Shown piece after piece: positions 1-64,000 of a stretch of DNA of 64,000 nt. Source of the stretch: Omnitrophica bacterium GWA2_41_15 (GTDB lineage: Bacteria; Omnitrophota; Gorgyraeia; Gygaellales; Profunditerraquicolaceae). The stretch is from positions 38,499-102,498 of the forward strand of contig CAKKQB010000028.1 in NCBI GenBank assembly GCA_919901915.1, read 5' to 3'. Position numbers and translations under genes: made by a program. The notes beneath the pieces are model-generated. The model worked only from the letters and a program-made list of their open reading frames with translations. It was not told where the DNA came from and made no database searches. How positions within the stretch are numbered: position 1 is the first letter of the stretch; each line of letters starts with the position of its first letter.

Positions 1-413
1 GCCGGATATAAAAATTCTTCCACTACCTTAGAGAGCCGATGTATTTCATCAATAAAAAGAATATCCCCTTTTTCTAAATTCGTTAATATGCCGATAAGGT
101 CCCCAGCGCGCTCAATTGCCGGGCCAGAAGTAGCAGTAATCTTTGAACCCATTTCATGAGCAACGATATGCGCGAGCGAAGTTTTACCTAATCCGGGCGG
201 ACCGCTTAAAAGCAGATGATCAAGAGGCTCTTTTCTTTGTTTTGCCGCCTGCGCTGAAATCTTTAAATTATCCACTATCTCCTTATGGCCTATAAACTCG
301 ATAAGTTTTTTCGGCCTTAAAGAAATATTTAAAACTACATCTTCTTCAGATTCTTTAACGTCAGCCACAATATGACTGCTCTTTAAAAGTGCCTGCCTCG
401 TATCTTCTTTCAT
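1..413 (-). CDS. ruvB: Holliday junction helicase RuvB, N-terminal part; gene continues beyond the window start
   Basis: Reverse-complement translation gives [10 protein letters not shown]...[22 protein letters not shown]...LFIDEIHRL, i.e. Walker A plus the RuvB N-domain. The ATG lies at 411-413. Confidence 0.8.
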
Positions 414-472
414 AATACTATTTTTGTGTCGTTCCAAGTCCACTGTCAAGGTCTGACCCCATCTTCTAAAAT

Positions 473-661
473 GTCATTCCCGCGAAAGCGGGAATCCAGA
501 ACAAGAATCTGGGAAAAAGGTGACTGTCACGCCTTTTATGACTGTCACCTTTTTTTCGCCCCGAATTATCATTCGAATTACCATTAAGGCAGACACATAG
601 GTCTGCCCCTACGGTTTCCCCGGAATTCTCCAGTAGAGACGAGGCACTGCCTCGTCTCTAC
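473..661. repeat. Cluster of four distinct palindromic elements downstream of SBBP paralog A
   Basis: gtcattcccgcgaaagcgggaatcc at 473-497; ggtgactgtcacgcc..gactgtcacc at 512-556; ggcagacacataggtctgcc at 588-607; gtagagacgaggcactgcctcgtctctac at 633-661. Further copies occur at 3147-3197, 2285-2316 and 41646-41685. Confidence 0.8.
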
Positions 662-675
662 ACGACAGGGGCAAA

Positions 676-3123
676 CTAACTATTACAACCGAAAAAAATG
701 GCTTTATTATCAGTCGGTTCAACCTCTATTTTTGCGACAAAACCCCCATAATAGCTAATAGACCTAGAGACACTCCCACTCCAAGAGGAAAAAAGTTTCC
801 AATTACTTTTACTATTATTATCGCTACTGGTGAAACGGCTATTAGACACACCCCCAACATAGACATTATTACTATATACGGCCAGAGCAGTAACTTGATC
901 ATAGCCCGTATCACCTAACCATCGGAGCCATTTAATTGTAGGCATGGGGCTAGAAGATGTAGCGTCATCAATAATTTTCATAACGAATCCTTCATCAGTT
1001 ATGCCGCTATTAGTACCATTAAACTTTGTATTTCCACACCCCTCTTTACCGGTATTAAAATTAAGATAATTTTTAGACACCCCCCCAACATAGATATTTT
1101 TACCTTTCACAGATAAAGCGTTAACCCGGTCATCCCCATCTCCGCCTAACCACAACATCCAGCTTAAAGTAGGTTTGCCAACAGAATCCTCAATGATTTT
1201 CGCGACGAATCCTTCATCTTTTCTAGTAGGGCAAACCATACAAAAAAACCCCCCCCCAACATAGATATTTTTACCGCTCACAACCAAAGCAGTAACTTGA
1301 TCATAAGAACCTGTCCCATAGACACCTGTTTTGGCTAACCATTGACCCCACTTTAAAACAGGATTACCAGTCTCATCAGAAATTTTTATAACAAATCCAT
1401 CGCTATGGTCTTCTCTCTTCTTATCATCAAGTCCGGGTATTCCCCAGCCAACTGTACTAACAGACCGCCCCCCAACATAGATATCGCTACCATTCACAGC
1501 CAGAGCAAAAACTCGATCCTCACTATTTCCGCCTAACCATTGACCCCACTTTAAAACAGGCTTACCAGTCTCATCAGAAATTTTTATAACGAATCCATTA
1601 GGAAAAATACTCCACCCATCAGAGAGCCCGGTTATCGTCGACCAGCCAGTGCTTGACCCACAACCCCCCGCAACGTAGATATTAGTACCGCTCACAGCCA
1701 AAGCAGTAACTCGATCCTGCCCCATATCTCCTAACCATTGTCCCCACGCTATATCACCCTTAGTAGATTTATCAACAATCTTTATAACGAATCTCCTTAT
1801 ACCTGTACAACTGATATCTTTCCAATTATTGGCAATGGGCGTTGTTGACCAATTAGTTGTAGCCTTGGATTCCCCCCCAGCATAGATACTACTACCGTTC
1901 ACAACCAAATTAGTAACTCGATCAAAACTCGTTGCTCCGCCGTCTAAAAATTTACTCCACTTTCTACAAGCTTTACTAGTAGAAGAATCATAGCCGATTT
2001 TCATAACGAATCCGTTCGTACCTGTGTTACGGGCATCGGTAGTGGATGTCACAAAATTACTATTAGAATACGCCCCCCCAACGTAAATATTACTACCATT
2101 CACAGCCAGAGCAAAAACTCGATCCTCCTTATCGCTTATATCTAACCAAAAACCCCAAGCTAATGAAACAACGCTTGGATCAATAAGCAAAGGGTAATTG
2201 GAAAGAGGTTCTTTGATAGAGATAACTAAAGTATCTTGACCAATAATAGTGTAAGAAGCAGTTTTCTTACAACGATCACGTTTTGCAGTAGAGACGAGGC
2301 ATTGCCTCGTCTCTGCATTTGTCCAATAAACAAGAGGTTCTAAAGTAGCAAGAAGTTTTTCATCGCCAAAGCTTACATCACGTTTTAAGGCTTTACGCAC
2401 AGCATCCATTACGCAAGCGCGTTTTTTAGGGTCGGAATTATCTATGCCGGAAATCTTCATCGTTCTATAAATATTAACACTGCCGTTAGACTGTTGCTTA
2501 AGGGTTATGCTCGCGCCGGCATCAGCGGAGAACTTCCAGGTGTATTGGCTTAAATTATCAGGATGGTTAAAAGCCGTAGCTTGAATCCACTCTTTTAATC
2601 CTGCGCCGGAAGAAGATTGGGAAGCAAAATAAATAATAGTATCGGTTGACCGTTGATAAACCTGCGCATGGCCAAACGATTTAGACCTTGCCGTAAACTG
2701 TTTAAAAAGAACAGAACCCTTATCTAACTCCATAGTGAACGAAACAGTATCTTGTCCGTTTTCTATCTGAAAACGTTTTTTGACGGTATCTGATTTAGCG
2801 TCAAAAATAACGCGCATTTTTGCTTGACCCTGACGGTTGCCAAAGCCTTCGTCATTCCGGCGCAAGCCGGAATCCAGTCTGGGCTCTTGCATAGTAAATG
2901 TTACGGCATCAGGGCTAGTTTGAAATTGCGGTTTGCCAACAGATGGCTCTGGCGCGAGTTTAGATATTTGTTTAAGTATTCCTGCAACCATAGACAACTC
3001 TTGAGCTGTCGGACCGGGGATAGCCGCAAAAGTATTACTGCCTAAAAACCCCTCAAAAGGAAACAGGGTAAATGCCCATAAAACAACTAAACTAATTATT
3101 GATCTATATTTTCGCATTATCAT
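676..3123 (-). CDS. Secreted SBBP-type beta-propeller repeat protein, paralog A
   Basis: N-terminal signal peptide. At least 8 repeats of the form W(G/L)QWLG..DRV.ALAVNGSNIYVGG...GFV(M/I)KI. The N-terminal ~270 aa are near-identical at DNA level to 30072..31733. Stop is TAG. Copies of repeat elements lie in frame at 2285-2316 and 2851-2877. Confidence 0.6.
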   Translation of the reverse strand: MIMRKYRSIISLVVLWAFTLFPFEGFLGSNTFAAIPGPTAQELSMVAGILKQISKLAPEPSVGKPQFQTSPDAVTFTMQEPRLDSGLRRNDEGFGNRQGQAKMRVIFDAKSDTVKKRFQIENGQDTVSFTMELDKGSVLFKQFTARSKSFGHAQVYQRSTDTIIYFASQSSSGAGLKEWIQATAFNHPDNLSQYTWKFSADAGASITLKQQSNGSVNIYRTMKISGIDNSDPKKRACVMDAVRKALKRDVSFGDEKLLATLEPLVYWTNAETRQCLVSTAKRDRCKKTASYTIIGQDTLVISIKEPLSNYPLLIDPSVVSLAWGFWLDISDKEDRVFALAVNGSNIYVGGAYSNSNFVTSTTDARNTGTNGFVMKIGYDSSTSKACRKWSKFLDGGATSFDRVTNLVVNGSSIYAGGESKATTNWSTTPIANNWKDISCTGIRRFVIKIVDKSTKGDIAWGQWLGDMGQDRVTALAVSGTNIYVAGGCGSSTGWSTITGLSDGWSIFPNGFVIKISDETGKPVLKWGQWLGGNSEDRVFALAVNGSDIYVGGRSVSTVGWGIPGLDDKKREDHSDGFVIKISDETGNPVLKWGQWLAKTGVYGTGSYDQVTALVVSGKNIYVGGGFFCMVCPTRKDEGFVAKIIEDSVGKPTLSWMLWLGGDGDDRVNALSVKGKNIYVGGVSKNYLNFNTGKEGCGNTKFNGTNSGITDEGFVMKIIDDATSSSPMPTIKWLRWLGDTGYDQVTALAVYSNNVYVGGVSNSRFTSSDNNSKSNWKLFSSWSGSVSRSISYYGGFVAKIEVEPTDNKAIFFGCNS

Positions 3124-3211
3124 ATTTTACACATCCGTTATTTTCAGGAATCTGGGGGAAAAGGTGACTGTCACGCTCTTTGTGACTGTCACCTTTCTTT
3201 CAAAACCGCAA

Positions 3212-3973
3212 CTACCCCATTGCCACGGGAACAATATTTTCTTTATTGCGTGAAATTTCTATCTCACCGAACAAATTAGGCTGCATAGCAACTACCTCTT
3301 TCATCCTAATCAGCTCCAATATCGCCAGAAAAGTCACAATTATTTCTATTTTATTTTTTGCCTTAATAAATAAATCGGAAAGTTTTACCGAGGGCTCTAC
3401 CAATAAAAAATGCAGGAGATAGTGAATCTTTTCCTCAACAGTAAACTCATCTTTTATTACTTCATAAAATACATCTTTGGGAACATTCTTTAATGCCGCG
3501 GTAAAGGCGCTTATTAAATCAAATATACTTGCCTCAAAATACACCTCTTTCTGCGTAACTAATTCTTTATCCAGGTCGATCTTGGGCCGTTTAAAAATCT
3601 CGCGTTGATTATCTTCCCTTTCTCTTAAGGTCTGCGCTATCTGTTTAAACTTTTCATATTCTAATAACCGCTCTAGTAGCTCAGCGCGGGGGTCTCCTTC
3701 TTCCTCCCCTATACTTTCTTTTTGCGCGGGAAGAAGCATTTTGGATTTAATCTGCATCAGCGTAGCCGCCATTACCAAAAATTCTCCGGCAATATTTGGG
3801 TCTAAAAGCTTCATTAAATCTAAATACTCGAGATACTGCTGAGTAACCTGGGCTATAGGTATATCATAAATATTAAGATGATCTTTTTTTACCAAATATA
3901 AAAGCAAATCCAGCGGGCCTTCGAAAAGTTCTAATTTTATTTTATAATTCATCTTTAATACACCGATACACAC
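3212..3973 (-). CDS. scpA: Segregation and condensation protein A (kleisin)
   Basis: FEGPLDLLLYLVKKDHLNIYDIPIAQVTQQYLEYL...MAATLMQIKSKMLLP matches ScpA. The true start is probably the internal MNYKIK at about 3952. Confidence 0.8.
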   Translation of the reverse strand: MCIGVLKMNYKIKLELFEGPLDLLLYLVKKDHLNIYDIPIAQVTQQYLEYLDLMKLLDPNIAGEFLVMAATLMQIKSKMLLPAQKESIGEEEGDPRAELLERLLEYEKFKQIAQTLREREDNQREIFKRPKIDLDKELVTQKEVYFEASIFDLISAFTAALKNVPKDVFYEVIKDEFTVEEKIHYLLHFLLVEPSVKLSDLFIKAKNKIEIIVTFLAILELIRMKEVVAMQPNLFGEIEISRNKENIVPVAMG

Positions 3974-4050
3974 AGATAAAAGAACGGATAGACACGGATA
4001 AATCCGTGAAAATCCGTAAAAAAAATCCGCGTGAATCCGTGTTAAAATTA

Positions 4051-5031
4051 TTACATCTTAATTAAACCTTTCACCTCATCCATCGTCTGAATGGCAATTG
4101 AGCGCGCTTTTTTCTCTCCATCCTCTAATATGCCCATAATCTCATCTTTATTTTTAAGCAATTCTTTTCTTTTATTCTGTACGGGCTCTAGAAAATTAAT
4201 CAGGCAATTTCCTAACTCTTTTTTACATTCGGCGCAGCCTATTTGGGCTTTTGGGCAGCCTTGCGCGACTTCCTTTTCTTTCTCAGGCGCGAATATCGCG
4301 TAGTAACTGCGCACATTGCACATCTCTGGATGCCCCGGGTCATTTCTCTTTATTCTTAAAGGATCGGTAAACATACCTTGCACCTTTTTGGTAATAATTT
4401 CCGGCTCTTCTGAAAGCGCGATATAGTTATTATAACTTTTACTCATCTTCCTGCCATCCAAGCCCAAGAGACGGTTTGATTTAGTCAAAAGCGCCTGAGG
4501 CGAGGGAAAAATATCTTTTTTATAGAGATTATTAAATTTTCTCGCGATCTCCCTAGTTAGCTCTAAATGCGGAAGCTGATCTTCGCCAACAGGAACTACC
4601 TCTGCTTTATAAAGCATGATATCTGCCGCCTGTAAAACCGGATAGCCCAAAAAACCATAAGTATGTAACTCACGGTTAGTTATTTCGCGCAATTGTTCTT
4701 TATAGGTCGGACATCTTTCGAGCAGGCCCAAAGGGGTAATTATAGAAAAAACTAAACTTAATTCTAAATGCTCTTTAATACGCGACTGAACAAAAATAAT
4801 TGATTTTTTAGGATCTATTCCGCAGGCAAGCCAATCAATTACATTATCAATAATATTTCCCTTTAAATTCCCGGGATTCTCATATTCCGACATAAACGCG
4901 TGCCAGTCTGCCGCCATAAACAAACACTCATATTCATCCTGTAATTTCCGCCAATTTTCTAACGCGCCAACTAAATGACCTAAATGCAACGGACCCGTAG
5001 GGCGCATACCGCTTAAAATACGTTTCTTCAT
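4051..5031 (-). CDS. trpS: Tryptophanyl-tRNA synthetase
   Basis: HIGH-like motif TGPLHLGHLVG and a KMSKS motif. Length of 326 aa is typical of class I TrpS. Confidence 0.9.
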   Translation of the reverse strand: MKKRILSGMRPTGPLHLGHLVGALENWRKLQDEYECLFMAADWHAFMSEYENPGNLKGNIIDNVIDWLACGIDPKKSIIFVQSRIKEHLELSLVFSIITPLGLLERCPTYKEQLREITNRELHTYGFLGYPVLQAADIMLYKAEVVPVGEDQLPHLELTREIARKFNNLYKKDIFPSPQALLTKSNRLLGLDGRKMSKSYNNYIALSEEPEIITKKVQGMFTDPLRIKRNDPGHPEMCNVRSYYAIFAPEKEKEVAQGCPKAQIGCAECKKELGNCLINFLEPVQNKRKELLKNKDEIMGILEDGEKKARSIAIQTMDEVKGLIKM

Positions 5032-5098
5032 ATTTGTTAGCCAGTTGTTAACCGGTTTGCCAGTTTGCCGGTTAGCCGGTTAACCGGCAAATATATTT

Positions 5099-7462
5099 TT
5101 ATAATTTACGTGCTATTTTCTCAATCTCAAACGCCTCAATCACATCGCCTTCCAAAGTCTGATCAAATCCTGCCAGGCTTATTCCACATTCAAAATCAGC
5201 AAGGATTTCGCGCGCATCGTCTTTAAACCGCTTTAACGAAGAAAGCTTACCTTCAAAAACAACCTGCCCGTTCCTTACTAAATTAATCTGGCAATTCCGG
5301 GTAATCTTACCCTTAGTAACAAAGCAACCGGCAATTGTCCCCGCTTTTGATAATTTAAAAACCTTTCTTACTTCAGCGCTGCCTGAGAAAACCTTCTTTA
5401 TTTTAGGCTCCAACATTCCCTCTAACGCTGCTTTCAGCTCATTAACCAATTCGTAAATAATATTATAAATCTTTATCTCAATCCCCTCTTTAGCCGCCTG
5501 TTTTTTGGCTAAATCATCCGCGACAACATTAAATCCCATGATAAGAGCATTCGAAGCCACGGCTAATACCACATCAGAAGTATTTATATCACCCGCGCCA
5601 GCATGTATTATATTCAATTTGATTTCCGCGGTATCTATTTTACTAAAAGTTTCTTTTATCGCCTCGAGCGAACCCTGCACATCCGTCTTAATTATCAACT
5701 TTAATTCCTGAAGCTTTCCTTCCGCTATCTGAGCATGTAAATCCTCAAGATTAATCCTTTTTACCACCTGCATATGTTGCTGTTTTTCCTTTTCTAAACG
5801 CGTAACTGCTAATTCTTTTGCCTGATTCTCGTCCTCAATTACAAAAAATTGTTCACCTGCCTGTGGGATACCAGCTATGCCTAGAACCTCAACCGCGTAA
5901 GAAGGAGGCGCGGCAGTTATAGACAGGCCGCGATCATTAAGCATTGCCCTGATTTTACCATAAAATTTTCCTACGATAATATTCTCATTTAAACGCAGTG
6001 TGCCATTTTGCACGAGAAGAGTAGCAACAGGGCCTTTTGCCGGAGTAATCTTTGCTTCTATCACTACCCCGCAGGCGGGCCTTTTGGGATTACATCTTAA
6101 TTCTAACATCTGAGCTTCCAGAAGTATCATCTCAAGCAACGCATCTATCCCTTGGCCTGTCTTTGCTGATACCGGAACAATTATAGTTTTACCACCCCAA
6201 TCTTCAGCAGTAAGATCCATCCCCGCAAGCTGTTTTTTTACCCGGTCAATATCTGCCCCTTGTTTATCAACCTTATTCATAGCTACAATTATAGGCACGC
6301 CTGCCGCGCGGGCATGGTCAACTGCCTCCTGAGTCTGAGGCATTACACCATCATCCGCGGCCACCACCAAAACTACTATATCAGTAACACCTGCTCCGCG
6401 GCTACGCATAGCAGTAAAAGCTTCATGGCCAGGCGTATCCAGAAAAGTAACTTCACCGTGTTCTAAAATAACATGGTAAGCGCCAATATGCTGCGTGATA
6501 CCACCGTGCTCGGTATCCACAACCTTGCTCTTTCTTATAATGTCTAACAAAGAAGTCTTACCGTGATCGACATGCCCCATAAAAGTCACTACTGGAAATT
6601 TATGCCGCAAATCATCAGTTGAATCTTTTATTTCATGCGCGCGCAAAACTAACTCTTCTTTATTAAGGGCCTTCTTTATTTTATATCCGTATTTCTGACA
6701 AATTTTAACCACCACAGCTTCATCCAAAACCTGATTTATGTTTGCCATAACACCCATATTCATAAGGCTCTTCATAAAACCCGATAACTTCTCCTGCAAT
6801 TTTACAGCCAAATTTTTAACAATTACAGGAAACTCTAACTCAAGTTCTTTTAATTCAACCACAGGAGCCTCGACCTTAGCTTCGACCTTGACCTCAGGCT
6901 TTATCTCAACCTTAGCCTCAACCTTAGCCTCAACCTTTACTTCCTCAACCTTAGCCTCAGGTTTTATCTCAACCTTAGCCTCAACCTTAACCTCAGGCTT
7001 AGCCTCGACCTTAGCCTCAGTCTTTACTTCCTTAACCTCAGGCTTAGCCTCGACATTAGCCTCAACCTTAGTCTCAACCTCAGCCTTTACTTCCTTAGCC
7101 TCAACCTTAGTCTCAACCTCAGCCTTTACTTCCTTAGCCTCAACCTTAGTCTCAACCCTAACCTCCGTCTCAGCCTTAACCTTAGCCTCAGCCTTAGCTA
7201 CCTCAACCTTAGCCTTAGCCTTTATTTCCTTAGCCCTTATTTCCTTAGCCTCAACCTTTACTTCCTTAATCTCAGCCTTAATCTCAGCCTTTTTAACCGG
7301 TTTAGAAACAACTATCTTCTTAATTTTAGCCGCGGCATCAGCTTTAGGTTTGATTATTTTCTTAACAATCTTCTTAATCAAATTTATCTTCGGCGTTATT
7401 TTTTTAATCTTGCCCTTTTCTTCTTCCTTAGGAACTGTTTTTTCTTTCTTAATTTTTAGCAT
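5099..7462 (-). CDS. infB: Translation initiation factor IF-2 with an expanded KVEAK low-complexity N-terminus
   Basis: G-domain motifs [17 protein letters not shown] and NKVD, followed by the IF2 C-terminal domains. The N-terminal third is a K/E/V/A tandem repeat encoded by DNA tandem repeats at 6840-7300. Confidence 0.9.
6840..7300. repeat. Coding tandem repeat ('ccttagcctcaacc'-like units) inside infB
   Basis: Direct reading shows iterated cttagcctcaacc / ctcagccttagc units. This repeat also produces the spurious plus-strand STLAST ORF at 6738..7499. Confidence 0.8.
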
Positions 7463-7526
7463 AGTTATCCTTTTCTTGGTTCCTTCATGTTTAAAGTAAT
7501 AAGCATAGATCTAATTTACGTAAGTA

Positions 7527-7616
7527 TCTGGGCGGGCAAGCCCGCCTCTACAGGTCGTTACATGACCCCTGTAAATCATCGTCGTCGCGTAGGGGCGGGC
7601 TTGCCCGCCCAGATAC
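7527..7616. repeat. GC-rich hairpin element 'gggcgggcaagcccgcc ... ggggcgggcttgcccgccc'
   Basis: Long imperfect palindrome. Paralogous copies lie at 20639-20718 and 39786-39860. It underlies the spurious ORF 7511..7702. Confidence 0.8.
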
Positions 7617-7747
7617 CATAGTCCCGACAGATTGTTGTTATAAACAAATTCTATCAATTTTTCTCTGACAATTGATGTTTTTTTATTTCCCCTTTCTCCC
7701 ATGCCTTTACACCAATTCTTCCACCCTTATTATGAAAGAACCATTTT

Positions 7748-8962
7748 TTAAACACCCAAACAAAGTTTCTTTGCTTCTTCTATCAACTTCTCCGCCTTCT
7801 TTTTCGCGATACCTTTGAGTTTTATTAAATCCTCTACTTTTGCTTCAGCAAGAGATTTCATCGAATTAAACCCTGCTTCCTTAAGGCTCGTAATAATCTT
7901 CTCCCCTGCTCCGGGTAGGTTTTCCAAAGCTGCTCCCTCTATTTCTTTAACTTCTTCTATTACTACTTCCTTTTCCAGCGCCTTCTCTTCTAATTTTGGC
8001 GCGACAGAACTTGCGGTTTCTTTTGTGCGAATATCCAACCCCCAGCCAATCAGTTTCGCGGCAAGCCTCACATTCTGCCCTTGCTTACCGATAGCAAGTG
8101 ACAACTGGTCTTGCGCCACAATAACCTCCGCCTTTAATTTTTCCTTATCTAATTTTATCTCGGAAACCTGCGCCGGAGAAAGCGCCGCCTTAATATACTC
8201 TTTGATATCATCACTAAAATATACAATATCAATTCTCTCTCCCTGCAATTCATTTACAATATTTCGGACACGGTTCCCGCGCATACCTACACAAGCGCCC
8301 ACTGGATCAACCTTTTCATTCTTTGATAAAACCGCGATTTTAGTGCGCTCCCCTGGCTGGCGCGTTATAGATTTTATCTCTACGATTCCTTCGTATATCT
8401 CGGGCACCTCCATTTCAAACAACTTTTTTACAAAATTAACGTGCGCGCGGGACAGAACAATCTGAGGCCCCTTAATTTCTTTTTTTACTTCCAAAATATA
8501 AGAACGTATGCGCTGGCCTTGCTTAAACTCTTCTTTAGGCGACTGTTCGTATTTAGACAGGACGCCTTCAGCCCTGCCTAAAAGATCAATAATAATATTC
8601 CCCTTTTCAAACCTATAAACCGTACCACTGACAATCTCGCCGGCCTTACTTTGAAACTCATTAAAAACAACATCCTTTTCTGCCTCTCTAATTTTCTGAA
8701 TTATTACCTGGCGCGCCGCGGAAGCCGCGATGCGGCCAAAGTCTAAAGAAGTAACTTCCTCTTTATTTCTAAAAACCCTGATCTTGCCGGTAACAGCTTC
8801 CAACTCCACTTTTAGCTCTTCATCGAATTTAATGCCAAGCGCTTTCCTGGCAGCGCTTAAGAGCGCGCTTTCTACCGCCTCAACAAGAATCTCTTTTTTT
8901 ATTCCTTTTTCTCTTTCCAACTGTTCAATTATAGCTAACAATTCCTGGCTCATTTTAAACAC
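7748..8962 (-). CDS. nusA: Transcription termination/antitermination factor NusA
   Basis: S1 and tandem KH domains (the GACVGMRGNRVRNIVNELQGERIDIV region) plus C-terminal acidic repeats. Conserved nusA-infB synteny. Confidence 0.9.
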   Translation of the reverse strand: MFKMSQELLAIIEQLEREKGIKKEILVEAVESALLSAARKALGIKFDEELKVELEAVTGKIRVFRNKEEVTSLDFGRIAASAARQVIIQKIREAEKDVVFNEFQSKAGEIVSGTVYRFEKGNIIIDLLGRAEGVLSKYEQSPKEEFKQGQRIRSYILEVKKEIKGPQIVLSRAHVNFVKKLFEMEVPEIYEGIVEIKSITRQPGERTKIAVLSKNEKVDPVGACVGMRGNRVRNIVNELQGERIDIVYFSDDIKEYIKAALSPAQVSEIKLDKEKLKAEVIVAQDQLSLAIGKQGQNVRLAAKLIGWGLDIRTKETASSVAPKLEEKALEKEVVIEEVKEIEGAALENLPGAGEKIITSLKEAGFNSMKSLAEAKVEDLIKLKGIAKKKAEKLIEEAKKLCLGV

Positions 8963-9096
8963 CCCTTACTTTAATGCAAAAATCAAGACGTCGAGCGTAT
9001 AGCGCAGAGCGTATAGTGGATAGTAAAATCTAACCTATCCGCTAAACGCTATCCGCTAAACGCTAAAACATTCTTCTTTTGCTATTTGATTCTTTA

Positions 9097-9555
9097 TTAA
9101 ATAACCTGTTTTGCATTTATAATCTTGGACAATGGTATTTGTAATTCTTCTTCCAAAACCCTGATACACACGGTATTATCTTCCACGCGCAAAATTTGGC
9201 CAACCCACTCCTGCTTGTCATTTACACATTCATGAAGAAAAACTCTTACTCTTTTGTTTACGCAACGCGAAAAATCATTTTTCGTTTTAAGCGGCCTATC
9301 CAGGCCAGGCGAAGATACTTCTAAAACACATCCTTCCCCTAAAATACCTTTTTCTTCTAAGATCCTACCGACATTACTATTAAGAAAAGCGCAATCATCT
9401 AAATTTATGCCGCCTTGCTGCCTATCTGCCAAAATCTTTAAAAACAGGCCTCTTCCTTCATATCTATAAATAAGGTCTACTAAATCAAACCCTTGATTTT
9501 TTAAATAATCTCCAATTAACCTCTCTAATTCATCAATATTTTCCCGCTTATCCAT
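9097..9555 (-). CDS. rimP: Ribosome maturation factor RimP
   Basis: 152 aa. A GLDRPL-like motif is present (SSPGLDRPLKT). Sits in the rimP-nusA-infB synteny. Confidence 0.75.
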   Translation of the reverse strand: MDKRENIDELERLIGDYLKNQGFDLVDLIYRYEGRGLFLKILADRQQGGINLDDCAFLNSNVGRILEEKGILGEGCVLEVSSPGLDRPLKTKNDFSRCVNKRVRVFLHECVNDKQEWVGQILRVEDNTVCIRVLEEELQIPLSKIINAKQVI

Positions 9556-9564
9556 TTTCTTGTG

Positions 9565-10911
9565 CTACCGTATTTCGTCGTTCGTCGTTCGCTTCACGAA
9601 CAACGCTTCACGCTTCGCAAGATACGGAATTATTTCTTCTCTCGGCTTAATAATCTTTTCGCCGCCGCGGCGCACCTTTAATTCTATGGTATTACTTTTC
9701 AAAAATTCCTTACCCACTATTAACTGTAAAGGAATTCCCAAAAGATCCGCGTCTTTAAATTTAACGCCTGCGCGCTCATCACGGTCATCTAACAAAACAT
9801 CAAACCCCTCGCGCTTAAGCTCATTATAAATTTCTACCGCGCTCCCAAAAATCTTTTTCTCCGTTACATCCAGAGGCAAAATAATAATTTTATAAGGAGC
9901 AATTTCATCCGGCCAGACAATACCAGCGGTATCATAATTTTGCTCAATTACCGCGGAAATCAACCGCGAAACGCCTATTCCGTAACAACCCATAATTATA
10001 GGTTTAAGCTTTCCGTCAGCATCAAGAAAATTTCCTCCCAACATCGTTGTATATTTAGTTCCCAGCTTAAAAATATGCCCTACTTCAATAGTATTAAGCT
10101 CTTGCGTCTTAGTGCCGCATTTGGCGCAATTATCATCTTGGCTTTGGCTATTGGAAGCCAAACCACTACCTGCTGGTTTGTGGTCATCTTCAAGCTCCGG
10201 TAAAGGCAAAGTGTTTGTCTTTACTGCTTCACATTTAGGGCATACCCTAACTACATCCTCTCCGTCTTGAGCCGGAACCATAAACTCATGTGAAATATTC
10301 CCGCCCATCACGCCAGAATCAGCTTCTGTAACAAGAAAATTAAGGCCGCATCTTTTAAATATCTTCTGATAAGCGCTATGCATTGCCTGATAATTTTTAT
10401 CTAATCCATCTTCATCTTTATCAAAACTATACGCATCCTTCATAATAAATTCGCACGCCCTAATCAAGCCAAACCGCGGACGAAGCTCATCGCGAAATTT
10501 TGTCTGGAGCTGATATAAAATTAAAGGCAGCTGCCTGTAACTAGACACGCAGTTTTTTACTAAATCCGTGATAACCTCTTCGTGGGTCGGGCCTAAACAA
10601 AGTTTCCTACCCTTTCTGTCAATAAATTTTAGCATTACATCATTTAAAGTTTTATCGCGGCCTGACCTCTGCCATAATTCTAACGGCTGCAATGCCGGCA
10701 GTAATAATTCGCTCGCGCCGCAAGATTCCATCTCCTGCCGGATTATCTTTTGAATATTATTCAATACCCTATAGCCTAAAGGTAAATAAGAATAAGCGCC
10801 AGCGATAAGCATGCGCGTAAGCCCAGAGCGCAAAAGCAATTTATGGCTTATAGATTCAGCTTCCTGCGGATTCTCTTTTAAAGTTGGTATAAAAGTTTTT
10901 GACCAATACAT
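9565..10911 (-). CDS. proS: Prolyl-tRNA synthetase (class II, archaeal/eukaryote-like type)
   Basis: Class II motifs and a zinc-binding C-terminal region; 448 aa. The last ~12 codons (KRTTNDEIR) are encoded by a heptamer hairpin repeat at 9570-9625. Confidence 0.85.
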   Translation of the reverse strand: MYWSKTFIPTLKENPQEAESISHKLLLRSGLTRMLIAGAYSYLPLGYRVLNNIQKIIRQEMESCGASELLLPALQPLELWQRSGRDKTLNDVMLKFIDRKGRKLCLGPTHEEVITDLVKNCVSSYRQLPLILYQLQTKFRDELRPRFGLIRACEFIMKDAYSFDKDEDGLDKNYQAMHSAYQKIFKRCGLNFLVTEADSGVMGGNISHEFMVPAQDGEDVVRVCPKCEAVKTNTLPLPELEDDHKPAGSGLASNSQSQDDNCAKCGTKTQELNTIEVGHIFKLGTKYTTMLGGNFLDADGKLKPIIMGCYGIGVSRLISAVIEQNYDTAGIVWPDEIAPYKIIILPLDVTEKKIFGSAVEIYNELKREGFDVLLDDRDERAGVKFKDADLLGIPLQLIVGKEFLKSNTIELKVRRGGEKIIKPREEIIPYLAKREALFVKRTTNDEIR

Positions 10912-10959
10912 TTTTCCTCGCTTCGTTCGAGAGTGATTAGTTTATGCTATTCACTATTT

Positions 10960-12219
10960 TTATGCCTCGCTAAAAATCTCTTTCGACAACTCTATACCTC
11001 TCTTTTCAAACAAAGAATAAAACACGGGGATTATTCCTGAAGCCTTAAACCTACCTTTAACTTCCTTATCAGAACCTACATTCTCTATTGCATATGTAAA
11101 TAAATCTTCCAAAACAATCTGTCCGTCTTTTAAACCGTTTATTTGCGTAATATGAGTAATCTTCCTTGAGCCATCCACTAACTGTTCCTGCTGGATAATA
11201 AGATGGACTGCCGCCACAAACTGCCTATATATTGCATCCAAGTTAATCGGCAGTCCTGACGTAAGCACCATTGTTTCAATCCGGTAAACAGCCTCCCGGG
11301 GAGAATTAGCGTGCAAAACTGCCAAAGAACCACTGTGACCGGAGCACGATGCCTGAAGCATATCCAAGGCCTCTGAACTTCTGATTTCACCAAGAATTAT
11401 CCTTCCCGGCCGCATACGTAAAGAATTCCTAAAAAGATCTCCTATCGTTATTTCGCCTTTACCCTCTATATTCGAACCTCTCGCTTCAAGCCTTACCACG
11501 TGCTCCTGTTTTAAATGCAACTCCGCAACATCCTCAATAGTAACAACGCGCTCATCATTACTGATATAGCTCGAAAGCACGCCCAGCGTTGTGGTTTTAC
11601 CAGAACCGGTTGCCCCGGCAAACAGAACATTTACTTTTGCTCTTATGCAAGCGATTAAAAAATCCGCCATTCGATTATCTAACGTGCCAAGCTTAATTAA
11701 ATCTTCAACGGTTATTATTTCTTTCAGGAATTTTCTTATTGTTACAACAATTCCGTCCACTGCTAAAGGCGGAATAATAATATTCACGCGCGAGCCATCC
11801 TTAAGAGATACATCTACGTAAGGAGAAAGCTCATCCACCCTGCGCCGCGTAGGCGCCAACATTTTATATATTAAACACCTTAATTGCTGTTCATCATCAA
11901 ATATAAGATTGGACAATATCTTTTTACCATTTTTTTCAATATAAATCTTTTTTGGCCCATTAATCATAATCTCAGTTACGCTTGGATCATTCATAATGTT
12001 TTCTACCGGGCCGTAACCAGCTAATTCATTAACCAAGTCAGAAATTACTTTGTCTTTATCTCCATCCGATATTATCGCGCGTTCGCGAGAAACGATTTCT
12101 CCTAGAATTCGCCCTATAACCTTTCCTAATCCCTCTTTGTCTACTTTTTCTTCACAGAATATACCGCTATATTGCTCCAGAAGCTTCTGTCTTATTTCTT
12201 TTTTTAATTTTTTAATCAT
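10960..12219 (-). CDS. CpaF/TadA-family type II/IV secretion ATPase; orphan, with no other pilus genes nearby
   Basis: Walker A AGATGSGKTT plus Asp box, Walker B and His box, in the arrangement typical of CpaF/VirB11-like ATPases. Confidence 0.7.
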   Translation of the reverse strand: MIKKLKKEIRQKLLEQYSGIFCEEKVDKEGLGKVIGRILGEIVSRERAIISDGDKDKVISDLVNELAGYGPVENIMNDPSVTEIMINGPKKIYIEKNGKKILSNLIFDDEQQLRCLIYKMLAPTRRRVDELSPYVDVSLKDGSRVNIIIPPLAVDGIVVTIRKFLKEIITVEDLIKLGTLDNRMADFLIACIRAKVNVLFAGATGSGKTTTLGVLSSYISNDERVVTIEDVAELHLKQEHVVRLEARGSNIEGKGEITIGDLFRNSLRMRPGRIILGEIRSSEALDMLQASCSGHSGSLAVLHANSPREAVYRIETMVLTSGLPINLDAIYRQFVAAVHLIIQQEQLVDGSRKITHITQINGLKDGQIVLEDLFTYAIENVGSDKEVKGRFKASGIIPVFYSLFEKRGIELSKEIFSEA

Positions 12220-13340
12220 TTCTTCACCTGTATCCCTTCTAACAAAGCATCAACACATTTATCAAAAGAAACTTTTTTTATCAATTTGCCCTTACTAAAC
12301 AACACCCCCATCTTCTTACCAAAAGCGATCCCAATATCCGCCTGCCTTGCCTCTCCCGGGCCATTAACCTCACAGCCCATTACAGCCACTTTAATCGGTT
12401 TGCCGGTTAACCTGTTAGCCTGTTTGCCTGTTAAACGGGATAACGGGATAACGGGATAACGGGATAACGAATTTTCTAATTCTTTTATTATCTTAACTAA
12501 ATCCACCCCGCAACGGCCGCAGGTAGGACAACTTATAATCTCAGGGCCAAAACATCTCAAACCCAAAGATTCTAAAATGGCTCTGGCTGCCTTGATTTCT
12601 TGCCTTGGCTCATCAGTAAGCGATACCCTTATTGTATCACCTATTCCATCCATCAACAAAGCCCCTAACGCAATGCTGGATTTTATCCCTCCATTATACG
12701 AAGCGCCTGTCGCGGTAAGGCCTAAATGTAAAGGATAGTCGCTTAGCTTAGCTATTTTACGATACGCCTCTACAGTATCTAAAATATCCGACCCCTTAAG
12801 AGAAATAACAATATCGTGGAATTTAAATCTTTCTAAAATTTTTACATAATCTAACGCGCTTTTAACCATTTTATCCGCTTGTGACCGGCAAACCAGCAAA
12901 CCGGCTAACCGGCTAACCGATAACGATCCCGAATTCACCCCCACCCTTATAGGAATATGGTTAATTTTCGCTGCCCTAACTATTTCTTTAATCTGATCTT
13001 GCTTATAAATATTTCCGGGATTCAACCTAATTTTATCCGCGCCATTATCAATTGCCTCCAGCGCCAAACGCCAATTAAAATGAATATCCGCGGCTATCGG
13101 CAATTTTACCTTTAGTTTAATTCTTTTAATTGCCCGCGCGTCAAGGCTGTCTTTTATTGCTAAACGGACTATTTCACAACCAGCGCTTTCTAATTCTTTA
13201 AGCTGTCTAACTGTCTTTTCTATATCAGAAGTTTTGACCTTAGCCATTGACTGAATAGCAATGGGGTTCGCGCCGCCAATTTCTATATTACCAATTTTTA
13301 TAATTCTGGATTTGCGTCTTTTAATTACCATAAACACCAC
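12216..13340 (-). CDS. ispG: 4-hydroxy-3-methylbut-2-enyl diphosphate synthase IspG (GcpE), with two in-frame repeat insertions
   Basis: N-terminal TIM-barrel domain and a C-terminal 4Fe-4S domain (CPTCGRC). Insert peptides SRLTGKQANRLTGKP and SVSRLAGLLVCRSQ are encoded by ccggtta-type hairpin repeats at 12396-12469 and 12885-12925. Confidence 0.9.
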   Translation of the reverse strand: MVFMVIKRRKSRIIKIGNIEIGGANPIAIQSMAKVKTSDIEKTVRQLKELESAGCEIVRLAIKDSLDARAIKRIKLKVKLPIAADIHFNWRLALEAIDNGADKIRLNPGNIYKQDQIKEIVRAAKINHIPIRVGVNSGSLSVSRLAGLLVCRSQADKMVKSALDYVKILERFKFHDIVISLKGSDILDTVEAYRKIAKLSDYPLHLGLTATGASYNGGIKSSIALGALLMDGIGDTIRVSLTDEPRQEIKAARAILESLGLRCFGPEIISCPTCGRCGVDLVKIIKELENSLSRYPVIPLSRLTGKQANRLTGKPIKVAVMGCEVNGPGEARQADIGIAFGKKMGVLFSKGKLIKKVSFDKCVDALLEGIQVKK

Positions 13341-13360
13341 TATGTTAAATTATGTAATCT

Positions 13361-14443
13361 TCACTTAAACAATTTAGCTATCTTATCCCCAAACAATTTT
13401 AATATATCGTTATAAGTTACGAATAAGGCGAAAAAAACAATCATCACAACTCCAATTTGCGTAATAACGCGCTCAAGCTTAAGATTTAATGTTTTGCCCC
13501 TTATTTTTTCAATGCCTAAGAACAAAATGTGCCCGCCATCTAACACAGGAAACGGAAGAAGATTAAATATCGCCAGGCTCACGCTTATCAACCCCACCAA
13601 ATTTAAGATTGCGATTATCCCCTGCGAGGCAACCTTTGAGGTTATGATAAACATTCCCAGCGGGCCGGTTACTGATTCACGAAACGATACGCGGCCCGTA
13701 AAAATTCTCCAAAGCCCTTTATATGTCATCTCCGTCAGGTAACAGGTCTTATCTACAGCTAACAAAAAAGCCTTAAAAAAACCATGCCTTACCACAACCG
13801 CGTCATTATAATCAGGGGTTATGCCAAGCAGGCCTACCTTCTGTTTCGCGCCCAAAGTGCCATCTAAGTGTTTTTCTCTTATAGTAACATCTATTTTACG
13901 AACCTCATTGCCCCTAGCAACTGAAAGCAAAACATTAGCAGTTTCTTTTTTGTTGTAAATAATTTTTGTTAAGTCCTCCCAATATTCCACCTTTTGATTA
14001 TCTATGGCGATAATCGTATCACCGGCTTCTATCCCTGCCTTCTTTGCCCCAAAACCATCAATAAGGCCGCCTACTTTAGTAGTAAGCGTAGGGTAGCCAA
14101 CAAAAAATATAAACCAAAAACACAAAAATCCTAATATATAATTCAACAAGGCGCCGCTTGAAATTATCCAGAAACGTTTTCCTACTGGTTTTGAAAAATA
14201 CTCATAGCTCTGACCGCTGTATTCTTCAGGGTCATCTCCTGCCATCTTAACGTAACCACCCAAGGGTATTAAATTAATGCTGTATTCAGTATGGCCTTTT
14301 TTCTTTTTTAATATTTGCGGCCCAAAACCCAAAGAAAAATTCTCAACCCTGACACCCACTTTCCTGGCGGCAATAAAATGCCCAAATTCATGGACAAAAA
14401 TTAAAACGCTTAAAATTGTTAAAAAAATAATAAAGGTAATCAT
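13361..14443 (-). CDS. rseP: Site-2 zinc metalloprotease RseP
   Basis: HEFGH motif in TM1, an internal PDZ domain, and a C-terminal LDGG motif. Confidence 0.85.
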   Translation of the reverse strand: MITFIIFLTILSVLIFVHEFGHFIAARKVGVRVENFSLGFGPQILKKKKGHTEYSINLIPLGGYVKMAGDDPEEYSGQSYEYFSKPVGKRFWIISSGALLNYILGFLCFWFIFFVGYPTLTTKVGGLIDGFGAKKAGIEAGDTIIAIDNQKVEYWEDLTKIIYNKKETANVLLSVARGNEVRKIDVTIREKHLDGTLGAKQKVGLLGITPDYNDAVVVRHGFFKAFLLAVDKTCYLTEMTYKGLWRIFTGRVSFRESVTGPLGMFIITSKVASQGIIAILNLVGLISVSLAIFNLLPFPVLDGGHILFLGIEKIRGKTLNLKLERVITQIGVVMIVFFALFVTYNDILKLFGDKIAKLFK

Positions 14444-15597
14444 CCTATAATCCTCCTAGCTTTCTCTCGGGCCCAAATATCCGCTTCTAAAATATCGCCT
14501 AAATCGGGTTTAGTAATATTACGGTGCGCATCAAGAGTCATCCTGATGACTTTCGCGATAGCCAAAAACTCAAGCCTATTTTTTAGGAATGCCGCCACAC
14601 AAACCTCATTAGCGGCATTTAAGACGCAAGGCATAGTTCCTAAACTAGACGCGGCCTGAACAGCAAGCTCCAAACAAGGAAATTTCTTAAAATCCGGCCT
14701 CTCGAAATGCAACTCCTTTAATTTATAAAAATCTATTCCAAGAAACGAGCTTGGTAATTTTTCCGGATAAGAAAGCGCGTACTGTATAGGCAGGCGCATA
14801 TCCGTAGCGGATAACTGCGCCAGATAAGTTCCATCAATAAATTCAACCATAGAGTGAATTACGGATTCAGGATGTATAAGAATCTTAATTTTTTCTAATG
14901 ACACTCCAAATAAAAACATAACCTCAAGAAGTTCTAAACCCTTATTCATTAATGTCGCGGAATCAACGGTTATCTTTTTCCCCATCTTCCACTTGGGATG
15001 CTTTAAGACTTTGCTGACAGACGCGTCTTTTAATTGTCTTTTACTCGCGTTTCTAAAGGGGCCTCCTGAACCTGTTAAATAAATATTTTTTAAATCATCC
15101 TTATTCTTTCCTTCCAGGCATTGCCAAATCGCGCAAGTTTCGCTATCCACTGGAATTATCCTTTTAAAGCGATTCTTAGCTCTTTGGGCTATTAAAGGCC
15201 CTGCCATAACTAACGCCTCTTTATTGGCTAACGCAACCTGCTTATCGCAATCAAGGGCTTTTAATAAAGGCATCAACGCGGCTGAGCCGCTTATCGCGAG
15301 CAAAATCCTATCTACCTTTTTTTCCGAAACCAAAAAATTAAGACCTTCATTACCCGCGAAGATTTTGGTTTTGCAACTTAATCTGGATTCCAATTTTTTA
15401 GCCGCCTTTAAATCTATTACAGCGGCAAAAAGAGGTTTAAATTCCTTTATCTGTCTTTCTAAAATATCAACATTAGAATTCGTACTTAAACCCACTACAT
15501 GGAATTCCGAGGGAAAATGCCTTACAACTTCTAAAGCATTCTGACCTATGGAACCAGTGGAGCCTAATATAGTAATATTCTTCATAGCAAAACTCAA
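14440..15597 (-). CDS. dxr: 1-deoxy-D-xylulose 5-phosphate reductoisomerase
   Basis: N-terminal GSTGSIG NADPH-binding motif and full Dxr architecture. MEP-pathway neighbour of ispG. Confidence 0.9.
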   Translation of the reverse strand: MSFAMKNITILGSTGSIGQNALEVVRHFPSEFHVVGLSTNSNVDILERQIKEFKPLFAAVIDLKAAKKLESRLSCKTKIFAGNEGLNFLVSEKKVDRILLAISGSAALMPLLKALDCDKQVALANKEALVMAGPLIAQRAKNRFKRIIPVDSETCAIWQCLEGKNKDDLKNIYLTGSGGPFRNASKRQLKDASVSKVLKHPKWKMGKKITVDSATLMNKGLELLEVMFLFGVSLEKIKILIHPESVIHSMVEFIDGTYLAQLSATDMRLPIQYALSYPEKLPSSFLGIDFYKLKELHFERPDFKKFPCLELAVQAASSLGTMPCVLNAANEVCVAAFLKNRLEFLAIAKVIRMTLDAHRNITKPDLGDILEADIWAREKARRIIG

Positions 15598-15665
15598 ACT
15601 AATACTTTAGCGTATAGCGTATAGTTTTTCTATCCGCTATCCGCTATACGCTCAGCCTCTTACAT

Positions 15666-16475
15666 TTACCTTACAATACTGCTCATATAAAAATAAAATA
15701 CCGGCGCGGTAAACAATAAACTATCTATTTCATCCAAAATCCCGCCCATACCCGGCAGTAAATCGCCTGAATCCTTTATCTGACAATCCCGTTTTATCAA
15801 AGACTCTGACAAATCCCCCAACTGCCCGATTATTCCAAGAGAAATCCCTAAAAATATCAGGTGCGGATATGAAAAACTCAAAAATGGTTTACTAAGGCAG
15901 GCGCCAAGGACACTAAAGAATAACCCCCCGACAGCCCCTTCAACTGTTTTCTTGGGGCTGATATGCGGCAGGAGAGGAATTTTTCCAAAGCGGCTGCCTA
16001 TAAAATACGCGCCAATATCTCCTAATTTTGTGATCAATAATATCGAGCTCAAGATACCCAAACCATGATTTAAGTATTTTATCTTAAGCAAAAAACTAAA
16101 AAACCAAGAAACATAAAATATGCCAAACAGGGTTGTAGATACGCCTATAGTTACACCAGCGCTCTCCCTGCGCTTAAACTGCATAAGAATTAAAAATAAA
16201 AGCGCTATAACTATAAAAAGAAATTCCCATTTTTTAGTAAGCTCAAATTGCAGCATTATGGAAATAGGGATTATCGCGCCCATACAAATACCAAAATATT
16301 TATAAGTGGCTATGCCTTTGTGCTCAAGCATGCGGAAAAACTCGCGTAAACCCAAAACAATAAGAGCAATAACTACCAGATCGCAAATCCGGAAATTATA
16401 CCACCAATCAATTAAAAGAGAGGCAATAACAATGCTTACAATCCAAAATCCGCTAATTATTCTCTTTATCATCAT
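15666..16475 (-). CDS. cdsA: Phosphatidate cytidylyltransferase
   Basis: Polytopic membrane protein with the C-terminal CdsA signature (KRDCQIKDSGDLLPGMGGILD). Conserved uppS-cdsA-dxr-rseP order. Confidence 0.8.
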   Translation of the reverse strand: MMIKRIISGFWIVSIVIASLLIDWWYNFRICDLVVIALIVLGLREFFRMLEHKGIATYKYFGICMGAIIPISIMLQFELTKKWEFLFIVIALLFLILMQFKRRESAGVTIGVSTTLFGIFYVSWFFSFLLKIKYLNHGLGILSSILLITKLGDIGAYFIGSRFGKIPLLPHISPKKTVEGAVGGLFFSVLGACLSKPFLSFSYPHLIFLGISLGIIGQLGDLSESLIKRDCQIKDSGDLLPGMGGILDEIDSLLFTAPVFYFYMSSIVR

Positions 16476-17196
16476 TTATCCCCCTCTGCACTCCCCCAAA
16501 CCGTCTTTCCCTTTTTTGATACTCAAGGATTGCTTCCTGAAAATCCTGGCGCTTAAAATCCGGCCAATATTTTTTCACAAAATATAACTCCGCGTAAGAA
16601 AGCTGCCAGAGTAAAAAATTACTCAAGCGCATTTCACCGCTGGTACGTATCAGGAGATCCGGATCAGGCAAATTCGCGGTATAAAAATAACTATTAAACC
16701 CTTCGATATCAAGATCGTTCGCGTTAACCTGCCCGCGGAGAACATTTTCAGCAAATCTTTTTGCCGCATCCACTATCTCTTGCCTTGAGCCATAATTTAA
16801 TGCCAAAACCATTGTCAAGGCCTTATTATTTTGGGTCTTCTCTTGGGCCTTTCTAATTTTTTCTAATATATATTTAGGCATGGGCTCAGGCCTGCCGATT
16901 ACCAAAAAACGAATATTATCTTTGCTTAACTGCTCAATTTCTTTATCCAAAAAGTTGCCAAGATAACGCATGAGCATGCGTATTTCGTATTTTGGCCTAT
17001 TCCAGTTTTCAGTTGAAAAAGCAAAAAAGGTAACTGCCTCTACCCCTGATTCAATCGCTGCTTTTACAATTTCCTTAACCCTTTTCGCGCCTTCATGATG
17101 ACCAATGACGCGGCTAAAACCTTTTTCTTTTGCCCAGCGCCCATTACCATCCATTATTATAGCGACGTGCTTAGGGATATTACTCTTATCAATCAC
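16453..17196 (-). CDS. uppS: Undecaprenyl diphosphate synthase
   Basis: HVAIIMDGNGRWA and FSTENWNRP motifs of cis-prenyltransferases. Confidence 0.9.
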   Translation of the reverse strand: MIDKSNIPKHVAIIMDGNGRWAKEKGFSRVIGHHEGAKRVKEIVKAAIESGVEAVTFFAFSTENWNRPKYEIRMLMRYLGNFLDKEIEQLSKDNIRFLVIGRPEPMPKYILEKIRKAQEKTQNNKALTMVLALNYGSRQEIVDAAKRFAENVLRGQVNANDLDIEGFNSYFYTANLPDPDLLIRTSGEMRLSNFLLWQLSYAELYFVKKYWPDFKRQDFQEAILEYQKRERRFGGVQRGINDDKENN

Positions 17197-17197
17197 G

Positions 17198-17253
17198 TTT
17201 TAGCGGATAGCGGATAGCGGCTAGCGTATAGTTTTTCTATCCGCTATCCGCTT
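17198..17253. repeat. Heptamer-tandem hairpin (gcggata)n ... (tatccgc)n; one example of a pervasive family
   Basis: tttagcggatagcggatagcggctagcgtatagtttttctatccgctatccgc. More than 20 family members with different heptamer units sit at gene boundaries and inside genes. The coordinates are given in the findings. Confidence 0.85.
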
Positions 17254-17254
17254 C

Positions 17255-18835
17255 TTATTGGTGCACTCTATAATCTATATTGGGGAATATGTTATCTTTA
17301 CGTTCAATCTCGGAAAGCCATTCCTGATCAATGGAATTTGATTTTATGTCTTCGCATAAACGATTAAAACAGAGAAGATGCTCTTTAGTGCGCCGAACCG
17401 CGTAATCAACATGAGTGCCTGTACCCATAATAAACGCCCAATCAGAACTCTGCGCGAGTAAAAGTTCGCGTAAAGCCTGATTTAACGCGCGCCTTAACAA
17501 ATCTCGCGCGTCAGGAAAGCCCTTTGTTAATTCCGCCATCCGCCCTGAAGCAGTATGCAGGTGCCGATAAATCCAGTCATTTGTCCCCTGAAGCCACATC
17601 TCGCTGTAACCCTTCCAGCCCCAACTTGACAAAGAAGGCGCCACTACCTGATTTCTGGGATTCTCCGCCAAATATTCTGACGCGGTAATCAAACGTATTT
17701 CGTCTTGATCAAACGCGATTTTTCGAATCAGGAAATCTAACCACATCGGGCCTTCATACCACCAGTGGCCGAACAACTCCGCGTCATAAGGAGAAACAAG
17801 AATAGGCTTCTTCTGCATAAAATCATAAAGATATTCCACTTGTTTCTGGCGATTAAATAGAAAATTGCCCGCGTGTTCCGCGGCTCTAGCTCTAGCCCGC
17901 TCCACGTTATAGGGTTCCTTTTGACAAGATGTTCCAGTAATACGATAATACTTCATCCCTGTATTTATTCTTATTCCGTCGGGATGAATATAGGGCTTTA
18001 TATACTCAAACTCTAAATCAAATCCTATATCACGATAAAACTCACGGTAATTATAATCTCCCGGGTAACCTTCAACCGAAGACCAGACCTGCTTAGATGA
18101 CTCTAAGTCCCTCGCGAAACAAGCGACACTTGTACCTTTACAGTAAACCGGAGCAAATACACCATATTTTGGCCTGGGTGTGCCATGCAAAATTCCGTGA
18201 GAATCAGTAAAAAAATAACGCAGGCCCGCTTCTTTTAGAATTTCATCATGTCCCGGATGATAACCACATTCGGGTAACCATATACCCCTTGGCTTCCTGC
18301 CAAATATACTTTCATAATGGCTCACAGCTACTTTAACCTGCGACCTGACTGATTCACGGCAAACATCCATAAACGGAAAATATCCATGAGTCGCTCCACA
18401 GGTAATAATCTCTAATTTTCCGGCATCTTGAAAGTTTTTAAAAGCAACGGTTAAATTACGATTGTACCTTAAAAAAGTGTCGCGAGCCTTACAAAATTGA
18501 TTCAAATACATTATTGCCAAGCACTGAAAATCCGACTGCCAAGTAGTCCTTTCTATTTCCTTATGCGCAAGCTCAATAAGCTCATTTATATGTTTTAAAT
18601 AACGCTCTTGAAGCAAAGAATCAGTTAACATAGAAAGAAGCGTTGGACTTAAAGTCATCGTCAAACGAAAATCTACCTTATCAGCCAATAAATTTTCAAA
18701 GACCCAAATCAGAGGAATATACGTCTCTGTTATTGCCTCATAAAGCCAATCCTCTTCTAAAAAATCCTCGTGTTCAGGATGACGAACAAAAGGAAGGTGG
18801 CCGTGCAATACTAAACTTAGATATCCTTTATGCAT
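17255..18835 (-). CDS. Glycoside hydrolase family 57 protein (1,4-alpha-glucan branching enzyme type)
   Basis: N-terminal HGHLPFVRHPE and the overall GH57 TIM-barrel pattern; 526 aa. Confidence 0.75.
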   Translation of the reverse strand: MHKGYLSLVLHGHLPFVRHPEHEDFLEEDWLYEAITETYIPLIWVFENLLADKVDFRLTMTLSPTLLSMLTDSLLQERYLKHINELIELAHKEIERTTWQSDFQCLAIMYLNQFCKARDTFLRYNRNLTVAFKNFQDAGKLEIITCGATHGYFPFMDVCRESVRSQVKVAVSHYESIFGRKPRGIWLPECGYHPGHDEILKEAGLRYFFTDSHGILHGTPRPKYGVFAPVYCKGTSVACFARDLESSKQVWSSVEGYPGDYNYREFYRDIGFDLEFEYIKPYIHPDGIRINTGMKYYRITGTSCQKEPYNVERARARAAEHAGNFLFNRQKQVEYLYDFMQKKPILVSPYDAELFGHWWYEGPMWLDFLIRKIAFDQDEIRLITASEYLAENPRNQVVAPSLSSWGWKGYSEMWLQGTNDWIYRHLHTASGRMAELTKGFPDARDLLRRALNQALRELLLAQSSDWAFIMGTGTHVDYAVRRTKEHLLCFNRLCEDIKSNSIDQEWLSEIERKDNIFPNIDYRVHQ

Positions 18836-18888
18836 AATATAATATGTATTGTGAGACTATTGCGAAATTGATTTCAAACAATCCGTTA

Positions 18889-19980
18889 CTATTTTGTTAC
18901 TTCTTCTTTAACCAAGATACTGCTTTTTGTCTCTCTGTTAACTGTGGGTGTAATAGTGCGTTCTTCGATAGAATCGCTTGATACAGCTTTAACGGGTATA
19001 ACCTGCTTTCCATCAGGAAGAGCAAAACGTAATGAAAAAGTCCCATCCTGCCTTAACGTTATAGGCCTGCCCTGAACAGTCACCTTAGCATCTGGCTCAG
19101 TGGCGCCATAAACAATCAATTCACAGTCAACTACAAGCCAAAATTTCCTTTCCTTTTCCCCCGGCATCTTTTTTACCGGACTGCCCATAGAAGCCATTCC
19201 AGGCGAAGCAAAAACACCGGAAAAAAGAGCCTTTTTAATCCTCTCCTGCCATGCTTTACCTACCGGAGAACTTTGACCTAACCCGAAACCCATGCCATAA
19301 AGCCGCGCGAACATCTCATCAGGAATCATCCACTCCTCATCAGTAATCCATGATGGGCCTTCTACTGGCGTATGAACTATATTTGAACGTATGATAGTAA
19401 CAAATCTTCCATCAGACAGCAATAAACCAAAATCCACAACCCAAGATTTTCCCGGGCCGCCAGTATCAATATACCAACTACTGGAATAATCACTAACCTG
19501 GACATCAAAAAAACCATGCGCATTCTGGCCATTAAATACAATATTACTTATATCATAAACACGTAAAACACGCTTTGCTTTATAGAATTCATCTCTGAAC
19601 TCATTTTTTAGCTTTTCAATGGTTGTTCCCCTAATCTCCCAATAAGCATGAAGCCACCACAAATCACGCACCTGCAGTATAATTTTATCATAATCATATC
19701 TATCAGGTAACTCTTGGGGCAAGACACGCTTTGGCTTAACTACTTCCGGACGAGAATACTTTGCTTTTTCTATTGCTAATTGCTCTTCATTAAAAACCGT
19801 TTCTTTTGCTTCTGGCAAAACAGCTTCTTCGCCTGCTCTTATCTTTTCTGCTTTTACCTTTTTTGGTTTAATTTCCTTTACCTTTTTTGGCTTAATTTCC
19901 TTTGGTTTAATTTCCTTTGGTTTGGTTTTTCTCTCTACTAATTCTTTTATTTTTTCCTTAATCTTGCGAAATATAACCAT
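18889..19980 (-). CDS. Hypothetical protein with a K/E/P-rich N-terminal repeat; possibly the DUF4912 family that accompanies GH57 genes
   Basis: N-terminal KEIKPK repeats and a conserved core (LWWLHAYWE). Position immediately downstream of GH57. Family assignment is from memory only. Confidence 0.35.
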   Translation of the reverse strand: MVIFRKIKEKIKELVERKTKPKEIKPKEIKPKKVKEIKPKKVKAEKIRAGEEAVLPEAKETVFNEEQLAIEKAKYSRPEVVKPKRVLPQELPDRYDYDKIILQVRDLWWLHAYWEIRGTTIEKLKNEFRDEFYKAKRVLRVYDISNIVFNGQNAHGFFDVQVSDYSSSWYIDTGGPGKSWVVDFGLLLSDGRFVTIIRSNIVHTPVEGPSWITDEEWMIPDEMFARLYGMGFGLGQSSPVGKAWQERIKKALFSGVFASPGMASMGSPVKKMPGEKERKFWLVVDCELIVYGATEPDAKVTVQGRPITLRQDGTFSLRFALPDGKQVIPVKAVSSDSIEERTITPTVNRETKSSILVKEEVTK

Positions 19981-20212
19981 TTCTACCTCCTAATATAATC
20001 AGACATCCTTATTGCTTCTCTATTATAGGATATCTTAACAAGAAAATTGCCTCCATTAACAACCTTGAGGGGCAATTTTCGCAGTGGTACAGGAAAGTTT
20101 TATACTTTCCTGTACCATAAAAAAAAAAGGGGCACTACCCCTTTTCCAAAAAACTTGTTACTCCTGCCTCCTTTTATATTATTTTCTTATTGCTAAAGCA
20201 ACTAACTCATTA

Positions 20213-20590
20213 CTATTTTTTAGATTTTTCAGCTTTGTGAACGTTCAATGCTTCTTTGAGGTCTTCCTCAAGAGTTTCCCTTAGCTTACTTATCTTTTGA
20301 ATTTCATCTTTAAGACTCTGATTGACCAATTGCTCCTGCACCAGGGCCTTTTTTATTGCCTGGCCGCCGATCTTTTCTTCCTCTAACTCGCTCTCTCTTG
20401 TCCTCAAGCTTTCCTGTAAAATTGTTTTTTCTTGAGAAATTTTATTCACCTTCTCTTCTAAATCAAGTCTTAAACCCATTTCCCTATCCCGGCTAGCCTT
20501 TTGCAAAAATGTATTACTACACGACTTTAAGGTTGACACAAAAAATATTACATTCAATATAGCTAGTATTAAAATAATTCTATTTTTCAC
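20213..20590 (-). CDS. Small coiled-coil lipoprotein/exported protein
   Basis: Signal peptide with a lipobox-like LKSC, followed by a heptad-rich coiled coil. Confidence 0.4.
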   Translation of the reverse strand: MKNRIILILAILNVIFFVSTLKSCSNTFLQKASRDREMGLRLDLEEKVNKISQEKTILQESLRTRESELEEEKIGGQAIKKALVQEQLVNQSLKDEIQKISKLRETLEEDLKEALNVHKAEKSKK

Positions 20591-20826
20591 CTGAAAATCT
20601 CCGCGACTCGTTTAAAAATCATCTTGTGAATTCTATTTTGGGCGAGCAAGCCCGCCCCTACGCGAATCGCTACATAATTCCTACGTGTTTTGCCGCGTAG
20701 GGGCGGGCTTGCCCACCCTTTCTCACTTAAAAATCTCCGCGACTCGTTTAAAATCAATGCGTCAAAACAACACGATTTTCATTCTTATTGGTGCCCCACC
20801 AAAGCGGGGCATGAAAGTTTCATAAT

Positions 20827-21468
20827 TTACTTAAGATTTTCCCGCGGCTCCCTAATGCTTTGCGCTGCTTCTTTTGCTTTGCTGTCCTTAGACAAAATTA
20901 CAATTTCAACCCTGCGATTTAATTGGCGGCCATCCTTTGTGTCATTAGACGCGACCGGATGAAATTCACCATAGCCAACCGCGGACAGGCGCCCTGGTAG
21001 AATTCCTCCATTATCAACCGTATAATGTAAAACGCTCAATGCCCGAGCTGTGGAAAGTTCCCAATTTGTTTTCCACCCGGAACTCTGAATAGGCTGATTA
21101 TCCGTATGTCCTTCTATCCTCACATTAAAATCTGACACGTTCTCTTTCAAAACCTTAGTTACTTTAGTAAGCACCTGATAAGCCTCATTTTTAATTTCCG
21201 CTTTTCCTGAATCAAATAAAAGATCGCCTAACACAGTAATCACTAAGCCTCTTTCTGACATATCCACCCTTACTGACTTTTCCTGAATTTCATTCTTAAG
21301 CCTTCCCTCAAGAAGTCTCTTTGCTTGTTCTAGTTCATCCAATCGCGCGGACAACTCTTCAATTTTTTGAATATCTGAACGCCTTCCTTTTTGAAAAATA
21401 AATGTACACCCGCTAAGAGCTACTGATAAAAATGCTATAACCATCATTCTAAAAAATTTTACTTTCAT
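20827..21468 (-). CDS. OmpA-family peptidoglycan-associated lipoprotein with an N-terminal coiled coil
   Basis: Lipobox LSGC. C-terminal OmpA/MotB domain with GHTDN...NRRVEIV. RBS aggagg 8 nt upstream of the ATG. Confidence 0.75.
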   Translation of the reverse strand: MKVKFFRMMVIAFLSVALSGCTFIFQKGRRSDIQKIEELSARLDELEQAKRLLEGRLKNEIQEKSVRVDMSERGLVITVLGDLLFDSGKAEIKNEAYQVLTKVTKVLKENVSDFNVRIEGHTDNQPIQSSGWKTNWELSTARALSVLHYTVDNGGILPGRLSAVGYGEFHPVASNDTKDGRQLNRRVEIVILSKDSKAKEAAQSIREPRENLK

Positions 21469-21647
21469 AAATTACGCCTCCTAATATAATTTTTAGGCAT
21501 AACTATAAATTATGCCTAACTAATAGCCTCGAACGAATTTCGTAAAAGACTATATTTTTGGAAATTTTCAAAGTGAAACTTAACTGTAACACAATCAATG
21601 AGTTTAGTCAAGTATAAATTTCATTACACAATTCGTGGTAATTCCTG

Positions 21648-23129
<1,482 letters not shown>

Positions 23130-23130
<1 letters not shown>

Positions 23131-24368
23131 TACGGACTCATCGTAAATATCTTACGCGCGATATCCGGATACTTCGCGATAAATTTTAGCTCATCTTCAA
23201 CTAAAGGTTTCTGATTATGAACATTGGCATATCTAACCAATTCCAATACCTCTGCCGCTTCGGCGTTATCTTTAAAAGCAACCTCTATTTTATCATAAAC
23301 ATTTCTAAAACCCTTAATTCCAGAATATTCTCCTGTAGTAATTTGACGTCCTGTCTCAATTATCTCCGGCTCGCCGCGGCCTAATTCCTCAAAATCATAT
23401 AGCTCATAATTACGCCTGTCTTTAAGCGCCCCATCAGCATGAATTCCTGATTCATGCGCGAAAGCGTTCGCGCCTATCCCAGGCTGATTTATAGGTATAG
23501 GCACGCCAAAGGCATAAGAGGCATATTTACAAATTCGCCAAGCAACTTTTAACCTTATTCTTTCATCAAGTTGATATTCTTGCATCGCGTTTCCATATTT
23601 TATAGCCAAAATTACAGAAATCAAATCCGCGTTGCCTGCGCGCTCACCCATGCCATTAACGCAAGTATTAATATAGGCGTCGCATCCAGCGTCATTTGCC
23701 GCCCTCGCGCCCGCGATTGAATTTGCCACAACCAACCCCAAATCATTATGGCAATGAACCTCAATAGGTAGCTTAACCGCTTCAGCTAAAAGTTTTATTC
23801 TCTCATACATTGTAAAAGGAGTGTCGCAGCCCAAAGTATCGCAATAACGAATCCTGTGCGCCCCCGCTTCCTTGGCGCTCATAGCAAACTCAATTAAATA
23901 CTCTAACCTCGTGCGTGAGGCGTCTTCCGCGTTTACACCGATAAGCTCAACGCCTAATTTAGCCGCTTCCCTCACCGCTTCCATCATTTCTTTTATCACC
24001 GACTGATGATCAAGTTTTCCTTTAAACTTATGCGTAATCATCTGGTCAGATGTAGAAATAGAAAGATTCACATATTTAAGCCCCTCTACAAATTTAAAAG
24101 CGGTATCAACATCTTCCTTAGTTGCCCTTAACCAACCGCTTAATTTTATAGGAAAAAGCGCGCCAATTTTTGCCAACTCTAAATTAGCGTTTAAATAATT
24201 TGTTTCATGGCGTGTAACCGGAAAACCAAATTCCGATTGAGACACCCCCATTTCATTTAAATAAAGATTGAGCATTGTCTTCTGCAGTTTAGAAAGACAT
24301 ATCCGTGAAGTCTGAACCCCGTCGCGGTTAGTCACATCGATAATATAAATTTTTGGTTTGTCTGTCAT
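23130..24368 (-). CDS. HMGL-like aldolase-family synthase (2-isopropylmalate / homocitrate / citramalate synthase family)
   Basis: DVTNRDGVQT near the N-terminus and HCHNDLGLVVANSIAGARAA...NGMGERAGNADL, as in the LeuA/NifV family; 412 aa. Substrate is not assignable. Confidence 0.7.
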
Positions 24369-24410
24369 ATTTCACCTCGCATAATATTTATTAAACAATT
24401 ACACTGATAG

Positions 24411-24537
24411 GACTGTGTCATAACTCCACTTTTGTGTCATTGCGAGGCTTCCAAAGGAAGCCGTGGCAATCTTTTTCCAACGAGAAATATTTTTAAGATT
24501 ACTCGCCTTCGGCTCGTAATGACATCGTGACACAGTC
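24411..24537. repeat. MITE-like element of about 127 bp
   Basis: Perfect terminal inverted repeats gactgtgtca...tgacacagtc enclose a gtcattgcgagg...cgtaatgac inner palindrome. Confidence 0.7.
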
Positions 24538-24551
24538 TGAATGCCTCGTCT

Positions 24552-26291
24552 CTACTGCTTCTTTATAATCTTCCTCAATTCCTCCTTCGACGGCACGGCT
24601 TTTGTGGAAAATATTTCCTGATTATCCACAAGATACGCCGGGCCAAACATAACTCTTAGTTCTCTGTTAAGTTCGATATTCTTCCTTAAAAGATTTTTCC
24701 CTTCACTGCCCCTGGCGCACGCCTTTACCTCACTTAAATCCATACCGGCTCCGATACAATCATCCCACCAGGAACTTTTAGAATTTTGCGCCCGGCAACT
24801 TATGTAATTCCAAAACCTTTGCGGATAATACTTCTGTACGCATACCGCGCGTAAACACTCTTCAGTCTCAAAAGCGCCTCTTTGCGCGTCAAATCCATTT
24901 TCATTTTCAACCGCCAGAAAATGAATCTGGGGATCAAACTCCCTTGCTGTATCTAATAATCCCGCGGCATCTTCATCAAATAAACTTATAAATAAATCTA
25001 ATTTTTTATTTATTTTTAACCTGCTGATAAATTGGGAAATACCGCTGAATTCCGGCTTCAACATATAAAAATCGCCTTTTACCTCTAAATTACGTTTAAG
25101 ATCTTCAAATTTTTTCTCCTTATCAACTTCTTTACCTAAAAAATAGGCAGGCAGGCTTGATATAGAAAATTTCTTAATAAGGTCCTGCGCCTTTTCCCCG
25201 GGATAATATTCATAAGAAACAATTAAATTGGGGAAATCCCTTTTTAAGGCTTTAATCGGTGTTTGCGTATCGCATACCCTGCAATTCTTTGGGGTAATAA
25301 TCAAAAGATTAACCTTACCTGATTCTTCAAATGAACAACGAGAATCTAATTTCCCCGGATTATGGCACGTTCCAGCAAGGCCATCTTTCTTACAATTGGT
25401 ATCCTGAAAACAACGCGGCAATAAAGAAAGAACCTCTGGATCATCCTGTATTTTGTCCGAAAGACGCAGAGTTTCTATCTCATATTTTACTAGCTTATTA
25501 TCCTTTAAAGTAATGGTTGCCCTGCCTAACCTGCGCCCCTGCCAAGAGCTCCTTAAAAATAACGTATTAGCTATTTTTTCAAAAGAAGAAATCCCCTCTT
25601 CTTTTGAAAAAGAATCCTGTAAAATAACGATATCTACGCCTTTCACAGCGCTAATCAAATCAAGAGTGTCCTTCTGGGGCAAATAACTTAAAAGCACAAT
25701 AATATTAACAGGAATTTTTTTTAATTCTTCAACTGATTTTTTAAGCGCTATAATTGGCTCGATAATTTTGGAGCCCTCCAGCTTCTGCCTCGCGTAAGGA
25801 TCAGTTATCCCGACAATCCCGACTTTTATGTTTAAAATTTGTTTTATAATATAGGGTTTCACAAAAGGAAACTCATCCGTAGAAATATTGCTTGATAAAA
25901 AAACTAATTTTGTTTTGGCGGCATTATCCTGAAAAAAACTCCTGCCAAGATTAAACTCATCACTGCCGATATTCAAGGCATCATATTTCATCAATTCCAT
26001 TGCCCTAAGGTTGATGAGCGACCTCTCCGAGTCAAATTGCGTATTCTGCGTCCACTCATCCAAAAGGCCGCCGGCAAAGAAACCGCCGGAATCCAAAAGC
26101 AGGCTTTGAGGATATTTTTTCTTAATCTGCTTAATTAAACTTGCTCTGCGGCTAATACCGCCATCAATCTCTTTCGGACAGCTACAGGGATAAAGCATAG
26201 CGTGGGTGGAACCGGTATAAAGGATAGTAATTTCTTCAGCAAAACAAGTAAACATAAAACCATAAATACAAAATGCAAAAACGCAAATCAA
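24552..26291 (-). CDS. Exported hypothetical protein with a metallophosphatase-like N-domain and a Cys-rich C-domain; start is uncertain
   Basis: Signal-peptide-like ICVFAFCIYGFMFTCFA. The N-domain resembles 5'-nucleotidase but lacks the canonical metal-binding motifs. The ORF-track N-terminus at 26414 translates gcggatagcg/ctacgct repeats and is spurious. Confidence 0.4.
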   Translation of the reverse strand: MICVFAFCIYGFMFTCFAEEITILYTGSTHAMLYPCSCPKEIDGGISRRASLIKQIKKKYPQSLLLDSGGFFAGGLLDEWTQNTQFDSERSLINLRAMELMKYDALNIGSDEFNLGRSFFQDNAAKTKLVFLSSNISTDEFPFVKPYIIKQILNIKVGIVGITDPYARQKLEGSKIIEPIIALKKSVEELKKIPVNIIVLLSYLPQKDTLDLISAVKGVDIVILQDSFSKEEGISSFEKIANTLFLRSSWQGRRLGRATITLKDNKLVKYEIETLRLSDKIQDDPEVLSLLPRCFQDTNCKKDGLAGTCHNPGKLDSRCSFEESGKVNLLIITPKNCRVCDTQTPIKALKRDFPNLIVSYEYYPGEKAQDLIKKFSISSLPAYFLGKEVDKEKKFEDLKRNLEVKGDFYMLKPEFSGISQFISRLKINKKLDLFISLFDEDAAGLLDTAREFDPQIHFLAVENENGFDAQRGAFETEECLRAVCVQKYYPQRFWNYISCRAQNSKSSWWDDCIGAGMDLSEVKACARGSEGKNLLRKNIELNRELRVMFGPAYLVDNQEIFSTKAVPSKEELRKIIKKQ

Positions 26292-26410
26292 TGTTTTAGC
26301 GTTTAGCGGATAGCGTTTAGCGGATAGTTTATCATGTCCTATACGCTCTACGCTATGCGCTCTACGCTCATCTTGCTCTACGTTATACGCTTGACATTTG
26401 AATCTCTTTA

Positions 26411-28006
26411 TCATAGCCTTATCCCCTTCACTGATAAAATATTTTCTATTTTTTTTATCTCTTCCAAGATTTTCGCTGAAACAGGAGTATCCACATTTAA
26501 AACGCTTATTGCTTTTCCACCGGGCGCCTCGCGGCCAAAGGTCATAGCCGCAATATTAATATTGTATTTGCCTAAAAACATTCCCAGATTTCCGATAATA
26601 CCCGGCCTATCCCAATTCTCCACAAAAATCAAATCCCCCATAGGAATCACTTCAACATAATACTCATCAATCTTTACAATGCGCGGCTGTTTATTGGAAG
26701 AAAGGGTGCCTAAAATTCTCCTGGTTTCCTTATCGGTCTTAAGCTCCAATTGAATCAGGTTTACAAATTCCTCTTCCTTTGAAGATTTTGCCTCATTGAT
26801 TTTAATACCTCTTTCTTTAGCTAACGCCAAAGCATTGATAGAATTAACTGTCTCGCCAAGTATAGGAGTAAGCAATCCTTTAACCAAAGCTAATGTCAGA
26901 GGCGTTAAATTATGCCGGCTGATATCGCCGCTATAAATTATATTTAATTCTTTTAACCTGCCCTCAATTAGTTGACAGCTGAATAAGCCTGTCTTCTCTG
27001 CCAGATTAATATACGGCTCAATAGCCTTATACGCCTCTGGTTCCACGCAGGGGTAATTGGCGGCATTCTGAATACCTTTGCCTAAAAGCGCGTCAGAGAC
27101 AATATGTGCCACTTCGATTGCCACATTAACCTGCGCTTCTTCCGTGGAAGCGCCCAAATGAGGGGTGAGGATAACATTATTTAATTTTAAAAGCTCGCTG
27201 TCAGCCAAAAGCGGCTCATTCTCAAAAACATCCAAAGCAGCGCCGGAAACCTTACCTTCTTTAACCGCCTTAACAAGCGCCGCCTCATCAACAATACCGC
27301 CCCGGGCGCAATTAATTACGCGCACGCCTTTTTTCATAATCGCGAACTGTCCATCTGATATCATATGCTTAGTCTCGCTGGAAAGCGGCACGTGAACCGT
27401 AATGTAATCAACCCGCTGAAACAGCTCTTCTAATTCCACTACCTCTACCCCAATGCCTTGCGCGACTTCAAGCGACAAATACGGGTCGAATGCTAAAATC
27501 TTCATCCCGAATGATTTAGCCCTTTTAGCCACTTCTGTGCCAATCCTTCCCAATCCAACGATACCCAATATTTTACCATAAAGTTCAACACCCATAAACT
27601 TAGAACGTTTCCACTCGCCTAATTTTACCGAAGCATTTGCTTGGGGAATGCTCCTGGAAAGCGACAAAATCATACTCATTGTATGCTCGGCTGTAGAAAT
27701 AGTGTTACCCGCGGGCGTATTCATCACGATTATACCCTTTTGCGTAGCTGCCTCTAAATCCACATTATCTAATCCCACGCCGGCGCGGCCTATTACTTTC
27801 AGCCTGTCTGAAGCGCCAATAATATCCTTAGTTACCTTGGTAGCGCTTCTTACCACTAAAGCATCGTAATCTTTAATTATCTCTTTTAACATTTCCGGCT
27901 TTAAGTCTGTCTTCACATCAACCTGAAATTCTTTCACGTCTCTAAAAATTTTCAATCCCTCTTCTGATAACGCATCGCTAACTAATATTTTTTTCATTTT
28001 ACGCAC
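26411..28006 (-). CDS. serA: D-3-phosphoglycerate dehydrogenase with a C-terminal ACT domain
   Basis: 2-hydroxyacid dehydrogenase NAD-binding motif GIVGLGRIG, catalytic R/E/H residues, and ASB plus ACT C-terminal domains; 531 aa. Confidence 0.9.
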   Translation of the reverse strand: MRKMKKILVSDALSEEGLKIFRDVKEFQVDVKTDLKPEMLKEIIKDYDALVVRSATKVTKDIIGASDRLKVIGRAGVGLDNVDLEAATQKGIIVMNTPAGNTISTAEHTMSMILSLSRSIPQANASVKLGEWKRSKFMGVELYGKILGIVGLGRIGTEVAKRAKSFGMKILAFDPYLSLEVAQGIGVEVVELEELFQRVDYITVHVPLSSETKHMISDGQFAIMKKGVRVINCARGGIVDEAALVKAVKEGKVSGAALDVFENEPLLADSELLKLNNVILTPHLGASTEEAQVNVAIEVAHIVSDALLGKGIQNAANYPCVEPEAYKAIEPYINLAEKTGLFSCQLIEGRLKELNIIYSGDISRHNLTPLTLALVKGLLTPILGETVNSINALALAKERGIKINEAKSSKEEEFVNLIQLELKTDKETRRILGTLSSNKQPRIVKIDEYYVEVIPMGDLIFVENWDRPGIIGNLGMFLGKYNINIAAMTFGREAPGGKAISVLNVDTPVSAKILEEIKKIENILSVKGIRL

Positions 28007-28043
28007 CTCCTGATAGTTTTAATAACAATTCCCTCCCCCTTGT

Positions 28044-28136
28044 GAGACTGGGTCAAATAGCTGTGTCATTCCCGCGAAAGTGGGAATCCTGAGACTGGGT
28101 CAAATAGCTGTGTCATTCCCGCGAAAGCGGGAATCC
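28044..28136. repeat. Tandem duplication of a 'gagactgggtcaaatagctgtgtcattcccgcgaaagcgggaatcc' unit
   Basis: Two nearly identical ~46-nt units at 28044-28089 and 28091-28136. Each contains the gtcattcccgcgaaagcgggaatcc palindrome. Confidence 0.8.
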
Positions 28137-28163
28137 ACGAAGGGAAATACTTCTTATTAAACC

Positions 28164-29303
28164 CTATACCCTCAAAAACACTTCCTCCGCCGCTTTTACG
28201 CCAGAACCTAATTCAAATTTGTATCCCATTTGAGTCAAAACTTTTTCCAGGCATGATATGCCGAGAATAATATCAAACTCTTCAATAAAACCCATATGGG
28301 CAATCCTGATCAATTTGCCTTTCATTTCATCCTGGCCTCCGGCAATGGTTATGCCGTAAGTATCGCGCATAGTTTTAACTAATTTCTCGCCGTCAAGGCC
28401 CGCGGGAACATTAGCCGCTGTAACCGCGTCAGAAGAATTACTGCCGGCAAATAATTCCAGTCCCAGCGCCTTCATCGCCGTTCTTACGGCAACCCCAAGC
28501 TTTTTGTGGCGCGAAAACACATTTTCTAAACCGTCCTCCTTAAGCATTTTTAACACTTCATTCAAGGCAATAATTAAAGTAATGGCGGGAGTAAAAGGGG
28601 TATCTGTTTTATCAAGCGCCTTTTTTGCTTTTTTTAAATCAAGATAATACCTAGGGCATTTCGCGTTTTCAACTAAGCCAAATGCCTTTGAACTTACAGA
28701 AATAAATCCTAAACCCGGGGGAAGCATCAGGCCTTTTTGCGAACCGGAAACCACTACATCGCAAAACCAAGCGTCGGTTTTAAGGTCAACAGCGCCTAAG
28801 CCGCTTATGGCGTCAACCACTAATACCGCCGGTGTATCTTTTATGATTTTACCAATAGCCTCAATATCGCTTTTCGCGCCGGTTGATGTTTCACATAAAG
28901 TTGTAAATACGGCTTTTATTTTTGGATTTGCTCCTAACCTGCGCTCTATCTCCTTAGGCTCAACCGCATGCCCCCATTCCACTTTAATAACATCACAATT
29001 TACATTATTCGCGCGACAGATCTCTGTCCAACGCTCGCCGAATTTTCCAGCCTCCACTATTATCACCGTGTCGCCGGGGGATAACAAATTTACAACTGCC
29101 GCCTCCATCGCGCCTGTCCCAGAAGAAGCTAAAATAAAAACATCGTTTTTTGTCTGGAATACATACCTTAGGCCGTCAGTCGTCTCTTTTAGAATTGCCT
29201 GAAATTGCGGAGTCCGATGATGAATTATCGGCCTGGACATCGCCTCGCAAACATACGGCGGTAATGGTGTTGGCCCGGGTGTTAATAAATAGTTTTTGCG
29301 CAT
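28164..29303 (-). CDS. Class V aminotransferase; phosphoserine / serine-pyruvate aminotransferase type, probably the SerC partner of the adjacent serA
   Basis: LLTPGPTP N-terminus and the SGSQKGL pyridoxal-lysine region. The 17-aa ORF-track extension ([11 protein letters not shown]) is a translated cgtatct heptamer repeat. Confidence 0.8.
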   Translation of the reverse strand: MRKNYLLTPGPTPLPPYVCEAMSRPIIHHRTPQFQAILKETTDGLRYVFQTKNDVFILASSGTGAMEAAVVNLLSPGDTVIIVEAGKFGERWTEICRANNVNCDVIKVEWGHAVEPKEIERRLGANPKIKAVFTTLCETSTGAKSDIEAIGKIIKDTPAVLVVDAISGLGAVDLKTDAWFCDVVVSGSQKGLMLPPGLGFISVSSKAFGLVENAKCPRYYLDLKKAKKALDKTDTPFTPAITLIIALNEVLKMLKEDGLENVFSRHKKLGVAVRTAMKALGLELFAGSNSSDAVTAANVPAGLDGEKLVKTMRDTYGITIAGGQDEMKGKLIRIAHMGFIEEFDIILGISCLEKVLTQMGYKFELGSGVKAAEEVFLRV

Positions 29304-29393
29304 AGACACCTCCTTGTGTGCGTATCTCGTATCTCGTGAATCGTATCTCGTCATTCGTCGTTCGCATTTCGTAACGATTCACGAGATACGAAC

Positions 29394-30005
29394 TTATTTC
29401 TTCTGGCTAACAATCACCTCATCAATAATTCCGTAATCTTTAGCTTCATTCGCGGACATAAAATAATCTCTATCCGTATCCTTTTGTATCTTATCCAAAG
29501 ATTGCCCCGTATGAACCGCCAAAAGGCCGTTTATAGACTCGCGCATCTTTAAAATCTCTTTAGCATGACGGGAAATATCTTCCGCGGTTCCCTGAACGCC
29601 GCCCCAAGGCTGATGAATCATAACTCTTGAATTAGGAAGCGTCTGACGTTTTCCTTTTCTACCCGCGCATAAAAGAAGCGCGGCTATGCTAGATGCCTGG
29701 CCCACGCAATAAGTCGCCACATCGCACTTGACAAACTGCATGGTATCGTATATCGCAAGGCCTGCCGTAACTACTCCGCCGGGAGAATTTATATAAATAT
29801 TTATATCTTTATTAGCATCCTCCATCTGCAAAAACAACATCTGCGCAATCGCTAAATTTGCCACATAATCATCAATAGCAGTCCCAATAAATATAATACG
29901 CTCTTTTAATAACCGGGAATAAATATCATAGGCCCGTTCATAACCCCGCGAAGTCTGCTCGATAACCATCGGAACCAATGTCTGATTTTTAATCTCCATA
30001 CCCAC
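29394..30005 (-). CDS. clpP: ATP-dependent Clp protease proteolytic subunit
   Basis: Active-site context INSPGG around the catalytic Ser, the His-containing MIHQP, and the Asp region; 203 aa. Confidence 0.9.
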
Positions 30006-30071
30006 CTCCTCAATTAATGTCTACTGTCAAGGTCTGACCCCATTTTAGTTAACACAACCGGGGTAACTTAC

Positions 30072-31733
30072 TTAACTGTTACAACCGAAAAGAATAGCGT
30101 TATTCTTAGTAGATTCATCCCCTAGTTTTACGACAAAGCCGTCTGCGCCAACGACAAGATGCTTTTGCGGTTCCCATGATGTTGCTTCCCAGCCGGCTTC
30201 ATCACACGACCATCCTCCAACATAAATATTCTTACTATTCACAGCTAACGCAATAGGTTCCTCTCCAGGGCCAGAAATGCCTTTTTCACCTAACCATTGA
30301 CCCCACTTTACTGCAGGCAAAATGCCATCAATAATTTTTATAACGAACTTTTGCTTATGACCACTATATGTCCCCAAAAATGTTGTTTCCCAACCTATTT
30401 GAGGGCTGGTAACGCCAATCCCATAGGTATTGGACGTCCCTCCAACGTAAATATTATTACCATTCACAGCTAAAGCATTAACTGAATCCATTGCTTTTCC
30501 ACCTAACCACTGACCCCATTTCAATTCAGGCTTATTAGTAACGGGATTATCGAAAATTTTTATAACAAATAGTTCCCTCGTGCTAGAGCTTTTAAACTCA
30601 CCTAACATCGTTATTCCATCCAAGCCGGTTTTGCTAGTTGACTCCCCCCCAACATAGATATTGCTACCATTTACAGCTATGCATAGAACTAAATCATAGA
30701 TTTTTCCTCCTAACCATTGACCCCAAACCACCGAAGCACTCGGATCAATAAGCAACGGGTAATTTGAAAGAGACTCTTTAATAGAAACAGTTAAGGCATT
30801 ATCAGCGTTAATAATATAGGATGCAGTTTTTTTAACTCCATCAGCTGTCCAATAAACAAGAGGTTCTAAAATAGCGAGAGGTTTTTCATCGCCAAAAGCG
30901 ACATTATGGTTTAAGGCTTTACGCACAGTATCCATTACCGAGGCGCGTTTTTTAAGGTCAGAATTATCTATGCCGGAAATCTTCATTGTCCTGTAAACAT
31001 TAACACTACCGTTGGGCTGTTGTTTGAGAGTTACGCTTGCGCCAGAGTCAGTTGAAAATTTCCAGGTATATTGGCTTAAATTATCAGAATGATTAAAAGC
31101 CGTAGCTTGAATCCACTCTTTTAACATTGCGCCTTGAGCAGATTGAGAAGCAAGGTATATAATAGTGTCTGTTGGCCGTTGATAAACCTGCGCAGAGCCC
31201 AGCGGTTTAGATTTAACGGTGAACTGTTTAAAAGGGGCAGAATTATTATCTAATTCCATCGTGAACGAAGCAGTATCTTGACCGTTTTTCATCAGAAAAC
31301 GTTTTTTGACGGTGTCCGATTTAGCATCAAAAGAAACGCGCATTTCCACTGGGCTCGACCGACCGAGGGCGGAATGCCCGAGGAAGTCGGGATAATGCTC
31401 CACTCCTTCGTCATTCCGGCGCAAGCCGGAATCCAGTCCGGACTCTGACATAGCAAATGTTACAGCATCACTATTAGTTTGAAATTTTGGTTTACCTGTA
31501 GGAAATAAAGCAAGAGGCTCTGGCGCGAGTTTAGATATTTGCTTAAATATCCCCACGGTCATAGACAACTCTTGAGCTATTGGCCCAGGAATAGCCGCGT
31601 ACACGTTACCAGTTAAAAAAGGCGCCGAAGAAAACAAAATAAACACTGGTAAAATAATTAAACTAACTACTGCGGCATACTTCCTTATCATTTTCAATCC
31701 TCCATTTAAACTTCTACGCCCTTTTTCATCCAT
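30072..31733 (-). CDS. Secreted SBBP-type beta-propeller repeat protein, paralog B
   Basis: The N-terminal ~270 aa are homologous to 676..3123 (AIPGPIAQELSM..QISKLAPEP..DSGLRRNDEG). WGQWLGG...NIYVGG repeats and a C-terminal ...FGCNS. In-frame repeat copies at 31356-31392 and 31409-31435. Confidence 0.6.
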   Translation of the reverse strand: MDEKGRRSLNGGLKMIRKYAAVVSLIILPVFILFSSAPFLTGNVYAAIPGPIAQELSMTVGIFKQISKLAPEPLALFPTGKPKFQTNSDAVTFAMSESGLDSGLRRNDEGVEHYPDFLGHSALGRSSPVEMRVSFDAKSDTVKKRFLMKNGQDTASFTMELDNNSAPFKQFTVKSKPLGSAQVYQRPTDTIIYLASQSAQGAMLKEWIQATAFNHSDNLSQYTWKFSTDSGASVTLKQQPNGSVNVYRTMKISGIDNSDLKKRASVMDTVRKALNHNVAFGDEKPLAILEPLVYWTADGVKKTASYIINADNALTVSIKESLSNYPLLIDPSASVVWGQWLGGKIYDLVLCIAVNGSNIYVGGESTSKTGLDGITMLGEFKSSSTRELFVIKIFDNPVTNKPELKWGQWLGGKAMDSVNALAVNGNNIYVGGTSNTYGIGVTSPQIGWETTFLGTYSGHKQKFVIKIIDGILPAVKWGQWLGEKGISGPGEEPIALAVNSKNIYVGGWSCDEAGWEATSWEPQKHLVVGADGFVVKLGDESTKNNAILFGCNS

Positions 31734-31990
31734 TCAGGTAAAGGAGTACGAGTTGCTTCACAATAAAGAATTTCAGGCGCTATATCTATTTCTTTATTCC
31801 ACGTAAGATTACCGATTTCTTTATCAAGCTGGAATGATTTAAAAAATTCGATATTTTTGAATCTCTCAAAAACACCGCTTTTTTCTAAATATGGACAAAA
31901 ATCCATAATTCCTGCCTCTCCATTCTCAAATGTGAGCTTTATTTTATAATCTTCCAGATACTCCGCCAATATTATATCTAAAAGCATCAA
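31706..31990 (-). CDS. DUF2442 family protein
   Basis: Small ~90 aa protein of the DUF2442 family (family assignment from memory, no defining motif identified), paired immediately downstream of a DUF4160 gene, which is the usual arrangement. Confidence 0.5.
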   Translation of the reverse strand: MMLLDIILAEYLEDYKIKLTFENGEAGIMDFCPYLEKSGVFERFKNIEFFKSFQLDKEIGNLTWNKEIDIAPEILYCEATRTPLPEWMKKGVEV

Positions 31991-32000
31991 GAGCCTCCTT

Positions 32001-32261
32001 TTATTTTAAAGGTTCTATTTTTTCAGGTGGAAGATTTTGAGCCATAATTTCCCAATCTTTTAATAATTCATTTTTATATAAAAATGCCCATTCCATAATT
32101 AGGCCTAATGCTCTTGGCGGAAATCTTCCTTCCAAAATTCGCAATGAATTAATATCAATTGCAATTTTATATTCACCGTAACGAGCATGGAAATGAGGCG
32201 GATTATGTTCGTCATAAAACATAGACACTATAATTCCATAAAATCTCGATATTTCAGGCAT
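32001..32261 (-). CDS. DUF4160 family protein
   Basis: MPEISRFYGI...YDEHNPPHFHARYGEYKIAIDI, the characteristic HNPPHFH core. Confidence 0.55.
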   Translation of the reverse strand: MPEISRFYGIIVSMFYDEHNPPHFHARYGEYKIAIDINSLRILEGRFPPRALGLIMEWAFLYKNELLKDWEIMAQNLPPEKIEPLK

Positions 32262-32553
32262 TTTAATTCCTCATTATTTCTCAAATTTTACGACAAAACC
32301 GCCTACAGGGATTGTTGCAAAATGCTTCCGAGCTGTCAAGAGCCCTGCTTGACTGGGCAATCCAGAAGTTTTTATCGACAAGCTTTTCAGTTTCTCTCAT
32401 TCCGGATTAAAACATTCCGGAATGACGGCTTTTCTGAGATTGCTGAAATAATCCAAAATAGGCAGCAATCTCTGATTACAGCGATTAAATTTAGATTACA
32501 GCGATTTATTTCCGTCGGTAAAATCTCTGTAATCTTTTGTAATCTCCGTAATC

Positions 32554-32600
32554 AGAGGTCACTGATATAGTTTTTAGGAATTTTTCAGTGACCTCTTTTC
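32554..32600 (+). terminator. Strong stem-loop followed by a T-tract; candidate plus-strand intrinsic terminator
   Basis: A perfect 12-bp stem agaggtcactga ... tcagtgacctct is followed by tttc, but no confident plus-strand gene lies upstream. Confidence 0.35.
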
Positions 32601-32632
32601 TTAATTCTTGACACCACCTGATTGTCATGTCT

Positions 32633-33508
32633 CTACACGACCTGCCAATCCGCTTCCCTTAACAAAAACTCCATAACATGGCGCGACATATTATCGTCGG
32701 AAGGAATATTTTCCTTCTTTGCTATTTGGGCAAAAACTAAATACACCAAAACATGCTTTTTAGCCTCTGGTTCTAATTTTTCAATTAAAACCTTTTCCTG
32801 ACTGTCTATTGTTTCTCTAGGAACTCCTTTTAATGCCAAATCCACTTTTGCCTGCTTTAGCATATCATCAAGCTGGCGCTTTATAAGGCTTTGCGGCAAT
32901 TCAAAAACAAAATCCTTGGTTATATTTTCAATTATTTCGTTTTCAATTCTGGCGTGCTCCTGGTTTTCTTTATTCATAAAAATCTGTCTTTCTATAGCCC
33001 TCTCTAATTCCTGCGTGCCGGGATACCCTAAAGACTTAGCAAGCCTATCATCTACCTCTTCAATTTTATACTGCTCTTTCAAAGAATCAATGCCGCGCTT
33101 TACCTCATCATCAGCCACATTTGTCTTTTTAAAGTTAATCTTTATATTTTTATAGTTTTCTATAACTATCTCGGGACTTACCTCAACTTTTGCCTTAAAC
33201 GAAAGGCTGTTTTTATCTAATTGGACTTCTGTAATCTCCGGCAGGCCCACAACATCAAGATTTTCTTTTTGCATTGCCTCATTGTAAACATCCGGCACTA
33301 ATTCCCTAAGAACATTTTCGCGGACAACAGAGCCATATTGCTTTTCTACAATATCGCGCGGGGCCTTCCCCGGACGGAATCCCTGCACCTTCGCGTCCCT
33401 GGCAACCCTTTTAAAAACATCTTCAAACTTATTTTTTACAATATCACCGCTTACCTCAATACTTATCTCTCTTCTAATACTGTCTACTTTTTTGATTTCT
33501 GTTTTCAC
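32633..33508 (-). CDS. tig: Trigger factor lacking the PPIase (FKBP) domain
   Basis: N-terminal ribosome-binding signature GFRPGKAP and a C-terminal arm domain. At 291 aa, the ~100-aa PPIase domain found between them in canonical Tig is absent. Confidence 0.7.
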   Translation of the reverse strand: MKTEIKKVDSIRREISIEVSGDIVKNKFEDVFKRVARDAKVQGFRPGKAPRDIVEKQYGSVVRENVLRELVPDVYNEAMQKENLDVVGLPEITEVQLDKNSLSFKAKVEVSPEIVIENYKNIKINFKKTNVADDEVKRGIDSLKEQYKIEEVDDRLAKSLGYPGTQELERAIERQIFMNKENQEHARIENEIIENITKDFVFELPQSLIKRQLDDMLKQAKVDLALKGVPRETIDSQEKVLIEKLEPEAKKHVLVYLVFAQIAKKENIPSDDNMSRHVMEFLLREADWQVV

Positions 33509-33519
33509 GTTTGTCCTTT

Positions 33520-34242
33520 CTACATCCTAAATTTCTCGCCCAAATATACTGAACGAGCCTGCGGATTATTAACCAATTCTTCTGATGTCCCGGAAATCAA
33601 AATTCTGCCTTCAGCAATTAAATACGCCCTGTCAGTTATAGAAAGTGTCTCCCGGACATTATGGTCAGTGAGTAAAATCCCCAGGCCTTTTTTCCTTAGT
33701 TCCCTGATAATCTCCTGCGCCTCACTAACCACAATCGGGTCTATACCTGAAAACGGCTCATCTAAAAGTATGAACGAAGGGTTTGTCACTAACGCGCGCG
33801 TTATCTCAAGGCGCCTTCTTTCCCCTCCCGATAATGTATAAGCCTTACTTTTAGCAAGATGCGAAATATTTAATTCTTCCAACAGATAAGCGAGCCTCCT
33901 GTTTCTTTCAGCCTTACTTATAGATAGGGTCTCTAATATCGCCATAATATTTTCTTCCACGGTAAGTTTTCGAAATACAGAAGGCTCCTGTGAAAGATAA
34001 CCTATACCATAACGGGCACGCTCATGAATAGGCAGTGCCGTTATATCATTATTATCAAAAATTATTTTCCCGCGATTAGGCGCGATTACACCCACCACCA
34101 TATAAAACGTTGTAGTTTTTCCCGCGCCATTAGGCCCTAACAGGCCCACAATCTCACCGCGCAAAACCTGCATATTCACGCCCTTGACAACTTCCCTTCC
34201 ATCATAGGACTTAGCTAAATCTTTAATTTCCAATAAATGCAT
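33520..34242 (-). CDS. lptB: LPS export ABC transporter ATP-binding protein
   Basis: Walker [10 protein letters not shown], the ABC signature LSGGERRR and Walker B ILLDEP; 240 aa. Sits in the kdsD-kdsC-lptC/A-lptB synteny. Confidence 0.85.
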
Positions 34243-35275
34243 TTTTAGCGTCCTCTGTTGAATTTATAATTAACTTAGGCCTTCCAGTAAGAACAATCTT
34301 TTTATCTGAAGCGGTATAAAGCGCTTCTTCGCTGTAAGAAACATTTTCCCCGCGAGAAATCTTTACATTTCCCTTCGCGATAATCTTGTCTATTTGGCTT
34401 CCTATGGATTTCGGCCCTTGCTTTAATTCACCAGTAGGGACAGCGCAGTGCGCTGTCCCTACAGCTGTCCCTACGTTATCTTTGTGTTCCCTACCGGTCC
34501 GAATAAAATAGACATCCATTTTATCGCTCGAGATTTCAGATCCCTGCTGGCTGACTTTAACATTATTGCTAAATTGAGCGATATTTTTTTCATAATCTAC
34601 CTCAAGCGGGCCATCGCAGGTAATGATTATTTTTTCTTGTGATTTTACGCCTAAAAGCCCTTCTTTCTGAACAGGCTCAATGTCTAACCGCACATCGCGT
34701 TCTAAGGCAATCTGTTTTAAATCAGACTGCCCCTTTACCCCTGTCGCCGTCACAGTCATATTATCTCTTTTTATATTTACCGGATCACCTGTTGTAACAA
34801 CCCCGCCTTTTCTATCCCAATCCAAAGAATCAGTAGTTAGTTTTGTGCCGCCGGAAGTAGTAATAACAACATCCTGCTTTAGATTAACCTTACCATTTTC
34901 TTTATTGAAATCGCCTTTTTTAGCGCTAAGCCGAATATCTTCTCCTTTTCCATAAAAATTACCCACCACACTATCAAGCTTTACCTGCGATTGAAAAATA
35001 TCGGCTGTTTTAGCGCGAAGATCCCATTCCTTTTTACCTTTTTCTCCCTGGCCAGCAACGCTAAAATCATTAATCTGCTGATCTGCTTCAATAGATGACT
35101 GTTCAGCGGCAAATGAGAAATTATAAATACCAAAACATAAATAACAAAATAAACATAAAGCGTAAAATAAGCTCGTATCTCGTGAATCGTATCTCGTGAA
35201 TCGTTTCCCAACGAGATACGAGATACAAGATACAAAATACGAGATACGAACGACGATTCCTATTCTAAATATCAT
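34223..35275 (-). CDS. OstA-like LptA/LptC-family periplasmic LPS transport protein; start is uncertain
   Basis: Beta-jellyroll OstA-like repeats with the pattern K.N.....NV.......I..D. Lies between kdsC and lptB as in the canonical operon. The N-terminal ~35 codons translate the heptamer repeat at 35172-35260. Confidence 0.55.
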
Positions 35276-35807
35276 ACACTGCCAAAGCCTCCTGCCACTT
35301 CCCTTGCGATTTTAAAATAAGTTCCGCGACTTCGCGCACAGCGCCTTTACCGCCCAGCGCAACCGTAATATAAGAAGCCGCTTGCTTAATCTCGGAAACC
35401 GCGTTAAATACCGCTACCGGCAAACCCACTCTTTTCATTAAACATAAATCCACCAAATCATCGCCCACAAAACATACTTCGCTAATATCAACTTTGTATT
35501 TCTTTAATATCTCCCCCAACACCGCTGTTTTAGGAGAAATATTTTCAAAAATCTCCGCCACCCGCATATCACGGGCGCGCGGTCTTATTGTCTTTGAGCC
35601 TTTTGCCGTGATAATAACTGTTTTTATTCCGGCCCTATAAAGCAGGCACACGCCCAGGCCATCATGGACATCAAAAAATTTCGAATCCCTTCCTTTAGAA
35701 TCATAGATTATTCTGCCATCCGTTAAAACCCCGTCAACATCCAAAAGCAGCAACTTAACTTTTTGAGCCTTTCCCTTTAATTCTTCTGTTACTATAGTAT
35801 TTAACAT
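35265..35807 (-). CDS. kdsC: 3-deoxy-D-manno-octulosonate 8-phosphate phosphatase
   Basis: HAD motif LLLLDVDGVLTDG; 180 aa, the typical KdsC size and architecture. Confidence 0.8.
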   Translation of the reverse strand: MLNTIVTEELKGKAQKVKLLLLDVDGVLTDGRIIYDSKGRDSKFFDVHDGLGVCLLYRAGIKTVIITAKGSKTIRPRARDMRVAEIFENISPKTAVLGEILKKYKVDISEVCFVGDDLVDLCLMKRVGLPVAVFNAVSEIKQAASYITVALGGKGAVREVAELILKSQGKWQEALAVYDI

Positions 35808-35859
35808 ATTTGTGAACCGGTGAACCGGTGAACTGGTTAACCGGTTAACCGGCTAACCC

Positions 35860-36822
35860 TTACACCAATCCCGCCTTCAAAAGATCCTGCACATCTAATA
35901 GTCCCACCGGCCGCTTATTTTTATCCACAACCGGAACTTCATCTATTTTCTTGTCTTTTAATATACTCATCGCGCTGGCAGCCAGCATATCCGCGCTAAC
36001 CACGCAAGGATCCTTAGTCATTACTTCTTTAATCTTACGCTGGAGTAAATTCCCGTCTATTTCTAAGTGCCGCCGCAGGTCTCCATCAGTAAAAATCCCT
36101 TTTAACCGGCCAACCTTATCCACCACAGTAGCGCAGCCAGCCTTGGCCTGCGTTATTTCAAGCAAAACCTCTGAAACATTTTTTTCTTCATAAACAACCG
36201 GATTATCTTGAGCCTTGCGCATGATATCTTCTACTTTTAATAAAAGGCTCCTTCCCAAAGCTCCACCCGGATGAAAAAAAGCAAAATCCTTTTCTTTAAA
36301 TCCCCTCAAATCAAGAACGCATACTGCCAAGGCATCACACATAGCCAGCGTAGCGGTAGTAGAAGCAGTAGGAGCCAGACCCAGAGAACAAGCCTCTTTT
36401 TTTACTGAAATATCCAAAACCACATCGCTATATTTGGCAAGAACTGATTTCATATTTCCGGTAAGAGCGATTATTGAACAGCCGATTTTTTTTAAGAGTG
36501 GTAATAATTGTTTTATTTCATCGGATATGCCGCTGGTAGAAATAATTACAACTACGTCCGCGGGAACAACTCTTCCCAAATCTCCATGGATTGCCTCCGC
36601 GATATGTAAAAACAAGCTCGGCGTGCCTGTAGATGCCAATGTCGCGGAAAACTTCTGGGCAATAATTCCGGTTTTACCCATACCGCTTACCACAACCCTG
36701 CCTTTAGTCTTTAATATATAATTGGCCGCTCTTTCAAAGTTAATCTCAAGTCTGGATTTTAAGTCAAGGATCGCGCCAGCCTCAATATCCAAAACCTCTT
36801 TTGCTCTTTTTAATATATTCAT
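35860..36822 (-). CDS. kdsD: Arabinose-5-phosphate isomerase (SIS domain plus tandem CBS)
   Basis: SIS domain GMGKTGIIAQKFSATLASTGT followed by two CBS domains. Confidence 0.85.
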   Translation of the reverse strand: MNILKRAKEVLDIEAGAILDLKSRLEINFERAANYILKTKGRVVVSGMGKTGIIAQKFSATLASTGTPSLFLHIAEAIHGDLGRVVPADVVVIISTSGISDEIKQLLPLLKKIGCSIIALTGNMKSVLAKYSDVVLDISVKKEACSLGLAPTASTTATLAMCDALAVCVLDLRGFKEKDFAFFHPGGALGRSLLLKVEDIMRKAQDNPVVYEEKNVSEVLLEITQAKAGCATVVDKVGRLKGIFTDGDLRRHLEIDGNLLQRKIKEVMTKDPCVVSADMLAASAMSILKDKKIDEVPVVDKNKRPVGLLDVQDLLKAGLV

Positions 36823-37634
36823 TTCAACGCTTTCTCTATTCGCGTAACCTGTTTAAGAAGCTTTTCTAAGGCCTTGAAATCAATCATATTTGGGCCATCG
36901 CAAAGCGCCTTATCAGGAGAAGAATGCACTTCCAAAAATAAACCATCACAGCCAAAAGCAACCGCCGCGCGCGATAAGCCCTCAACAAATTCACGCTGTC
37001 CGCCCGAAGCTGTACCTTTGCCGCCCGGAAGCTGAACGCTGTGCGTAGCATCATAAATCACAGGGTATCCAAACTCCCGCATTATGCCAAGGCTTCTAAA
37101 ATCAGTGACTAAATTATTATACCCAAAACATGCTCCCCGCTCAGTAATCAGTATTGACTTATTGCCTACAGATTCAATTTTTTTAATTATAGGAACGATA
37201 TCCCATGGCGCTAAGAATTGCCCTTTTTTAATATTTATCACCTTACCGCTCTTTGCCGCGGCCGTTACAATATCCGTCTGGCGGCACAAAAGGGCAGGAA
37301 TCTGAATTATATCCGCGACCTTGGATACCTCTATTATATCCGCCTGACAATGAACATCAGTCAATATAGGCACCTTAATTTCTTGTTTTATTCTACGCAA
37401 AACAGAAAGCCCTTTTTTTATGCCCGGGCCGCGATAAGAATCTATAGAAAGCCTGTTTGCCTTATCAAAACTAGTTTTAAAAATAAAAGGAATGCCGACC
37501 TTATCGGCAATCTTCTTTATCGTTACCGCGGCATCTAAACAAAGCCCCTCTGATTCAATCACACAAGGCCCAGCGATTAAAACCAGGGGATTTTTATCGC
37601 CTATTTTTATATTACCTACCTGTATTTGCTTCAT
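36819..37634 (-). CDS. kdsA: 2-dehydro-3-deoxyphosphooctonate aldolase (Kdo-8-P synthase)
   Basis: DAHP-synthase-like TIM barrel (IAGPCVIES, QIPALLCRQTD, HSVQLPGG); 271 aa. Confidence 0.9.
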   Translation of the reverse strand: MKQIQVGNIKIGDKNPLVLIAGPCVIESEGLCLDAAVTIKKIADKVGIPFIFKTSFDKANRLSIDSYRGPGIKKGLSVLRRIKQEIKVPILTDVHCQADIIEVSKVADIIQIPALLCRQTDIVTAAAKSGKVINIKKGQFLAPWDIVPIIKKIESVGNKSILITERGACFGYNNLVTDFRSLGIMREFGYPVIYDATHSVQLPGGKGTASGGQREFVEGLSRAAVAFGCDGLFLEVHSSPDKALCDGPNMIDFKALEKLLKQVTRIEKALK

Positions 37635-38532
37635 TATTATTAATCGTGCTTGTCGGACTTGGCTTATCCCCGCCTATCGGCGGAACAGACAGGCCTGCTT
37701 CTTTTTCGGGACAGATAAATCCGCCCCCTATATTTATGGATAAAGCAGTTTTTGCAGGAGCTTGATTTATCAAGCCTATTCCTTTGTTTTTTTCTATTCT
37801 CTCATTTTGAAAATAAAGTTTTACCTTCTCGAGATCCTCTATGGTATCCACGCCAATTGTATCATATTTTGTTTCAATAACCTTAATACGGTAACCTTCT
37901 TCCAAAACTCGCAACTGCTCTAAGCGTTCTACTCTCTCTAAATAAGAAACCGGCAAATTCTTGTAGGTAAAAAGGAAATCTTTGGTGTAACCGTATAAAC
38001 CTATATGCTTAAAATAAACCGGAAAATTTATTTCTGATTCTTTAGCGCGAAAAGGTATGGGTAAACGTGAAAAATAAAGAGCAAAATTATTTTTATCAAT
38101 CACAACCTTAACTACATTAGGGTCATTAATAACAAGCTCATCTTCAATATTTTTCATAACAGTCGCCATAGAAATAGAGCTGTTATCTAATAATGCTCTC
38201 GCGACAGTATCTATCATAGTAGGATGAATCAACGGCTCATCGCCCTGAATGTTTATAACTATTTTCGCGTCTATTGAATTTATTACTTCACAGATCCTAT
38301 CTGTGCCCGAGGCATGGCCTTTAGCAGTAAGAACCACCTTCGCGCCAAACCCTTTAGCCGCGGCAGCCACTCTCTCGTCATCGCAGGCAATAATCAAATC
38401 GTCCAAGGTAAGCGCCTGTTTTGCCCGTTCCCAGACATGCTGGAGCATAGGTTTACCCAAAATATTCGCCAGAACCTTCCCCTCAAATCTTGTTGAAAAA
38501 TATCTTGCCGGAATAATACCGATTACATCCAT
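37612..38532 (-). CDS. kdsB: 3-deoxy-manno-octulosonate cytidylyltransferase (CMP-Kdo synthetase) with a ~55-aa low-complexity C-terminal tail
   Basis: IIPARYFSTRFEGK N-terminus and the KdsB core. The tail overlaps the kdsA start by 23 nt. Confidence 0.8.
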   Translation of the reverse strand: MDVIGIIPARYFSTRFEGKVLANILGKPMLQHVWERAKQALTLDDLIIACDDERVAAAAKGFGAKVVLTAKGHASGTDRICEVINSIDAKIVINIQGDEPLIHPTMIDTVARALLDNSSISMATVMKNIEDELVINDPNVVKVVIDKNNFALYFSRLPIPFRAKESEINFPVYFKHIGLYGYTKDFLFTYKNLPVSYLERVERLEQLRVLEEGYRIKVIETKYDTIGVDTIEDLEKVKLYFQNERIEKNKGIGLINQAPAKTALSINIGGGFICPEKEAGLSVPPIGGDKPSPTSTINNNEANTGR

Positions 38533-38597
38533 ATTTCCTCACTTTGTTCGGAAGAGTACAGAGAACAGAAAACAGAGAAAAACCTTTCTGTACTCTC

Positions 38598-39623
38598 TTA
38601 CCCACACTCTATTCCCGATAATAACTCTTTTCTTGTCGTAGCCGCAGTCCCTACTTTACCCACCACTATCCCTGCCGCGTAATTTGCCAGATGCGCCGCT
38701 TCTAATTTAGCCGCCCCACAACTTAACCCTAAAGTAAATACGCTTATAACCGTATCACCCGCGCCCGAGACATCAAAAACCTCTTGCGCGACTGTGGGTA
38801 TATGCGCCATATGACCATTATTTTCAAATAACTTCATTCCGCGCTCACCTAAAGTAATTAAAACTGAATCTAACTCCAAATATTTAAGAACTTCGCCTGC
38901 CGCCCGGTCAATATCCTTATCAGTAAATAACTTATCGTCATTTATCTGAAAACTATTCGTAGTATCTTTTATTTTTAAATTTCTAACCGCGTTTTCTAGT
39001 TCCTTACCATTAGGAGTAATACAGGTAGCAAGCCGGTAATACTGAAAATGCTCTTCTTTGGGATCAACGGTAATAATCTTTTTTTCAACGCGCGACAACC
39101 CGATAACCTCTTCAACTAATTGCTTATTTATCACCCCTTTGCCATAATCTTCTATAATAATGGCATCAAAATCATTTATATTTTTCTTTATAAATTCAAT
39201 GAGCCGCTGGTTTAGCTTAGCTGAAAGCGCCTCCTTATGCTCCCAATCAACCCTTACAACCTGTTGATGGCCGGCAATAATGCGCGTCTTTACCGTAGTA
39301 TGCCTGGAAGAATCAATAAAGATACCCCTCGTATCTATATTTCTCTTTCGCAATTCTGAAAATAATATCTGGGAATTCTTATCCTTTCCCACAATTCCCA
39401 CAAGGCAAACATTCGCGTCAAGGGAACGAATATTATTGGCAACATTGGCTGCTCCGCCCGGAATATGAGTTCTTCTATTCGCCCAAACCACCGGCACAGG
39501 CGCCTCAGGAGAGATCCTGTCAACACTGCCCCAAACATATTCATCTAAGATTAAATCCCCAACAACCAAGATTCTTGCTTTAGAGAATTTAGAAATTATA
39601 TTTTTTAGGGTATTTGTCCTCAT
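38598..39623 (-). CDS. D-glycero-beta-D-manno-heptose-7-phosphate kinase (RfaE domain I; PfkB-family sugar kinase)
   Basis: ILVVGDLILDEY start and a DVSGAGDT anion hole near the C-terminus; 341 aa. No adenylyltransferase domain is fused. Confidence 0.75.
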   Translation of the reverse strand: MRTNTLKNIISKFSKARILVVGDLILDEYVWGSVDRISPEAPVPVVWANRRTHIPGGAANVANNIRSLDANVCLVGIVGKDKNSQILFSELRKRNIDTRGIFIDSSRHTTVKTRIIAGHQQVVRVDWEHKEALSAKLNQRLIEFIKKNINDFDAIIIEDYGKGVINKQLVEEVIGLSRVEKKIITVDPKEEHFQYYRLATCITPNGKELENAVRNLKIKDTTNSFQINDDKLFTDKDIDRAAGEVLKYLELDSVLITLGERGMKLFENNGHMAHIPTVAQEVFDVSGAGDTVISVFTLGLSCGAAKLEAAHLANYAAGIVVGKVGTAATTRKELLSGIECG

Positions 39624-40211
39624 TAGTAATGAAAATTTTAGCGCCTTACGTCGTTATGTATTTGTATTCGAAGTTCTAATTTTAGCATAAATTTTAATTA
39701 AATCAATACTATTTTAGGAATGCGTCAAGCCAATTTAGAAATGTCGTATTTTCATATTTCAATTACGAGGTGTCTGAATTGTTGCATTTTTGGGCGAGCA
39801 AGCGACCGAGGGCGAAATGCCCGAGGAAGTGTCGCGCCCATCTGGGCGGGACCTCGCCCCTACTTTAGAATACGACATTTCTAAATTGGTAGAATACGAC
39901 ATTATCATATTGGGATGACATACTATTTTAAACACAAACCCTATCCCGCCTTTTCTGCCACTTTTTGGCCATTTTTCGCGAAATATCATGGCTAAACCTA
40001 TCGCACCCCCGTCATTCCGGTGAAAACCGGAATCCAGTCACATAAAAATCACTGGACCCCGACTTTCGTCGGGGTGACGCACCTTGCCTTCGTCATTCCA
40101 GCCCCGATTTTCATCGGGGCAGGCTACATCCGGAATCCAGGTTAATAATATTTCCTGGATTCCGGATTAAAACATTCCGGAATGACGGTTTTTCTTAATT
40201 GTGACACAGTC
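39624..40211. repeat. Non-coding region of ~590 bp filled with nested palindromic elements
   Basis: TIR pair aatttagaaatgtcgtatt / aatacgacatttctaaatt flanks a GC-rich gggcgagcaagcgaccgagggcgaaatgcccgaggaagt...gggcgggacctcgcccc hairpin. Three gtcattcc..ggaatcc units follow at 40011-40140, then ggattccggattaaaacattccggaatgacgg at 40158-40189. Confidence 0.75.
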
Positions 40212-42344
40212 TTATTTACCGGCGACTGCCGTTTCTATTGCGCAGTTTGGACGGGTTAAGATCGCGTCAGCGGCTTCTATTACATCCTCTATGCTGACAG
40301 CTTTAAGACAGGCAAATTCTTTTTTGCAGTTATGCGCCAGACATTCAATACATCCTGCTTCTTTATGATGTAAAATTTTGTCTCTTTCACCCAACGGTCC
40401 CCAGCGTTTAGGGCTTAGGCCTTTTTGATTCCTGCCAAATATGGTAATTACAGGCGTCCCCACTGCCACAGCAATATGCATGGGGCCAGAGTCAGTGGAA
40501 ATAAACAACTTACACCTCTTTAAAATACTGGCTAACTGGCTTATTGACGCTCTTCCTGTCAGGTTAATTACAGGAATACGCGAATGTTTCACTAAATTTA
40601 ACGCCAATAAAGAGTCTTGCGCTCCGCCAACCACAATCACCTTAAAACCATATTTTTCAACCACCCTCTCGCCAACCCGGGCAAAACGCTCCTGCGGCCA
40701 AATCCTAGACGGACAACTTGCGCCCGGATGAATTGCCAATATTTTATCAGAGCTCTTAATCCCTTCCTTGCTAAATAATGTCTCTACCCAATCTTCAGAA
40801 TCCTGCCTAATGGGAACAAATAATTTTTTATCTTTTGGCTCAATCCCCAAAGCCCTTACCAAATCAAGGCTGTATTCTACCTCATGTTTTTCTCCTAATT
40901 GTTTAGTATGTTTTATTCTTTTTGTAAGCAAAAAACCTAATTTATAGTCATACCCAATTCTTCTGGGTATGCGAGCAAAAAATATTACAAGATGCGCGCG
41001 GCTTGTAGGATGCAAAATCAGGCTTACATCAAATCTTTTTTTCTTTAATTGGCTGGAAAATTTTAATGACCCATACCAGCTTTTATGCAAAGCGCTCTTA
41101 TCATATATTATTACGTCATCTAAATAAGGATTGACCTCCACTATTTCCTTTGTATAAGGCGAAACCATCATCGCTATATAGGCATTAGGATATTCATCTC
41201 TTAATGCCTTTATTACCGGCGTGGATAAAACCACATCGCCGATTCTATCGGTCCTTACGATAAGAATCCGCTTGAAATTATTTTTTGAGCGGATAGTGTT
41301 TGGCGGATAGCGGAACCCCAAAATATTTCTTACATCTCTTATTACATCTTCAACCTTAATCAAATTCATACACTCTACAGTATCAAACCTGCACTGTGCC
41401 GCTTGACACGGCCGGCAAAAAATATCCTTTTTAACTACCGCGCGAACCTCTGACCAAGGGCCATATTTCTCCTCATTAGTAGGCCCAAATATTGCTGCTA
41501 CAGGGACATTTAAATAACTAGCCAAATGCGAAACCGCGCTATCATTGCTTACCAATATTTTTGCTTTTTTTAATAACGCGGCCAATTGCAAAAAAGTTAT
41601 TTTTCCGGCTAAATCTATTATAGATTCTTCGCCCTTCGAACCCGTAAAAAGGTAACTGTCACGCCCTTTGCGACTGTCACCTTTTTGTTCACCTTTTTTT
41701 AGATACTCCGTTATAACTGCGTCATCCTTATCTCCCACCAAAATTATCTTGGCAGAAAATTCTTGTATTAAAAATGGAATTAATTCCGCGAACTTGTCCT
41801 TGTCCCACATCTTCAGATGACTGCGCGCTCCCGGGGCAATAACGATTATTTTATCCCCGGCGGCTAAACCATTCTCTTCCAATATTTTTTTAATACATTC
41901 TTCGTCTTGGCGGCTAATATATAAAGACTTTTTATCCGCGGCTTCTCGCGGACTTTCACGAACTCCCATAGCGCTAAGCGCCCCGCGCAAGCGCCTTTCC
42001 TTCATATGTTTTATTTTCCCGGAAATAAACAGAAACGGCGAAATTTTAATCTTCGCGGGTAAAAACGCGCCATACAAACTATTACGCAAATCAAAAACCG
42101 CGTCAAACTTTTCCTTCTTAAGTTGATTGAATAATTTTATCTTATCCCTTAACTTTGAATGTTTATTATAAATAATGAGTTTATCTATGGAAGGGTTATT
42201 TTCGAATATCTCCTTTGGGCGAGGAGCAGTCATAACCGTAATTTTAGCCGCAGGAAACTTCTCTTGCAATATATCCAAAACCGGCAAAGTCAGGACCACA
42301 TCGCCGAGATTACTTAGAGTAATAAAGAGAATCTTGTTTATCAT
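40212..42344 (-). CDS. Tandem-fused double GT9 heptosyltransferase (two ADP-heptose:LPS heptosyltransferase domains in one 710-aa ORF)
   Basis: Two complete GT9 folds, each ending in the ...SNDSGPMH..A..TP...FG motif region. Two palindromic repeat copies are read in frame: 41646-41685 (encoding GDSRKGRDSY) and 41288-41316 (FRYPPNTIRS). Confidence 0.75.
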   Translation of the reverse strand: MINKILFITLSNLGDVVLTLPVLDILQEKFPAAKITVMTAPRPKEIFENNPSIDKLIIYNKHSKLRDKIKLFNQLKKEKFDAVFDLRNSLYGAFLPAKIKISPFLFISGKIKHMKERRLRGALSAMGVRESPREAADKKSLYISRQDEECIKKILEENGLAAGDKIIVIAPGARSHLKMWDKDKFAELIPFLIQEFSAKIILVGDKDDAVITEYLKKGEQKGDSRKGRDSYLFTGSKGEESIIDLAGKITFLQLAALLKKAKILVSNDSAVSHLASYLNVPVAAIFGPTNEEKYGPWSEVRAVVKKDIFCRPCQAAQCRFDTVECMNLIKVEDVIRDVRNILGFRYPPNTIRSKNNFKRILIVRTDRIGDVVLSTPVIKALRDEYPNAYIAMMVSPYTKEIVEVNPYLDDVIIYDKSALHKSWYGSLKFSSQLKKKRFDVSLILHPTSRAHLVIFFARIPRRIGYDYKLGFLLTKRIKHTKQLGEKHEVEYSLDLVRALGIEPKDKKLFVPIRQDSEDWVETLFSKEGIKSSDKILAIHPGASCPSRIWPQERFARVGERVVEKYGFKVIVVGGAQDSLLALNLVKHSRIPVINLTGRASISQLASILKRCKLFISTDSGPMHIAVAVGTPVITIFGRNQKGLSPKRWGPLGERDKILHHKEAGCIECLAHNCKKEFACLKAVSIEDVIEAADAILTRPNCAIETAVAGK

Positions 42345-42462
42345 TTGATGGAATAATGATTAATAATGGTTAGCAAGGGTTAATTTTGTTAACCTCTATT
42401 AACTTTTTATTAACTGCTATTAACCCTATATAATTCTTATTTCACATTCGCGGTAATCCAAT

Positions 42463-43482
42463 TTAAATAATAGCTTCTATCTCCTTAACAACATCCTCAA
42501 CCGTGATTTCCTTCATACAACGATTATCTTCACAATCTAGCCTGTAGCAAGGAATCGAACAACCTACATCCTTTCGCAAAATAACCGTATTTTTCATAGG
42601 ATAAGGCCCGGTTATTTCCGGCGACGTGGGGCCAAAAATGGCTATAATCTTTTTTGCGCCTGAGGCGTTCGCGATATGCAAAGGCCCAGTATCGGCGGTA
42701 ATAAATAAATCAAGCATAGAGCACAAAGCAGCCATTTGTTTTATATTTAAAATGCCGCAGGCAATTACAGGCTTTTCCTTCATCGCTTCTTTTATTTCTT
42801 TAACTAATGTTAAATCGCCTGTTCCTCCAGTTATAACAACCTTAGCCTTAAAATCCGCGATTAACCTGTCTGCTAAAAGCGCCCAATATTCTTTCGGCCA
42901 ACGCTTAAGCATCCAATTTCCGCCCGGATTCAAAACCACAAGGACATCGTTTTCCGCAATCGAATTTTTATTTAAAAAATCATTCGTAAAGGTCCTGTCT
43001 TCTTCACTGAAAAAAAACTCTAAAAACCTGTCTTCTACTTTAAGCCCTGCTTTTTCAATTATATTAAGGTAGTAGTCTATGCGATGGATGCTGTCTTTTT
43101 TAGGCCTCGGTATGTTCTTTGTTAAAAGGAATGCTCTTTTCTTTGTCTGGTAACCTATTCTCTCTTTTATGCCTGCCAGCCTGCAGATAAGCGCGCGGCT
43201 AAATGAACGGTGCAAAAGAAATACCACGTCAAAATTCTTATCTTTAAGAAACCTTACAAAACTCAATTTCTGAAAAAATCCTTTATGGAAACCTTTCTCA
43301 TCAAAAATAATGAGCTCATCCAAATGCGGATTTCCTTTTAAAACCTGATAACAATGTTTGGGTATTATACAGGCAATAAAACTATTTCCGTAATTTCTCC
43401 GGATATTACTGATAACAGCGGTAGAAAATAACACATCGCCTAACCAGTTAACGTTAAATATAAGTATGCGTTTAGGTTCCAT
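42463..43482 (-). CDS. GT9 family heptosyltransferase
   Basis: LGDVLFSTAVI N-terminus and C-terminal TADTGPLHIANASGAKKIIAIFGPTSP; 339 aa. Confidence 0.8.
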   Translation of the reverse strand: MEPKRILIFNVNWLGDVLFSTAVISNIRRNYGNSFIACIIPKHCYQVLKGNPHLDELIIFDEKGFHKGFFQKLSFVRFLKDKNFDVVFLLHRSFSRALICRLAGIKERIGYQTKKRAFLLTKNIPRPKKDSIHRIDYYLNIIEKAGLKVEDRFLEFFFSEEDRTFTNDFLNKNSIAENDVLVVLNPGGNWMLKRWPKEYWALLADRLIADFKAKVVITGGTGDLTLVKEIKEAMKEKPVIACGILNIKQMAALCSMLDLFITADTGPLHIANASGAKKIIAIFGPTSPEITGPYPMKNTVILRKDVGCSIPCYRLDCEDNRCMKEITVEDVVKEIEAII

Positions 43483-43496
43483 ACAACGAAAATTTG

Positions 43497-44618
43497 TTAT
43501 TTCACAACAATCTCTAGATATACCTTTTCTGTTTCAAAAACCATTTTTTCCTGCGAAAAATTCTCTTTGATAAAAGTTTTGGCATTACCCGCTAAATACT
43601 CTCTCTTGGGCGCGGAATTCAATAATTCTAAAATCGCCGCGGCTAAAGCGCCTGAATCAGCAGATTTTACTAACAGGCCGCTATATCCATCTTTTATTAA
43701 ACTTCGTATGCCTCCGACATTTGAACCAATACAAGCCTTGGCTTGCGCCATTGCCTCCATTAAGGCTAGACCCAAGCCCTCTTTCAAAGAAGGCATCACA
43801 AAAATATCCATAACTGACAACACTTCTCTCGTATCGCTAACCCCGGGCAAAAAATATGTATTTTTTTCAATTCCCAAAACTTTAACTAAATTTACCAACT
43901 CTTCTTTCATCTTGCCTTTACCAACAATAAATAACTGCGCTTGGCTAACAGCGCCTAAAACAATTTTCATTGCCCGAATAAGATAAATATGGCCTTTTAC
44001 ATCACTTAGCCTTGCCACAATACCAATCACCGGCCCATCACTTAGGCCAAAACCCTTCTTTCTCTGTTCTCTGTTCTCCCTGTCCCGAGCGAAGTCGAGG
44101 GATGTTCTCTGTTCTCCGAATTTATTAACATCTATCCCATTATGTATAACAACTATATTTTTCTTATCCACCTTAAAATCTTTAATCAAATGTTCTTCTA
44201 CTTGTTCGCTTATAGCAATTGTCTTTTGCCCCCAACAGGGAAAAAGCCAACGCGAAAATCTTGTCATAAAAAATCCATGGCCAGTCGAAATATAAGGAAT
44301 ACCCGTTTTCCTGCTTAACCAGCATCCTAAAACCTGCGTTGTGCGGCTATTCGCATGCATGATACTTATCTGATTCTGCTTTAAGAATCGCTTTAATCTA
44401 AAATAACTCAATAACATTTTGGGACTCGCCTCTGACTTTGTCCTAATGGGAATGTGGATATAATTTATCCCCTCTTCAATAAATCTTCCAAGAAGATCCC
44501 CCCCGCTTGAGGCGACATAAACATTGTGGCCGCGTTTTTTAAGGCCTGTAGCCAGAGACAAAACATAACTGGTTATCCCGCCGATATTGAGATGATTGGT
44601 GATAAATAGGATGTTCAT
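43497..44618 (-). CDS. GT4 family glycosyltransferase with an in-frame repeat insertion
   Basis: GT-B fold with the E..EAMA motif (GLALMEAMAQAKAC). The insert QRTSLDFARDRENREQRK is encoded by the agaacag heptamer hairpin at 44061-44120. Confidence 0.8.
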   Translation of the reverse strand: MNILFITNHLNIGGITSYVLSLATGLKKRGHNVYVASSGGDLLGRFIEEGINYIHIPIRTKSEASPKMLLSYFRLKRFLKQNQISIMHANSRTTQVLGCWLSRKTGIPYISTGHGFFMTRFSRWLFPCWGQKTIAISEQVEEHLIKDFKVDKKNIVVIHNGIDVNKFGEQRTSLDFARDRENREQRKKGFGLSDGPVIGIVARLSDVKGHIYLIRAMKIVLGAVSQAQLFIVGKGKMKEELVNLVKVLGIEKNTYFLPGVSDTREVLSVMDIFVMPSLKEGLGLALMEAMAQAKACIGSNVGGIRSLIKDGYSGLLVKSADSGALAAAILELLNSAPKREYLAGNAKTFIKENFSQEKMVFETEKVYLEIVVK

Positions 44619-44621
44619 TTT

Positions 44622-46727
44622 TTACTTCAATAATTTCTCTACCGCCTCTATTACCTCCTGCGGCGTAATCAGCTCCATACATTTGCGGCTTTTACACTTT
44701 GATTTATAGCATGGGCCGCAGACTAAATCTTTTTTTATCACCACACATCCTTTCACAGGCGCAAGATGCCGCCGAGGGTCAGTAGGGCCAAAAAGCGCGA
44801 CGAAAGGGGTGTTTACCGCTGTAGCGATATGCAAGGGACTAGAATCGCCAGACACAAACACACTACATCTTTTAATCAGGCATGCCAACTGATTAATTGT
44901 GGTTTTACCGCATGTATTGATAAGCTTTGTATTCTTGACTGAATTTAACAATGCTTGCGCTACAGCGCTATCTTTCTCTGTTCCGGTAAGCACAACCCGC
45001 ATATCCTTAGAGCCTAATTCCTCGCAAAATTTAACCATATATTTAAAAGGCCAATTTTTAGTTTGCCACCTGACGCTCGCGCTTATGTTTAACCCAACTA
45101 TTTTCGCTTTAGCGCTTAACCACTGGCTGTTTAATAATTCATCTATATACTGGCCATCTTCAACCGAAGGCCAAAGCTCTAAACGCGGGTCATTCAAATC
45201 TATACCCAACATCTTCAATATTCTAAATTGATGCGAAACCGGATCAATAGAAGGCCTGCCATCCTCAATCCGATGATTAAGCAAATTGCCAAATTTTTTA
45301 TTGTCATATCCATACCGATCCAACGCTAAGCTCAATCCGGCTAACATATGAGATTTACGGTTATTCTGCAAATCAATAACAATATCAAAATTCTTTTTTC
45401 TTAAAACTTCTGCCAACCGCCAATACCCTCCCGGCCCCTTATCTTTACCTTTAAAATCAACAACCAATAATTCATCTATATAAGGAGACGCCAAAAGCGC
45501 GTCCTTTGAATCATTTGAAACTAATAAACTAATTTTATAGTCTTTTTTTCCGCCTTTAGCGAAAAACTTTTCCTTAATCGCCTTTAACGCGGCAGTAGAA
45601 AGTATGATATCGCCTAAAGAACTAAATTTAATAATCAGAATCTTAAAATTACTTAAAGCATCCTCATAGACACCAAGGGTATTTTTTACCATAAGCTCAA
45701 CATTATACTTGTCCTTTACTTTTTTATATGCTTTTTCCGCCAGATTACGCGCGAAAAGCGCATCCTTAAAAATTCTTATCGCTGCCTCAGCGATCCTTGC
45801 CGGATCAGACGGCGGAACAATCAAGCCCGTTTCTTCATTTTCAATAATATCAACTACTCCTCCCACCCGCGTGGCAACCACAGGCACGCCTGAAGCCTGC
45901 GCCTCTATAATCACCCTGCCAAACGCTTCATGAGTAGTAGTAGCAAGTACAAGGAGATCCAAATGCGATAAAATCCCCGGTATATCCCGCTGTGTGCCTA
46001 AAAAATTAGTGCGCGACGTTTGCCCCAGCCTCTTAACCAAGCCTCTAATTTCTTCCTTATAGGCCTCCTTAGATGCAGGCGCGTCACCAACTATCCAAAC
46101 CTTTAAATTTGGCACAACCTCTCCTACTTTAGCCATGGCCTTAATAAAATCCAAATGTCCCTTAAGAGGCGTAATCCTGCCGATAATCCCCACGTTAAAA
46201 TCATCTTTTCTTTTTTCTTTTGGATCAATATATCTAAATTTCTCAAGATCAACACTACGCGGAACCAGCCTTATACGTTCGCGCATAACGCCAAAATCAT
46301 CAATCATATGCCGGGCAATAACATTGCTTAAAACAATCACGCGCTTTCCCCACCCCATCACTGAACTTAAAGGATGTTTTTTATAGTAACCGTGACAGGT
46401 AGTGATAAAAATTGTTTTCGCGCGCCGGCAGGCAAAATAGGCAATCCACGCCGGAACGCGTGAACGCGCGTGCACAATATCAATCTCTTCTTTTTTAATA
46501 ATTTCCACTAAGCGCGGGATTAATTTTATTATAGAAATAATGGATTTCTCATGCACCGGCAGTTTATAATGCACCGCGCCATTTGACTCGAGCTCTTTAA
46601 CTAATTCTCCGCCGCCAGACACGACAACCGCTTTATGCCCAAGTCTGATTAGATACTTGGCCAGGTCAAGGGTCCCGGTCTCTACTCCGCCGACATTAAG
46701 TTCAGGTAAAATTTGCAAAATATTCAT
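44622..46727 (-). CDS. GT4-GT9 fusion glycosyltransferase (N-terminal GT4, C-terminal heptosyltransferase-like)
   Basis: The N-terminal ~350 aa are GT4 (EAFGRVIIEAQASGVPVVA). The C-terminal ~340 aa are GT9 (SGDSSPLHIATAVNTPFVALFGPTDP). Confidence 0.75.
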   Translation of the reverse strand: MNILQILPELNVGGVETGTLDLAKYLIRLGHKAVVVSGGGELVKELESNGAVHYKLPVHEKSIISIIKLIPRLVEIIKKEEIDIVHARSRVPAWIAYFACRRAKTIFITTCHGYYKKHPLSSVMGWGKRVIVLSNVIARHMIDDFGVMRERIRLVPRSVDLEKFRYIDPKEKRKDDFNVGIIGRITPLKGHLDFIKAMAKVGEVVPNLKVWIVGDAPASKEAYKEEIRGLVKRLGQTSRTNFLGTQRDIPGILSHLDLLVLATTTHEAFGRVIIEAQASGVPVVATRVGGVVDIIENEETGLIVPPSDPARIAEAAIRIFKDALFARNLAEKAYKKVKDKYNVELMVKNTLGVYEDALSNFKILIIKFSSLGDIILSTAALKAIKEKFFAKGGKKDYKISLLVSNDSKDALLASPYIDELLVVDFKGKDKGPGGYWRLAEVLRKKNFDIVIDLQNNRKSHMLAGLSLALDRYGYDNKKFGNLLNHRIEDGRPSIDPVSHQFRILKMLGIDLNDPRLELWPSVEDGQYIDELLNSQWLSAKAKIVGLNISASVRWQTKNWPFKYMVKFCEELGSKDMRVVLTGTEKDSAVAQALLNSVKNTKLINTCGKTTINQLACLIKRCSVFVSGDSSPLHIATAVNTPFVALFGPTDPRRHLAPVKGCVVIKKDLVCGPCYKSKCKSRKCMELITPQEVIEAVEKLLK

Positions 46728-46798
46728 AATACAAAACCTCTTAATTTGTAATTTCTATTATAATTGGTTAACGCTGAAAAACCCTCATTATAAGCTAA

Positions 46799-48748
46799 TT
46801 ACATTATCCTCTTTACCGCTTCAACTACCAAAAGATTATCCTTAGGCGTATAAATCGAAGGATTCGTTCGCCAGATATGATCAATTTTTTTACCTAATTC
46901 CAAAATATCAACTAAATAAATATATTTGTTTCTGGCAAAATAATCAAGGAATCTTTTATGCTTCCCGTCTAATCCGGACGACTTAAAAACAAACGTATAT
47001 TTATTACTGCTTACTGCCTCTGAAACCATGGACAAACTGTCAGGAGAAGTTACAATAATTTTACTCAAACCAAGTATCCCTCCCACAGCCTCCGGAACAT
47101 TCTTTTCATTAGCTACAATTAGCATTTTACAACGTGGATAATCTCTGAACTCCTCTTTAACCAAAGCCTCTACTTCTTTTGAACTACGCCTTGAAGTTGT
47201 AATCAGAATACCTGCGTTCAAACTTTCAGATACTGCTTTTACCTGCTTAATCACCCCTAAAACCGTGTCTTTGTTAAGAGTGAAATTTTTCGTATCTCCC
47301 CCGATTAATAAACCAATGTAAAATCCAGTATTGCGTATTGCGTATTGCGTATTGCGTATTAACTTATCCGTCTCTTCTTTTAAATAAACCTCATCTATTA
47401 AATTCAGCGCTCCCTCGGTCACTACGACATTTTTTCTCTTCGGCGGGCAATCGTGTTTAGGCATTATTACCAGATCAAATCTTTTCATGCTTAATACAGA
47501 CGGCCGCATAACTACTATTGACTTAGCCATGTTTTCTCTGGCTAATATAAAATTAATCGGAGCCGCGCTTGCGCCGCAAGAAATTATTATATCGGGCTTC
47601 GCGCTTATTAAGCCATCATAAACATCACTTTTAAGAAAACTCTTCAAGCACCCTGAACAGCCCTGGCAATTATATTTACCTGCCAAAAAACTACTAAAAA
47701 TAAGCGCGTATTTAGAAAAATTGTTTTTAAATCTTATTTCTTTACTTTCAATTTTCGCCTCAATTCCCCTCTCCTTTAAAACATCACTAACGAGCCTCGC
47801 TACGCCTTGCGCCTGCCGGACATGCCCGGCTTTCGCGTCATTTAAAAGCAAAATACTTTTCTCTTTCGTATACTTCCATATTTTATAAGTCCAAAAAAGT
47901 TCTTTAGGGTATTTAAAAATATATTTTTCATAAACCCCAACCAGCCTTTGTAGATTGCTCTGAATATCTTTATCCGAATCGGCGCTCTTTTTGATTTCAA
48001 ATGCCGGCTCAATAAAAACCTTTGTAAACGGCCCTTTTACCCGCGTATAAAAAACCGGAATAATCGCGGCATCATACCTTAGCCCCAACTTCAACGCGCC
48101 GGTTGCCATAGAAGCGTATTGGCCGAAAAACTTAACCAAAACGCCGTTTTTACCGCCTTGGTCCATAGTCATACCAACCGCGCAATTATCTCCAAGCGCT
48201 TCAATTAATTGGCGTATACCGCCTTTTCTATAAATCACTTTAGAGCCTTTTAATCCACGGTATGAATTGAGCAGTTTATTCAGGCGGGGATATTTTTGCC
48301 CTTGCACGAATACAACATAAGGAAATCCAAGGTTAGCGCCGATAATATTAGAAAGCTCCCAACTGCCTTCGTGAACCACTAAAAGAATTACGCCTTTCCC
48401 TTTCTTAAAACCGGCAGAAATATTTTCCAATCCCTCGAAAGCCACATATTTATCTAAATATTTTTTATCCACCAAAGGGACAAGAAATACCTCTATCAAA
48501 TTCTGTCCAAATGCCCGATAAAATTCCTTGGTTATCCGGAATAATTCAGATGGCGGCTTCTCCTGTCCGAAGGCTGTTTTTATATTAGAATAGGCAACCG
48601 CCCTATGCCTAACATCAAAACAAAAAAGAAAATCACCCAGCCTTCTTCCCAGAAAAAAGCTAAAATTTTTAGGCAAGCATCTAATAAAAGAACCAACCGC
48701 CCTAAAAAGAATACAGCCCCAATAATCTATTATAGAATTCTTGTTCAT
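46799..48748 (-). CDS. Lipid A biosynthesis acyltransferase (LpxL/HtrB family) fused to a ~350-aa C-terminal domain of unknown function
   Basis: N-terminal LPLAT domain with the HEGSWE (H-x-N/S-WE) motif. An in-frame repeat insert NTQYAIRNTQYAIRNT is encoded by the gcgtatt heptamers at 47335-47363. Confidence 0.6.
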   Translation of the reverse strand: MNKNSIIDYWGCILFRAVGSFIRCLPKNFSFFLGRRLGDFLFCFDVRHRAVAYSNIKTAFGQEKPPSELFRITKEFYRAFGQNLIEVFLVPLVDKKYLDKYVAFEGLENISAGFKKGKGVILLVVHEGSWELSNIIGANLGFPYVVFVQGQKYPRLNKLLNSYRGLKGSKVIYRKGGIRQLIEALGDNCAVGMTMDQGGKNGVLVKFFGQYASMATGALKLGLRYDAAIIPVFYTRVKGPFTKVFIEPAFEIKKSADSDKDIQSNLQRLVGVYEKYIFKYPKELFWTYKIWKYTKEKSILLLNDAKAGHVRQAQGVARLVSDVLKERGIEAKIESKEIRFKNNFSKYALIFSSFLAGKYNCQGCSGCLKSFLKSDVYDGLISAKPDIIISCGASAAPINFILARENMAKSIVVMRPSVLSMKRFDLVIMPKHDCPPKRKNVVVTEGALNLIDEVYLKEETDKLIRNTQYAIRNTGFYIGLLIGGDTKNFTLNKDTVLGVIKQVKAVSESLNAGILITTSRRSSKEVEALVKEEFRDYPRCKMLIVANEKNVPEAVGGILGLSKIIVTSPDSLSMVSEAVSSNKYTFVFKSSGLDGKHKRFLDYFARNKYIYLVDILELGKKIDHIWRTNPSIYTPKDNLLVVEAVKRIM

Positions 48749-49796
48749 TTTTTATGATTGTTAATTCGATACGCAAGACTAAAATTCGTGAAGCGTGAGG
48801 CGTGAAGCGTGAAGCGTAAAGCCGCGCCGCGTCCTTTTCTGTGGTGATAATTGTGTCTATACCCTTATCAACAGAATCTTTGATAATTTTATCTATATCT
48901 GTCTTGATGTAATTATGGTGGTCGGGAAATTTAAAAGATAAGCCTATTTTAGCGCCGAGTGAAATAATCAAATTTTCAAAGGAATCGGGGTCTCCTATGC
49001 CGCAAAATATACTTACGCGCTTATCCTTAAGTATATCTGTCCCAAATAATTCAGCGCTTTTTTCAAGATTATATAATCCTATGGGTTTATGAACACTTTC
49101 CGCGATCAATGTTTTTGGATTAATCTTACTTAAAATATCTTTAAGCTCATCCAGTTTCACCCCAAAATCAACCTTGGTCAAAAAAAAGATATCCGCGCGC
49201 CTCAAGCAAGAAAGCGGCTCGCGCAAGATCCCCCTGGGTATCATATGGCGGTTACCAAAGGGATTAACAGCATCAATAGTTACAATCTCTAAATCTTTTT
49301 TAAGCCTCCACTGCTGAAAGCCATCATCCAACATAACCGTATCCACGCCATAATCTTTAAGCGCTCTTTTTGCCGCCCTAATTCTATCCGCATCCACAAT
49401 TACCGGAATATCGTTTAATTTTTTAGAAAGCATGTAGGGCTCATCGCCCATGGTTTCATAGCGGATAGCGGATAGCGCCTGCCTGCCGGCAAGGCAGGGA
49501 TAGCGGATAGATTTTCTTTTATAACCGCGGGTTAATATTGCGACTTTGCGGCCTTCCTGTTTTAAATACCTCGCGATAACTTCAACTAAAGAGGTTTTTC
49601 CTGTCCCGCCTACGGTAATATTACCCACGCTGATGACTTTAACATTCAGGCGATTCTGCCTAAGGAAACAAAAAAAGATTAAACCCCTGATTACTAATCC
49701 ATAAATAAGGGAGATAAGAAATAGGAAACCTTTTACAATAGCCGGGCCAATTCCCTTATATTTATCTGTAGCTAAATTATAAAGATACTTTTTCAT
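48702..49796 (-). CDS. lpxK: Tetraacyldisaccharide 4'-kinase
   Basis: P-loop GNITVGGTGKT. Two in-frame repeat inserts: SIRYPCLAGRQALSAIRY (49459-49510) and RFTPHASR (48786-48823). Confidence 0.85.
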   Translation of the reverse strand: MKKYLYNLATDKYKGIGPAIVKGFLFLISLIYGLVIRGLIFFCFLRQNRLNVKVISVGNITVGGTGKTSLVEVIARYLKQEGRKVAILTRGYKRKSIRYPCLAGRQALSAIRYETMGDEPYMLSKKLNDIPVIVDADRIRAAKRALKDYGVDTVMLDDGFQQWRLKKDLEIVTIDAVNPFGNRHMIPRGILREPLSCLRRADIFFLTKVDFGVKLDELKDILSKINPKTLIAESVHKPIGLYNLEKSAELFGTDILKDKRVSIFCGIGDPDSFENLIISLGAKIGLSFKFPDHHNYIKTDIDKIIKDSVDKGIDTIITTEKDAARLYASRFTPHASRILVLRIELTIIKNEQEFYNRLLGLYSF

Positions 49797-50084
49797 ATAT
49801 TCTGTATCTTATCACACCGAGAGACTCCTGACAACATTTTATTGTAACCTAATCGTAGCCAAATTCAACCGCAAGATCGAATCAATTAATCTCCGATGAC
49901 AAATCAAAGCAAGCGCTTTCTTTTAGAGCTGATTTAGCCTTGTTTTTACCCAATTCATAGTGTATACTTTAAGTATAAATACGTATATCGTATCCATGAT
50001 TTTCACTACGCGGTAGAACCTTCAGCAAAAGCTTTCAGCTTAAAGCTTAAAGCTTTTGCTGACAGCTGATAGCTGATAGCTAAA

Positions 50085-50249
50085 ATGCGCAAACTTATAA
50101 TTTTAATTATCCTTATTACCTTTTCCTTCACCTCCTTAGGCTTCCCCCCAGGTTCTGCCTTCCCTTCCTGTCATTCCTGCGAAAGCAGGAATCCAGTCTC
50201 AACCCTTACTTCGTTACCTAAGCGTCAACTCTGCCAATCCCCGTAATTA
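50085..50249 (+). CDS. Signal-peptide-encoding 5' segment, probably the frameshifted start of the long ORF 50497..52320
   Basis: MRKLIILIILITFSFTSLG, then a C6 tract at 50144-50149. Removing one C joins this frame to the ~120 codons that run stop-free (from 50141, no ATG) into the 607-aa ORF. Confidence 0.45.
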
Positions 50250-50496
50250 TTTTAATTTCCTCTTAGATGAAGGAGGCTATCAGCCTTCAGCTGAAAGCCG
50301 AAAGCTGATAACTGACAGCTTAACAGATGAAGCCAAAAAACTCATCCATTATTTTTTCCTCGGCATTACCCTACCCTCAACCGCGTTCTGGGTAAACCTA
50401 CAACCAACTCAATCAGACAGAATTACCTCAGATGAACTCTCTAAGACTGATTTAGGCAGAACCCTGTTAGAGCAAGACTTACAACTTAAGAAAGAT

Positions 50497-52320
50497 ATGG
50501 CTAATTATTTGCATCCCAAGAATCCCGTAGGCAAACTCTATTGGGAAAAACTCTATTCTGCAATCGGCAAAGAAAAAGCCAAGAAAGCTAAAATTACTAC
50601 CTCAAATCGTGTCTGGATTACTCCGAATCAAGCAGTGGTTATGGAAACTGAAGACGGAGCCTTGGTTGCTAAGGCAACCCTAAAAGTAATGTTGGAGAAC
50701 GAATATCTGAGTAACCAGACACCTCCGCGGTGGCCGAAGGCCTCCGCGGAGGTGGAAGCGGTTAAGAATGAGCAAACCCAACAACTCAGCGAGCAACTAA
50801 TGAAAGAAATCATCATTCCTGCAATAACTAAGGACATCAACGAAAGCCCACGCTATGCGCCCTTGCGCCAGGTTTATTACTCTTTAATATTAGCAGAGTG
50901 GTATAAGAGAAAAGTTAGCCGAAAGCTGACAGTTGATAACCCATCCCCTTACGCCCCCTATATTAACTCCGGCACAACCGCCGGTTTGGAATCCGAAGTC
51001 CCTTGGAAAAAGCAAGCAATCTGGCAGGAATACCTAAAAAGCTACCAACAAGGCGAATACAAACTTCAGGATACGCTTTTTGGCCTAAAGAGGATGTATT
51101 TTAGCGGGGGGATAATAATTGAGTTAGGCAATACCCCTACTTTAACATCTATCACTCAAAAAAAATTATTAAATAATCCCGATTTAGCAAAGGGGTTAAG
51201 CATTTCAAAGAATCCTAATGAAGCACTTGTTATAGTAAATACTATTTTGGAAGATAATAAGCAAATCGCCAGCTCGTCTATGGATGGTCAATCTAATGAT
51301 CGATCTTTGGTTTATGAGCAGTGTTCTTTTGATTTTATAAAAGATGAAAGGAAAAAAGTTTTAGACATTCAAGCTGAAACTTTATTCAAAGAAATGGATG
51401 AATTGCAACAAAGAATAAATGCGCTTAATATTGTTAGCGACCTTTCCAAATTAGTTTGTAATGAAGATACACTTATTCGTAAAATTGGTGGAATTCTCTC
51501 TTCCTTTAAAAATTTAAAACAAAAAGTAGGCGCATCTAAGGAAAGTCTTTCATATGAAAGACTTAATAATAGGCTAAAAGAATTGGAAGAGTTACTATTT
51601 GAAAGATGTTATTTTTCAGTTTTGAAAGATTTGGAGAAAGAAAGATATAATGAGATTAGGTATGTTCAGAAGTTTTTGACGCTAAGATTATGTAGGGAAT
51701 CTTTAAATCTTATTGATTCTTTCATTAAGCATTTCCCGGATTTAAGCAAAGAAGAGCGAAAAAAATACTTATGGAATACTGAACTGCAGGTAGCTAACGT
51801 CCTTATACGGGATGATCTTTTTAGGGGAATAACGGCAAAGAATGATATTGCATGGATTAAAGATATGATGATAAAGGGTAAATTTCTTAGTGTCGCACCT
51901 CCTTTAAATAACTGTTGGTTATCGGCAAATTATTTTTATTCAACATTTAGATATAATGATGAATCTCCGCGAGCAAAATTGCTTTGTATCTTAGATGCTT
52001 TCCGAATATATGGGCATGTTTTAGCAGAGGAAGAATACTTCTCCGAATCGGAAGAGGAAAAATACTCCGACGCATCGGGATGGAGAAGCTGTTTAGAGGG
52101 TGACTTAGAAGATATCCTTAGTTCTTTAGATACAAAAGAATTTTATCAGATATCATCTTTGTCTAAGTTAGTTTCCTTAATTAAAAAAGAATTGAAAATC
52201 AAGAAGAACCCTTTGCTTAAGTTATTTAGAAAAAGTTTGTTTCAAAACGATGAAATAAAAGAATGTATTACTGAAATTGCCCTTTATTTTTTAAGGCAAA
52301 AAAAGGCATCGTATCCATAA
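50497..52320 (+). CDS. Large hypothetical protein, 607 aa as tracked; about 727 aa if joined to the upstream signal peptide
   Basis: No recognisable domains and a central coiled-coil-like region. The upstream in-frame extension is open and includes a translated gtcattcctgcgaaagcaggaatcc element (VIPAKAGIQ). Confidence 0.5.
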   Translation: MANYLHPKNPVGKLYWEKLYSAIGKEKAKKAKITTSNRVWITPNQAVVMETEDGALVAKATLKVMLENEYLSNQTPPRWPKASAEVEAVKNEQTQQLSEQLMKEIIIPAITKDINESPRYAPLRQVYYSLILAEWYKRKVSRKLTVDNPSPYAPYINSGTTAGLESEVPWKKQAIWQEYLKSYQQGEYKLQDTLFGLKRMYFSGGIIIELGNTPTLTSITQKKLLNNPDLAKGLSISKNPNEALVIVNTILEDNKQIASSSMDGQSNDRSLVYEQCSFDFIKDERKKVLDIQAETLFKEMDELQQRINALNIVSDLSKLVCNEDTLIRKIGGILSSFKNLKQKVGASKESLSYERLNNRLKELEELLFERCYFSVLKDLEKERYNEIRYVQKFLTLRLCRESLNLIDSFIKHFPDLSKEERKKYLWNTELQVANVLIRDDLFRGITAKNDIAWIKDMMIKGKFLSVAPPLNNCWLSANYFYSTFRYNDESPRAKLLCILDAFRIYGHVLAEEEYFSESEEEKYSDASGWRSCLEGDLEDILSSLDTKEFYQISSLSKLVSLIKKELKIKKNPLLKLFRKSLFQNDEIKECITEIALYFLRQKKASYP

Positions 52321-52328
52321 GCGCTAAC

Positions 52329-52715
52329 TTGATAGACGAATACGATTATTTTTTTGAATTAGAATACGCAAAAATAGAACCGTTCTTTTTGGATCTAATT
52401 GCGAAATTATACTTCCAAAAATTCAAGCCTACAAATTTAGTATTATCTCATAAACGGAAAGAAGAGAAAAAGTATATTAAAGAATACATAGAGCAGGCAG
52501 TTAAAGAAAATTTAAAGATATTGGGACTCTCTGAAACGGAAGATTCATGGGCTAATGTTCAAAACGCCCATCGGGGATTGGCTAAAAAATATCATCCTGA
52601 CCTTAATCCAGGGAAAAACACGCACGAAGAGTTTATAAAAATTCAAGGTGCGTATGAGTTTTTAGAAAATGATAGAAAAAAAATTTTCCTATTAAATCGT
52701 CTGCTTCGCCGATAA
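52329..52715 (+). CDS. Small J-domain (DnaJ-like) protein
   Basis: C-terminal J domain with an HPD motif (LAKKYHPDLNPGKNTHEEFIKIQGAYEFL) and a non-homologous N-terminus. Confidence 0.6.
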   Translation: MIDEYDYFFELEYAKIEPFFLDLIAKLYFQKFKPTNLVLSHKRKEEKKYIKEYIEQAVKENLKILGLSETEDSWANVQNAHRGLAKKYHPDLNPGKNTHEEFIKIQGAYEFLENDRKKIFLLNRLLRR

Positions 52716-52741
52716 AAAGCCAAGAATTTGTTTCTTCGGCA

Positions 52742-54046
52742 GTGGTTCAAGAACCAGATTTAACCGAGTCAGCCGACGCGGTTGCCAAGGGCAGCCCCTT
52801 AGTAAACAAAGATCACCGTTTTCTTGCAAAAGATCAACCCGACTCTTCAGTGCTGGAAACAGATATCAAGGAGGATACTACCAACTCGCCGACGGCGGCT
52901 GAACTTGCCTCTTTGGCGGTGAGAATATCTAAAAGTAATCTAAAAGATGTTAATAACGCTTCTTTGAATATTATTCAAGCCAAGGTCAATCCTAATTTAA
53001 GGGGTGATTTTAAAATAGCAATTCCTGGGGCGATAGTAGATAATACCCCAAAACCTGATAAGAAAATAGACAGTTCAAATAGCATAGAGAATAAAATTTT
53101 AGATTACATAACAAGGCATAGAGTAGACCCCTATGAACTTATTATGAAAAAATTTGAAGAAGGTTACCAAGTTATTACCTTAGGAGAAACGCATCATTGC
53201 AAAAAAATGCAAACCTTCTTCCTTTCTTTAATTAAAAGGTTAAAACAATCTCAGGATAATAATGTAATAATAGCCATGGAAGATGGTAATTCTAAATACC
53301 AACCGTATATTGAAAGCTTATTCTAGAGTTTAAAAGATGTAAAACCGGAGGCCCGAATTGAACATATTAACCAAGTATTATTTGATGCAACTAAAAAATT
53401 AGGAGATATAAATCATGAAGGTGTAGGAATTAGCGGCGTAACTAACTTGCTTTGTGAAACAATAAAGATAGCCTTCGAAAATAATATCAAAGTAATCTGC
53501 GTAGATCCAAAAAGGCCGTTTACAAGACGTGATGAAGAAATGGCTAAAAATATCGGAAATATTATAGAAAAAAATCCTGGAATTAAAATTCTTTTTTATG
53601 GAGGAGCAAGTCATGCTGCAAATACGTCTTATATTCAGAAGGGTGGGTGGTATCGCGACGAAGATGATGTCGCCCTTTATACCTCTCTAGGTAAATATCT
53701 TAAGACCCGTTATTCTTCAAAAAAAACGTACACTATTATTTTATCGAGCGATAAAGACCTCTTTCCTTATTTTGATGGAGGATGGTTTAGCCGAACATTT
53801 AACTTACCTTCTAATAATCAAATAGAGAAAATGGTTTTTGCTTTAGATGGATTAAAAGAGACGATATTTTCTCAGGATCCTTGGTTGTTTACAGGCGAAG
53901 AGGATAAGTGGGAAAAAATGTATGAAGGAAATAATATGCCGAGTTGGACAAAATATAAGCGTAGCAAATACAATATGTTAGGAAATGCAGCAAATGGCCT
54001 TATCTTTTTAGGCGCAACTTATCCTACGGCAGACAAAAAAACCTGA
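52742..54046 (+). pseudogene. ChaN/Tiki (PF04187-like) family protein interrupted by an in-frame TAG at 53324-53326
   Basis: ORFs 52742..53326 and 53447..54046 share one frame and are open between them except for the single TAG. The upstream half carries ITLGETHH and the downstream half KILFYGGASHAAN, matching the two His motifs of ChaN/Tiki. Confidence 0.5.
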
Positions 54047-54085
54047 ATTGGTTCTTTAGCGCTAAAAACACAAGACCTGACACTT

Positions 54086-54430
54086 ATGGCCCATAATTCA
54101 GATACAGGTGGCATCGATCTCTCTCAAATCGAACTCACGCTTAAGGACGAAGCGTATATGTCAGGCCTTAACCCCGCTGACAGAAAAATCCTCTATGCAG
54201 CCAACGCGTTAAAAAAGGACTGGGAAAGCCTTTCACTGCTTTATGTCCATGAAATAATGCTACTTTTAAAAGACAACCTTGTCTCGGATATACAGAATAA
54301 AACCCTTTTCCTTGATATCCTCAACCAACTCAAAGTCAAGGAATTCCTTAACCCACAGGCCGTGCAATTCCTTAATCTCATCCAGTCCCAAAAGCCCCTT
54401 TCTGAGATAAAACTCGCGCTGTATAATTAA
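54086..54430 (+). CDS. Hypothetical protein
   Basis: 114-aa ORF in the island with no recognisable motifs. Confidence 0.3.
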   Translation: MAHNSDTGGIDLSQIELTLKDEAYMSGLNPADRKILYAANALKKDWESLSLLYVHEIMLLLKDNLVSDIQNKTLFLDILNQLKVKEFLNPQAVQFLNLIQSQKPLSEIKLALYN

Positions 54431-54459
54431 AATCGCAGCCAATCGCAACTGAATAATAT

Positions 54460-54490
54460 CTATCTAACAATTTTAAATTGTGGTATAATT
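54460..54490 (+). promoter_or_regulatory. Candidate extended -10 promoter and operator for mntA-hepT
   Basis: tgGTATAAT at 54481-54489 (TGn extended -10) is flanked by direct repeats taaattgt ... taaattgt. RBS aaggag lies 6 nt before the ATG at 54525. Confidence 0.4.
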
Positions 54491-54524
54491 AAATTGTTAA
54501 AAAAAAATGAGAAAGGAGCGTAGG

Positions 54525-54824
54525 ATGTTTACAAAGAGTGATATATTGAAAGTAATCCAAGAAAATACGGATGAAATCAAAACCTACGGTATTAAAAGAA
54601 TAGGAATTTTTGGTTCATTTGCTAGGGCCGCAGAGAAGGATAAAAGCGACATTGATGTACTTATTGAATTTAAGAAAGGCAAAAAAGCGTTTGACAATTA
54701 TATGGAGACTAAATTTCTTTTGGAAAAGATATTTCATCGCAGGGTTGATTTAGTAATAAAAGAGGCATTAAAGCCTGAAATTAAAAAAAATATACTTCGT
54801 GAGGTAGTATATGCGAGAATATAA
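54525..54824 (+). CDS. mntA: MntA-type minimal nucleotidyltransferase antitoxin
   Basis: GIFGSFARAAEKDKSDIDVLIEF matches the GS..G....D.D motif of pol-beta-like nucleotidyltransferases. It overlaps the hepT start. The first ATG with an RBS is at 54525; the ORF track starts at 54507. Confidence 0.8.
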   Translation: MFTKSDILKVIQENTDEIKTYGIKRIGIFGSFARAAEKDKSDIDVLIEFKKGKKAFDNYMETKFLLEKIFHRRVDLVIKEALKPEIKKNILREVVYARI

Positions 54825-55164
54825 TCTTTATTTAAACGATATCCTTAAGAGTATTAAGAAGATAGAGAGAGAGAGAGAGATATATATATATACAAAAGGG
54901 CTAACCTTAAAACAGGTAATGAAGAATGAATTAGTCGTTGATGGAGTTGCCAAGAATCTGGAGGTGATAGGTGAAGCGGTAAAAAATATTCCTTTCCAGA
55001 TAAAAGAAAAATATCCGAAGATTGAATGGAAGAAAATTGCCGGTTTAAGGGATATTTTAACCCACGAATATTTTAGTATAGATTTGGAAGTCTTATGGGA
55101 TATTACACAGAATAAATTACCTATTTTGAAAAAGCAGATTTTAACATTACTGCTTACGAAGTGA
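54811..55164 (+). CDS. hepT: HepT-type HEPN toxin (DUF86)
   Basis: R-x4-H-x-Y motif RDILTHEY near the C-terminus; 117 aa. It overlaps mntA by 14 nt. Confidence 0.8.
   Translation: MREYNLYLNDILKSIKKIEREREIYIYTKGLTLKQVMKNELVVDGVAKNLEVIGEAVKNIPFQIKEKYPKIEWKKIAGLRDILTHEYFSIDLEVLWDITQNKLPILKKQILTLLLTK
54874..54902. repeat. Dinucleotide repeat (AG)8(AT)6 inside hepT
   Basis: The run agagagagagagagagatatatatatata is read as EREREIYIY. Confidence 0.85.
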
Positions 55165-55483
55165 AATAAGGTAATTCTCGCGGCATTGGCCTCAACCAAC
55201 TCAAGGCCAATGCCTCTTTTTCAATATCAAGTAGATACAATCCGCCGCCAAACGCAGTCTCTAAAATCCTGAATTGTGGTTCAGTGCTAGAGCCAATGGA
55301 TAACGCCCGCATTTTCTGAAATAACGGCAGTTCTTTACTCAACGCCCTTATAACCTTGGTCAGTTCCTCTTCAATATCAACCTTGTCATTACTGTAGCGC
55401 GACCAGATTTTATCTTCATGGCTTAATTTTAAACAGCCGGTCCTAACACCTGCCTCAATTATTTTTTTATCGGAATAATTCAT
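55154..55483 (-). CDS. Hypothetical protein; possibly an N-terminal fragment of a SAM-dependent methyltransferase
   Basis: RALSIGSSTEPQFRILETAFGGGLYLLDIEKEAL weakly resembles methyltransferase motif I. The ORF ends exactly where the plus-strand island begins. Confidence 0.3.
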   Translation of the reverse strand: MNYSDKKIIEAGVRTGCLKLSHEDKIWSRYSNDKVDIEEELTKVIRALSKELPLFQKMRALSIGSSTEPQFRILETAFGGGLYLLDIEKEALALSWLRPMPRELPYFTS

Positions 55484-56759
55484 TTTTTATTAATTCAATT
55501 GCCCTTTTTGTTGACCCCTTATTTTTAAAAAGCGTTTCTCCTGCCTTGCGGCCTATTTCCTTAGCCTGCCCGGGATCAATAAGGAGCTCTTTTATTTTTT
55601 GCTTTAGAGCCTCAGGGCTATTTACCATAATTGCGGCATCATCAGTCAAGAATAAATCAGTGATACCGCGAAAATTAAAGACGTGAGGGCCGAAGAGGAT
55701 TGGTTTTTCTAGGGAAGCGGGTTCTAAAATATTATGCCCGCCCTTTTGGACAAGGCTGCCGCCCACAAAGACAATGTCTGCGATTGTATAGTAACTCATA
55801 AGTTCTCCTATGGTATCTAGAATAAAAACTGTTTGCCGGTTTGCCCATTCACCCGTTAACCCGTTAACCCGCTCACCCATTAACCCGCTCACCCTTAAAG
55901 AATTAAATTCATATTTCTTTATCACCCGCTCTATCTCTTTAGCTCTCTCCGGATGCCGCGGGGCAATAAGTAATCTTAAATAAGGAAACTCCGACGATAA
56001 TTCTTTATAAACACTTAATATTATTTTCTCCTCCCCCGGATGCGTACTTGCCGCCACAAAAAGCTTTTCACGTTTTTCTAACCCTAATTTTTGCTTATAA
56101 TCCGTGTCCTTCGTGAATTTTTTATCCGTATAATCCGTAGTATCAAACTTCAAATTTCCGCTCACTTTGATTTTTTCCCGCGCAACCCCTAAAGCCGCGA
56201 ATCTTTCCGCGTCAAGTTGAGTTTGAACGCAAAAGAGCGAAATTTTGGTTAAAATTGGCTTTAATAAAAATTTTATAACTGAATACCCCTTAAAAGAGCC
56301 ATCTGAAATCCTGCCATTAACGGTAACAATCGGAATCTTTCTTTTATGGAGGCAGGAAATAAGATTCGGCCAAATTTCGGTTTCTGCCAAGATAAATAAG
56401 GATGGATTTATTTTATTTATTACTATCCGGACTAAGAAACTTAAATCTAAGGGAAGATACGTTACAAAGTCAGTTTCTTGGGCAATACTCTTTGCAATTT
56501 TATTTCCCGTGGCAGTTACAGTTGAAATTACGAAATTTTTACCGGGATAAGCCCTTCTTAACTCCTCCAATAAACTCCTTATCGCCATTACCTCGCCCAC
56601 ACTTACCGCGTGTATCCAGATGGGCCTATCTAATTTCAATCCCCGCGGCAAAATTCCCAATCGCGCCAAAAACCCCTTATGAAACTTCCTTTTAAATAAA
56701 TATACGGGTAAATAAATAAGCGCGAAAATCAAAAATATTAAATCGTATATTATAAACAT
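55467..56759 (-). CDS. waaA: 3-deoxy-D-manno-octulosonic acid transferase with an in-frame repeat insertion
   Basis: WIHAVSVGEV signature and a GT-B C-terminal domain (FVGGSLV.KGGHN.LE). The insert GERVNGLTGEWANRQ is encoded by the heptamer repeat at 55833-55896. Confidence 0.85.
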   Translation of the reverse strand: MFIIYDLIFLIFALIYLPVYLFKRKFHKGFLARLGILPRGLKLDRPIWIHAVSVGEVMAIRSLLEELRRAYPGKNFVISTVTATGNKIAKSIAQETDFVTYLPLDLSFLVRIVINKINPSLFILAETEIWPNLISCLHKRKIPIVTVNGRISDGSFKGYSVIKFLLKPILTKISLFCVQTQLDAERFAALGVAREKIKVSGNLKFDTTDYTDKKFTKDTDYKQKLGLEKREKLFVAASTHPGEEKIILSVYKELSSEFPYLRLLIAPRHPERAKEIERVIKKYEFNSLRVSGLMGERVNGLTGEWANRQTVFILDTIGELMSYYTIADIVFVGGSLVQKGGHNILEPASLEKPILFGPHVFNFRGITDLFLTDDAAIMVNSPEALKQKIKELLIDPGQAKEIGRKAGETLFKNKGSTKRAIELIKNELFR

Positions 56760-56795
56760 ATCATTAGTGATTAGTGATTAGTGCCCCTTTAATCT

Positions 56796-57164
56796 TTAAC
56801 CACCATTCACCTTCTTTTTAAGTGAGCTTATTAAGGCATTTAACATCTTCTTAATTTCAAGCAGATCTTTTACTAATAAATTTAATTCTTTAGAAAAAAC
56901 AAACTTCAGATTACTGGATATAATCAACAAAGTTTCTATCTCGCCACAAGAAGCTAATGCGATATATAAAAACTGAATATATTCATTAGTATATCTTCGG
57001 GTGTAACCTTCAGATATATTTGCTGGCACAGAAACCGCGGCTCTTCTAATTTGACTCACTAATCCATATAATTCTTCTTTAGGAAATGGGATTGTTTCTT
57101 GATATATCTTAGTTACAAAATCTACTGCTTTTTGCCAAACAATTAATTCCTTAAAGTCTTTCAC
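56796..57164 (-). CDS. Four-helix-bundle protein (TIGR02436 / 23S rRNA intervening-sequence protein family, Avd-like)
   Basis: 122 aa with IVWQKA...RRAAVSVPANISEGY, typical of this family. Confidence 0.7.
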   Translation of the reverse strand: MKDFKELIVWQKAVDFVTKIYQETIPFPKEELYGLVSQIRRAAVSVPANISEGYTRRYTNEYIQFLYIALASCGEIETLLIISSNLKFVFSKELNLLVKDLLEIKKMLNALISSLKKKVNGG

Positions 57165-57205
57165 TTTTTCTCCCTAACCCTAATCCCTAATCACTAATCA
57201 CTATC

Positions 57206-58075
57206 TTAGGCCCGCGGATGCGCCTTATCATAAACGTTTTTCAATTTCTCGGTAGTGAGATGGATATAAATCTGCGTAGTTGAAAGGCTCGCGTGGCCCA
57301 GGAGCTCCTGAACCGTCCTCAAATCCGCTCCGCGATTTAATAGGTGTGTGGCAAAACTATGCCTAAAGGTATGCGCTGATACGCCTGATTTCACCCCGGC
57401 TATATGAATATATTTTCCCACGATATCCATCACGCCTCGGCTAGTTATGCGCTTCCCGTTTTTATTTAAAAATATAGCGGCTATCTGCTTCTTTTTTTTG
57501 TCCTGATATTTTCTTATTGCTGTTAAAGCAGTATCGCCAATAGGAACAAGGCGCTCTTTCTTGCCTTTTCCTAAAACCTTAATTGTTCCGCTGATAAAAT
57601 CAATATTCTCTAAATTTAACCCGACTAATTCCGAAATTCGCAATCCCGCGGAATAAAATGTCTCTAAGATTGCCCGATCGCGCAAGCCTAATAGATCTTT
57701 TTCACTTTTCGCGAAAGCGCCCTCAATTAATTTGGCTGTCTCCTCTTCAGTCATAAAAGATGGGAGGCGCTTTTCTTGCTTGGGACTTGAGATCGCGAGC
57801 ACAGGATTAACTTTTAAATAACCGTCGCGGGTCAAAAACCTAAAAAAACTGCGTAACGCGGAAAGCCTGCGATTAACCGTCCGTGACGAGAGATTTTTTT
57901 GTTTTAAAAACCCCAAGTACTTTCGCAAAATAAGGTAATCAATTTTTTCTAAATCAGTTTCGCCAATAAATTTCGCGAAATCTACCAGATCTAATTTATA
58001 ATTTAAGATTGTATGAGCTGAATAATTCTTTTCTATCTCTAAATAACGGGCAAATTTTTCAATATACTTTTCCAT
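57206..58075 (-). CDS. Tyrosine recombinase XerC/XerD family
   Basis: The catalytic R..H..R..Y tetrad is readable (ARDRAILE...HTFRHSFAT...GHASLSTTQIYIHL); 289 aa. Confidence 0.85.
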   Translation of the reverse strand: MEKYIEKFARYLEIEKNYSAHTILNYKLDLVDFAKFIGETDLEKIDYLILRKYLGFLKQKNLSSRTVNRRLSALRSFFRFLTRDGYLKVNPVLAISSPKQEKRLPSFMTEEETAKLIEGAFAKSEKDLLGLRDRAILETFYSAGLRISELVGLNLENIDFISGTIKVLGKGKKERLVPIGDTALTAIRKYQDKKKKQIAAIFLNKNGKRITSRGVMDIVGKYIHIAGVKSGVSAHTFRHSFATHLLNRGADLRTVQELLGHASLSTTQIYIHLTTEKLKNVYDKAHPRA

Positions 58076-60036
58076 TATTCCTTATCAGAGGGGAGGGTCT
58101 TTGAAATGAATCTGCATTTCGGGAAATTTGAGCAACCGTAAAAAAGGCCTCTTTTTGAATGGCGTTCAATCAACTCCCCGCCGCAATTTGGTTCAAGGCA
58201 TTTTACCCCTGAAGTAATGGATTTGGAATTCTTACAGTTAGGAAAATCAGAGCAACTTAAAAATTTCCCTCTTCTTCCCCATTTTATCACCATCGGTTTC
58301 GCGCATTGAACACAAATCTCTTCGGTTACAATAACCTCTTTTTTAATATTCGCCTGCGCGAAGTCAAGGCTCACTTTAAAAGGTTGGTAAAAATCTTCCA
58401 ACACCTTCAATTTATTGACGCGGCCATCCTCTATCCCGTCAAGCTCTTCCTCCATAAGCGCGGTAAATTTTAAATCCATAATTTTAGGGAAATACTCAAC
58501 CAAGAGGTCACAAACCTTAAATCCTAACTCAGTAGGAGTAAAGTAACCTTTAATTCTGCGCGCGTAATCGCGGTAAATTAATGTAGAGATTATAGGAGCA
58601 TACGTAGAAGGCCTGCCAATACCCTCCTCCTCTAATGCCTTAACCAAAGAGCTATCTGAAAATCTCGCTGGCGGCTTTGTAAAATGTTGCGACGGGATTA
58701 ATTTAAGCAAATCTAAAACCGAATCTTTTTGCAGTTCAGGAATTTTATTTTTTTCTTGAGCCTCGTCATTTTTATTATAAACAGCGCTAAACCCATTAAA
58801 GACAAGATCGCTTCCTGAAGCTGTAAATAAGTATTGATCCGCCATAATACTAACGGAAACTTGAAGATAACGGCTAGGGGTCATTTGACTGGAGACAAAA
58901 CGATTATAAATAATTTCATATAGTTCGTATTGATCAAGAGTTAAAAATTCCCTCAGGCTCTCAGCGGGCCTTGTGATTAAAGTAGGACGAATAGCTTCAT
59001 GCGCCTCTTGAGCAAGCTTCTTTACCTTATAGACATTGGGTGTTGGGGGCAAATAATCAACTCCAAAATTTTTAGTAATATAATCTCTTACTTCATTTAT
59101 TGCTTCCGGAGCTGCCCGAGGTGAATCAGTACGCATATAAGTAATTAAACCCACGGGATTATCATTGCCAATATCAATACCTTCATAAAGTTGCTGCGCG
59201 ATAATCATGGTTTTAACGGCATTAAACCTTAACTTATTAAATGCTTCCTGCTGTAAGGTACTCGTAATAAAAGGCGCTTCCGGAAAACGTTTCTTTTCTA
59301 TCTTTTTTATATCTTGAACCCGGAATTCTTTGCCCTTTATTTCTTCAACTAACCTGTCAGATTCTTCCTTATTTTTTATCTGCGCTTTTTCATCTCCTAT
59401 TTTTGCAAGCTTCGCCAAAAATGAGCCTTCAGCCTCGGGGCGCTTGAATTCCGCCTCCATCTCCCAATATTCCATAGAAATAAAGGCCTTAATCTGTTTT
59501 TCTCTTTCAATAATCAACCGCAAGGCTACTGATTGAACCCTGCCCGCGCTTAAACCTCGGGCTATTTTTTTCCAAAGCAAAGGGCTCAAAAAATAACCGA
59601 CAATCCTATCCAAAACTCTTCGGCCAATCTGCGCCTCAATCATTCCAAGATTAAAATCACGTGGTTTTTTAAACGCCTCAGCAACAGCGGAAGAAGTAAT
59701 TTCATGAAATTCAACGCGCAAAACCTCTTTATCTTTAAAAAGTTTCTCTTTAAGCTGCCAGCCAATCGCCTCGCCTTCCCTGTCAGGGTCAGTAGCAATG
59801 TATATTTTATCTTTGGCCTTGGCCTCCTTCTTAAGAGAACTTAACATCTTCTTTCTCGTGGAAATGGTTGTATATTCCGGCTTAAAACCATTCTCAACAT
59901 CTACACCAAGCTTTCTCCTGGGAAGATCGATTATGTGGCCCATAGAAGAAGTTACCAAAAATTCAGGGCCTAAAATCCTGCCTATCGTCTTTGCCTTGGT
60001 CGGAGATTCTACTATTACTAAACTTTTAGCTTTCAT
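58075..60036 (-). CDS. topA: DNA topoisomerase I
   Basis: TOPRIM start LVIVESPTKAKTI, the catalytic Tyr region, and C-terminal Cys4 zinc ribbons (CVQCAKPM...C...C). Confidence 0.85.
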   Translation of the reverse strand: MKAKSLVIVESPTKAKTIGRILGPEFLVTSSMGHIIDLPRRKLGVDVENGFKPEYTTISTRKKMLSSLKKEAKAKDKIYIATDPDREGEAIGWQLKEKLFKDKEVLRVEFHEITSSAVAEAFKKPRDFNLGMIEAQIGRRVLDRIVGYFLSPLLWKKIARGLSAGRVQSVALRLIIEREKQIKAFISMEYWEMEAEFKRPEAEGSFLAKLAKIGDEKAQIKNKEESDRLVEEIKGKEFRVQDIKKIEKKRFPEAPFITSTLQQEAFNKLRFNAVKTMIIAQQLYEGIDIGNDNPVGLITYMRTDSPRAAPEAINEVRDYITKNFGVDYLPPTPNVYKVKKLAQEAHEAIRPTLITRPAESLREFLTLDQYELYEIIYNRFVSSQMTPSRYLQVSVSIMADQYLFTASGSDLVFNGFSAVYNKNDEAQEKNKIPELQKDSVLDLLKLIPSQHFTKPPARFSDSSLVKALEEEGIGRPSTYAPIISTLIYRDYARRIKGYFTPTELGFKVCDLLVEYFPKIMDLKFTALMEEELDGIEDGRVNKLKVLEDFYQPFKVSLDFAQANIKKEVIVTEEICVQCAKPMVIKWGRRGKFLSCSDFPNCKNSKSITSGVKCLEPNCGGELIERHSKRGLFYGCSNFPKCRFISKTLPSDKE

Positions 60037-60158
60037 TTTAATTCAACGGGTTAAATAATAATTCTATTATTTGGGCGGTTCACGGACCGCCCCTACAAAA
60101 AAATGGTGTCAGAACTCCCTATCCCTGCTATGGTTTGGGTTCAATTATAAGTTATAAA

Positions 60159-61319
60159 TTATAAGCTTTTTGGCTTATAACTTACAAAATGTTTCCCCGG
60201 AACCTGTTTGATTAGCCTTTTCATTTGCAACTTTAAAAGTATATCAGAAATCCTTGAAACATCCATATTTGTTTTTTTCACGAGCTCATCTAATTGAATC
60301 TTTTCTTCTGACATCAAAGCAAAAACACGGTTTTCTTCTTTATCAAGCGTTATGACTTCATCCCCGCGGGATTCACCACTTGCAACGCGATCTCCCCCAT
60401 CTGCTTCATGGCTTTTCCGCTCCCTTATCTCATGCCAGCCCCTCCTGATCATTAAAGGCAGGAGCTCTTCCAAAATATCATCTACGCAAGAAATCAACTT
60501 CGCGCCTTGCTTAATTAAATTATTCGTGCCAAAAGATGTTTCAGAATCAACTTTGCCAGGCATCGCGAAAACTTCCCTGCCCTGCTCCAAAGCAAAATCC
60601 GCGGTTATAAGCGCGCCACTATTTTTTGCCGCCTCTGCCACCAAAAGGCCTAAAGACAAACCGCTGATAAGACGGTTTCTTCGCGGAAAATTTTGTTTCT
60701 CCGGCATAGTATTTACTGGAAATTCTGAAATAACCGCGCCATTTCTAGATATCTCTTCGGATAATTCCCTGTTTTCAGGCGGATAAATATGATTGAATCC
60801 ACTCCCCATTACCGCGATAGTGCGGCCTTTCTGCTTTAACGCGCCACGATGGCTGTAAGTATCAATGCCGCGCGCCATACCTGAAACAATGGTAAACCCT
60901 TTAGCTGATAATTGAAAGGCAAACTTTTGGGCATTCATCAAGCCATAAATAGAAGCCCGGCGCGAGCCAACAAGGCCTATGCTAAATTTATCCTCTTCTT
61001 TTAAATTTCCCTTAACATAAAGCGCGATTGGCGGGTCATAAATATCTTTAAGATTTTGCGGGTATTCAAGATCATCCCGCGTAATAATTTTTAAGCCGAA
61101 TTTCTTAGCCAAACCCAGCTCTTTATCAAGGGTATCACTCTTAAATGAGTTAATTTTAGCGGCTATTTTTTTTCCGATACCCGAAACTCCCATCAATTTT
61201 TCACAAGAAGCCTTTAAAATATCTTGCGGCTTATCAAAAAATTCCAACAGTTTTTTTAAACGGACACCTCCAATATCACCGATCAAATTCAAACTAACCA
61301 ACGCCTCGAACTTCGTCAT
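60159..61319 (-). CDS. dprA: DNA processing protein DprA (Smf)
   Basis: Rossmann-like DprA core (IVSGMARGIDTYSHRGAL...GSGFNHIYPPEN) and a C-terminal winged-helix domain. Confidence 0.85.
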   Translation of the reverse strand: MTKFEALVSLNLIGDIGGVRLKKLLEFFDKPQDILKASCEKLMGVSGIGKKIAAKINSFKSDTLDKELGLAKKFGLKIITRDDLEYPQNLKDIYDPPIALYVKGNLKEEDKFSIGLVGSRRASIYGLMNAQKFAFQLSAKGFTIVSGMARGIDTYSHRGALKQKGRTIAVMGSGFNHIYPPENRELSEEISRNGAVISEFPVNTMPEKQNFPRRNRLISGLSLGLLVAEAAKNSGALITADFALEQGREVFAMPGKVDSETSFGTNNLIKQGAKLISCVDDILEELLPLMIRRGWHEIRERKSHEADGGDRVASGESRGDEVITLDKEENRVFALMSEEKIQLDELVKKTNMDVSRISDILLKLQMKRLIKQVPGKHFVSYKPKSL

Positions 61320-61840
61320 CTTGTTATTTTTATAATTTTTTCTACAACTTTTCCCACAGAAAGCTTTGATGTATCAATGGCCTCATCCGCCAAGGCATAA
61401 TAAGGAGCGCGAAGCTTAAGTAGAGACGCTATCCGCTCTTTAGGGTCAAGAACATTTAAAAGAGGCCTGCGCGTAGTGCCGGATATCCTTTTTAATATCA
61501 CTTCTATAGCCGCGCTAAGACAAATTATAATTCCTGTTTTTTTCATTATTTTTATATTTTGCGGATTCATAACAATCCCGCCGCCGCAAGAAACCACAAA
61601 ATTTTTTTCTTTAGAAACCTCGCTTAAAACTTTTTTCTCTATCTTACGAAAATAAGGCTCGCCATTTTTAGCAAAAATTTCAGAGATAATTCTTTTTTCT
61701 TTAAGTTCAATTAAATCGTCCAAGTCCGCGAACTGCCATTTCTTTCTCTTGGCCAACTCTTTGCCAACCACGGTTTTTCCCGTTCCCATAAAACCAACGA
61801 GATAAATATTATTCATAGAAATATACTGTAGGGACAGCAC
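61316..61840 (-). CDS. aroK: Shikimate kinase
   Basis: Walker A GFMGTGKT at the N-terminus; 174 aa. Adjacent to aroC. Confidence 0.8.
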   Translation of the reverse strand: MLSLQYISMNNIYLVGFMGTGKTVVGKELAKRKKWQFADLDDLIELKEKRIISEIFAKNGEPYFRKIEKKVLSEVSKEKNFVVSCGGGIVMNPQNIKIMKKTGIIICLSAAIEVILKRISGTTRRPLLNVLDPKERIASLLKLRAPYYALADEAIDTSKLSVGKVVEKIIKITR

Positions 61841-61871
61841 AATGTGCTGTCCCTACTTAATGTAAATCGTT

Positions 61872-62138
61872 TTACCCTTCCTTGTAAGTTGCCAAAACTA
61901 AGTCGTTAATTTCTTTCTGGATCTCCTTTGTGGCGGACTCAACAGTATTGTACCATTTACCGTCTTTTCCTTGGTGCTGCGGCATACCCACGAATAAACC
62001 ATTGATTCCATCAACAACGCGCAGGCCCTTTACTATTACACCACCGAAAGAAACATCCACAAAAGCCTTTAACTTTGAATCTCCGTCAACCTTGTAAATA
62101 CGGCTGACCTGAACTGTGTTATTTTCCATCTCAATCAC
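61872..62138 (-). CDS. spoVG: SpoVG family protein
   Basis: LKAFVDVSFGGVIVKGLRVVDGINGLFVGMP matches the SpoVG consensus; 88 aa. Confidence 0.7.
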   Translation of the reverse strand: MIEMENNTVQVSRIYKVDGDSKLKAFVDVSFGGVIVKGLRVVDGINGLFVGMPQHQGKDGKWYNTVESATKEIQKEINDLVLATYKEG

Positions 62139-62269
62139 CCCCTTTCTACTATAATAGACGTAAAAGGGGTGATTTTCTCACATAAATATTTTTATACATT
62201 CGCGGCCAGAATAATGGCCGCTCAGTATTTCGCTCTAAGAAACCGCCCCGCCTCCGGCAGGGCAGAGCT

Positions 62270-63313
62270 TCATTTTCTTATCCTTAATAGATAATTTTGG
62301 TATGTCTTTTTTATATCTGAAATATTGTCAGCGCCAAATTTTTCTAAAAACGCGTCCGCCAAAGCATAAGCGCAGACAGATTCCGCGATTACCCCAGCGG
62401 CAGTAACCACGCAAATATCTGAACGCTCAACACTTGCTTTGGATGATTTCTTAGTCGTAATATTTACCGAATCTAAAGGATTCATCAATGTGCAAATCGG
62501 CTTCATACAAGCGCGAAGGACAATACTTTCACCGTTAGAAGTCCCGCCTTCAATACCTCCGGCATTATTGGTTTTGCGAAAATACCCCTTAGCCTTATTA
62601 TAATAAATCGCGTCATGAACCTCTGAACCAGACCTATCCGCGTAACCAAAACCCAAACCAATCTCTACTGCCTTTATTCCGGGGATCGACATTACAGCCA
62701 TAGCAAGCCTTGCGTCTAAACGCCTGTCCGGCTGGACATAGCTTCCTAAACCCACAGGAACATTTTTTGCCGTTACTTCAAATATCCCTCCCACAGTATC
62801 TTTATTGCTTATAGCTTTTAAAATTTTTTCCTTCATTCCTTCTTCGGTATTCTCTCCATTGATAGATAAAACCTTGCTGGAAATTTCTACCCCAAAGACA
62901 TCCAGAAATATTTTACATACCGCGCCAACCCCAACAGTTGCCGCGGTATTTCTGGCTGAAGCTCGCTCCAAAACTTCCCTTATGTCAGTAAACCCATATT
63001 TTAACAATCCGGCTAAATCCGCGTGTCCCGGCCTGGGGCACAACACCTCTTTTAATTTCTCAATACTAAAATCCTTGTTTTCAATCAACAAGGTAATCGG
63101 GCTAGCCAAAGTAACATTTCCTTTAAGCCCGGAAAGTATCCGGACATTATCTTTCTCAATCTCCATACGCTTACCACGGCCAAAACCAGATTGACGGCGC
63201 TTCAATTCTTCATCTATACTGGCAGTCTCCACCCTAAGACCTGCTGGCATACCCTCCAAAATTGCAATTATTGCTCTTCCGTGCGATTCACCCGCGGTTA
63301 GATAACGTAACAT
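62270..63313 (-). CDS. aroC: Chorismate synthase. The ORF-track start at 63361 is extended through a repeat.
   Basis: MLRYLTAGESHG start and the full AroC fold. The upstream 16 codons (MRNTQYAIRNTQ) translate the gcgtatt heptamer hairpin. Confidence 0.9.
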   Translation of the reverse strand: MLRYLTAGESHGRAIIAILEGMPAGLRVETASIDEELKRRQSGFGRGKRMEIEKDNVRILSGLKGNVTLASPITLLIENKDFSIEKLKEVLCPRPGHADLAGLLKYGFTDIREVLERASARNTAATVGVGAVCKIFLDVFGVEISSKVLSINGENTEEGMKEKILKAISNKDTVGGIFEVTAKNVPVGLGSYVQPDRRLDARLAMAVMSIPGIKAVEIGLGFGYADRSGSEVHDAIYYNKAKGYFRKTNNAGGIEGGTSNGESIVLRACMKPICTLMNPLDSVNITTKKSSKASVERSDICVVTAAGVIAESVCAYALADAFLEKFGADNISDIKKTYQNYLLRIRK

Positions 63314-63402
63314 TACAGCCTCCTTTTGCGTATTGCGTATTGCGTATTGCGTATTGCGCAATACGCATCACGCACGACGCACGACGAAATATGCGCGACG
63401 AA

Positions 63403-63957
63403 TCATTTCCACAATCCTCTTCTATTTTCCCGCGCTTCCCGGTATAATTTTAAGAATAAGTCCGCGTATTGAACATTTGGCGCGATAGTCATTAAAGAAG
63501 CATACCCCTGCGTTACAATTTCAGCATTTACAAACATACCATCTTCTAAATAAACGTAAGCTAGAAGCCTGCTATACTTATCACGCTTAGTTACATCAAA
63601 CTCTAAACGGACGCGTTTTCCCTCTACTAGATTCTTGGTAAATTCGTACGCCTGTCTTCCTAATTCCTGAATCGTTTTTACATCTTGGCCTGAACGCTGG
63701 CTATCGCGATATAATTTCGCGCTTTCATGCATTTCAGGCGTATCAATTCCGATGAGCCGGACCCTCTCTCCATTCTCAAGCACTAAAGTATCTCCATCAA
63801 CAGCCCTTTTCACAAAAATATCCGAATAATCATAATCCTTTCCAAACGGAATACTAATTCTCCCTTTTTTAGAGTGATCCGCACCGGATTCTCCATTACA
63901 AGAAATCAAAAAAATAAGGCTTGCTGACAAAAAAATCAATTTTAGCGCATTTTTCAT
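63403..63957 (-). CDS. Staphylococcal-nuclease-like (SNase/thermonuclease) exported lipoprotein
   Basis: Signal peptide plus lipobox LISC. SNase-fold motifs DGDT..L.......RLIGIDTPE and the later R/E residues. Confidence 0.7.
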   Translation of the reverse strand: MKNALKLIFLSASLIFLISCNGESGADHSKKGRISIPFGKDYDYSDIFVKRAVDGDTLVLENGERVRLIGIDTPEMHESAKLYRDSQRSGQDVKTIQELGRQAYEFTKNLVEGKRVRLEFDVTKRDKYSRLLAYVYLEDGMFVNAEIVTQGYASLMTIAPNVQYADLFLKLYREARENRRGLWK

Positions 63958-64000
63958 TTTATTATGCTCCTTTCAACGTCATTTGGCAGGGACAGCACAA

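Follow-up and report, generated by a model that had tools for sequence, protein, structure and literature searches.

In-frame and translated copies of REP-type hairpin repeats from several families in an Omnitrophota genome

How do palindromic repeats that lie between the genes of a bacterium also come to be read in frame within them? This question is raised by a 64 kb stretch of Omnitrophota DNA (40% G+C; the whole stretch that was analysed, here termed the window), where hairpin-forming REP-type repeats of several families crowd the gaps between genes and where a first-pass annotation had described palindromic elements occurring both intergenically and in frame within coding sequence. The latter description was confirmed by our analysis, which has located every sequence quoted in its support within a few bases of its proposed position. 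The repeats, whose unit size ranges from 27-60 nt, are found in frame and translated in at least five genes, with seven such copies among the approximately 58 genes of the window. We consider it likely that they are mobile REP-type hairpins, of which selection leaves only copies that are in frame, free of stop codons and located in loops.

The enrichment of hairpins is illustrated by a census of the window, which contains 20 perfect GC-rich hairpins with a stem of at least 8 bp compared to about 0.8 in shuffled sequences, 14 of them residing in the 8.6% of the sequence that is intergenic. Across the whole window, no Rfam family was detected at its gathering score. The array at 440-680 folds into a row of hairpins (z = -7.6) and includes the following units:

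473..499, plus strand: F1 hairpin with TGTC tag, 8-bp stem ATTCCCGC, GAAA loop and CCA tail; opens the intergenic array downstream of paralog A.
511..557, plus strand: F2 hairpin; intergenic, downstream of paralog A (fold z = -5.2).
588..612, minus strand: F4, a REP-like hairpin with a GTAG tag, GTAGGGGCAGACCTATGTGTCTGCC; intergenic, found once in the window.
633..661, unstranded: F3, a perfect palindrome with 14-bp arms, GTAGAGACGAGGCAcTGCCTCGTCTCTAC; intergenic.

At least five distinct families (F1, F2, F3, F4 and F6) are present in the window, and the copy counts of F1, F2 and F3 each compare to an expectation of zero from shuffles. The initial assignment of these elements to one 'second repeat family' has thus to be abandoned in favor of several unrelated families, namely CGTC-1, the GTAG-tagged repeats, F2 and F6.

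The identity of the first of these families is well defined. F1 (GTCATTCCNGCGNAAGCNGGAATCCAG) is found in eight copies (at 473, 2851, 23050 on the minus strand, 28065, 28112, 31410, 40011 and 50170), all of which form an 8-bp stem (ATTCCNGC / GCNGGAAT) closed by a 4-nt loop of sequence GAAA or GCAA. The stem begins with AT, with complementary A/T at its first and second positions as in CGTC-1, and varies at position 6 (C-G, G-C or T-A) and position 8 (C-G or T-A). It is preceded by an unpaired terminal CGTC at 2850, 31409, 40010 and 23077 (minus strand) or TGTC at 472, 28064, 28111 and 50169, and the 3' tail is GGAAT-CCA in seven of the eight copies, with CCT found at 28065. CGTC-1 is a family of CGTC-tagged REPs that has been equated with dRS3 of Neisseria and RPE-6 of Rickettsia conorii, in which the tag is often TGTC and most copies are arranged as head-to-head dimers (Di Nocera, De Gregorio & Rocco 2013, PMC3733652). 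F1 shares with this family the (C/T)GTC tag, the 8-bp stem starting with AT, the 4-nt loop, the CCA tail, the compensatory sub-families and the presence of both single copies and opposed pairs. Its copies in the window are mostly solitary, with one opposed pair (22992-23076) and one tandem pair (28043-28138), and in this respect depart from the published dimer arrangement, which is a tendency rather than a strict criterion. Judged by its sequence, F1 is a CGTC-1 REP that displays every stated feature of the family aside from this tendency. Further intergenic copies reside in two regions:

28043..28138, plus strand: tandem duplication of 2 x 47 nt with an F1 hairpin closing each unit; intergenic.
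39780..40200, unstranded: about seven hairpin repeats clustered between genes, among them a second F6 copy (39806-39826), F1 (40011-40037) and other CGTC-type units.

Genome stretches that contain the exact F1 27-mer number at least 120 and represent many phyla; among the matches listed, the hosts include CPR groups, Chloroflexota, Nitrospirota, Planctomycetota, Acidobacteriota, Rickettsia and Ca. Omnitrophus magneticus. Within the same listed matches it is nearly constant across genomes of 31-70% G+C, more than a dozen phyla and viral contigs. Among 143 copies found in other genomes, the flanks are unconserved, C or T occupies position -1 in 93% of cases and Watson-Crick pairing is seen at the variable stem position in 137 copies, with two additional T·G wobble pairs. 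The CGTC-1 hairpin is very widespread, shows compensatory changes in its stem and is not known to have a transposase.

A distinct architecture is found in F2, a 47-nt hairpin (A5GGTGAC-T-GTCA ... TGAC-T-GTCACCT5) that by inspection and folding, the only basis of this likeness, has the appearance of an intrinsic terminator in both orientations. A consensus terminator scan flagged neither intergenic copy and did not call the full hairpin, detecting at most a 5-bp inner stem (in the copy inside a GT9 gene), because a T·T mismatch interrupts the stem. F2 is present three times in the window, with matches starting at 519, 3163 and 41651, the last within the GT9 gene, and 192 copies are found in related metagenome contigs, where only 9 of 176 unique copies are located deep inside long ORFs, as a selective filter on genic insertions would predict. 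It is a lineage-restricted hairpin resembling a terminator. The copies at 511-557 and 3155-3201 flank paralog A on both sides:

3155..3201, plus strand: F2, intergenic, upstream of paralog A; direct repeat of 511-557 (fold z = -5.2).

In F3 (GTAGAGACGAGGCA...), in a variant of F3 (GTAGGGACAGCGCA...) and in F4 on the minus strand (GTAGGGGCAGAC...), an initial GTAG is followed by a palindrome. GTAG-tagged REPs and REPINs are mobilised by RAYT transposases (PMC3733652; Bertels & Rainey 2011, PMC3116915). F3 and F4 resemble them in the succession of GTAG and a G+C-rich stem-loop, in their location downstream of genes and in their clustering with other hairpins, but F3 is atypical in that GTAG is itself paired (GTAG...CTAC) and that its stem extends over 14 bp instead of the usual 6-9 bp. 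Its two copies in the window, at 633 and at 2288 inside paralog A, are separated by 1.6 kb and differ by one base in the stem and one in the loop. A variant is located close to a further gene:

61828..61856, unstranded: palindromic F3 variant located where the ORF called as AroK has its 5' edge; likely intergenic.

The consequences of such elements for coding sequence are illustrated in a DNA alignment of paralog A (676..3123) with its counterpart paralog B (30072..31733). The two genes differ at 16% of positions (dS = 0.63), and a dN/dS of 0.29 indicates that both are functional. The alignment defines the following features:

2281..2319, minus strand: 39-nt (13-codon) segment present in paralog A only, which encodes NAETRQCLVSTAK and holds the F3 palindrome 2288-2316 (fold z = -5.6).
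31356..31398, minus strand: region of a 33-nt (11-codon) segment present in paralog B only, as defined by the paralog alignment, which holds F6 (CTTCCTCGGGCATTCCGCCCTCGGTCG).
2851..2877, minus strand: F1 in frame in paralog A, with the antisense reading LDSGLRRND (alignment and family match).
31410..31436, minus strand: F1 in frame in paralog B, identical to the copy in paralog A (alignment and family match).

Both indels thus carry an element, and their lengths of 39 and 33 nt are multiples of three. The peptide LDSGLRRNDEG is common to both proteins, as had been recognized for its SGLRRNDEG part in the first-pass annotation. The element confined to paralog B, which had been described as a palindromic repeat, is indeed a low-copy repeat, its second copy at 39806-39826 showing 1 mismatch in 21, and at most a weak palindrome (fold z = -1.0). 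Two aspects of the earlier interpretation go beyond this comparison. A recent origin of the differences is not supported between paralogs at a dS of 0.63, and a direction of gain and loss finds no footing in indels that have no outgroup to polarize them, since the N-terminal domain has no homolog beyond the other paralog, which was the only one retrieved in a search of 5.8 billion proteins. An AlphaFold model of this domain based on the two available input sequences was unusable (pLDDT 37). Similarly, the label 'SBBP' is not supported, as neither paralog matches any Pfam family at E <= 0.01 and the best match to SBBP (PF06739), found in paralog B only, has an E-value of 0.2 and a score of 12.1 bits compared to a cut-off of 20.5. 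The F1 copy shared by both genes is most simply older than their duplication and thus uninformative on turnover, and in the most economical history suggested by the alignment, F3 would have entered paralog A and F6 paralog B after duplication, with F1 inherited by both.

The same differences could also reflect the precise excision of an element from one paralog rather than its gain in the other, as the indels are devoid of an outgroup for polarity and since REP-type elements have been proposed to be cut precisely by their own transposases (PMC3733652). We regard this as unlikely, because the element-free paralog shows no remnant at either site and since the near-identity of F3 in paralog A to its intergenic copy is better explained by a younger insertion than by an age beyond a dS of 0.63. 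Moreover, two other sites where outgroups exist, one in the GT9 gene and one at 50170, are clearly gains. The former is defined as follows:

41631..41690, minus strand: insert of about 19-20 codons (aa 219-238, EQKGDSRKGRDSYLFTGSKG) with an F2 core at 41643-41689 (fold z = -4.5).

The insert is located in the first half of a double GT9 heptosyltransferase, where F2 encodes GDSRKGRDSY. Its approximately 19 residues are absent from 119 homologs and correspond to a 19-residue excess in the same region relative to the solved structure 3tov. In a model of the protein with a mean pLDDT of 86.9, the only long internal segment of low confidence comprises residues 222-237, between a helix (206-217) and a strand (242-244). 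Homologs, structure comparison and model thus agree with the earlier placement of this copy in a loop, and it is for GT9 only that a structure model supports a loop position. In three other Omnitrophota orthologs of the enzyme, we found different perfect in-frame hairpins (stem lengths of 7-17 bp), of which two share the loop of the F2 insert and one is located in a nearby loop, and in the GT9 protein of a syntenic relative F2 is instead found in frame in the inter-domain linker. One permissive loop of an enzyme of the LPS core has thus recurrently been struck by different hairpins, independently in different lineages.

Two further genes of the window contain an element in frame:

34434..34474, minus strand: F3 variant (GTAGGGACAGCGCAgTGCGCTGTCCCTAC followed by a 12-nt duplicated arm), in frame in an LptC-LptA fusion gene (fold z = -5.4).
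50170..50196, plus strand: F1, in frame with the conserved N-terminal part of a secreted Omnitrophota protein (annotated from 50497).

The element in the LptC-LptA fusion encodes a 15-aa segment within a hypervariable loop; a PDB search with the LptA-like part yielded no matches and a search of a representative library was used in its place. The copy at 50170 is read as (P)VIPAKAGIQ, a peptide that 14 homologs lack, and a C6 run at 50143-50148 is associated with a frameshift that may be genuine, variable or due to assembly. Depending on the gene, F1 is read as LDSGLRRND or VIPAKAGIQ and F2 as GDSRKGRDSY, KVTVTKGVTVT or GDCHAFCDCH, and this translation of the same element into unrelated peptides, as dictated by frame and orientation, fits a neutral role of the peptide.

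The 12-nt arm that is locally duplicated in the LptC-LptA gene, and a 10-nt near-duplicate of the 5' end of the GT9 insert that precedes this insert (AAAAAGGTGA), would be compatible with palindromes that have arisen in situ by template switching or slippage and that merely resemble the intergenic repeats. This origin is very improbable and effectively refuted by the family matches identified from sequence, as copies within genes share 27-47 nt with dispersed families where chance would yield no match, F1 coincides with the 27-mer found in many phyla (at least 120 stretches) and F2 with the 192 copies in related contigs. Even less probable, to the point where we assign it almost no weight, is a misassembly of repeats as source of the in-frame copies. 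Although the sequence originates from a short-read MAG contig, and a single 8-nt repeat unit and a single GA unit separate the window from the contig version in ENA, the same proteins are found in NCBI and ENA, and the GT9 gene also in an independent Logan assembly. Every copy preserves the reading frame, and analogous in-frame hairpins are present in unrelated samples and assemblies.

Another alternative holds that the intragenic hairpins are kept for a function at the level of nucleic acids instead of being neutral passengers, with conceivable roles as translation-sensitive intragenic terminators or pause sites, as RNase or mRNA-stability signals, or as recombination or target sites. Consistent with such roles, strong folding as mRNA is retained in F2, F3 and the variant of F3 (z between -4.5 and -5.6), F2 shows the A-run/stem/T-run layout of a bidirectional terminator, and the same GT9 loop was repeatedly struck in different lineages. 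The hairpins inside genes have also remained almost perfect, and no base of F1 differs between paralogs that have diverged at 16% of positions and to a dS of 0.63, which argues against mobile passengers and could instead mean that selection or gene conversion keeps the structure. However, identical runs of 24-32 nt are found elsewhere in the same alignment, and an exceptional conservation of F1 between the paralogs, which we have considered, was rejected for this reason. Since, in addition, nearly all orthologs of the host genes are devoid of inserts, lineages carry unrelated hairpins at differing positions, the elements are found in either orientation with respect to transcription and the full F2 hairpin escaped the terminator scan, we consider a nucleic-acid function improbable.

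In the preferred scenario of mobile hairpins filtered by selection, the elements would spread as non-autonomous DNA and accumulate between genes as strings of hairpins, with one of them now and then landing within a gene. Genic copies would be purged by selection unless their length is a multiple of three, their frame is free of stops and they have landed in a surface loop or linker that tolerates them, and the survivors would be translated as short, functionally neutral loop insertions. Such mobility is suggested by sequence comparison. For the GTAG elements, the mobilizing enzyme would be a RAYT-like protein of the HUH/Y1 type. GTAG REPs typically flank their cognate RAYT (Y1 HUH) gene, but none was found in a search of the window and 833 kb of related contigs for HUH/Y motifs by regular expressions, which is crude enough that a RAYT may still be encoded, and the Pfam matches of the genes in the window include no transposase, whether RAYT, IS200/IS605, IS110 or other. 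We also did not recognize a target-site duplication or a conserved insertion site, as no duplication flanks the F3 insert or the F1 copies and the GT9 copy of F2 is accompanied only by the described 10-nt near-repeat.

The in-frame insertion of REP or RPE elements has precedents in Rickettsia, Opitutus and a few Proteobacteria, and the RPE were reportedly introduced by Ogata et al. in Science in 2000 as 'Selfish DNA in protein-coding genes of Rickettsia'. Their host Rickettsia is a bacterium with a small genome, and many Omnitrophota are ultra-small and host-dependent. The presented elements resemble RPE in that palindromic repeats are found in frame in unrelated functional genes, at residue-tolerant sites and with orthologs lacking the insert, as observed in GT9, in the secreted protein and in the indels of the paralogs. 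In contrast to RPE-1 with its length of 100-150 bp, the units described here span 27-60 nt, with F1 corresponding to RPE-6 (CGTC-1) as a short class, several unrelated families are involved and the inserts are known from sequence and prediction. RPE-1, RPE-4 and RPE-6 have been discussed together with CGTC-1, for which copies residing wholly inside ORFs and being translated were already reported (PMC3733652). F1 differs from this published family by its host, as Omnitrophota are not among the phyla covered in that study, by its mostly solitary copies and by its high intragenic density, with three copies inside genes per 64 kb. The work thus extends a known phenomenon to a new phylum at high density.

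Other classes of small repeats provide partial parallels. The small dispersed repeats (SDR) of heterocyst-forming cyanobacteria, said to have been described by Elhai et al. in Genome Research in 2008, are reportedly also very short mobile palindromic units (about 20-30 nt) that are nested in larger repeats and reside within genes while leaving them unbroken, although they belong to other sequence families and another host. The definition of MITEs rests on terminal inverted repeats that stem from a parent IS, together with target-site duplications. The described elements share with them a non-autonomous, structured and dispersed character and the ability to reside in frame within genes, but are shorter than typical MITEs and show neither IS-derived terminal inverted repeats nor target-site duplications. 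A wider interpretation, in which the Omnitrophota proteome would be colonised in a Rickettsia-like manner by several active hairpin families, including the previously undescribed terminator-shaped F2, with a non-RAYT mobilisation perhaps shared with CGTC-1, appears unlikely in this combined form. If correct, F2 in GT9 and other copies within genes could terminate transcription there in a translation-dependent manner.

Irrespective of their origin, the elements add lineage-specific loops that are able to confuse alignments and structure models, and being free of stops they mislead gene callers, as reflected in an extended PurA start, a 76-aa ORF called within 39780..40200 that is probably spurious and the truncated secreted protein. 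The first of these cases concerns a pair of hairpins that had been considered as intragenic and was rejected as such, since it is located upstream of the conserved PurA N-terminus:

22992..23076, unstranded: opposed pair of CGTC-type hairpins upstream of the real PurA start, inside the called 485-aa ORF.

The window comes from a metagenome contig of 121.7 kb (ENA ERZ1292638 NODE_43), and the homologs of its genes are labelled almost exclusively Candidatus Omnitrophota or Omnitrophica. With a G+C content of about 40%, it is 91% coding and carries nearly all of its genes on the minus strand. A window-wide scan for perfect hairpins that are rich in G+C and have a stem length of 8 bp or more identified 20 such structures compared to about 0.8 in shuffled sequence, 14 of which are located in the intergenic DNA that accounts for 8.6% of the window. 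The array at 440-680 folds into a row of separate hairpins (z = -7.6). The repeat sequences quoted in the first-pass annotation were all recovered within a few bases of their assigned positions, and in-frame copies turned out to be more numerous than those it had listed. Copies were counted by a pattern search permitting up to three mismatches, with an expectation from shuffles of zero for each repeat.

Repeat elements in the window
F1, GTCATTCCNGCGNAAGCNGGAATCCAG: 8 copies
F2, GGTGACTGTCAC...GTGACTGTCACC: 3 copies
F3, GTAGAGACGAGGCAnTGCCTCGTCTCTAC: 2 copies
34434-34474: F3 variant with a duplicated arm, encoding 15 residues in an LptC-LptA fusion
39806-39826: second copy of the segment (F6) found in only one of two paralogous genes, paralog B
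50170: F1 in a secreted protein, encoding (P)VIPAKAGIQ

F1 fits each structural feature of the CGTC-1 repetitive extragenic palindromes (REPs): a (C/T)GTC tag, a stem of 8 bp that begins with AT, a loop of 4 nt, a CCA tail and sub-families with compensatory changes. The CGTC-1 family was described by Di Nocera et al., 2013 (PMC3733652), who equated it with Neisseria dRS3 and the Rickettsia palindromic element RPE-6. When a single genome was scanned for each species, which provides a lower bound, the exact 27-mer of F1 was found in at least 120 genome stretches from many phyla and from genomes of 31-70% G+C, with CPR groups, Chloroflexota, Nitrospirota, Planctomycetota, Acidobacteriota, Rickettsia and Ca. 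Omnitrophus magneticus among the matches listed. In 143 of the matched copies from other genomes, the flanks show no conservation, 93% have C or T at position -1, and the two bases at the variable stem position form a Watson-Crick pair in 137 and a T·G wobble in two more. The same 27-mer is contained in 108 IMG/VR stretches of viral or proviral contigs (L232-L339), where it may be carried and spread by phages or may belong to host flanks. F2 is a 47-nt hairpin composed of an A-run, a stem and a T-run, and a GTAG tag is present on F3 and on a further family, F4. The F2 pattern occurs 192 times across 104 metagenome stretches, most of them supplied by a few samples, and 176 of these copies are unique. 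Some of the contigs share synteny with the window, their nucleotide identity to it being 65-73%, and thus belong to related Omnitrophota. Only 9 of the 176 unique copies reside deep within long open frames, with hosts including a ComEC-like protein (four copies) and a 1099-aa protein (three copies).

An intragenic copy of F2 is found around 41651 in the fused double heptosyltransferase GT9 (710 aa), where a stretch of about 19 residues, EQKGDSRKGRDSYLFTGSKG, is missing in 119 Omnitrophota homologs. This absence agrees with a 19-residue excess in the insert region relative to the solved structure 3tov, with an AlphaFold model (mean pLDDT 86.9) whose sole long internal low-confidence segment comprises residues 222-237, flanked by a helix (206-217) and a strand (242-244), and with the retained folding of the insert on the mRNA strand (z = -4.5). 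Three other Omnitrophota orthologs contain different perfect in-frame hairpins, whose stems measure 7 to 17 bp; the same loop is the site in two of them and a nearby loop in the third. In the ortholog of a syntenic relative (L230, 10585-12729, a Ga-series metagenome contig of a related Omnitrophota, syntenic with 38.7-46.7 kb of the window), this loop is free of F2, which is instead located in frame in the linker between both domains as part of an insert of about 50 aa with nested hairpins; the spanning DNA of about 200 nt folds at -86.7 kcal/mol. Since the intragenic inserts are missing in orthologs and the hairpins vary in position, orientation and family, a functional role of these hairpins as RNA or DNA is disfavored.

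Protein and DNA alignments of the paralogous genes A (676-3123) and B (30072-31733) show that both share the F1-encoded LDSGLRRNDEG and that their indels carry elements and have lengths that are multiples of three. Paralog A contains 39 extra bases (13 codons, 2281-2319) enclosing the F3 palindrome; one stem and one loop base set it apart from the intergenic F3 at 633. Paralog B contains 33 extra bases (11 codons) enclosing F6, which recurs in three metagenome contigs and, within the window, at 39806. The refuting condition named in the first-pass annotation, differing segments that are not element-shaped, is thus not borne out for F3. F6 is a repeat, yet only weakly palindromic (z = -1.0). 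The gain and loss of elements had also been described as recent, which is not supported by the dS of 0.63 between the paralogs: they are not recent duplicates, and their dN/dS of 0.29 reflects purifying selection. As a search of 5.8 billion proteins found no homolog of their N-terminal domain beyond the two paralogs, gain and loss are not directly separable. Paralog A is located between ScpA and RuvB and flanked on both sides by F2 copies in direct orientation (511-557 and 3155-3201), a pair that might be a trace of the insertion or duplication of this copy of the gene. A 21-nt sequence, ACTGTCAAGGTCTGACCCCAT, is found downstream of both paralogs (443-463 and 30024-30044), directly upstream of RuvB and ClpP. 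It includes TTGACA on the minus strand, where 449-420 scores as promoter-like, and in case of paralog A it is separated from the stop codon by the 189-nt hairpin array at 473-661.

A single element gives rise to different peptides depending on the gene, with F1 read as LDSGLRRND or VIPAKAGIQ and F2 as GDSRKGRDSY, KVTVTKGVTVT or GDCHAFCDCH; inspection shows that, out of six frames each, five are stop-free in F1 and four in F2. The LptC-LptA loop holding the F3 variant is hypervariable across homologs, and the F1-encoded residues of the secreted protein are absent in 14 of 14 aligned homologs. The best-supported reading is a spread of REP-type elements with intergenic build-up and filtered intragenic survival, in which non-autonomous elements would disperse across the genome and accumulate in intergenic DNA, and intragenic copies would persist only if in frame, stop-free and in tolerant loops. 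No transposase is on record for the genes of the window, a crude transposase motif search was negative, and no dedicated transposase for CGTC repeats was found by Di Nocera et al., 2013. In-frame REPs inside genes have previously been reported for Opitutus terrae, Rickettsia conorii (RPE-4, RPE-6), Thauera and others, and the Omnitrophota case thus belongs to an already known kind, to which it adds a new phylum, the density at which in-frame copies occur, the coexistence of several families, the F2 family itself and the repeated use of one loop.

Several gene calls are affected by these elements. An F1 pair at 22992-23076 was rejected as intragenic: it lies inside the called PurA ORF (485 aa, 21648-23105), but the called start of this ORF is about 62 codons too early, as the conserved N-terminus begins around 22913 and the extension consists of two stop-free CGTC-type hairpins. 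The 76-aa gene called at 39759-39989 in the public assembly, which is entirely contained in a hairpin-repeat cluster between PfkB and GT9, is probably spurious. Based on homologs, the secreted-protein gene annotated from 50497 (607 aa) is truncated, its true start being a signal peptide in an ORF at 50085, and the conserved stretch 50140-50496 belongs to it. Its frame is disrupted by one additional C in a C6 run (50143-50148), which could stem from an assembly error, mark a pseudogene or form a phase-variable tract. Together with its homologs (P0273-P0391), the protein (50497-52320) belongs to a large family specific to Omnitrophota, with a common N-terminal domain of about 300 aa without Pfam match, to which C-terminal domains of great diversity are fused (radical SAM, methyltransferase, HEAT, TPR, kinase-like, M48 and others).

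A repeat class distinct from the hairpins consists of tandem arrays with about 4-6 copies of 7-nt or 8-nt units (GCGTATT, TAGCGGA, CGTATCT, GTGAACCG/AACCGGTT, ACCCGTTA and others), the majority directly upstream of start codons.

Short tandem arrays in the window
5047-5087
9035-9067
17201-17231
26295-26391
29321-29358
35173-35249
35812-35858
38553-38579
47328-47360
48787-48822
50021-50081
55851-55898
56763-56783
57171-57203
63326-63358

Compared to the ENA version of the contig, the window contains one additional copy of the 8-nt unit GTGAACCG within an array of octamers (35819-35826) and is shorter by one GA unit in the (GA)n run that separates the NTP_transf_2 gene from HepT (around 54863), illustrating that these simple repeats differ in copy number from one assembly to another or among members of the population.

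Follow-up and report, generated by a model that had tools for sequence, protein, structure and literature searches.

Short-period tandem-repeat arrays lying in frame within ispG and other housekeeping genes of Omnitrophota

How can an ispG gene house two segments of repeated DNA and still encode an otherwise normal enzyme, and where do such segments come from? The question arose in a 64-kb stretch of an Omnitrophota genome (64,000 nucleotides, hereafter the window). The ispG (gcpE) ORF is located at 12216-13340 on the minus strand, starts with GTG and encodes 374 amino acids. Its product matched PF04551 with 443 bits (E=6.7e-133), residues 12-371 covering profile positions 2-342 of 343, and the match with Aquifex IspG (3NOY) reached E=1e-90. 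A sequence-only reading of the window had claimed two in-frame, stop-free segments in this gene, and both SRLTGKQANRLTGKP and SVSRLAGLLVCRSQ were indeed found in the minus-strand ORF. Residues C271, C274, C323 and E330 were intact, aligned to the Aquifex motifs and formed invariant columns in a 36-sequence alignment, in which the catalytic motifs were also invariant. These four residues (CPTCGR ... MGC.VNGPGE) we take to be the [4Fe-4S] ligands of IspG. The AlphaFold2 model (mean pLDDT 85.8, pTM 0.82) displayed an alternating strand/helix pattern and was low in confidence at the two insert regions only; the predicted fold is, with confidence, a TIM-barrel plus Fe-S domain.

An artefact or a pseudogene was considered as one explanation, which could take the form of a repeat mis-assembly, of an ispG in decay while an intact copy exists at another locus, or of bypass or splicing of the insert. 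Repeats are hard to assemble, and the view of this metagenome bin in which a second ispG could be sought was the 64-kb window. However, the identical IspG protein was obtained from two independent assemblies, one of them a 121-kb contig at ~34x coverage, and the window held only one PF04551 ORF. The gene order uppS-cdsA-dxr-rseP-ispG was conserved in relatives, and more than 100 IspG orthologues with both slots were collected from NCBI, JGI, ENA and Logan. Bypass elements, such as those of T4 gene 60 and the 'byps' of yeast mitochondria, are short structured insertions in essential coding sequence. Their lengths are not multiples of three or they contain stops, and they have matched take-off and landing codons, whereas the Omnitrophota inserts were always in frame, stop-free and a multiple of three in length, which is the opposite. 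With the catalytic residues intact, the protein identical in two assemblies and so many orthologues carrying both slots, a pseudogene or assembly artefact was rejected, and this group of explanations is extremely improbable. Since the inserts are always in frame and stop-free, read-through translation is expected; judged from frame and stop-codon statistics, the repeat inserts are probably translated within IspG.

The first segment (site 1) is a complete octamer-array hairpin module of 71 nt at 12398-12468 (minus strand), corresponding to IspG residues ~291-315 (SLSRYPVIPLSRLTGKQANRLTGKP). Its architecture is (GTTATCCC)x4 - GTTTAAC - (NGGYWAAC)x4. The left arm (12437-12468, minus strand) is (GTTATCCC)x4 in the sense direction and (GGGATAAC)x4 on the plus strand; TRF reported AACGGGAT at period 8 with 4.5 copies and 100% identity, and this arm was base-identical among L083, L084 and L086. 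The central loop GTTTAAC (12430-12436, minus strand) forms the palindrome centre CCCGTT-T-AACGGG and was GTTNAAC in all copies. The right arm (12398-12429, minus strand) reads AGGCAAAC AGGCTAAC AGGTTAAC CGGCAAAC in the sense direction, and each of its units pairs with the left arm by 6 bp plus a 2x2 mismatch. The hairpin that had been proposed for this site was significant, but it was asymmetric and its limits had to be corrected to those given here. Folding was stronger on the plus strand, antisense to ispG (-36.2 kcal/mol, z=-5.3), than on the mRNA strand (only -19.8 kcal/mol, z=-2.4), and the mRNA-strand hairpin was weak in three of four genomes. Compared with Aquifex IspG, site 1 is an insertion that lengthens a loop of the Fe-S domain by ~17 residues, and residues 297-312 were the sole segment of the AlphaFold2 model with pLDDT <50.

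The second segment (site 2) is located at 12886-12925 (minus strand) and corresponds to residues 141-154 (SVSRLAGLLVCRSQ). It consists of five direct octamers, CGGCAAAC CAGCAAAC CGGCTAAC CGGCTAAC CGATAACG on the plus strand (TRF period 8, 4.5 copies), whose units belong to the octamer family of the site-1 right arm in inverted orientation. A hairpin had been claimed here too, but folding of both strands revealed a direct array whose hairpin was not significant (mRNA strand z -1.6 to -2.8, plus strand ~0), and its limits were also adjusted. Site 2 adds only two residues relative to Aquifex IspG, so native sequence was replaced rather than extended. The replaced part is the helix EKxLLxKYGxPTPEA, which was conserved in the outgroups outside Omnitrophota. 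Block 141-150 had a mean pLDDT of 56, and AlphaFold2 placed both inserts in low-confidence loops of an otherwise confident fold, in agreement with the expectation that they would fall in surface loops. Both segments were missing from outgroup IspGs of six other lineages. The suggestion that they are lineage-specific stood in this respect, but they are not unique to this genome: the two positions are variable slots throughout the shallow Omnitrophota clade.

Five sites of the octamer family were found in the window, namely the two in ispG, one in waaA and two intergenic copies. The waaA ORF (55467-56759, minus strand) contains eight direct octamers, GGGTGAGC GGGTTAAT GGGTGAGC GGGTTAAC GGGTTAAC GGGTGAAT GGGCAAAC CGGCAAAC in the sense direction, at 55831-55894 (minus strand), limits that are again corrected. 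The peptide NGLTGEWANRQ, which had been attributed to the same repeat family, lies within an insertion of 14 residues when compared with Aquifex WaaA (2XCI), and the octamers matched that family. No hairpin was obtained when this segment was folded (z ~0), and the hairpin reading of site 2 and of the waaA segment was dropped after both strands had been folded. The intergenic copies are a hairpin at 5046-5093 (z=-3.9 on the plus strand, -5.6 on the minus strand) and a copy at 35812-35858, in which GTGAACCG x3 is followed by GGTTAACC-type units (z=-4.1 and -5.1). Intergenic array pairs in general folded as very stable hairpins, with z from -4 to -8.

Arrays of heptamers were also detected in coding DNA. 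The array (GCAATAC)x4.7 at 47328-47360 (minus strand) is in frame in an LpxL-ELM1 fusion ORF (46799-48748), at residues ~463-473, and when read without stops it yields the cyclic peptide motif NTQYAIR. The motif RNTQYAIRNT was also found at IspG site 2 of P0020, P0044 and P0035. A (CTATCCG) array at 49458-49510 (minus strand), in frame in lpxK (48702-49796), encodes SIRYPCLAGRQALSAIRY and is interrupted by the nested GC-rich near-palindrome CCTGCCTTGCCGGCAGGCAGG; its composite peptide recurred at IspG site 1 of P0014 and P0095. Other small palindromes were nested within arrays as well. Altogether, at least eight in-frame intragenic arrays were present in the window.

The GG[CT][AT]AACC octamer family had 24 matches in the window against 0.24 expected. 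The 64-kb window contained 14 arrays of period 7 or 8, and 153 kb of relatives contained 12, compared with one in 882 kb of non-Omnitrophota ispG loci and none in shuffles. The window was thus enriched ~200-fold over the control loci, and the same period spectrum displayed no enrichment at period 6 or at periods 9-15. The distant IspG loci that served as outgroups and as controls of the period spectrum came from a genome-collection scan, and among the matches listed there were almost no close relatives. In 130 kb of relatives, 11 of 20 arrays were located inside ispG, far above the neighbour genes. For 7-mers and 8-mers alike, the copy number had a sharp peak at 4-5 units, with a mode of 4 and a median array of 33 nt; four units were found in 43 of 81 occurrences and, in a second count, in 48 of 87. 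The plus-strand array (GGGATAAC)x4 at 12437-12468 corresponds to a formal G-quadruplex motif (G3N5 x4, loops <=7 nt) with its four-unit preference. In L084, (GGGCAAAC)x4 is also a formal G3N5 x4, and the two motifs are located on opposite strands. G4 formation was rejected as a general explanation of the four copies, because the non-G heptamers AAATTCC, GTTTACC and GCAATAC show 4-5 copies too. Sharing of units across genomes was clear for GCAATAC and CTATCCG; a wider shared heptamer vocabulary is at most tentative, since the GTTATCCC array had served to select the sample and clusters tolerated one mismatch, a permissive setting.

The octamer module is not restricted to ispG. The exact left-arm 24-mer had 81 metagenome matches, only four of them in ispG. 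On Omnitrophota-like contigs (38-47% GC) the full module was detected in frame in IleS, PheT (three slots), UvrA, HisF, Lnt and IspG, and Dxs contained the left arm alone, precisely between two Pfam domains; the hosts of the module were confirmed by Pfam. The octamers of ispG and waaA, together with the exact module in five further proteins, bear out the proposal that one repeat family has been taken into several proteins. In every ORF-spanning copy GTTATCCC was on the sense strand, and these inserts kept the frame without stops. The opposite module orientation would introduce TAA in every frame cycle.

The inserts could be adaptive protein features, selected as surface loops or linkers, with the repetitiveness of the DNA as their mere origin. 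Peptides such as SRYPVIPLSRLTGKQANRQTGKP were nearly unchanged in ~20% of Omnitrophota IspGs, both slots were always filled by something in the shallow clade, and site 2 displaced a helix kept by all outgroups, all of which would agree with such a role. However, the same peptide occurred at unrelated structural positions of unrelated enzymes, sister alleles carried chemically unrelated peptides, and AlphaFold2 predicted disorder for both segments. Moreover, conservation was at the nucleotide level, synonymous positions included: the module was 88-96% identical in nucleotides between genomes in which the rest of ispG was 69-75% identical and third positions 45-54%. An adaptive peptide is therefore quite improbable as the explanation.

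Among 120 Omnitrophota IspGs, both positions behaved as persistent slots with changing content. Depending on the genome, site 2 held AAATTCC x4.5, AGTCGCC x5, GTTTACC x4, CACCAGAR x10 or GTTAGCCG-type units, and no array was found at site 2 in the relatives L086 and L089. Octamer-type inserts at site 1 measured 17, 25 or 33 aa and the other types there 13, 20 or 27 aa; inserts at site 2 measured 9, 16 or 23 aa. All 120 alleles were in frame, with insert lengths in 7- or 8-residue steps, and gain or loss of units in coding DNA was visible only as three-unit steps.

With units of 7 or 8 nt, adding or dropping a single unit changes the reading frame, and the arrays could therefore be contingency loci at which slippage toggles ispG and other genes on and off. 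In line with this, unit lengths that are not multiples of three were found inside ispG, waaA, lpxK and other ORFs, arrays inside ORFs had 4-10 units, and one orthologous intergenic locus was polymorphic in copy number (six units in L133, four in L141). Such switching is nevertheless very improbable, given that every one of the 120 IspG alleles was in frame with inserts in whole 7- or 8-residue steps and that no frameshifted variant was found among contigs carrying array-bearing genes. In addition, ~4 units are short for efficient slippage, and IleS, PheT, IspG and Dxs are not dispensable in a free-running cell.

Phylogenetic analysis with both sites masked indicated that the site-1 module is polyphyletic. 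L083 and L092 were 98-100% identical except for two patches, each centred on a module, in which the identity of the flanks dropped from 0.99 to 0.77 and 0.47, that is to the between-lineage background. The same pattern was displayed by L086 and L091. These comparisons show that whole modules have been exchanged between sister ispG alleles by short-patch homologous recombination. No donor of the patches was found in the sampled sequences. The view that the site-1 module came by vertical descent alone was rejected on account of its polyphyly and of the patches in the sister pairs.

Signs of transposition were searched for in 14 copies aligned with 40-nt flanks. No target-site duplication was detected, similarity among the copies stopped within 2-3 nt of the arrays, and there were no conserved termini beyond. 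In these copies, terminal inverted repeats could not be told apart from the body of the element, which is an imperfect palindrome throughout, and no likeness to an IS end was seen. Among the ~50 window ORFs, Pfam identified no transposase, RAYT or reverse transcriptase, but only xerC/D, topA and dprA. A viral vector was rejected, as viral contigs held only isolated direct arrays and never the module. The ~15 nt in front of a second module, at the 3' end of the L083 ispG, were almost identical to those in front of the internal copy (GAATTAGAGAATTCG vs GAATTAGAGAGTTCG), a single case from which the idea of seeding by microhomology may be drawn.

We consider it likely that the segments belong to a dispersed selfish or neutral family of short-period tandem repeats that is tolerated in surface loops. 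The two ispG segments and the waaA segment are in-frame copies of one dispersed repeat family, which would pervade this Omnitrophota genome and its relatives. The basic unit is an octamer of the NGGNNAAC type (complement GTTNNCCN), and the complete form, ~70 nt long (66-72), comprises ~4 units, a GTTNAAC centre and ~4 inverted units that form an imperfect hairpin with 6-bp helices and 2x2 mismatches. Single arms also occur as direct arrays, and the parallel heptamer arrays behave alike. Inside genes a copy could survive only with a stop-free orientation, a length that is a multiple of three and a position in a surface loop or interdomain linker, and it would then be read as a floppy peptide of low complexity, carried by an enzyme that is normal in other respects. 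A slot, once present, persists while its content turns over. Units would be gained and lost by replication slippage, and new sites may arise through template switching or copying guided by homology or microhomology, with no cut-and-paste transposase. Several observations are at odds with this reading. The high nucleotide identity of the module is unexpected for neutral junk and would need recent spread, concerted evolution or selection at the DNA or RNA level. The narrow peak at 4-5 units (~33 nt) is not predicted by free slippage, and simple slippage leaves the confinement to periods 7 and 8 unexplained. The excess of arrays in ispG over its neighbours may also call for more than the tolerance of loops.

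Alternatively, the arrays could be functional cis-acting signals that selection keeps even within coding sequence, acting as periodic protein-binding platforms or as hairpin or G-quadruplex switches of transcription, mRNA stability or replication. The contrast between module identity (0.88-0.96) and third codon positions of the same gene (0.45-0.54) would be explained in this way, and so would the clade-wide persistence of the ispG slots and the stable folding of intergenic pairs. The strong preference for four units, as for the G4-forming GGGNATC repeats (PMC4692102), the G3N5 x4 motifs of the site-1 left arm and of L084, and the 24 pairs of four-octamer sites that were read as regulator sites in Geobacter (PMC2700814) point in the same direction. 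However, sister lineages swap the module for unrelated heptamer arrays with no raised divergence in the gene outside the patches, two relatives are devoid of an array at site 2, and the hosts are functionally unrelated housekeeping genes. The 4-5 copies of non-G heptamers and the weak mRNA-strand hairpin of site 1 also argue against a signal. No part of the window matched Rfam 15 at the gathering threshold, 12200-13400 had no match even at E<=1, and internal promoter and intrinsic terminator matches in ispG were no more numerous than in shuffles. Taken together, a cis-acting signal seems rather unlikely.

It is also conceivable, if unlikely, that the arrays are not junk and are the outward trace of an uncharacterised system by which short periodic DNA is read or written. 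In a reading version, a trans-acting factor would recognise ~4 tandem units of 7-8 nt, and ispG, dxs, ileS, pheT and other genes would be dual-coding, specifying a protein as well as a regulatory or structural signal in the nucleic acid. In a writing version, a repeat-writing or recombination-initiating activity would install or exchange ~33-nt arrays at fixed slots. If such a system exists, its signatures would be the near base-perfect conservation of (GTTATCCC)x4 among diverged genomes, the four-unit or ~33-nt ruler shared by 7-mers and 8-mers, and the recombination patches that coincide with modules.

To our knowledge, RPEs are confined to the alphaproteobacterial genus Rickettsia. The Omnitrophota elements, here considered in IspG, WaaA, IleS, PheT, UvrA, HisF, Lnt and Dxs, resemble them as short palindromic multi-copy DNA that is non-coding itself and is located both between genes and, with unusual frequency, in frame in unrelated housekeeping genes. 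RPEs are ~150 bp long, fall into ten sequence families and are read through in frame as a fold-compatible extra peptide (PMC10969869). They have no tandem short units, whereas the Omnitrophota element is ~70 nt long with ~4+4 octamers around a 7-nt centre, and it has single-arm and heptamer relatives, slot persistence and cassette-like turnover. By description, with its different architecture, about half the length and another host phylum, it falls outside the RPE family. The central idea of the sequence-only reading, an RPE-like in-frame read-through of repeat DNA, is thus supported as an analogy rather than as membership, and the phenomenon is broader than proposed.

No description of these elements in Omnitrophota was found in the literature. 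In Geobacter metallireducens, four tandem octanucleotides (GTTGCTYN), mostly paired on opposite strands with variable spacing, were interpreted as binding sites of an IHF/HU-type regulator (Aklujkar et al., 2009, PMC2700814). Their architecture, preference for ~4 units and multi-copy dispersal are almost the same as in Omnitrophota. However, the unit sequences and the phylum differ, and no in-frame translation in essential enzymes, slot turnover or allele swapping was described for Geobacter (PMC2700814). Tandem 7-nt units are also known from the GGGNATC repeats of Xanthomonas and Nostoc, with a modal copy number of four (PMC4692102), and from the TAACTGA repeats of Beggiatoaceae (PMC4679880). 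Formally, the array (GGGATAAC)x4 is the octamer counterpart of the G4-forming GGGNATC x4. The STRR heptamers of cyanobacteria and the GGGNATC and TAACTGA heptamers occur in hundreds of copies per genome, are mostly intergenic and have no established function. They display one dominant unit per genome, whereas the Omnitrophota arrays comprise many 7- and 8-mer types, are often hairpin pairs and are common in ORFs. The Omnitrophota arrays share the features of the tandem hepta/octanucleotide class, with 7-8-nt units in ~3-5 copies, many arrays, inter- and intragenic locations and frequent opposite-strand pairs. They may form one widespread class together with the Geobacter octamers and the STRR, GGGNATC and TAACTGA heptamers.

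MITEs and REP/BIMEs are likewise small non-autonomous palindromic dispersed repeats, and the intergenic Omnitrophota copies are stable hairpins. Unlike MITEs, the Omnitrophota element has no target-site duplication. REPs are extragenic by definition, whereas the Omnitrophota elements are often intragenic, with no RAYT in the 64-kb window.

On the preferred reading of a tolerated repeat family, Omnitrophota would provide a second, independent case beside RPEs of selfish repeat DNA colonising essential protein-coding genes at large scale, in an uncultured phylum and with a different element design. The inserts in IspG, Dxs, IleS, PheT, UvrA, HisF, Lnt, WaaA and LpxK would form a natural map of insertion-tolerant loops. 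The period of 7-8 nt, the ruler of ~4 copies and the conservation at the nucleotide level are concrete, testable anomalies. The arrays also account for odd peptides of low complexity and for differences in length that recur among annotated Omnitrophota proteins. Alignments, phylogenies and gene calls can be misled by such hypervariable slots, and several ORFs of the window were over-extended through arrays.

The ispG gene (IspG/GcpE) lies at 12216-13340 on the minus strand and encodes 374 aa from a GTG start. Residues 12-371 matched PF04551 with 443 bits in a profile search, and the Aquifex aeolicus IspG 3NOY matched the window protein at E=1e-90. The nearest homologues carry the label Candidatus Omnitrophota, and the gene order uppS-cdsA-dxr-rseP-ispG is kept in relatives. 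An identical protein was found on a 121.7-kb metaSPAdes contig (~34x coverage) and in an independent Logan assembly, therefore an assembly artefact at ispG was rejected. Both peptides quoted in the sequence-only reading are present in the ORF translation, in frame and stop-free.

On the ispG sense strand, site 1 (12398-12468, minus strand) is arranged as (GTTATCCC)x4, GTTTAAC, AGGCAAAC AGGCTAAC AGGTTAAC CGGCAAAC, and TRF identified 4.5 perfect copies in the left arm. This module is an imperfect palindrome in which 6-bp helices, one per unit pair, alternate with 2x2 mismatches. The fold reached -36.2 kcal/mol (z=-5.3) on the plus strand, antisense to ispG, and -19.8 kcal/mol (z=-2.4) on the mRNA strand, because G-U pairs on one strand are C-A mismatches on the other. 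Compared with Aquifex IspG, site 1 is a 17-residue insertion located after the CPTCGR helix and before the strand bearing the third cluster cysteine. Site 2 (12886-12925, minus strand) consists of five direct octamers; they belong to the site-1 unit family and run in the opposite direction. Site 2 adds only two residues relative to Aquifex and replaces the native segment EKxLLxKYGxPTPEA, which is kept by the IspGs of Firmicutes, Deltaproteobacteria, Nitrospirota, Cloacimonadota and Actinobacteria. Folding of site 2 was not significant on either strand and its hairpin reading was rejected; of the two hairpin insertions claimed in ispG, only site 1 held on both counts. The waaA segment (55831-55894, minus strand) contains eight direct octamers, GGGTGAGC ... 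GGGCAAAC CGGCAAAC, and inserts 14 residues that Aquifex WaaA 2XCI lacks; here too a hairpin was rejected by folding. The pattern GG[CT][AT]AACC x2, scanned over the window with at most two mismatches, gave 24 matches against 0.24 expected, at five sites: both ispG sites, waaA, and the intergenic stretches 5046-5093 and 35812-35858. The proposed link of ispG and waaA through one repeat family is thus right at the DNA level.

An AlphaFold2 model of the window IspG, built with 36 homologues, was confident (mean pLDDT 85.8, pTM 0.82). The inserts mapped to low-confidence regions of this fold: pLDDT fell below 50 only at residues 297-312, within site 1, and a second dip (block 141-150, mean 56) corresponded to site 2. 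The Fe-S ligands and the motifs around them were invariant in the homologue alignment. Judging from the model, the protein would tolerate both inserts.

The array phenomenon is much broader than the ispG and waaA observation. The window abounds in short tandem arrays with 7- or 8-nt units, mostly in 4-5 copies. Counting near-perfect arrays of at least three copies, we detected 14 in the 64-kb window, 12 in 153 kb from Omnitrophota relatives, one in 78 non-Omnitrophota ispG loci (882 kb) and none in shuffled sequence. No enrichment was found at periods 6 and 9-15 in the same comparison. The feature is real and statistically overwhelming. In intergenic gaps an array frequently has an inverted partner, and such pairs form very stable hairpins on both strands (z -4 to -8). 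Truly protein-internal arrays are those in ispG (two), waaA, the LpxL-ELM1 fusion, lpxK (two), a GT4 interdomain linker and the proS C-terminal tail. Several further "in-ORF" arrays belong to ORFs called too long and precede the start of the Pfam domain; they are therefore effectively intergenic. Comparing mechanical ORF calls with Pfam starts, upstream extension through stop-free heptamer arrays was seen at 21648-23105, 24552-26414, 28164-29354, 34223-35275 and 62270-63361, and the purA Pfam domain starts at residue 66 of its array-extended ORF. Stop-free arrays thus inflate ORF N-termini and could mislead gene callers. The window encodes XerC/D, TopA and DprA; no transposase, reverse transcriptase or Rfam family match was found in it, and promoter and terminator matches were not above chance.

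In-frame arrays of the window are concentrated in the LPS/Kdo cluster (lptB/C/A, kdsA-D, three GT9, the lpxL fusion, lpxK, waaA). In lpxK, an array of CTATCCG heptamers (49458-49510, minus strand) is interrupted by a GC-rich near-palindrome, CCTGCCTTGCCGGCAGGCAGG, and the composite encodes the peptide SIRYPCLAGRQALSAIRY; this composite peptide also occurs at IspG site 1 of other genomes (P0014, P0095). The small gene between waaA and xerC/D (ORF 56796-57164) matches PF05635, the family of '23S rRNA-intervening sequence proteins', at E=5e-37 and is flanked by inverted heptamer arrays at 56763-56783 and 57171-57203 (ATTAGTG x3 vs CCCTAAT/CACTAAT x ~5). It looks like a putative cassette framed by array arms.

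A metagenome scan with the exact 24-mer of the site-1 left arm retrieved 81 stretches, only four of which were ispG (4/81). On contigs of 38-47% GC, with host identity assigned by Pfam, the complete module was in frame in IleS, PheT, UvrA, HisF, Lnt and IspG, in PheT at three separate slots, while Dxs carried the left arm alone, exactly at the junction of two Pfam domains. Intergenic module copies were also present on metagenome contigs. All ORF-spanning copies have GTTATCCC on the sense strand; the opposite orientation gives a TAA in each frame cycle. Aligned copies shared no similarity outside the arrays and no target-site duplication. Arrays of GTTATCCC, interspersed with GTTNNCCC variants and for the most part not within ORFs, were also seen on contigs whose GC content reached 74%, and a few viral contigs carried isolated direct arrays, indicating that the unit type is not limited to Omnitrophota.

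The PheT proteins of the Omnitrophota-like contigs L103 and L140 each have three array slots, whose content differs between these close relatives (e.g. IVNRLTGSPVSPLE vs LVIPLSRYPFIPLE). On contigs of 57-74% GC (e.g. L113, L120, L153 and L160, within L093-L172), direct arrays combine GTTATCCC with units such as GTTGCCCC, GTTAGCCC and GTTACCCC, mostly away from long ORFs, so that GTTNNCCC octamer arrays extend well past Omnitrophota. L133 (n=6) and L141 (n=4) represent one locus with different copy numbers.

The lineage specificity of the ispG segments was borne out insofar as the five outgroup lineages keep the native site-2 segment, but both positions proved variable in all of 120 Omnitrophota IspGs. 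The deep-branching loci L001-L003 and L077 have short non-repeat linkers, and arrays characterize a shallower clade. Sequence comparison indicates that the two positions are slots and do not stem from single insertion events. Among the window and eight relatives, site 2 contained GTTAGCCG-type octamers in the window and its nearest relative, AAATTCC x4.5 in L083, AGTCGCC x5 in L087, GTTTACC x4 in L090, CACCAGAR x10 in L088 and no array in L086 and L089. Site 1 was occupied by the octamer module in some genomes and by heptamer arrays in others (CTATCGA-type, encoding LSTIDYRLSTRP; TCCATGG; ACGGTTA). In the relatives' 130-kb neighbourhood, 11 of 20 arrays fell within the 1.1-kb ispG. Insert lengths at site 1 were 17, 25 and 33 aa for the octamer type and 13 (52 sequences), 20 (9) and 27 aa (5) for other types; those at site 2 were 9, 16 and 23 aa. 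These steps of three units are expected if units are gained and lost under selection for the reading frame.

A GC-rich palindrome, CCTGCC..GGCAGG, encoding LPAGRQG or CLSGRQA, was nested within arrays. More than ten IspG orthologues have the LPAGRQG/CLSGRQA/PACRQAG piece nested in their site-1 or site-2 arrays, and it represents a second small palindromic insert family. A longer palindromic element with the peptide ..SPSLEPSRAKSRD.. was also nested in arrays. In three host genes, IspG (L119, L151), IleS (L172) and PheT (L140), and in proteins P0004 and P0033, the module's GGCAAAC arm contains a long nested element (DNA ...GGTTCGACAGGCTCACCATCCCTCGAACCATCCCGAGCGAAG..., peptide GKWFDRLTIPRTIPSEVEG...SPSLEPSRAKSRDGQTGKP), which suggests either a long module variant or an element that may target arrays.

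Among four genomes, nucleotide identity of the site-1 module was 0.88-0.96, compared with 0.69-0.75 for the rest of ispG and 0.45-0.54 at third codon positions. The module was polyphyletic on a tree with both sites masked, and sister alleles of 90-92% protein identity differed in carrying the module or a heptamer array. The ispG genes of relatives L083 and L092 were 98-100% identical outside two patches, one centred on site 1 and the other at the ispG 3' end. Over 15-39 nt of patch flank, identity fell from 0.99 to 0.77 and 0.47, the usual between-lineage level. The L086/L091 pair displayed a similar pattern. The patches in both pairs bear the signature of alleles exchanging short patches by homologous recombination; the alleles sampled included no donor. 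At the L083 3' end (2100-2175), a second, related octamer module extends the ORF (..LRELENSSACYPVSLLASSTG). The ~15 nt preceding it, GAATTAGAGAATTCG, and those preceding the internal module, GAATTAGAGAGTTCG, differ by one mismatch, and homology-guided copying between the two sites is hinted at. A second module at the very end of ispG is also linked to proteins P0003, P0010 and P0036.

The ispG and waaA segments most likely belong to a family of tandem-repeat elements that is selfish or neutral. Its members exceed chance, are dispersed into many genes and are filtered by orientation and frame; they lie in loops, turn over within slots, are quantised in length and are swapped between alleles by recombination. 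Intragenic copies would persist only when stop-free, of a length divisible by three and placed in loops or linkers, where they would be translated into disordered peptides. Units may be gained and lost by slippage, and new sites might be seeded by homology or template switching. This explanation does not account for why the arrays are restricted to periods of 7 and 8 nt, why copy number peaks sharply at four units (~33 nt) whichever the period, why the module is conserved almost to the base between genomes and why ispG is preferred among array hosts. These features keep alive an alternative in which the arrays would act as functional cis-signals or serve as substrates for an uncharacterised system.

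No prior account of the Omnitrophota elements was found in the searchable literature. The arrays can be likened to cyanobacterial STRR sequences, further relatives of tandem 7/8-mer arrays, to heptamer SSRs of Xanthomonas and Nostoc and to TAACTGA repeats of Beggiatoaceae. The Xanthomonas and Nostoc SSRs prefer four copies (PMC4692102), and the TAACTGA repeats are described in PMC4679880. The closest architectural parallel to the module is the multicopy sequences of Geobacter metallireducens, which are opposite-strand site pairs of four tandem octanucleotides each, accompanied by related classes built on heptamers and nonamers and, in and between genes, by a family with four heptamers; the authors' guess was that the paired sites serve IHF/HU regulators (PMC2700814). 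The Rickettsia palindromic elements invoked in the sequence-only reading are inserted in frame in many housekeeping genes (PMC10969869) and in this respect are the closest functional parallel, but the Omnitrophota element differs in size, architecture and host and is not a member of that group.

Other repeats were also present in the window. Genes of 1-49800 are nearly all on the minus strand, with a short plus-strand block at 50497-55164. The serA/aminotransferase gap (28043-28136) contains a 47-nt unit x2, 97% identical, with the hairpin TTCCCGC-GAAA-GCGGGAA, which is not of the 7/8-mer type. The IF-2 N-terminal part of infB (6866-7290, minus strand) displays long degenerate 12-nt/63-nt/171-nt periodicity (AGCCTCAACCTT-like), a low-complexity coding repeat with no relation to the 7/8-mer arrays. 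A 198-nt unit x2.1 (77% identity) is located at 1335-1747, inside the large ORF 676-3123 without Pfam match.

Follow-up and report, generated by a model that had tools for sequence, protein, structure and literature searches.

Background

The genes for trigger factor (tig) and ClpP belong to a conserved bacterial cluster, tig-clpP-clpX(-lon), as in E. coli. In an uncultivated Omnitrophota bacterium, this order is interrupted within a 64-kb window, by which we mean the whole stretch of DNA that was analyzed (64,000 nucleotides). The original prediction held that three genes separate tig from clpP, namely a DUF4160/DUF2442 pair and the second copy of a secreted SBBP beta-propeller gene, and that the pair had been inserted together with a surface-protein cassette. 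This raises the question of whether the separation is real and derived, and of where its pieces came from. We find that it is a real, derived and lineage-specific insertion, and we consider it likely to be a composite 2.6-kb accessory islet drawn from at least two separate sources. The islet is an instance of ordinary genome plasticity involving known kinds of element.

Table 1. Features of the tig-clpP region and of the related locus at the start of the window
Feature	Coordinates	Strand	Remarks
3' flank of paralog 1	438..675	-	homologous segments 660-675 and 438-465 (motif 443-461)
SBBP-like paralog 1, 815 aa, 7 repeats	676..3123	-	between scpA and ruvB
scpA; ruvB	3212-3973; start near 417		neighbors of paralog 1
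serA	26411-28006	-	beyond the aminotransferase
Aminotransferase and serA together	26411..29303	-	clade-wide order, outside the insertion
Class-V aminotransferase	28164-29354	-	downstream of clpP
clpP	29394..30005	-	PF00574, E 6.8e-83
Insertion between tig stop codon and clpP start codon	30006..32632	-	2,627 bp; synteny in 146 related loci
3' flank of paralog 2	30019..30071	-	apparently duplicated with the paralog; holds motif 30024-30042
SBBP-like paralog 2, 539 aa	30072..31691	-	listed ORF 30072-31733, 539-553 aa
27-nt palindromic element (family D12)	31410..31436	+	in-frame within paralog 2, translated LDSGLRRNDEG
DhiA-like antitoxin (DUF2442), 93 aa	31706..31987	-	ORF listed 31706-31990; Pfam E 7.4e-13
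Conserved 550-bp toxin-antitoxin block	31723..32272	-	blastn, junction alignments, GC
DhiT-like toxin (DUF4160), 86 aa	32001..32261	-	Pfam E 4.1e-22
Non-coding spacer after tig, 360 bp	32273..32632	.	packed with inverted repeats
Promoter-like site	32311..32339	-	~50 nt upstream of DUF4160 start; consensus match only
tig (trigger factor), 291 aa	32633..33508	-	Trigger_N E 1.7e-37, Trigger_C E 1.3e-16 (Pfam)

Separation of tig and clpP

On the minus strand, tig is followed by the DUF4160/DUF2442 pair, the repeat-protein gene and clpP, which confirms the three intervening genes (Table 1). In all 146 related loci clpP comes directly after tig, and the gap ranges from -5 to 280 bp, its median being 21 bp. 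These loci were drawn from JGI metagenomes and from species representatives in GTDB, with some contigs present in both sets. In each relative examined the two genes are neighbors on the same strand, also in outgroups from the Verrucomicrobiota, Eremiobacterota and Deltaproteobacteria, and they lie 2.6 kb apart in this genome alone. The predicted break in adjacency by insertion is thus upheld, and the interrupted order is not one shared across the phylum. An ancestral arrangement, with the three genes lost in relatives, is effectively refuted by these loci: adjacency in 146 of 146, including three other phyla, would require many independent and precise deletions, and the toxin-antitoxin block is compositionally foreign. 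Its only favorable point is that the closest relative found shares 68% trigger-factor identity, with none closer.

Trigger factor scored 191.3 bits with TIGR00115 (equivalog cut-off 180.2) and consists of Trigger_N (residues 1-142) and Trigger_C (166-280), the PPIase domain of the three-domain N-PPIase-C architecture being absent; its length is the same throughout the clade, and tig is intact, as relatives align up to residue 289-291 (tblastn, q1-289/291). ClpP scored 309.4 bits with TIGR00493 (equivalog cut-off 308.6), and the ATG at 29999 is its probable start because relatives align from residue 3. The presence of the aminotransferase and serA after clpP, in place of clpX, had been counted as part of the break; it is instead the clade-wide arrangement, seen in each of the 121 relatives with enough contig beyond clpP, and clpX occurred within ~6-10 kb of clpP in none of them. 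An E. coli ClpX query (tblastn) gave no match in the 64-kb window; as a positive control, the same query detected clpX directly after clpP in outgroup loci L081 and L082. The Omnitrophota clade therefore differs from the tig-clpP-clpX(-lon) cluster in what follows clpP and in a trigger factor that lacks the PPIase domain, although it shares the co-directional adjacency of tig and clpP, and the two outgroup loci also retain clpX in its usual place.

A DhiT/DhiA-type toxin-antitoxin pair

The DUF4160 protein matched PF13711 over its full length (profile positions 1-65 of 65; 78.6 bits against a Pfam gathering score of 23), and DUF2442 (PF10387; 49 bits against 23.9) is the sole domain of its partner. 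The NCBIfam profile for DhiT (NF048015) gave 80.6 bits (E 9.6e-23) against an equivalog cut-off of 100, and that for DhiA (NF048016) gave 28.9 bits (E 1.3e-6) against a cut-off of 200, matching at profile positions 2-67 of 160 and leaving out the C-terminal ~90 residues. By these matches the pair is a member of the DhiT/DhiA family of type II toxin-antitoxin systems; since both scores fall under the equivalog cut-offs, it is family-level kin of the Dickeya pair and not its orthologue. The earlier suspicion of a toxin-antitoxin-like pair is borne out by the Pfam and NCBIfam matches, while its description as being of unknown function is out of date (NF048015/NF048016; PMC8198452, PMC12065111). 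In Dickeya dadantii, dhiTA was validated by experiment in 2021 as a type II system in which the toxin gene precedes the antitoxin gene; the toxin blocks growth, the antitoxin neutralizes it, and together they form a complex that represses the promoter of the pair (PMC8198452). DUF4160 proteins typically have a DUF2442 protein following them (PMC12065111).

In the predicted toxin, the HNPPHFH core occupies residues 19-25, with H19, H23 and H25 invariant in an alignment of 60 homologues, and the AF2 model has a pLDDT of 95.6. The toxin gene comes first; the 13-nt gap between its stop (32001) and the DUF2442 ATG (31987) holds an AAGGAGG ribosome-binding site, and the same order recurs in 8/8 other DhiTA contexts (seven of close relatives and that of a more distant pair in L075). 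Against the closest copies, dN/dS is 0.03-0.15 for toxin and antitoxin alike, and both proteins are therefore strongly constrained. The promoter-like site consists of TTGACA, a 17-nt spacer and a TG-extended AACAAT, agreeing with the consensus at 10/12 positions. Compared with DhiT/DhiA of D. dadantii 3937, the pair has the same two domains, the same unusual toxin-first order, tight linkage, its own ribosome-binding sites and strong purifying selection on both proteins. It differs in an antitoxin of 93 aa that lacks the C-terminal half of the DhiA profile, and in its host, a MAG of the Omnitrophota in place of an enterobacterium. By analogy, the toxin may inhibit growth unless neutralized by the antitoxin, and the complex may repress its own promoter in this organism as well; if so, the module would be a self-stabilizing selfish or defense element.

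The toxin-antitoxin block as an independent unit

The 550-bp block is 88-90% identical in nucleotide sequence (blastn) to DUF4160/DUF2442 modules in unrelated contexts, and at the protein level its relatives in seven other contexts are 72-97% identical. Of the 88-90% identical modules, those of a 'Desantisbacteria' MAG sit between exbB and exbD, and others lie beside a Gp49/HTH pair on short contigs; four further DhiTA contexts are unlike one another and unlike the window. Homology runs from ~10 nt ahead of the toxin ATG to about the stop codon of the antitoxin, whose last ~6 codons fall outside the conserved block, and sequences flanking other DhiTA copies show no homology to the spacer. With a GC content of 31.8%, against 39.9% for the window and 41.5% for the repeat-protein gene, the block is compositionally foreign, whereas the repeat-protein gene is host-like.

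In an assembly chimera, the islet would have been joined artificially to tig and clpP at repeated elements. The spacer is rich in repeats, and independent short-read assemblies break inside it, with L002 stopping at 32567 and L179 beginning at 32465; over the stretch 32466-32566, on the tig side, the original metaSPAdes contig is the only one to span the junction. We nevertheless regard a chimera as highly improbable. The contig is 121.7 kb long at about 34x coverage, the flanking genes keep their conserved order exactly on both sides, and the clpP-side junction is unique sequence in which the paralog flank runs directly into the clpP ribosome-binding site. An independent sample assembly (L178) and a Logan assembly (L179) both contain the junction of spacer, DhiTA and paralog at 100% identity, and at least for this junction the islet is not an assembly artefact.

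The SBBP-like protein and its paralog

Paralog 2, with its likely start at 31691, has a signal-peptide-like N-terminus suggestive of secretion, a ~320-aa N-domain and only three repeats of about 65-70 aa, compared with seven in paralog 1 and in homologues P0003 and P0004; both paralogs terminate in FGCNS. That the islet carries a second copy of this gene is well supported, as the two proteins align by BLASTP at E 3e-173 with 54% identity. Among 5.8 billion proteins the best homologue of paralog 2 is paralog 1 on the same contig, and the family there has five members (the two paralogs and three others). Both genes have a GC content of 41.5% and share an in-frame palindromic element that is missing from the outgroups, and paralog 2 thus appears to be an intragenomic duplicate. 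A dN/dS of 0.26 between the N-domains (dS 0.58) shows purifying selection on paralog 2 despite its retaining 3/7 repeats.

The predicted SBBP label is supported indirectly, by homology, and not by a direct Pfam match. PF06739 (SBBP) matched neither paralog nor P0003-P0005, even at E = 10, and PF25778 (DUF7948), which SBBP proteins often bear at the N-terminus, likewise gave no match at that threshold. However, a family profile matched P0127 (E 1.8e-61), P0128 and P0129, all PF06739-annotated; P0127 has 5 SBBP stretches (E 1.4e-28), and paralog 1 aligns with it by BLASTP at E 6e-15 with repeats in register over >500 residues. Shared with SBBP proteins are ~65-aa repeats of the form W..LGG..D...A(L/I)AV...(I/V)Y(V/A)(G/A)G ... 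(D/E)(G/A)FV.K(I/L) and a YPL(L/V)IDP junction of N-domain and repeats. Differences are the tiny family, the lack of a T9SS or CHU_C tail and the reduced repeat number of paralog 2. Three repeats are too few to close a monomeric propeller. For paralog 2, AF2 gives an all-beta model of poor quality (mean pLDDT 56), whose top Foldseek matches are propellers, but with TM-scores of at most 0.2.

Shared 3' flank

A 19-nt motif, CTGTCAAGGTCTGACCCCA, occurs exactly twice in the window, also when 3 mismatches are tolerated, whereas 0.01 occurrences would be expected by chance. The two predicted copies are present at 443-461 and 30024-30042, the latter one position from the 30025-30043 first given. They had been placed at the 3' ends of the genes; in fact they lie 215 nt past the stop in copy 1 and 30 nt past it in copy 2, although ~50 nt of 3' flank can be aligned between the paralogs, in keeping with the predicted duplication of genes together with flanks. 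In copy 2 the duplicated flank stops 13-19 nt before the clpP start. In copy 1 nested palindromic elements (D13, D15, D17) have been inserted into it and hold its segments ~194 nt apart (466-659).

The alignable flank is about 89% identical, against a pS of 0.41 at synonymous sites of the N-domain, and is therefore better conserved than silent sites. This could be taken as a sign of functional coupling, in which a shared 25-nt motif regulates the downstream genes clpP and ruvB, or the module sits upstream of clpP because ClpP proteolysis controls the antitoxin. Located 18-44 nt before the start codons of clpP and ruvB, the motif includes the palindrome GGTCAGACC. Degradation by Lon or Clp proteases is also common among type II antitoxins. 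We nevertheless give such coupling very little credence: none of the other loci fetched has the motif upstream of clpP, by inspection it fits no usable sigma-70 promoter, CtsR, CIRCE or LexA consensus, other copies of the module sit in unrelated places (exbB/exbD, toxin-antitoxin clusters), and gene conversion between the paralogs would also explain the conserved flank.

Origin of the islet

Several observations would also fit a single insertion of a composite cassette, with the toxin-antitoxin pair and the repeat-protein gene already joined. The pair and the gene lie side by side on one strand; the antitoxin stop lies 14 nt upstream of the likely start of the repeat-protein gene, within its ribosome-binding-site stretch, and the antitoxin overlaps only the longer listed ORF (30072-31733). 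The family member P0004 also borders a toxin-antitoxin-rich variable region, and after P0025, a close homologue of DhiT, comes a 538-aa gene that is unannotated and uncharacterized. The dS of the pieces is also alike, being 0.39-0.8 between this module and its nearest copies and 0.58 between the paralogs. We nonetheless judge a joint insertion unlikely, contrary to the original prediction. Homology to other DhiTA copies stops at the module edges (31723-32272), the GC contents of the two pieces disagree, and the nearest relative of the repeat-protein gene is in the same genome, where paralog 1 has no toxin-antitoxin pair upstream. Nor does the pair travel with SBBP genes, as had been proposed for checking: no SBBP-like gene was found near the close DhiTA copies with DNA examined, in seven other contexts, and the search of 5.8 billion proteins yielded no 538-aa relative of the repeat protein.

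We favor a composite islet, in which one source would be a minimal two-gene DhiT/DhiA type II module, extending from its own ribosome-binding site to near the stop. Such a block may move between distant bacteria and lodge between co-directional genes of tight operons, as at tig/clpP here and at exbB/exbD. The second source would be the SBBP-like gene at the scpA-ruvB locus, copied with ~50 nt of 3' flank and reduced from 7 ancestral repeats to 3 while remaining under purifying selection. Short palindromic REP-like elements would fill the rest of the spacer. The order and mechanism of these events are proposed from the present arrangement; the insertion contains no integrase, no transposase and no clear terminal repeats.

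Palindromic elements

Two elements of the spacer have copies elsewhere in the window (32343-32386 matches 22999-23042, and 32399-32435 matches 40159-40195). REP elements are short palindromes of this kind, and Rickettsia palindromic elements insert in-frame into genes. The likeness to both is by form only, and no associated transposase gene is present in the window. The 27-29-nt hairpin-forming palindromes have many intergenic copies, and some lie in-frame within both paralogs. The D12 element of paralog 2 recurs in paralog 1 at 2851-2877; in both it adds a peptide at a position that is a gap in the outgroup homologues.

Results

An insertion splits the tig-clpP junction

The window is part of a groundwater-metagenome contig of 121.7 kb (ENA ERZ1292638), and its relatives carry the annotation Candidatus Omnitrophota. 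All genes in its 24-38 kb portion lie on the minus strand, and the domain assignments of tig, clpP and the DUF4160 and DUF2442 genes are strong (see table). Between tig and clpP lies an islet of 2,627 bp. Gene order was compared in two sets of 80 loci, one from GTDB species representatives and one from JGI metagenomes, collected around trigger-factor homologues that are 50-68% identical and including three outgroup phyla; loci in which tig is complete and the sequence downstream of it long enough were counted (n = 146). In all 146, clpP directly follows tig with no intervening gene and a spacer of -5 to 280 bp (median 21 bp), as opposed to 2,627 bp in the window. The break is thus an insertion, as originally predicted; the interrupted order was not shared phylum-wide among these loci, and that reading stands. 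The tig gene itself is intact, because its relatives align up to residue 289-291. Since the closest trigger factors in the collections searched are only 65% (GTDB genomes) and 68% (JGI metagenomes) identical, with none above 68%, the event is not datable.

The locus is a clean natural case in which accessory DNA has split an operon junction that is otherwise highly conserved: tig and clpP are neighbors in all of the about 150 relatives and in other phyla as well. It adds nothing fundamentally new on toxin-antitoxin biology, trigger factor or ClpP.

Features of the tig-clpP region and related elements (positions are those of the window)
Feature	Position	Strand	Remarks
kdsA, kdsD, kdsC, lptC/A-like, lptB	lptB 33520-34242	minus	upstream of tig
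tig	32633-33508	minus	Trigger_N E 1.7e-37; Trigger_C E 1.3e-16
Repeat-rich spacer			360 bp, between tig and DUF4160 gene
DUF4160 gene (toxin)	32001-32261	minus	DUF4160 E 4.1e-22
DUF2442 gene (antitoxin)	31706-31987	minus	DUF2442 E 7.4e-13
Toxin-antitoxin block	31723-32272		
Paralog 2 (539 aa)	30072-31691	minus	repeat-protein gene
Flank			53 nt, between paralog 2 and clpP
clpP	29394-30005	minus	CLP_protease E 6.8e-83
Class-V aminotransferase, then serA		minus	downstream of clpP
Paralog 1	676-3123	minus	between scpA and ruvB
19-nt motif CTGTCAAGGTCTGACCCCA	443-461; 30024-30042		
27-nt palindrome GTCATTCCSGCGMAAGCSGGAATCCAG, in paralogs	2851-2877; 31410-31436		
27-nt palindrome GTCATTCCSGCGMAAGCSGGAATCCAG, other copies	473-499; 23050-23076; 28065-28091; 28112-28138; 40011-40037; 50170-50196		
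Palindrome GTAGAGACGAGGCAnTGCCTCGTCTCTAC	633-661; 2288-2316		intergenic; within paralog 1 coding sequence
Repeat AAAGGTGACTGTCAC...GTGACTGTCACCTTT	511-557; 3155-3201; 41643-41689		~47 nt, hairpin-forming
Tandem 7-nt repeats	29326-29372; 35172-35218; 17199-17252; 26295-26334; 47314-47375; 63316-63377		intergenic, just upstream of genes
Tyrosine recombinase	57206-58075		beside topA and dprA

Independent assemblies reproduce part of the arrangement. One from a different Hainich sample (L178) is 100% identical over 31206-32413, a Logan assembly (L179) is 100% identical over 31409-32465, and both span the junctions of the spacer, the toxin-antitoxin block and paralog 2. A Logan contig carrying lptB and tig stops at 32567, and the original contig is the sole support for ~100 repeat-rich bases only, on the tig side.

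The original prediction had also counted the missing clpX after clpP as part of the break, and this part has to be dropped, as an order without clpX is common to the relatives: the same aminotransferase follows clpP in 121/121 relatives with a sufficiently long contig, and serA comes next in nearly all that extend far enough. A tblastn search with an E. coli ClpX query found no clpX in the window or in any fetched Omnitrophota locus; the same query placed clpX directly after clpP in Eremiobacterota and Deltaproteobacteria outgroups, which served as the positive control. Lack of clpX at this place is therefore a trait of the clade.

The trigger factor of this Omnitrophota clade is ~290 aa and has Trigger_N and Trigger_C without a PPIase domain throughout (about 150 loci, L003-L079 and L097-L176); outgroup loci L080-L082 have ~90-120 additional residues between the two matched segments.

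The DUF4160/DUF2442 pair is a DhiT/DhiA-type module

The pair had been described as being of unknown function, which is outdated. The DUF4160 protein matches the NCBIfam model "type II toxin-antitoxin system toxin DhiT" (E 9.6e-23, 80.6 bits) and the DUF2442 protein matches "antitoxin DhiA" (E 1.3e-6, 28.9 bits). Both fall short of the equivalog cut-offs (100 and 200 bits, respectively), and the 93-aa antitoxin matches the first 67 of 160 DhiA profile positions and no more. Judged by these profile scores, the pair, a predicted toxin and antitoxin, belongs to the DhiT/DhiA family and is not an orthologue. DhiTA has been demonstrated experimentally in Dickeya dadantii 3937, where the DUF4160 protein inhibits growth, less so when the DUF2442 protein is co-expressed, the two genes are co-transcribed with the toxin first, and the complex represses its promoter by 70-99% (PMC8198452). 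The window pair has the same gene order and tight linkage.

According to a 2025 survey, most DUF4160 proteins are single-domain, have a DUF2442 protein following them, and lack a confident structural homologue (PMC12065111). The AF2 model of the window's toxin is confident (pLDDT 95.6), with five strands and two helices; it has no significant structural neighbor in the PDB, where no sequence relative was found either. H19, H23 and H25 of its HNPPHFH motif are invariant in 60 homologues. Searches of the PADLOC defense-system libraries gave no match, and PHROGs matches were to families of unknown function only. Two annotation corrections follow from this case: the function of DUF4160/DUF2442 pairs, and the absence of clpX after clpP as a clade trait.

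The module and the repeat-protein gene probably have separate histories

It had been proposed that the pair was inserted together with the neighboring repeat-protein gene as a single cassette. A protein search returned thousands of homologues, the closest 93-97% identical, and the block has 88-90% DNA identity to these copies. This homology is confined to the module itself: its edges lie ~10 nt ahead of the ATG of the toxin and a few codons short of the stop of the antitoxin. In one copy, from a MAG bearing the label Desantisbacteria, DhiTA again splits a tight operon; other copies adjoin a Gp49/HTH pair, and four further places are unrelated to each other and to these contexts. No relative of the repeat protein was seen near any copy for which DNA was at hand. 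The GC content is likewise unlike: 31.8% for the block, as against 41.5% for both paralogs and 39.9% for the window. The edges, the contexts and the GC content argue against both a single cassette and a pair that travels with the repeat-protein gene.

Against the nearest copies, dN/dS is 0.03-0.15, which shows that both proteins are functional. The corresponding dS of 0.39-0.8 indicates that the module came to be shared long after the hosts diverged, though not very recently. When dS was used to order the two events, this range overlapped with the 0.58 between the paralogs. Minimal modules of the DhiT/DhiA type thus spread among uncultivated phyla (Omnitrophota, "Desantisbacteria") and are able to reside within tight operons.

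The Desantisbacteria copy (L088/L089, 8001-8550; 93% protein identity) sits between exbB (MotA_ExbB) and exbD, 17-22 nt away from either gene. In JGI sample 3300075153, a DhiTA pair (toxin P0025, 77% identical) is followed by a 538-aa gene without Pfam match, nearly the length of paralog 2.

The islet and its surroundings contain no gene for a transposase or integrase. The sole tyrosine recombinase of the window looks like an Xer-type housekeeping enzyme. The 6-nt AGACAT, which follows the tig stop and recurs ahead of the clpP ribosome-binding site, was rejected as a target-site duplication because it is too short.

Paralog 2 is an old, shortened duplicate

The two repeat proteins were correctly predicted to be paralogs (E 3e-173, 54% identity). 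Their designation as SBBP proteins holds in part. The Pfam SBBP model matches neither the paralogs nor their few homologues, even at E = 10, and NCBIfam makes no SBBP assignment; formal Pfam membership does not apply. "SBBP-like" is nevertheless a fair name, because the family profile reaches PF06739-bearing proteins (P0127, a true SBBP protein, E 1.8e-61) and paralog 1 aligns in register, repeat by repeat, with the SBBP region of P0127 over >500 residues from a common YPL(L/V)IDP junction. The family has five members in 5.8 billion proteins.

Seven repeats are present in paralog 1 and in the outgroup proteins P0003 and P0004, but only three in paralog 2, which differs from paralog 1 by two internal deletions and has the same C-terminal FGCNS. 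Since tig-clpP adjacency and seven repeats are both ancestral, the derived copy is paralog 2, at a site that is itself derived. Between the paralogs, dN/dS is 0.26 in the N-domain (dS 0.58, nucleotide identity 80%) and 0.42 in the repeats (dS 1.1, identity 60%). These values point to an old duplication and to continuing constraint on the short copy. An AF2 model of paralog 2 from a five-sequence alignment had a pLDDT of 56, and its weak Foldseek propeller matches were not counted as evidence.

Both paralogs end in an A(I)(L/F)FGCNS tail that is absent in P0003 and P0004 and may serve as some kind of signal for sorting or anchoring. P0004 (769 aa, gene 8001-10310) is encoded directly after a secretin/T2SSE/T2SSF/pseudopilin cluster in L083-L085 (Omnitrophica RIFCSPHIGHO2_02_FULL_51_18 and two ENA contigs). 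Downstream of it lies a variable island with RelE, ParE, MazE-PIN and RHH-PIN modules and IS200-type Y1 transposases, the content of which is unlike among the three assemblies.

The best explanation of the islet is a composite of three components. A DhiT/DhiA-type toxin-antitoxin module would have been exchanged horizontally, an intragenomic duplicate of the SBBP-like secreted protein gene, old and since shortened, would supply the second component, and REP-like elements would act as filler.

The paralogs share a 3' flank

The paralogs had been thought to be duplicated with their flanks, which applies to the 3' side; on the 5' side no homology was seen beyond the start codon. After each stop, ~20 nt can be aligned (14/19 positions equal). 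The flank of copy 1 is then broken by ~194 nt of nested palindromic elements, beyond which ~28 nt align near-perfectly, including the motif CTGTCAAGGTCTGACCCCA, and end in GAC. Past this point the sequences part, one leading into the clpP ribosome-binding site and the other into the ruvB leader. The motif has exactly two copies in 64 kb with ≤3 mismatches allowed (0.01 expected by chance) and was absent from all other loci fetched; the first copy lies where predicted and the second is one base off. The shared flank is ~89% identical, more than silent-site divergence predicts (pS 0.41), and constraint or gene conversion is therefore indicated.

In both cases this ~50-nt flank ends just upstream of a housekeeping start codon (clpP, ruvB). 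We consider it very improbable that the flank is a functional cis element which, with the operon-wedging DhiTA, reveals an undescribed mode of small-cassette insertion. Such an element could be a recombination or "landing" site for copying repeat-protein genes into spacers upstream of housekeeping genes, or it could be a common regulatory site through which the expression of clpP and of ruvB is coupled to the gene upstream. If true, the flank and DhiTA wedged in tight operons (tig|clpP, exbB|exbD) with no recognizable mobility gene would represent a new insertion mode. As it stands, the conserved flank and the entry of small blocks into operon spacers without a mobility gene are mildly novel, and nothing else is.

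Candidate roles for the 19/25-nt motif were rejected. As a promoter it offers a -35-like TTGACA before clpP without a usable -10 at 16-18 nt, the scan listed no terminator at the site, and by inspection it fits no CtsR, LexA or CIRCE operator consensus.

Palindromic and tandem repeats

The in-frame palindromes, the PPIase-less trigger factor and the very rare repeat family may interest Omnitrophota genome biology more than the insertion does. The 27-nt palindrome GTCATTCCSGCGMAAGCSGGAATCCAG has eight copies in 64 kb, with 0 expected by chance. Its copies in the paralogs are in-frame and encode LDSGLRRNDEG at a position that is gapped in outgroup homologues; because both paralogs carry the element and the outgroups are without it, it was inserted before the duplication. 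We presume that it resembles the in-frame palindromic elements of Rickettsia. A second palindrome, GTAGAGACGAGGCAnTGCCTCGTCTCTAC, occurs twice, and its coding copy is later than the duplication, because it added "AETRQCLVST..." to paralog 1 only. Copies of a third family, AAAGGTGACTGTCAC...GTGACTGTCACCTTT, flank paralog 1 on both sides. Tandem 7-nt repeats (e.g., CGTATCT/CGTGAAT, AGCGGAT, GCGTATT) are sometimes absorbed by mechanical ORF calls, as in the N-termini of the aminotransferase and LptC ORFs.
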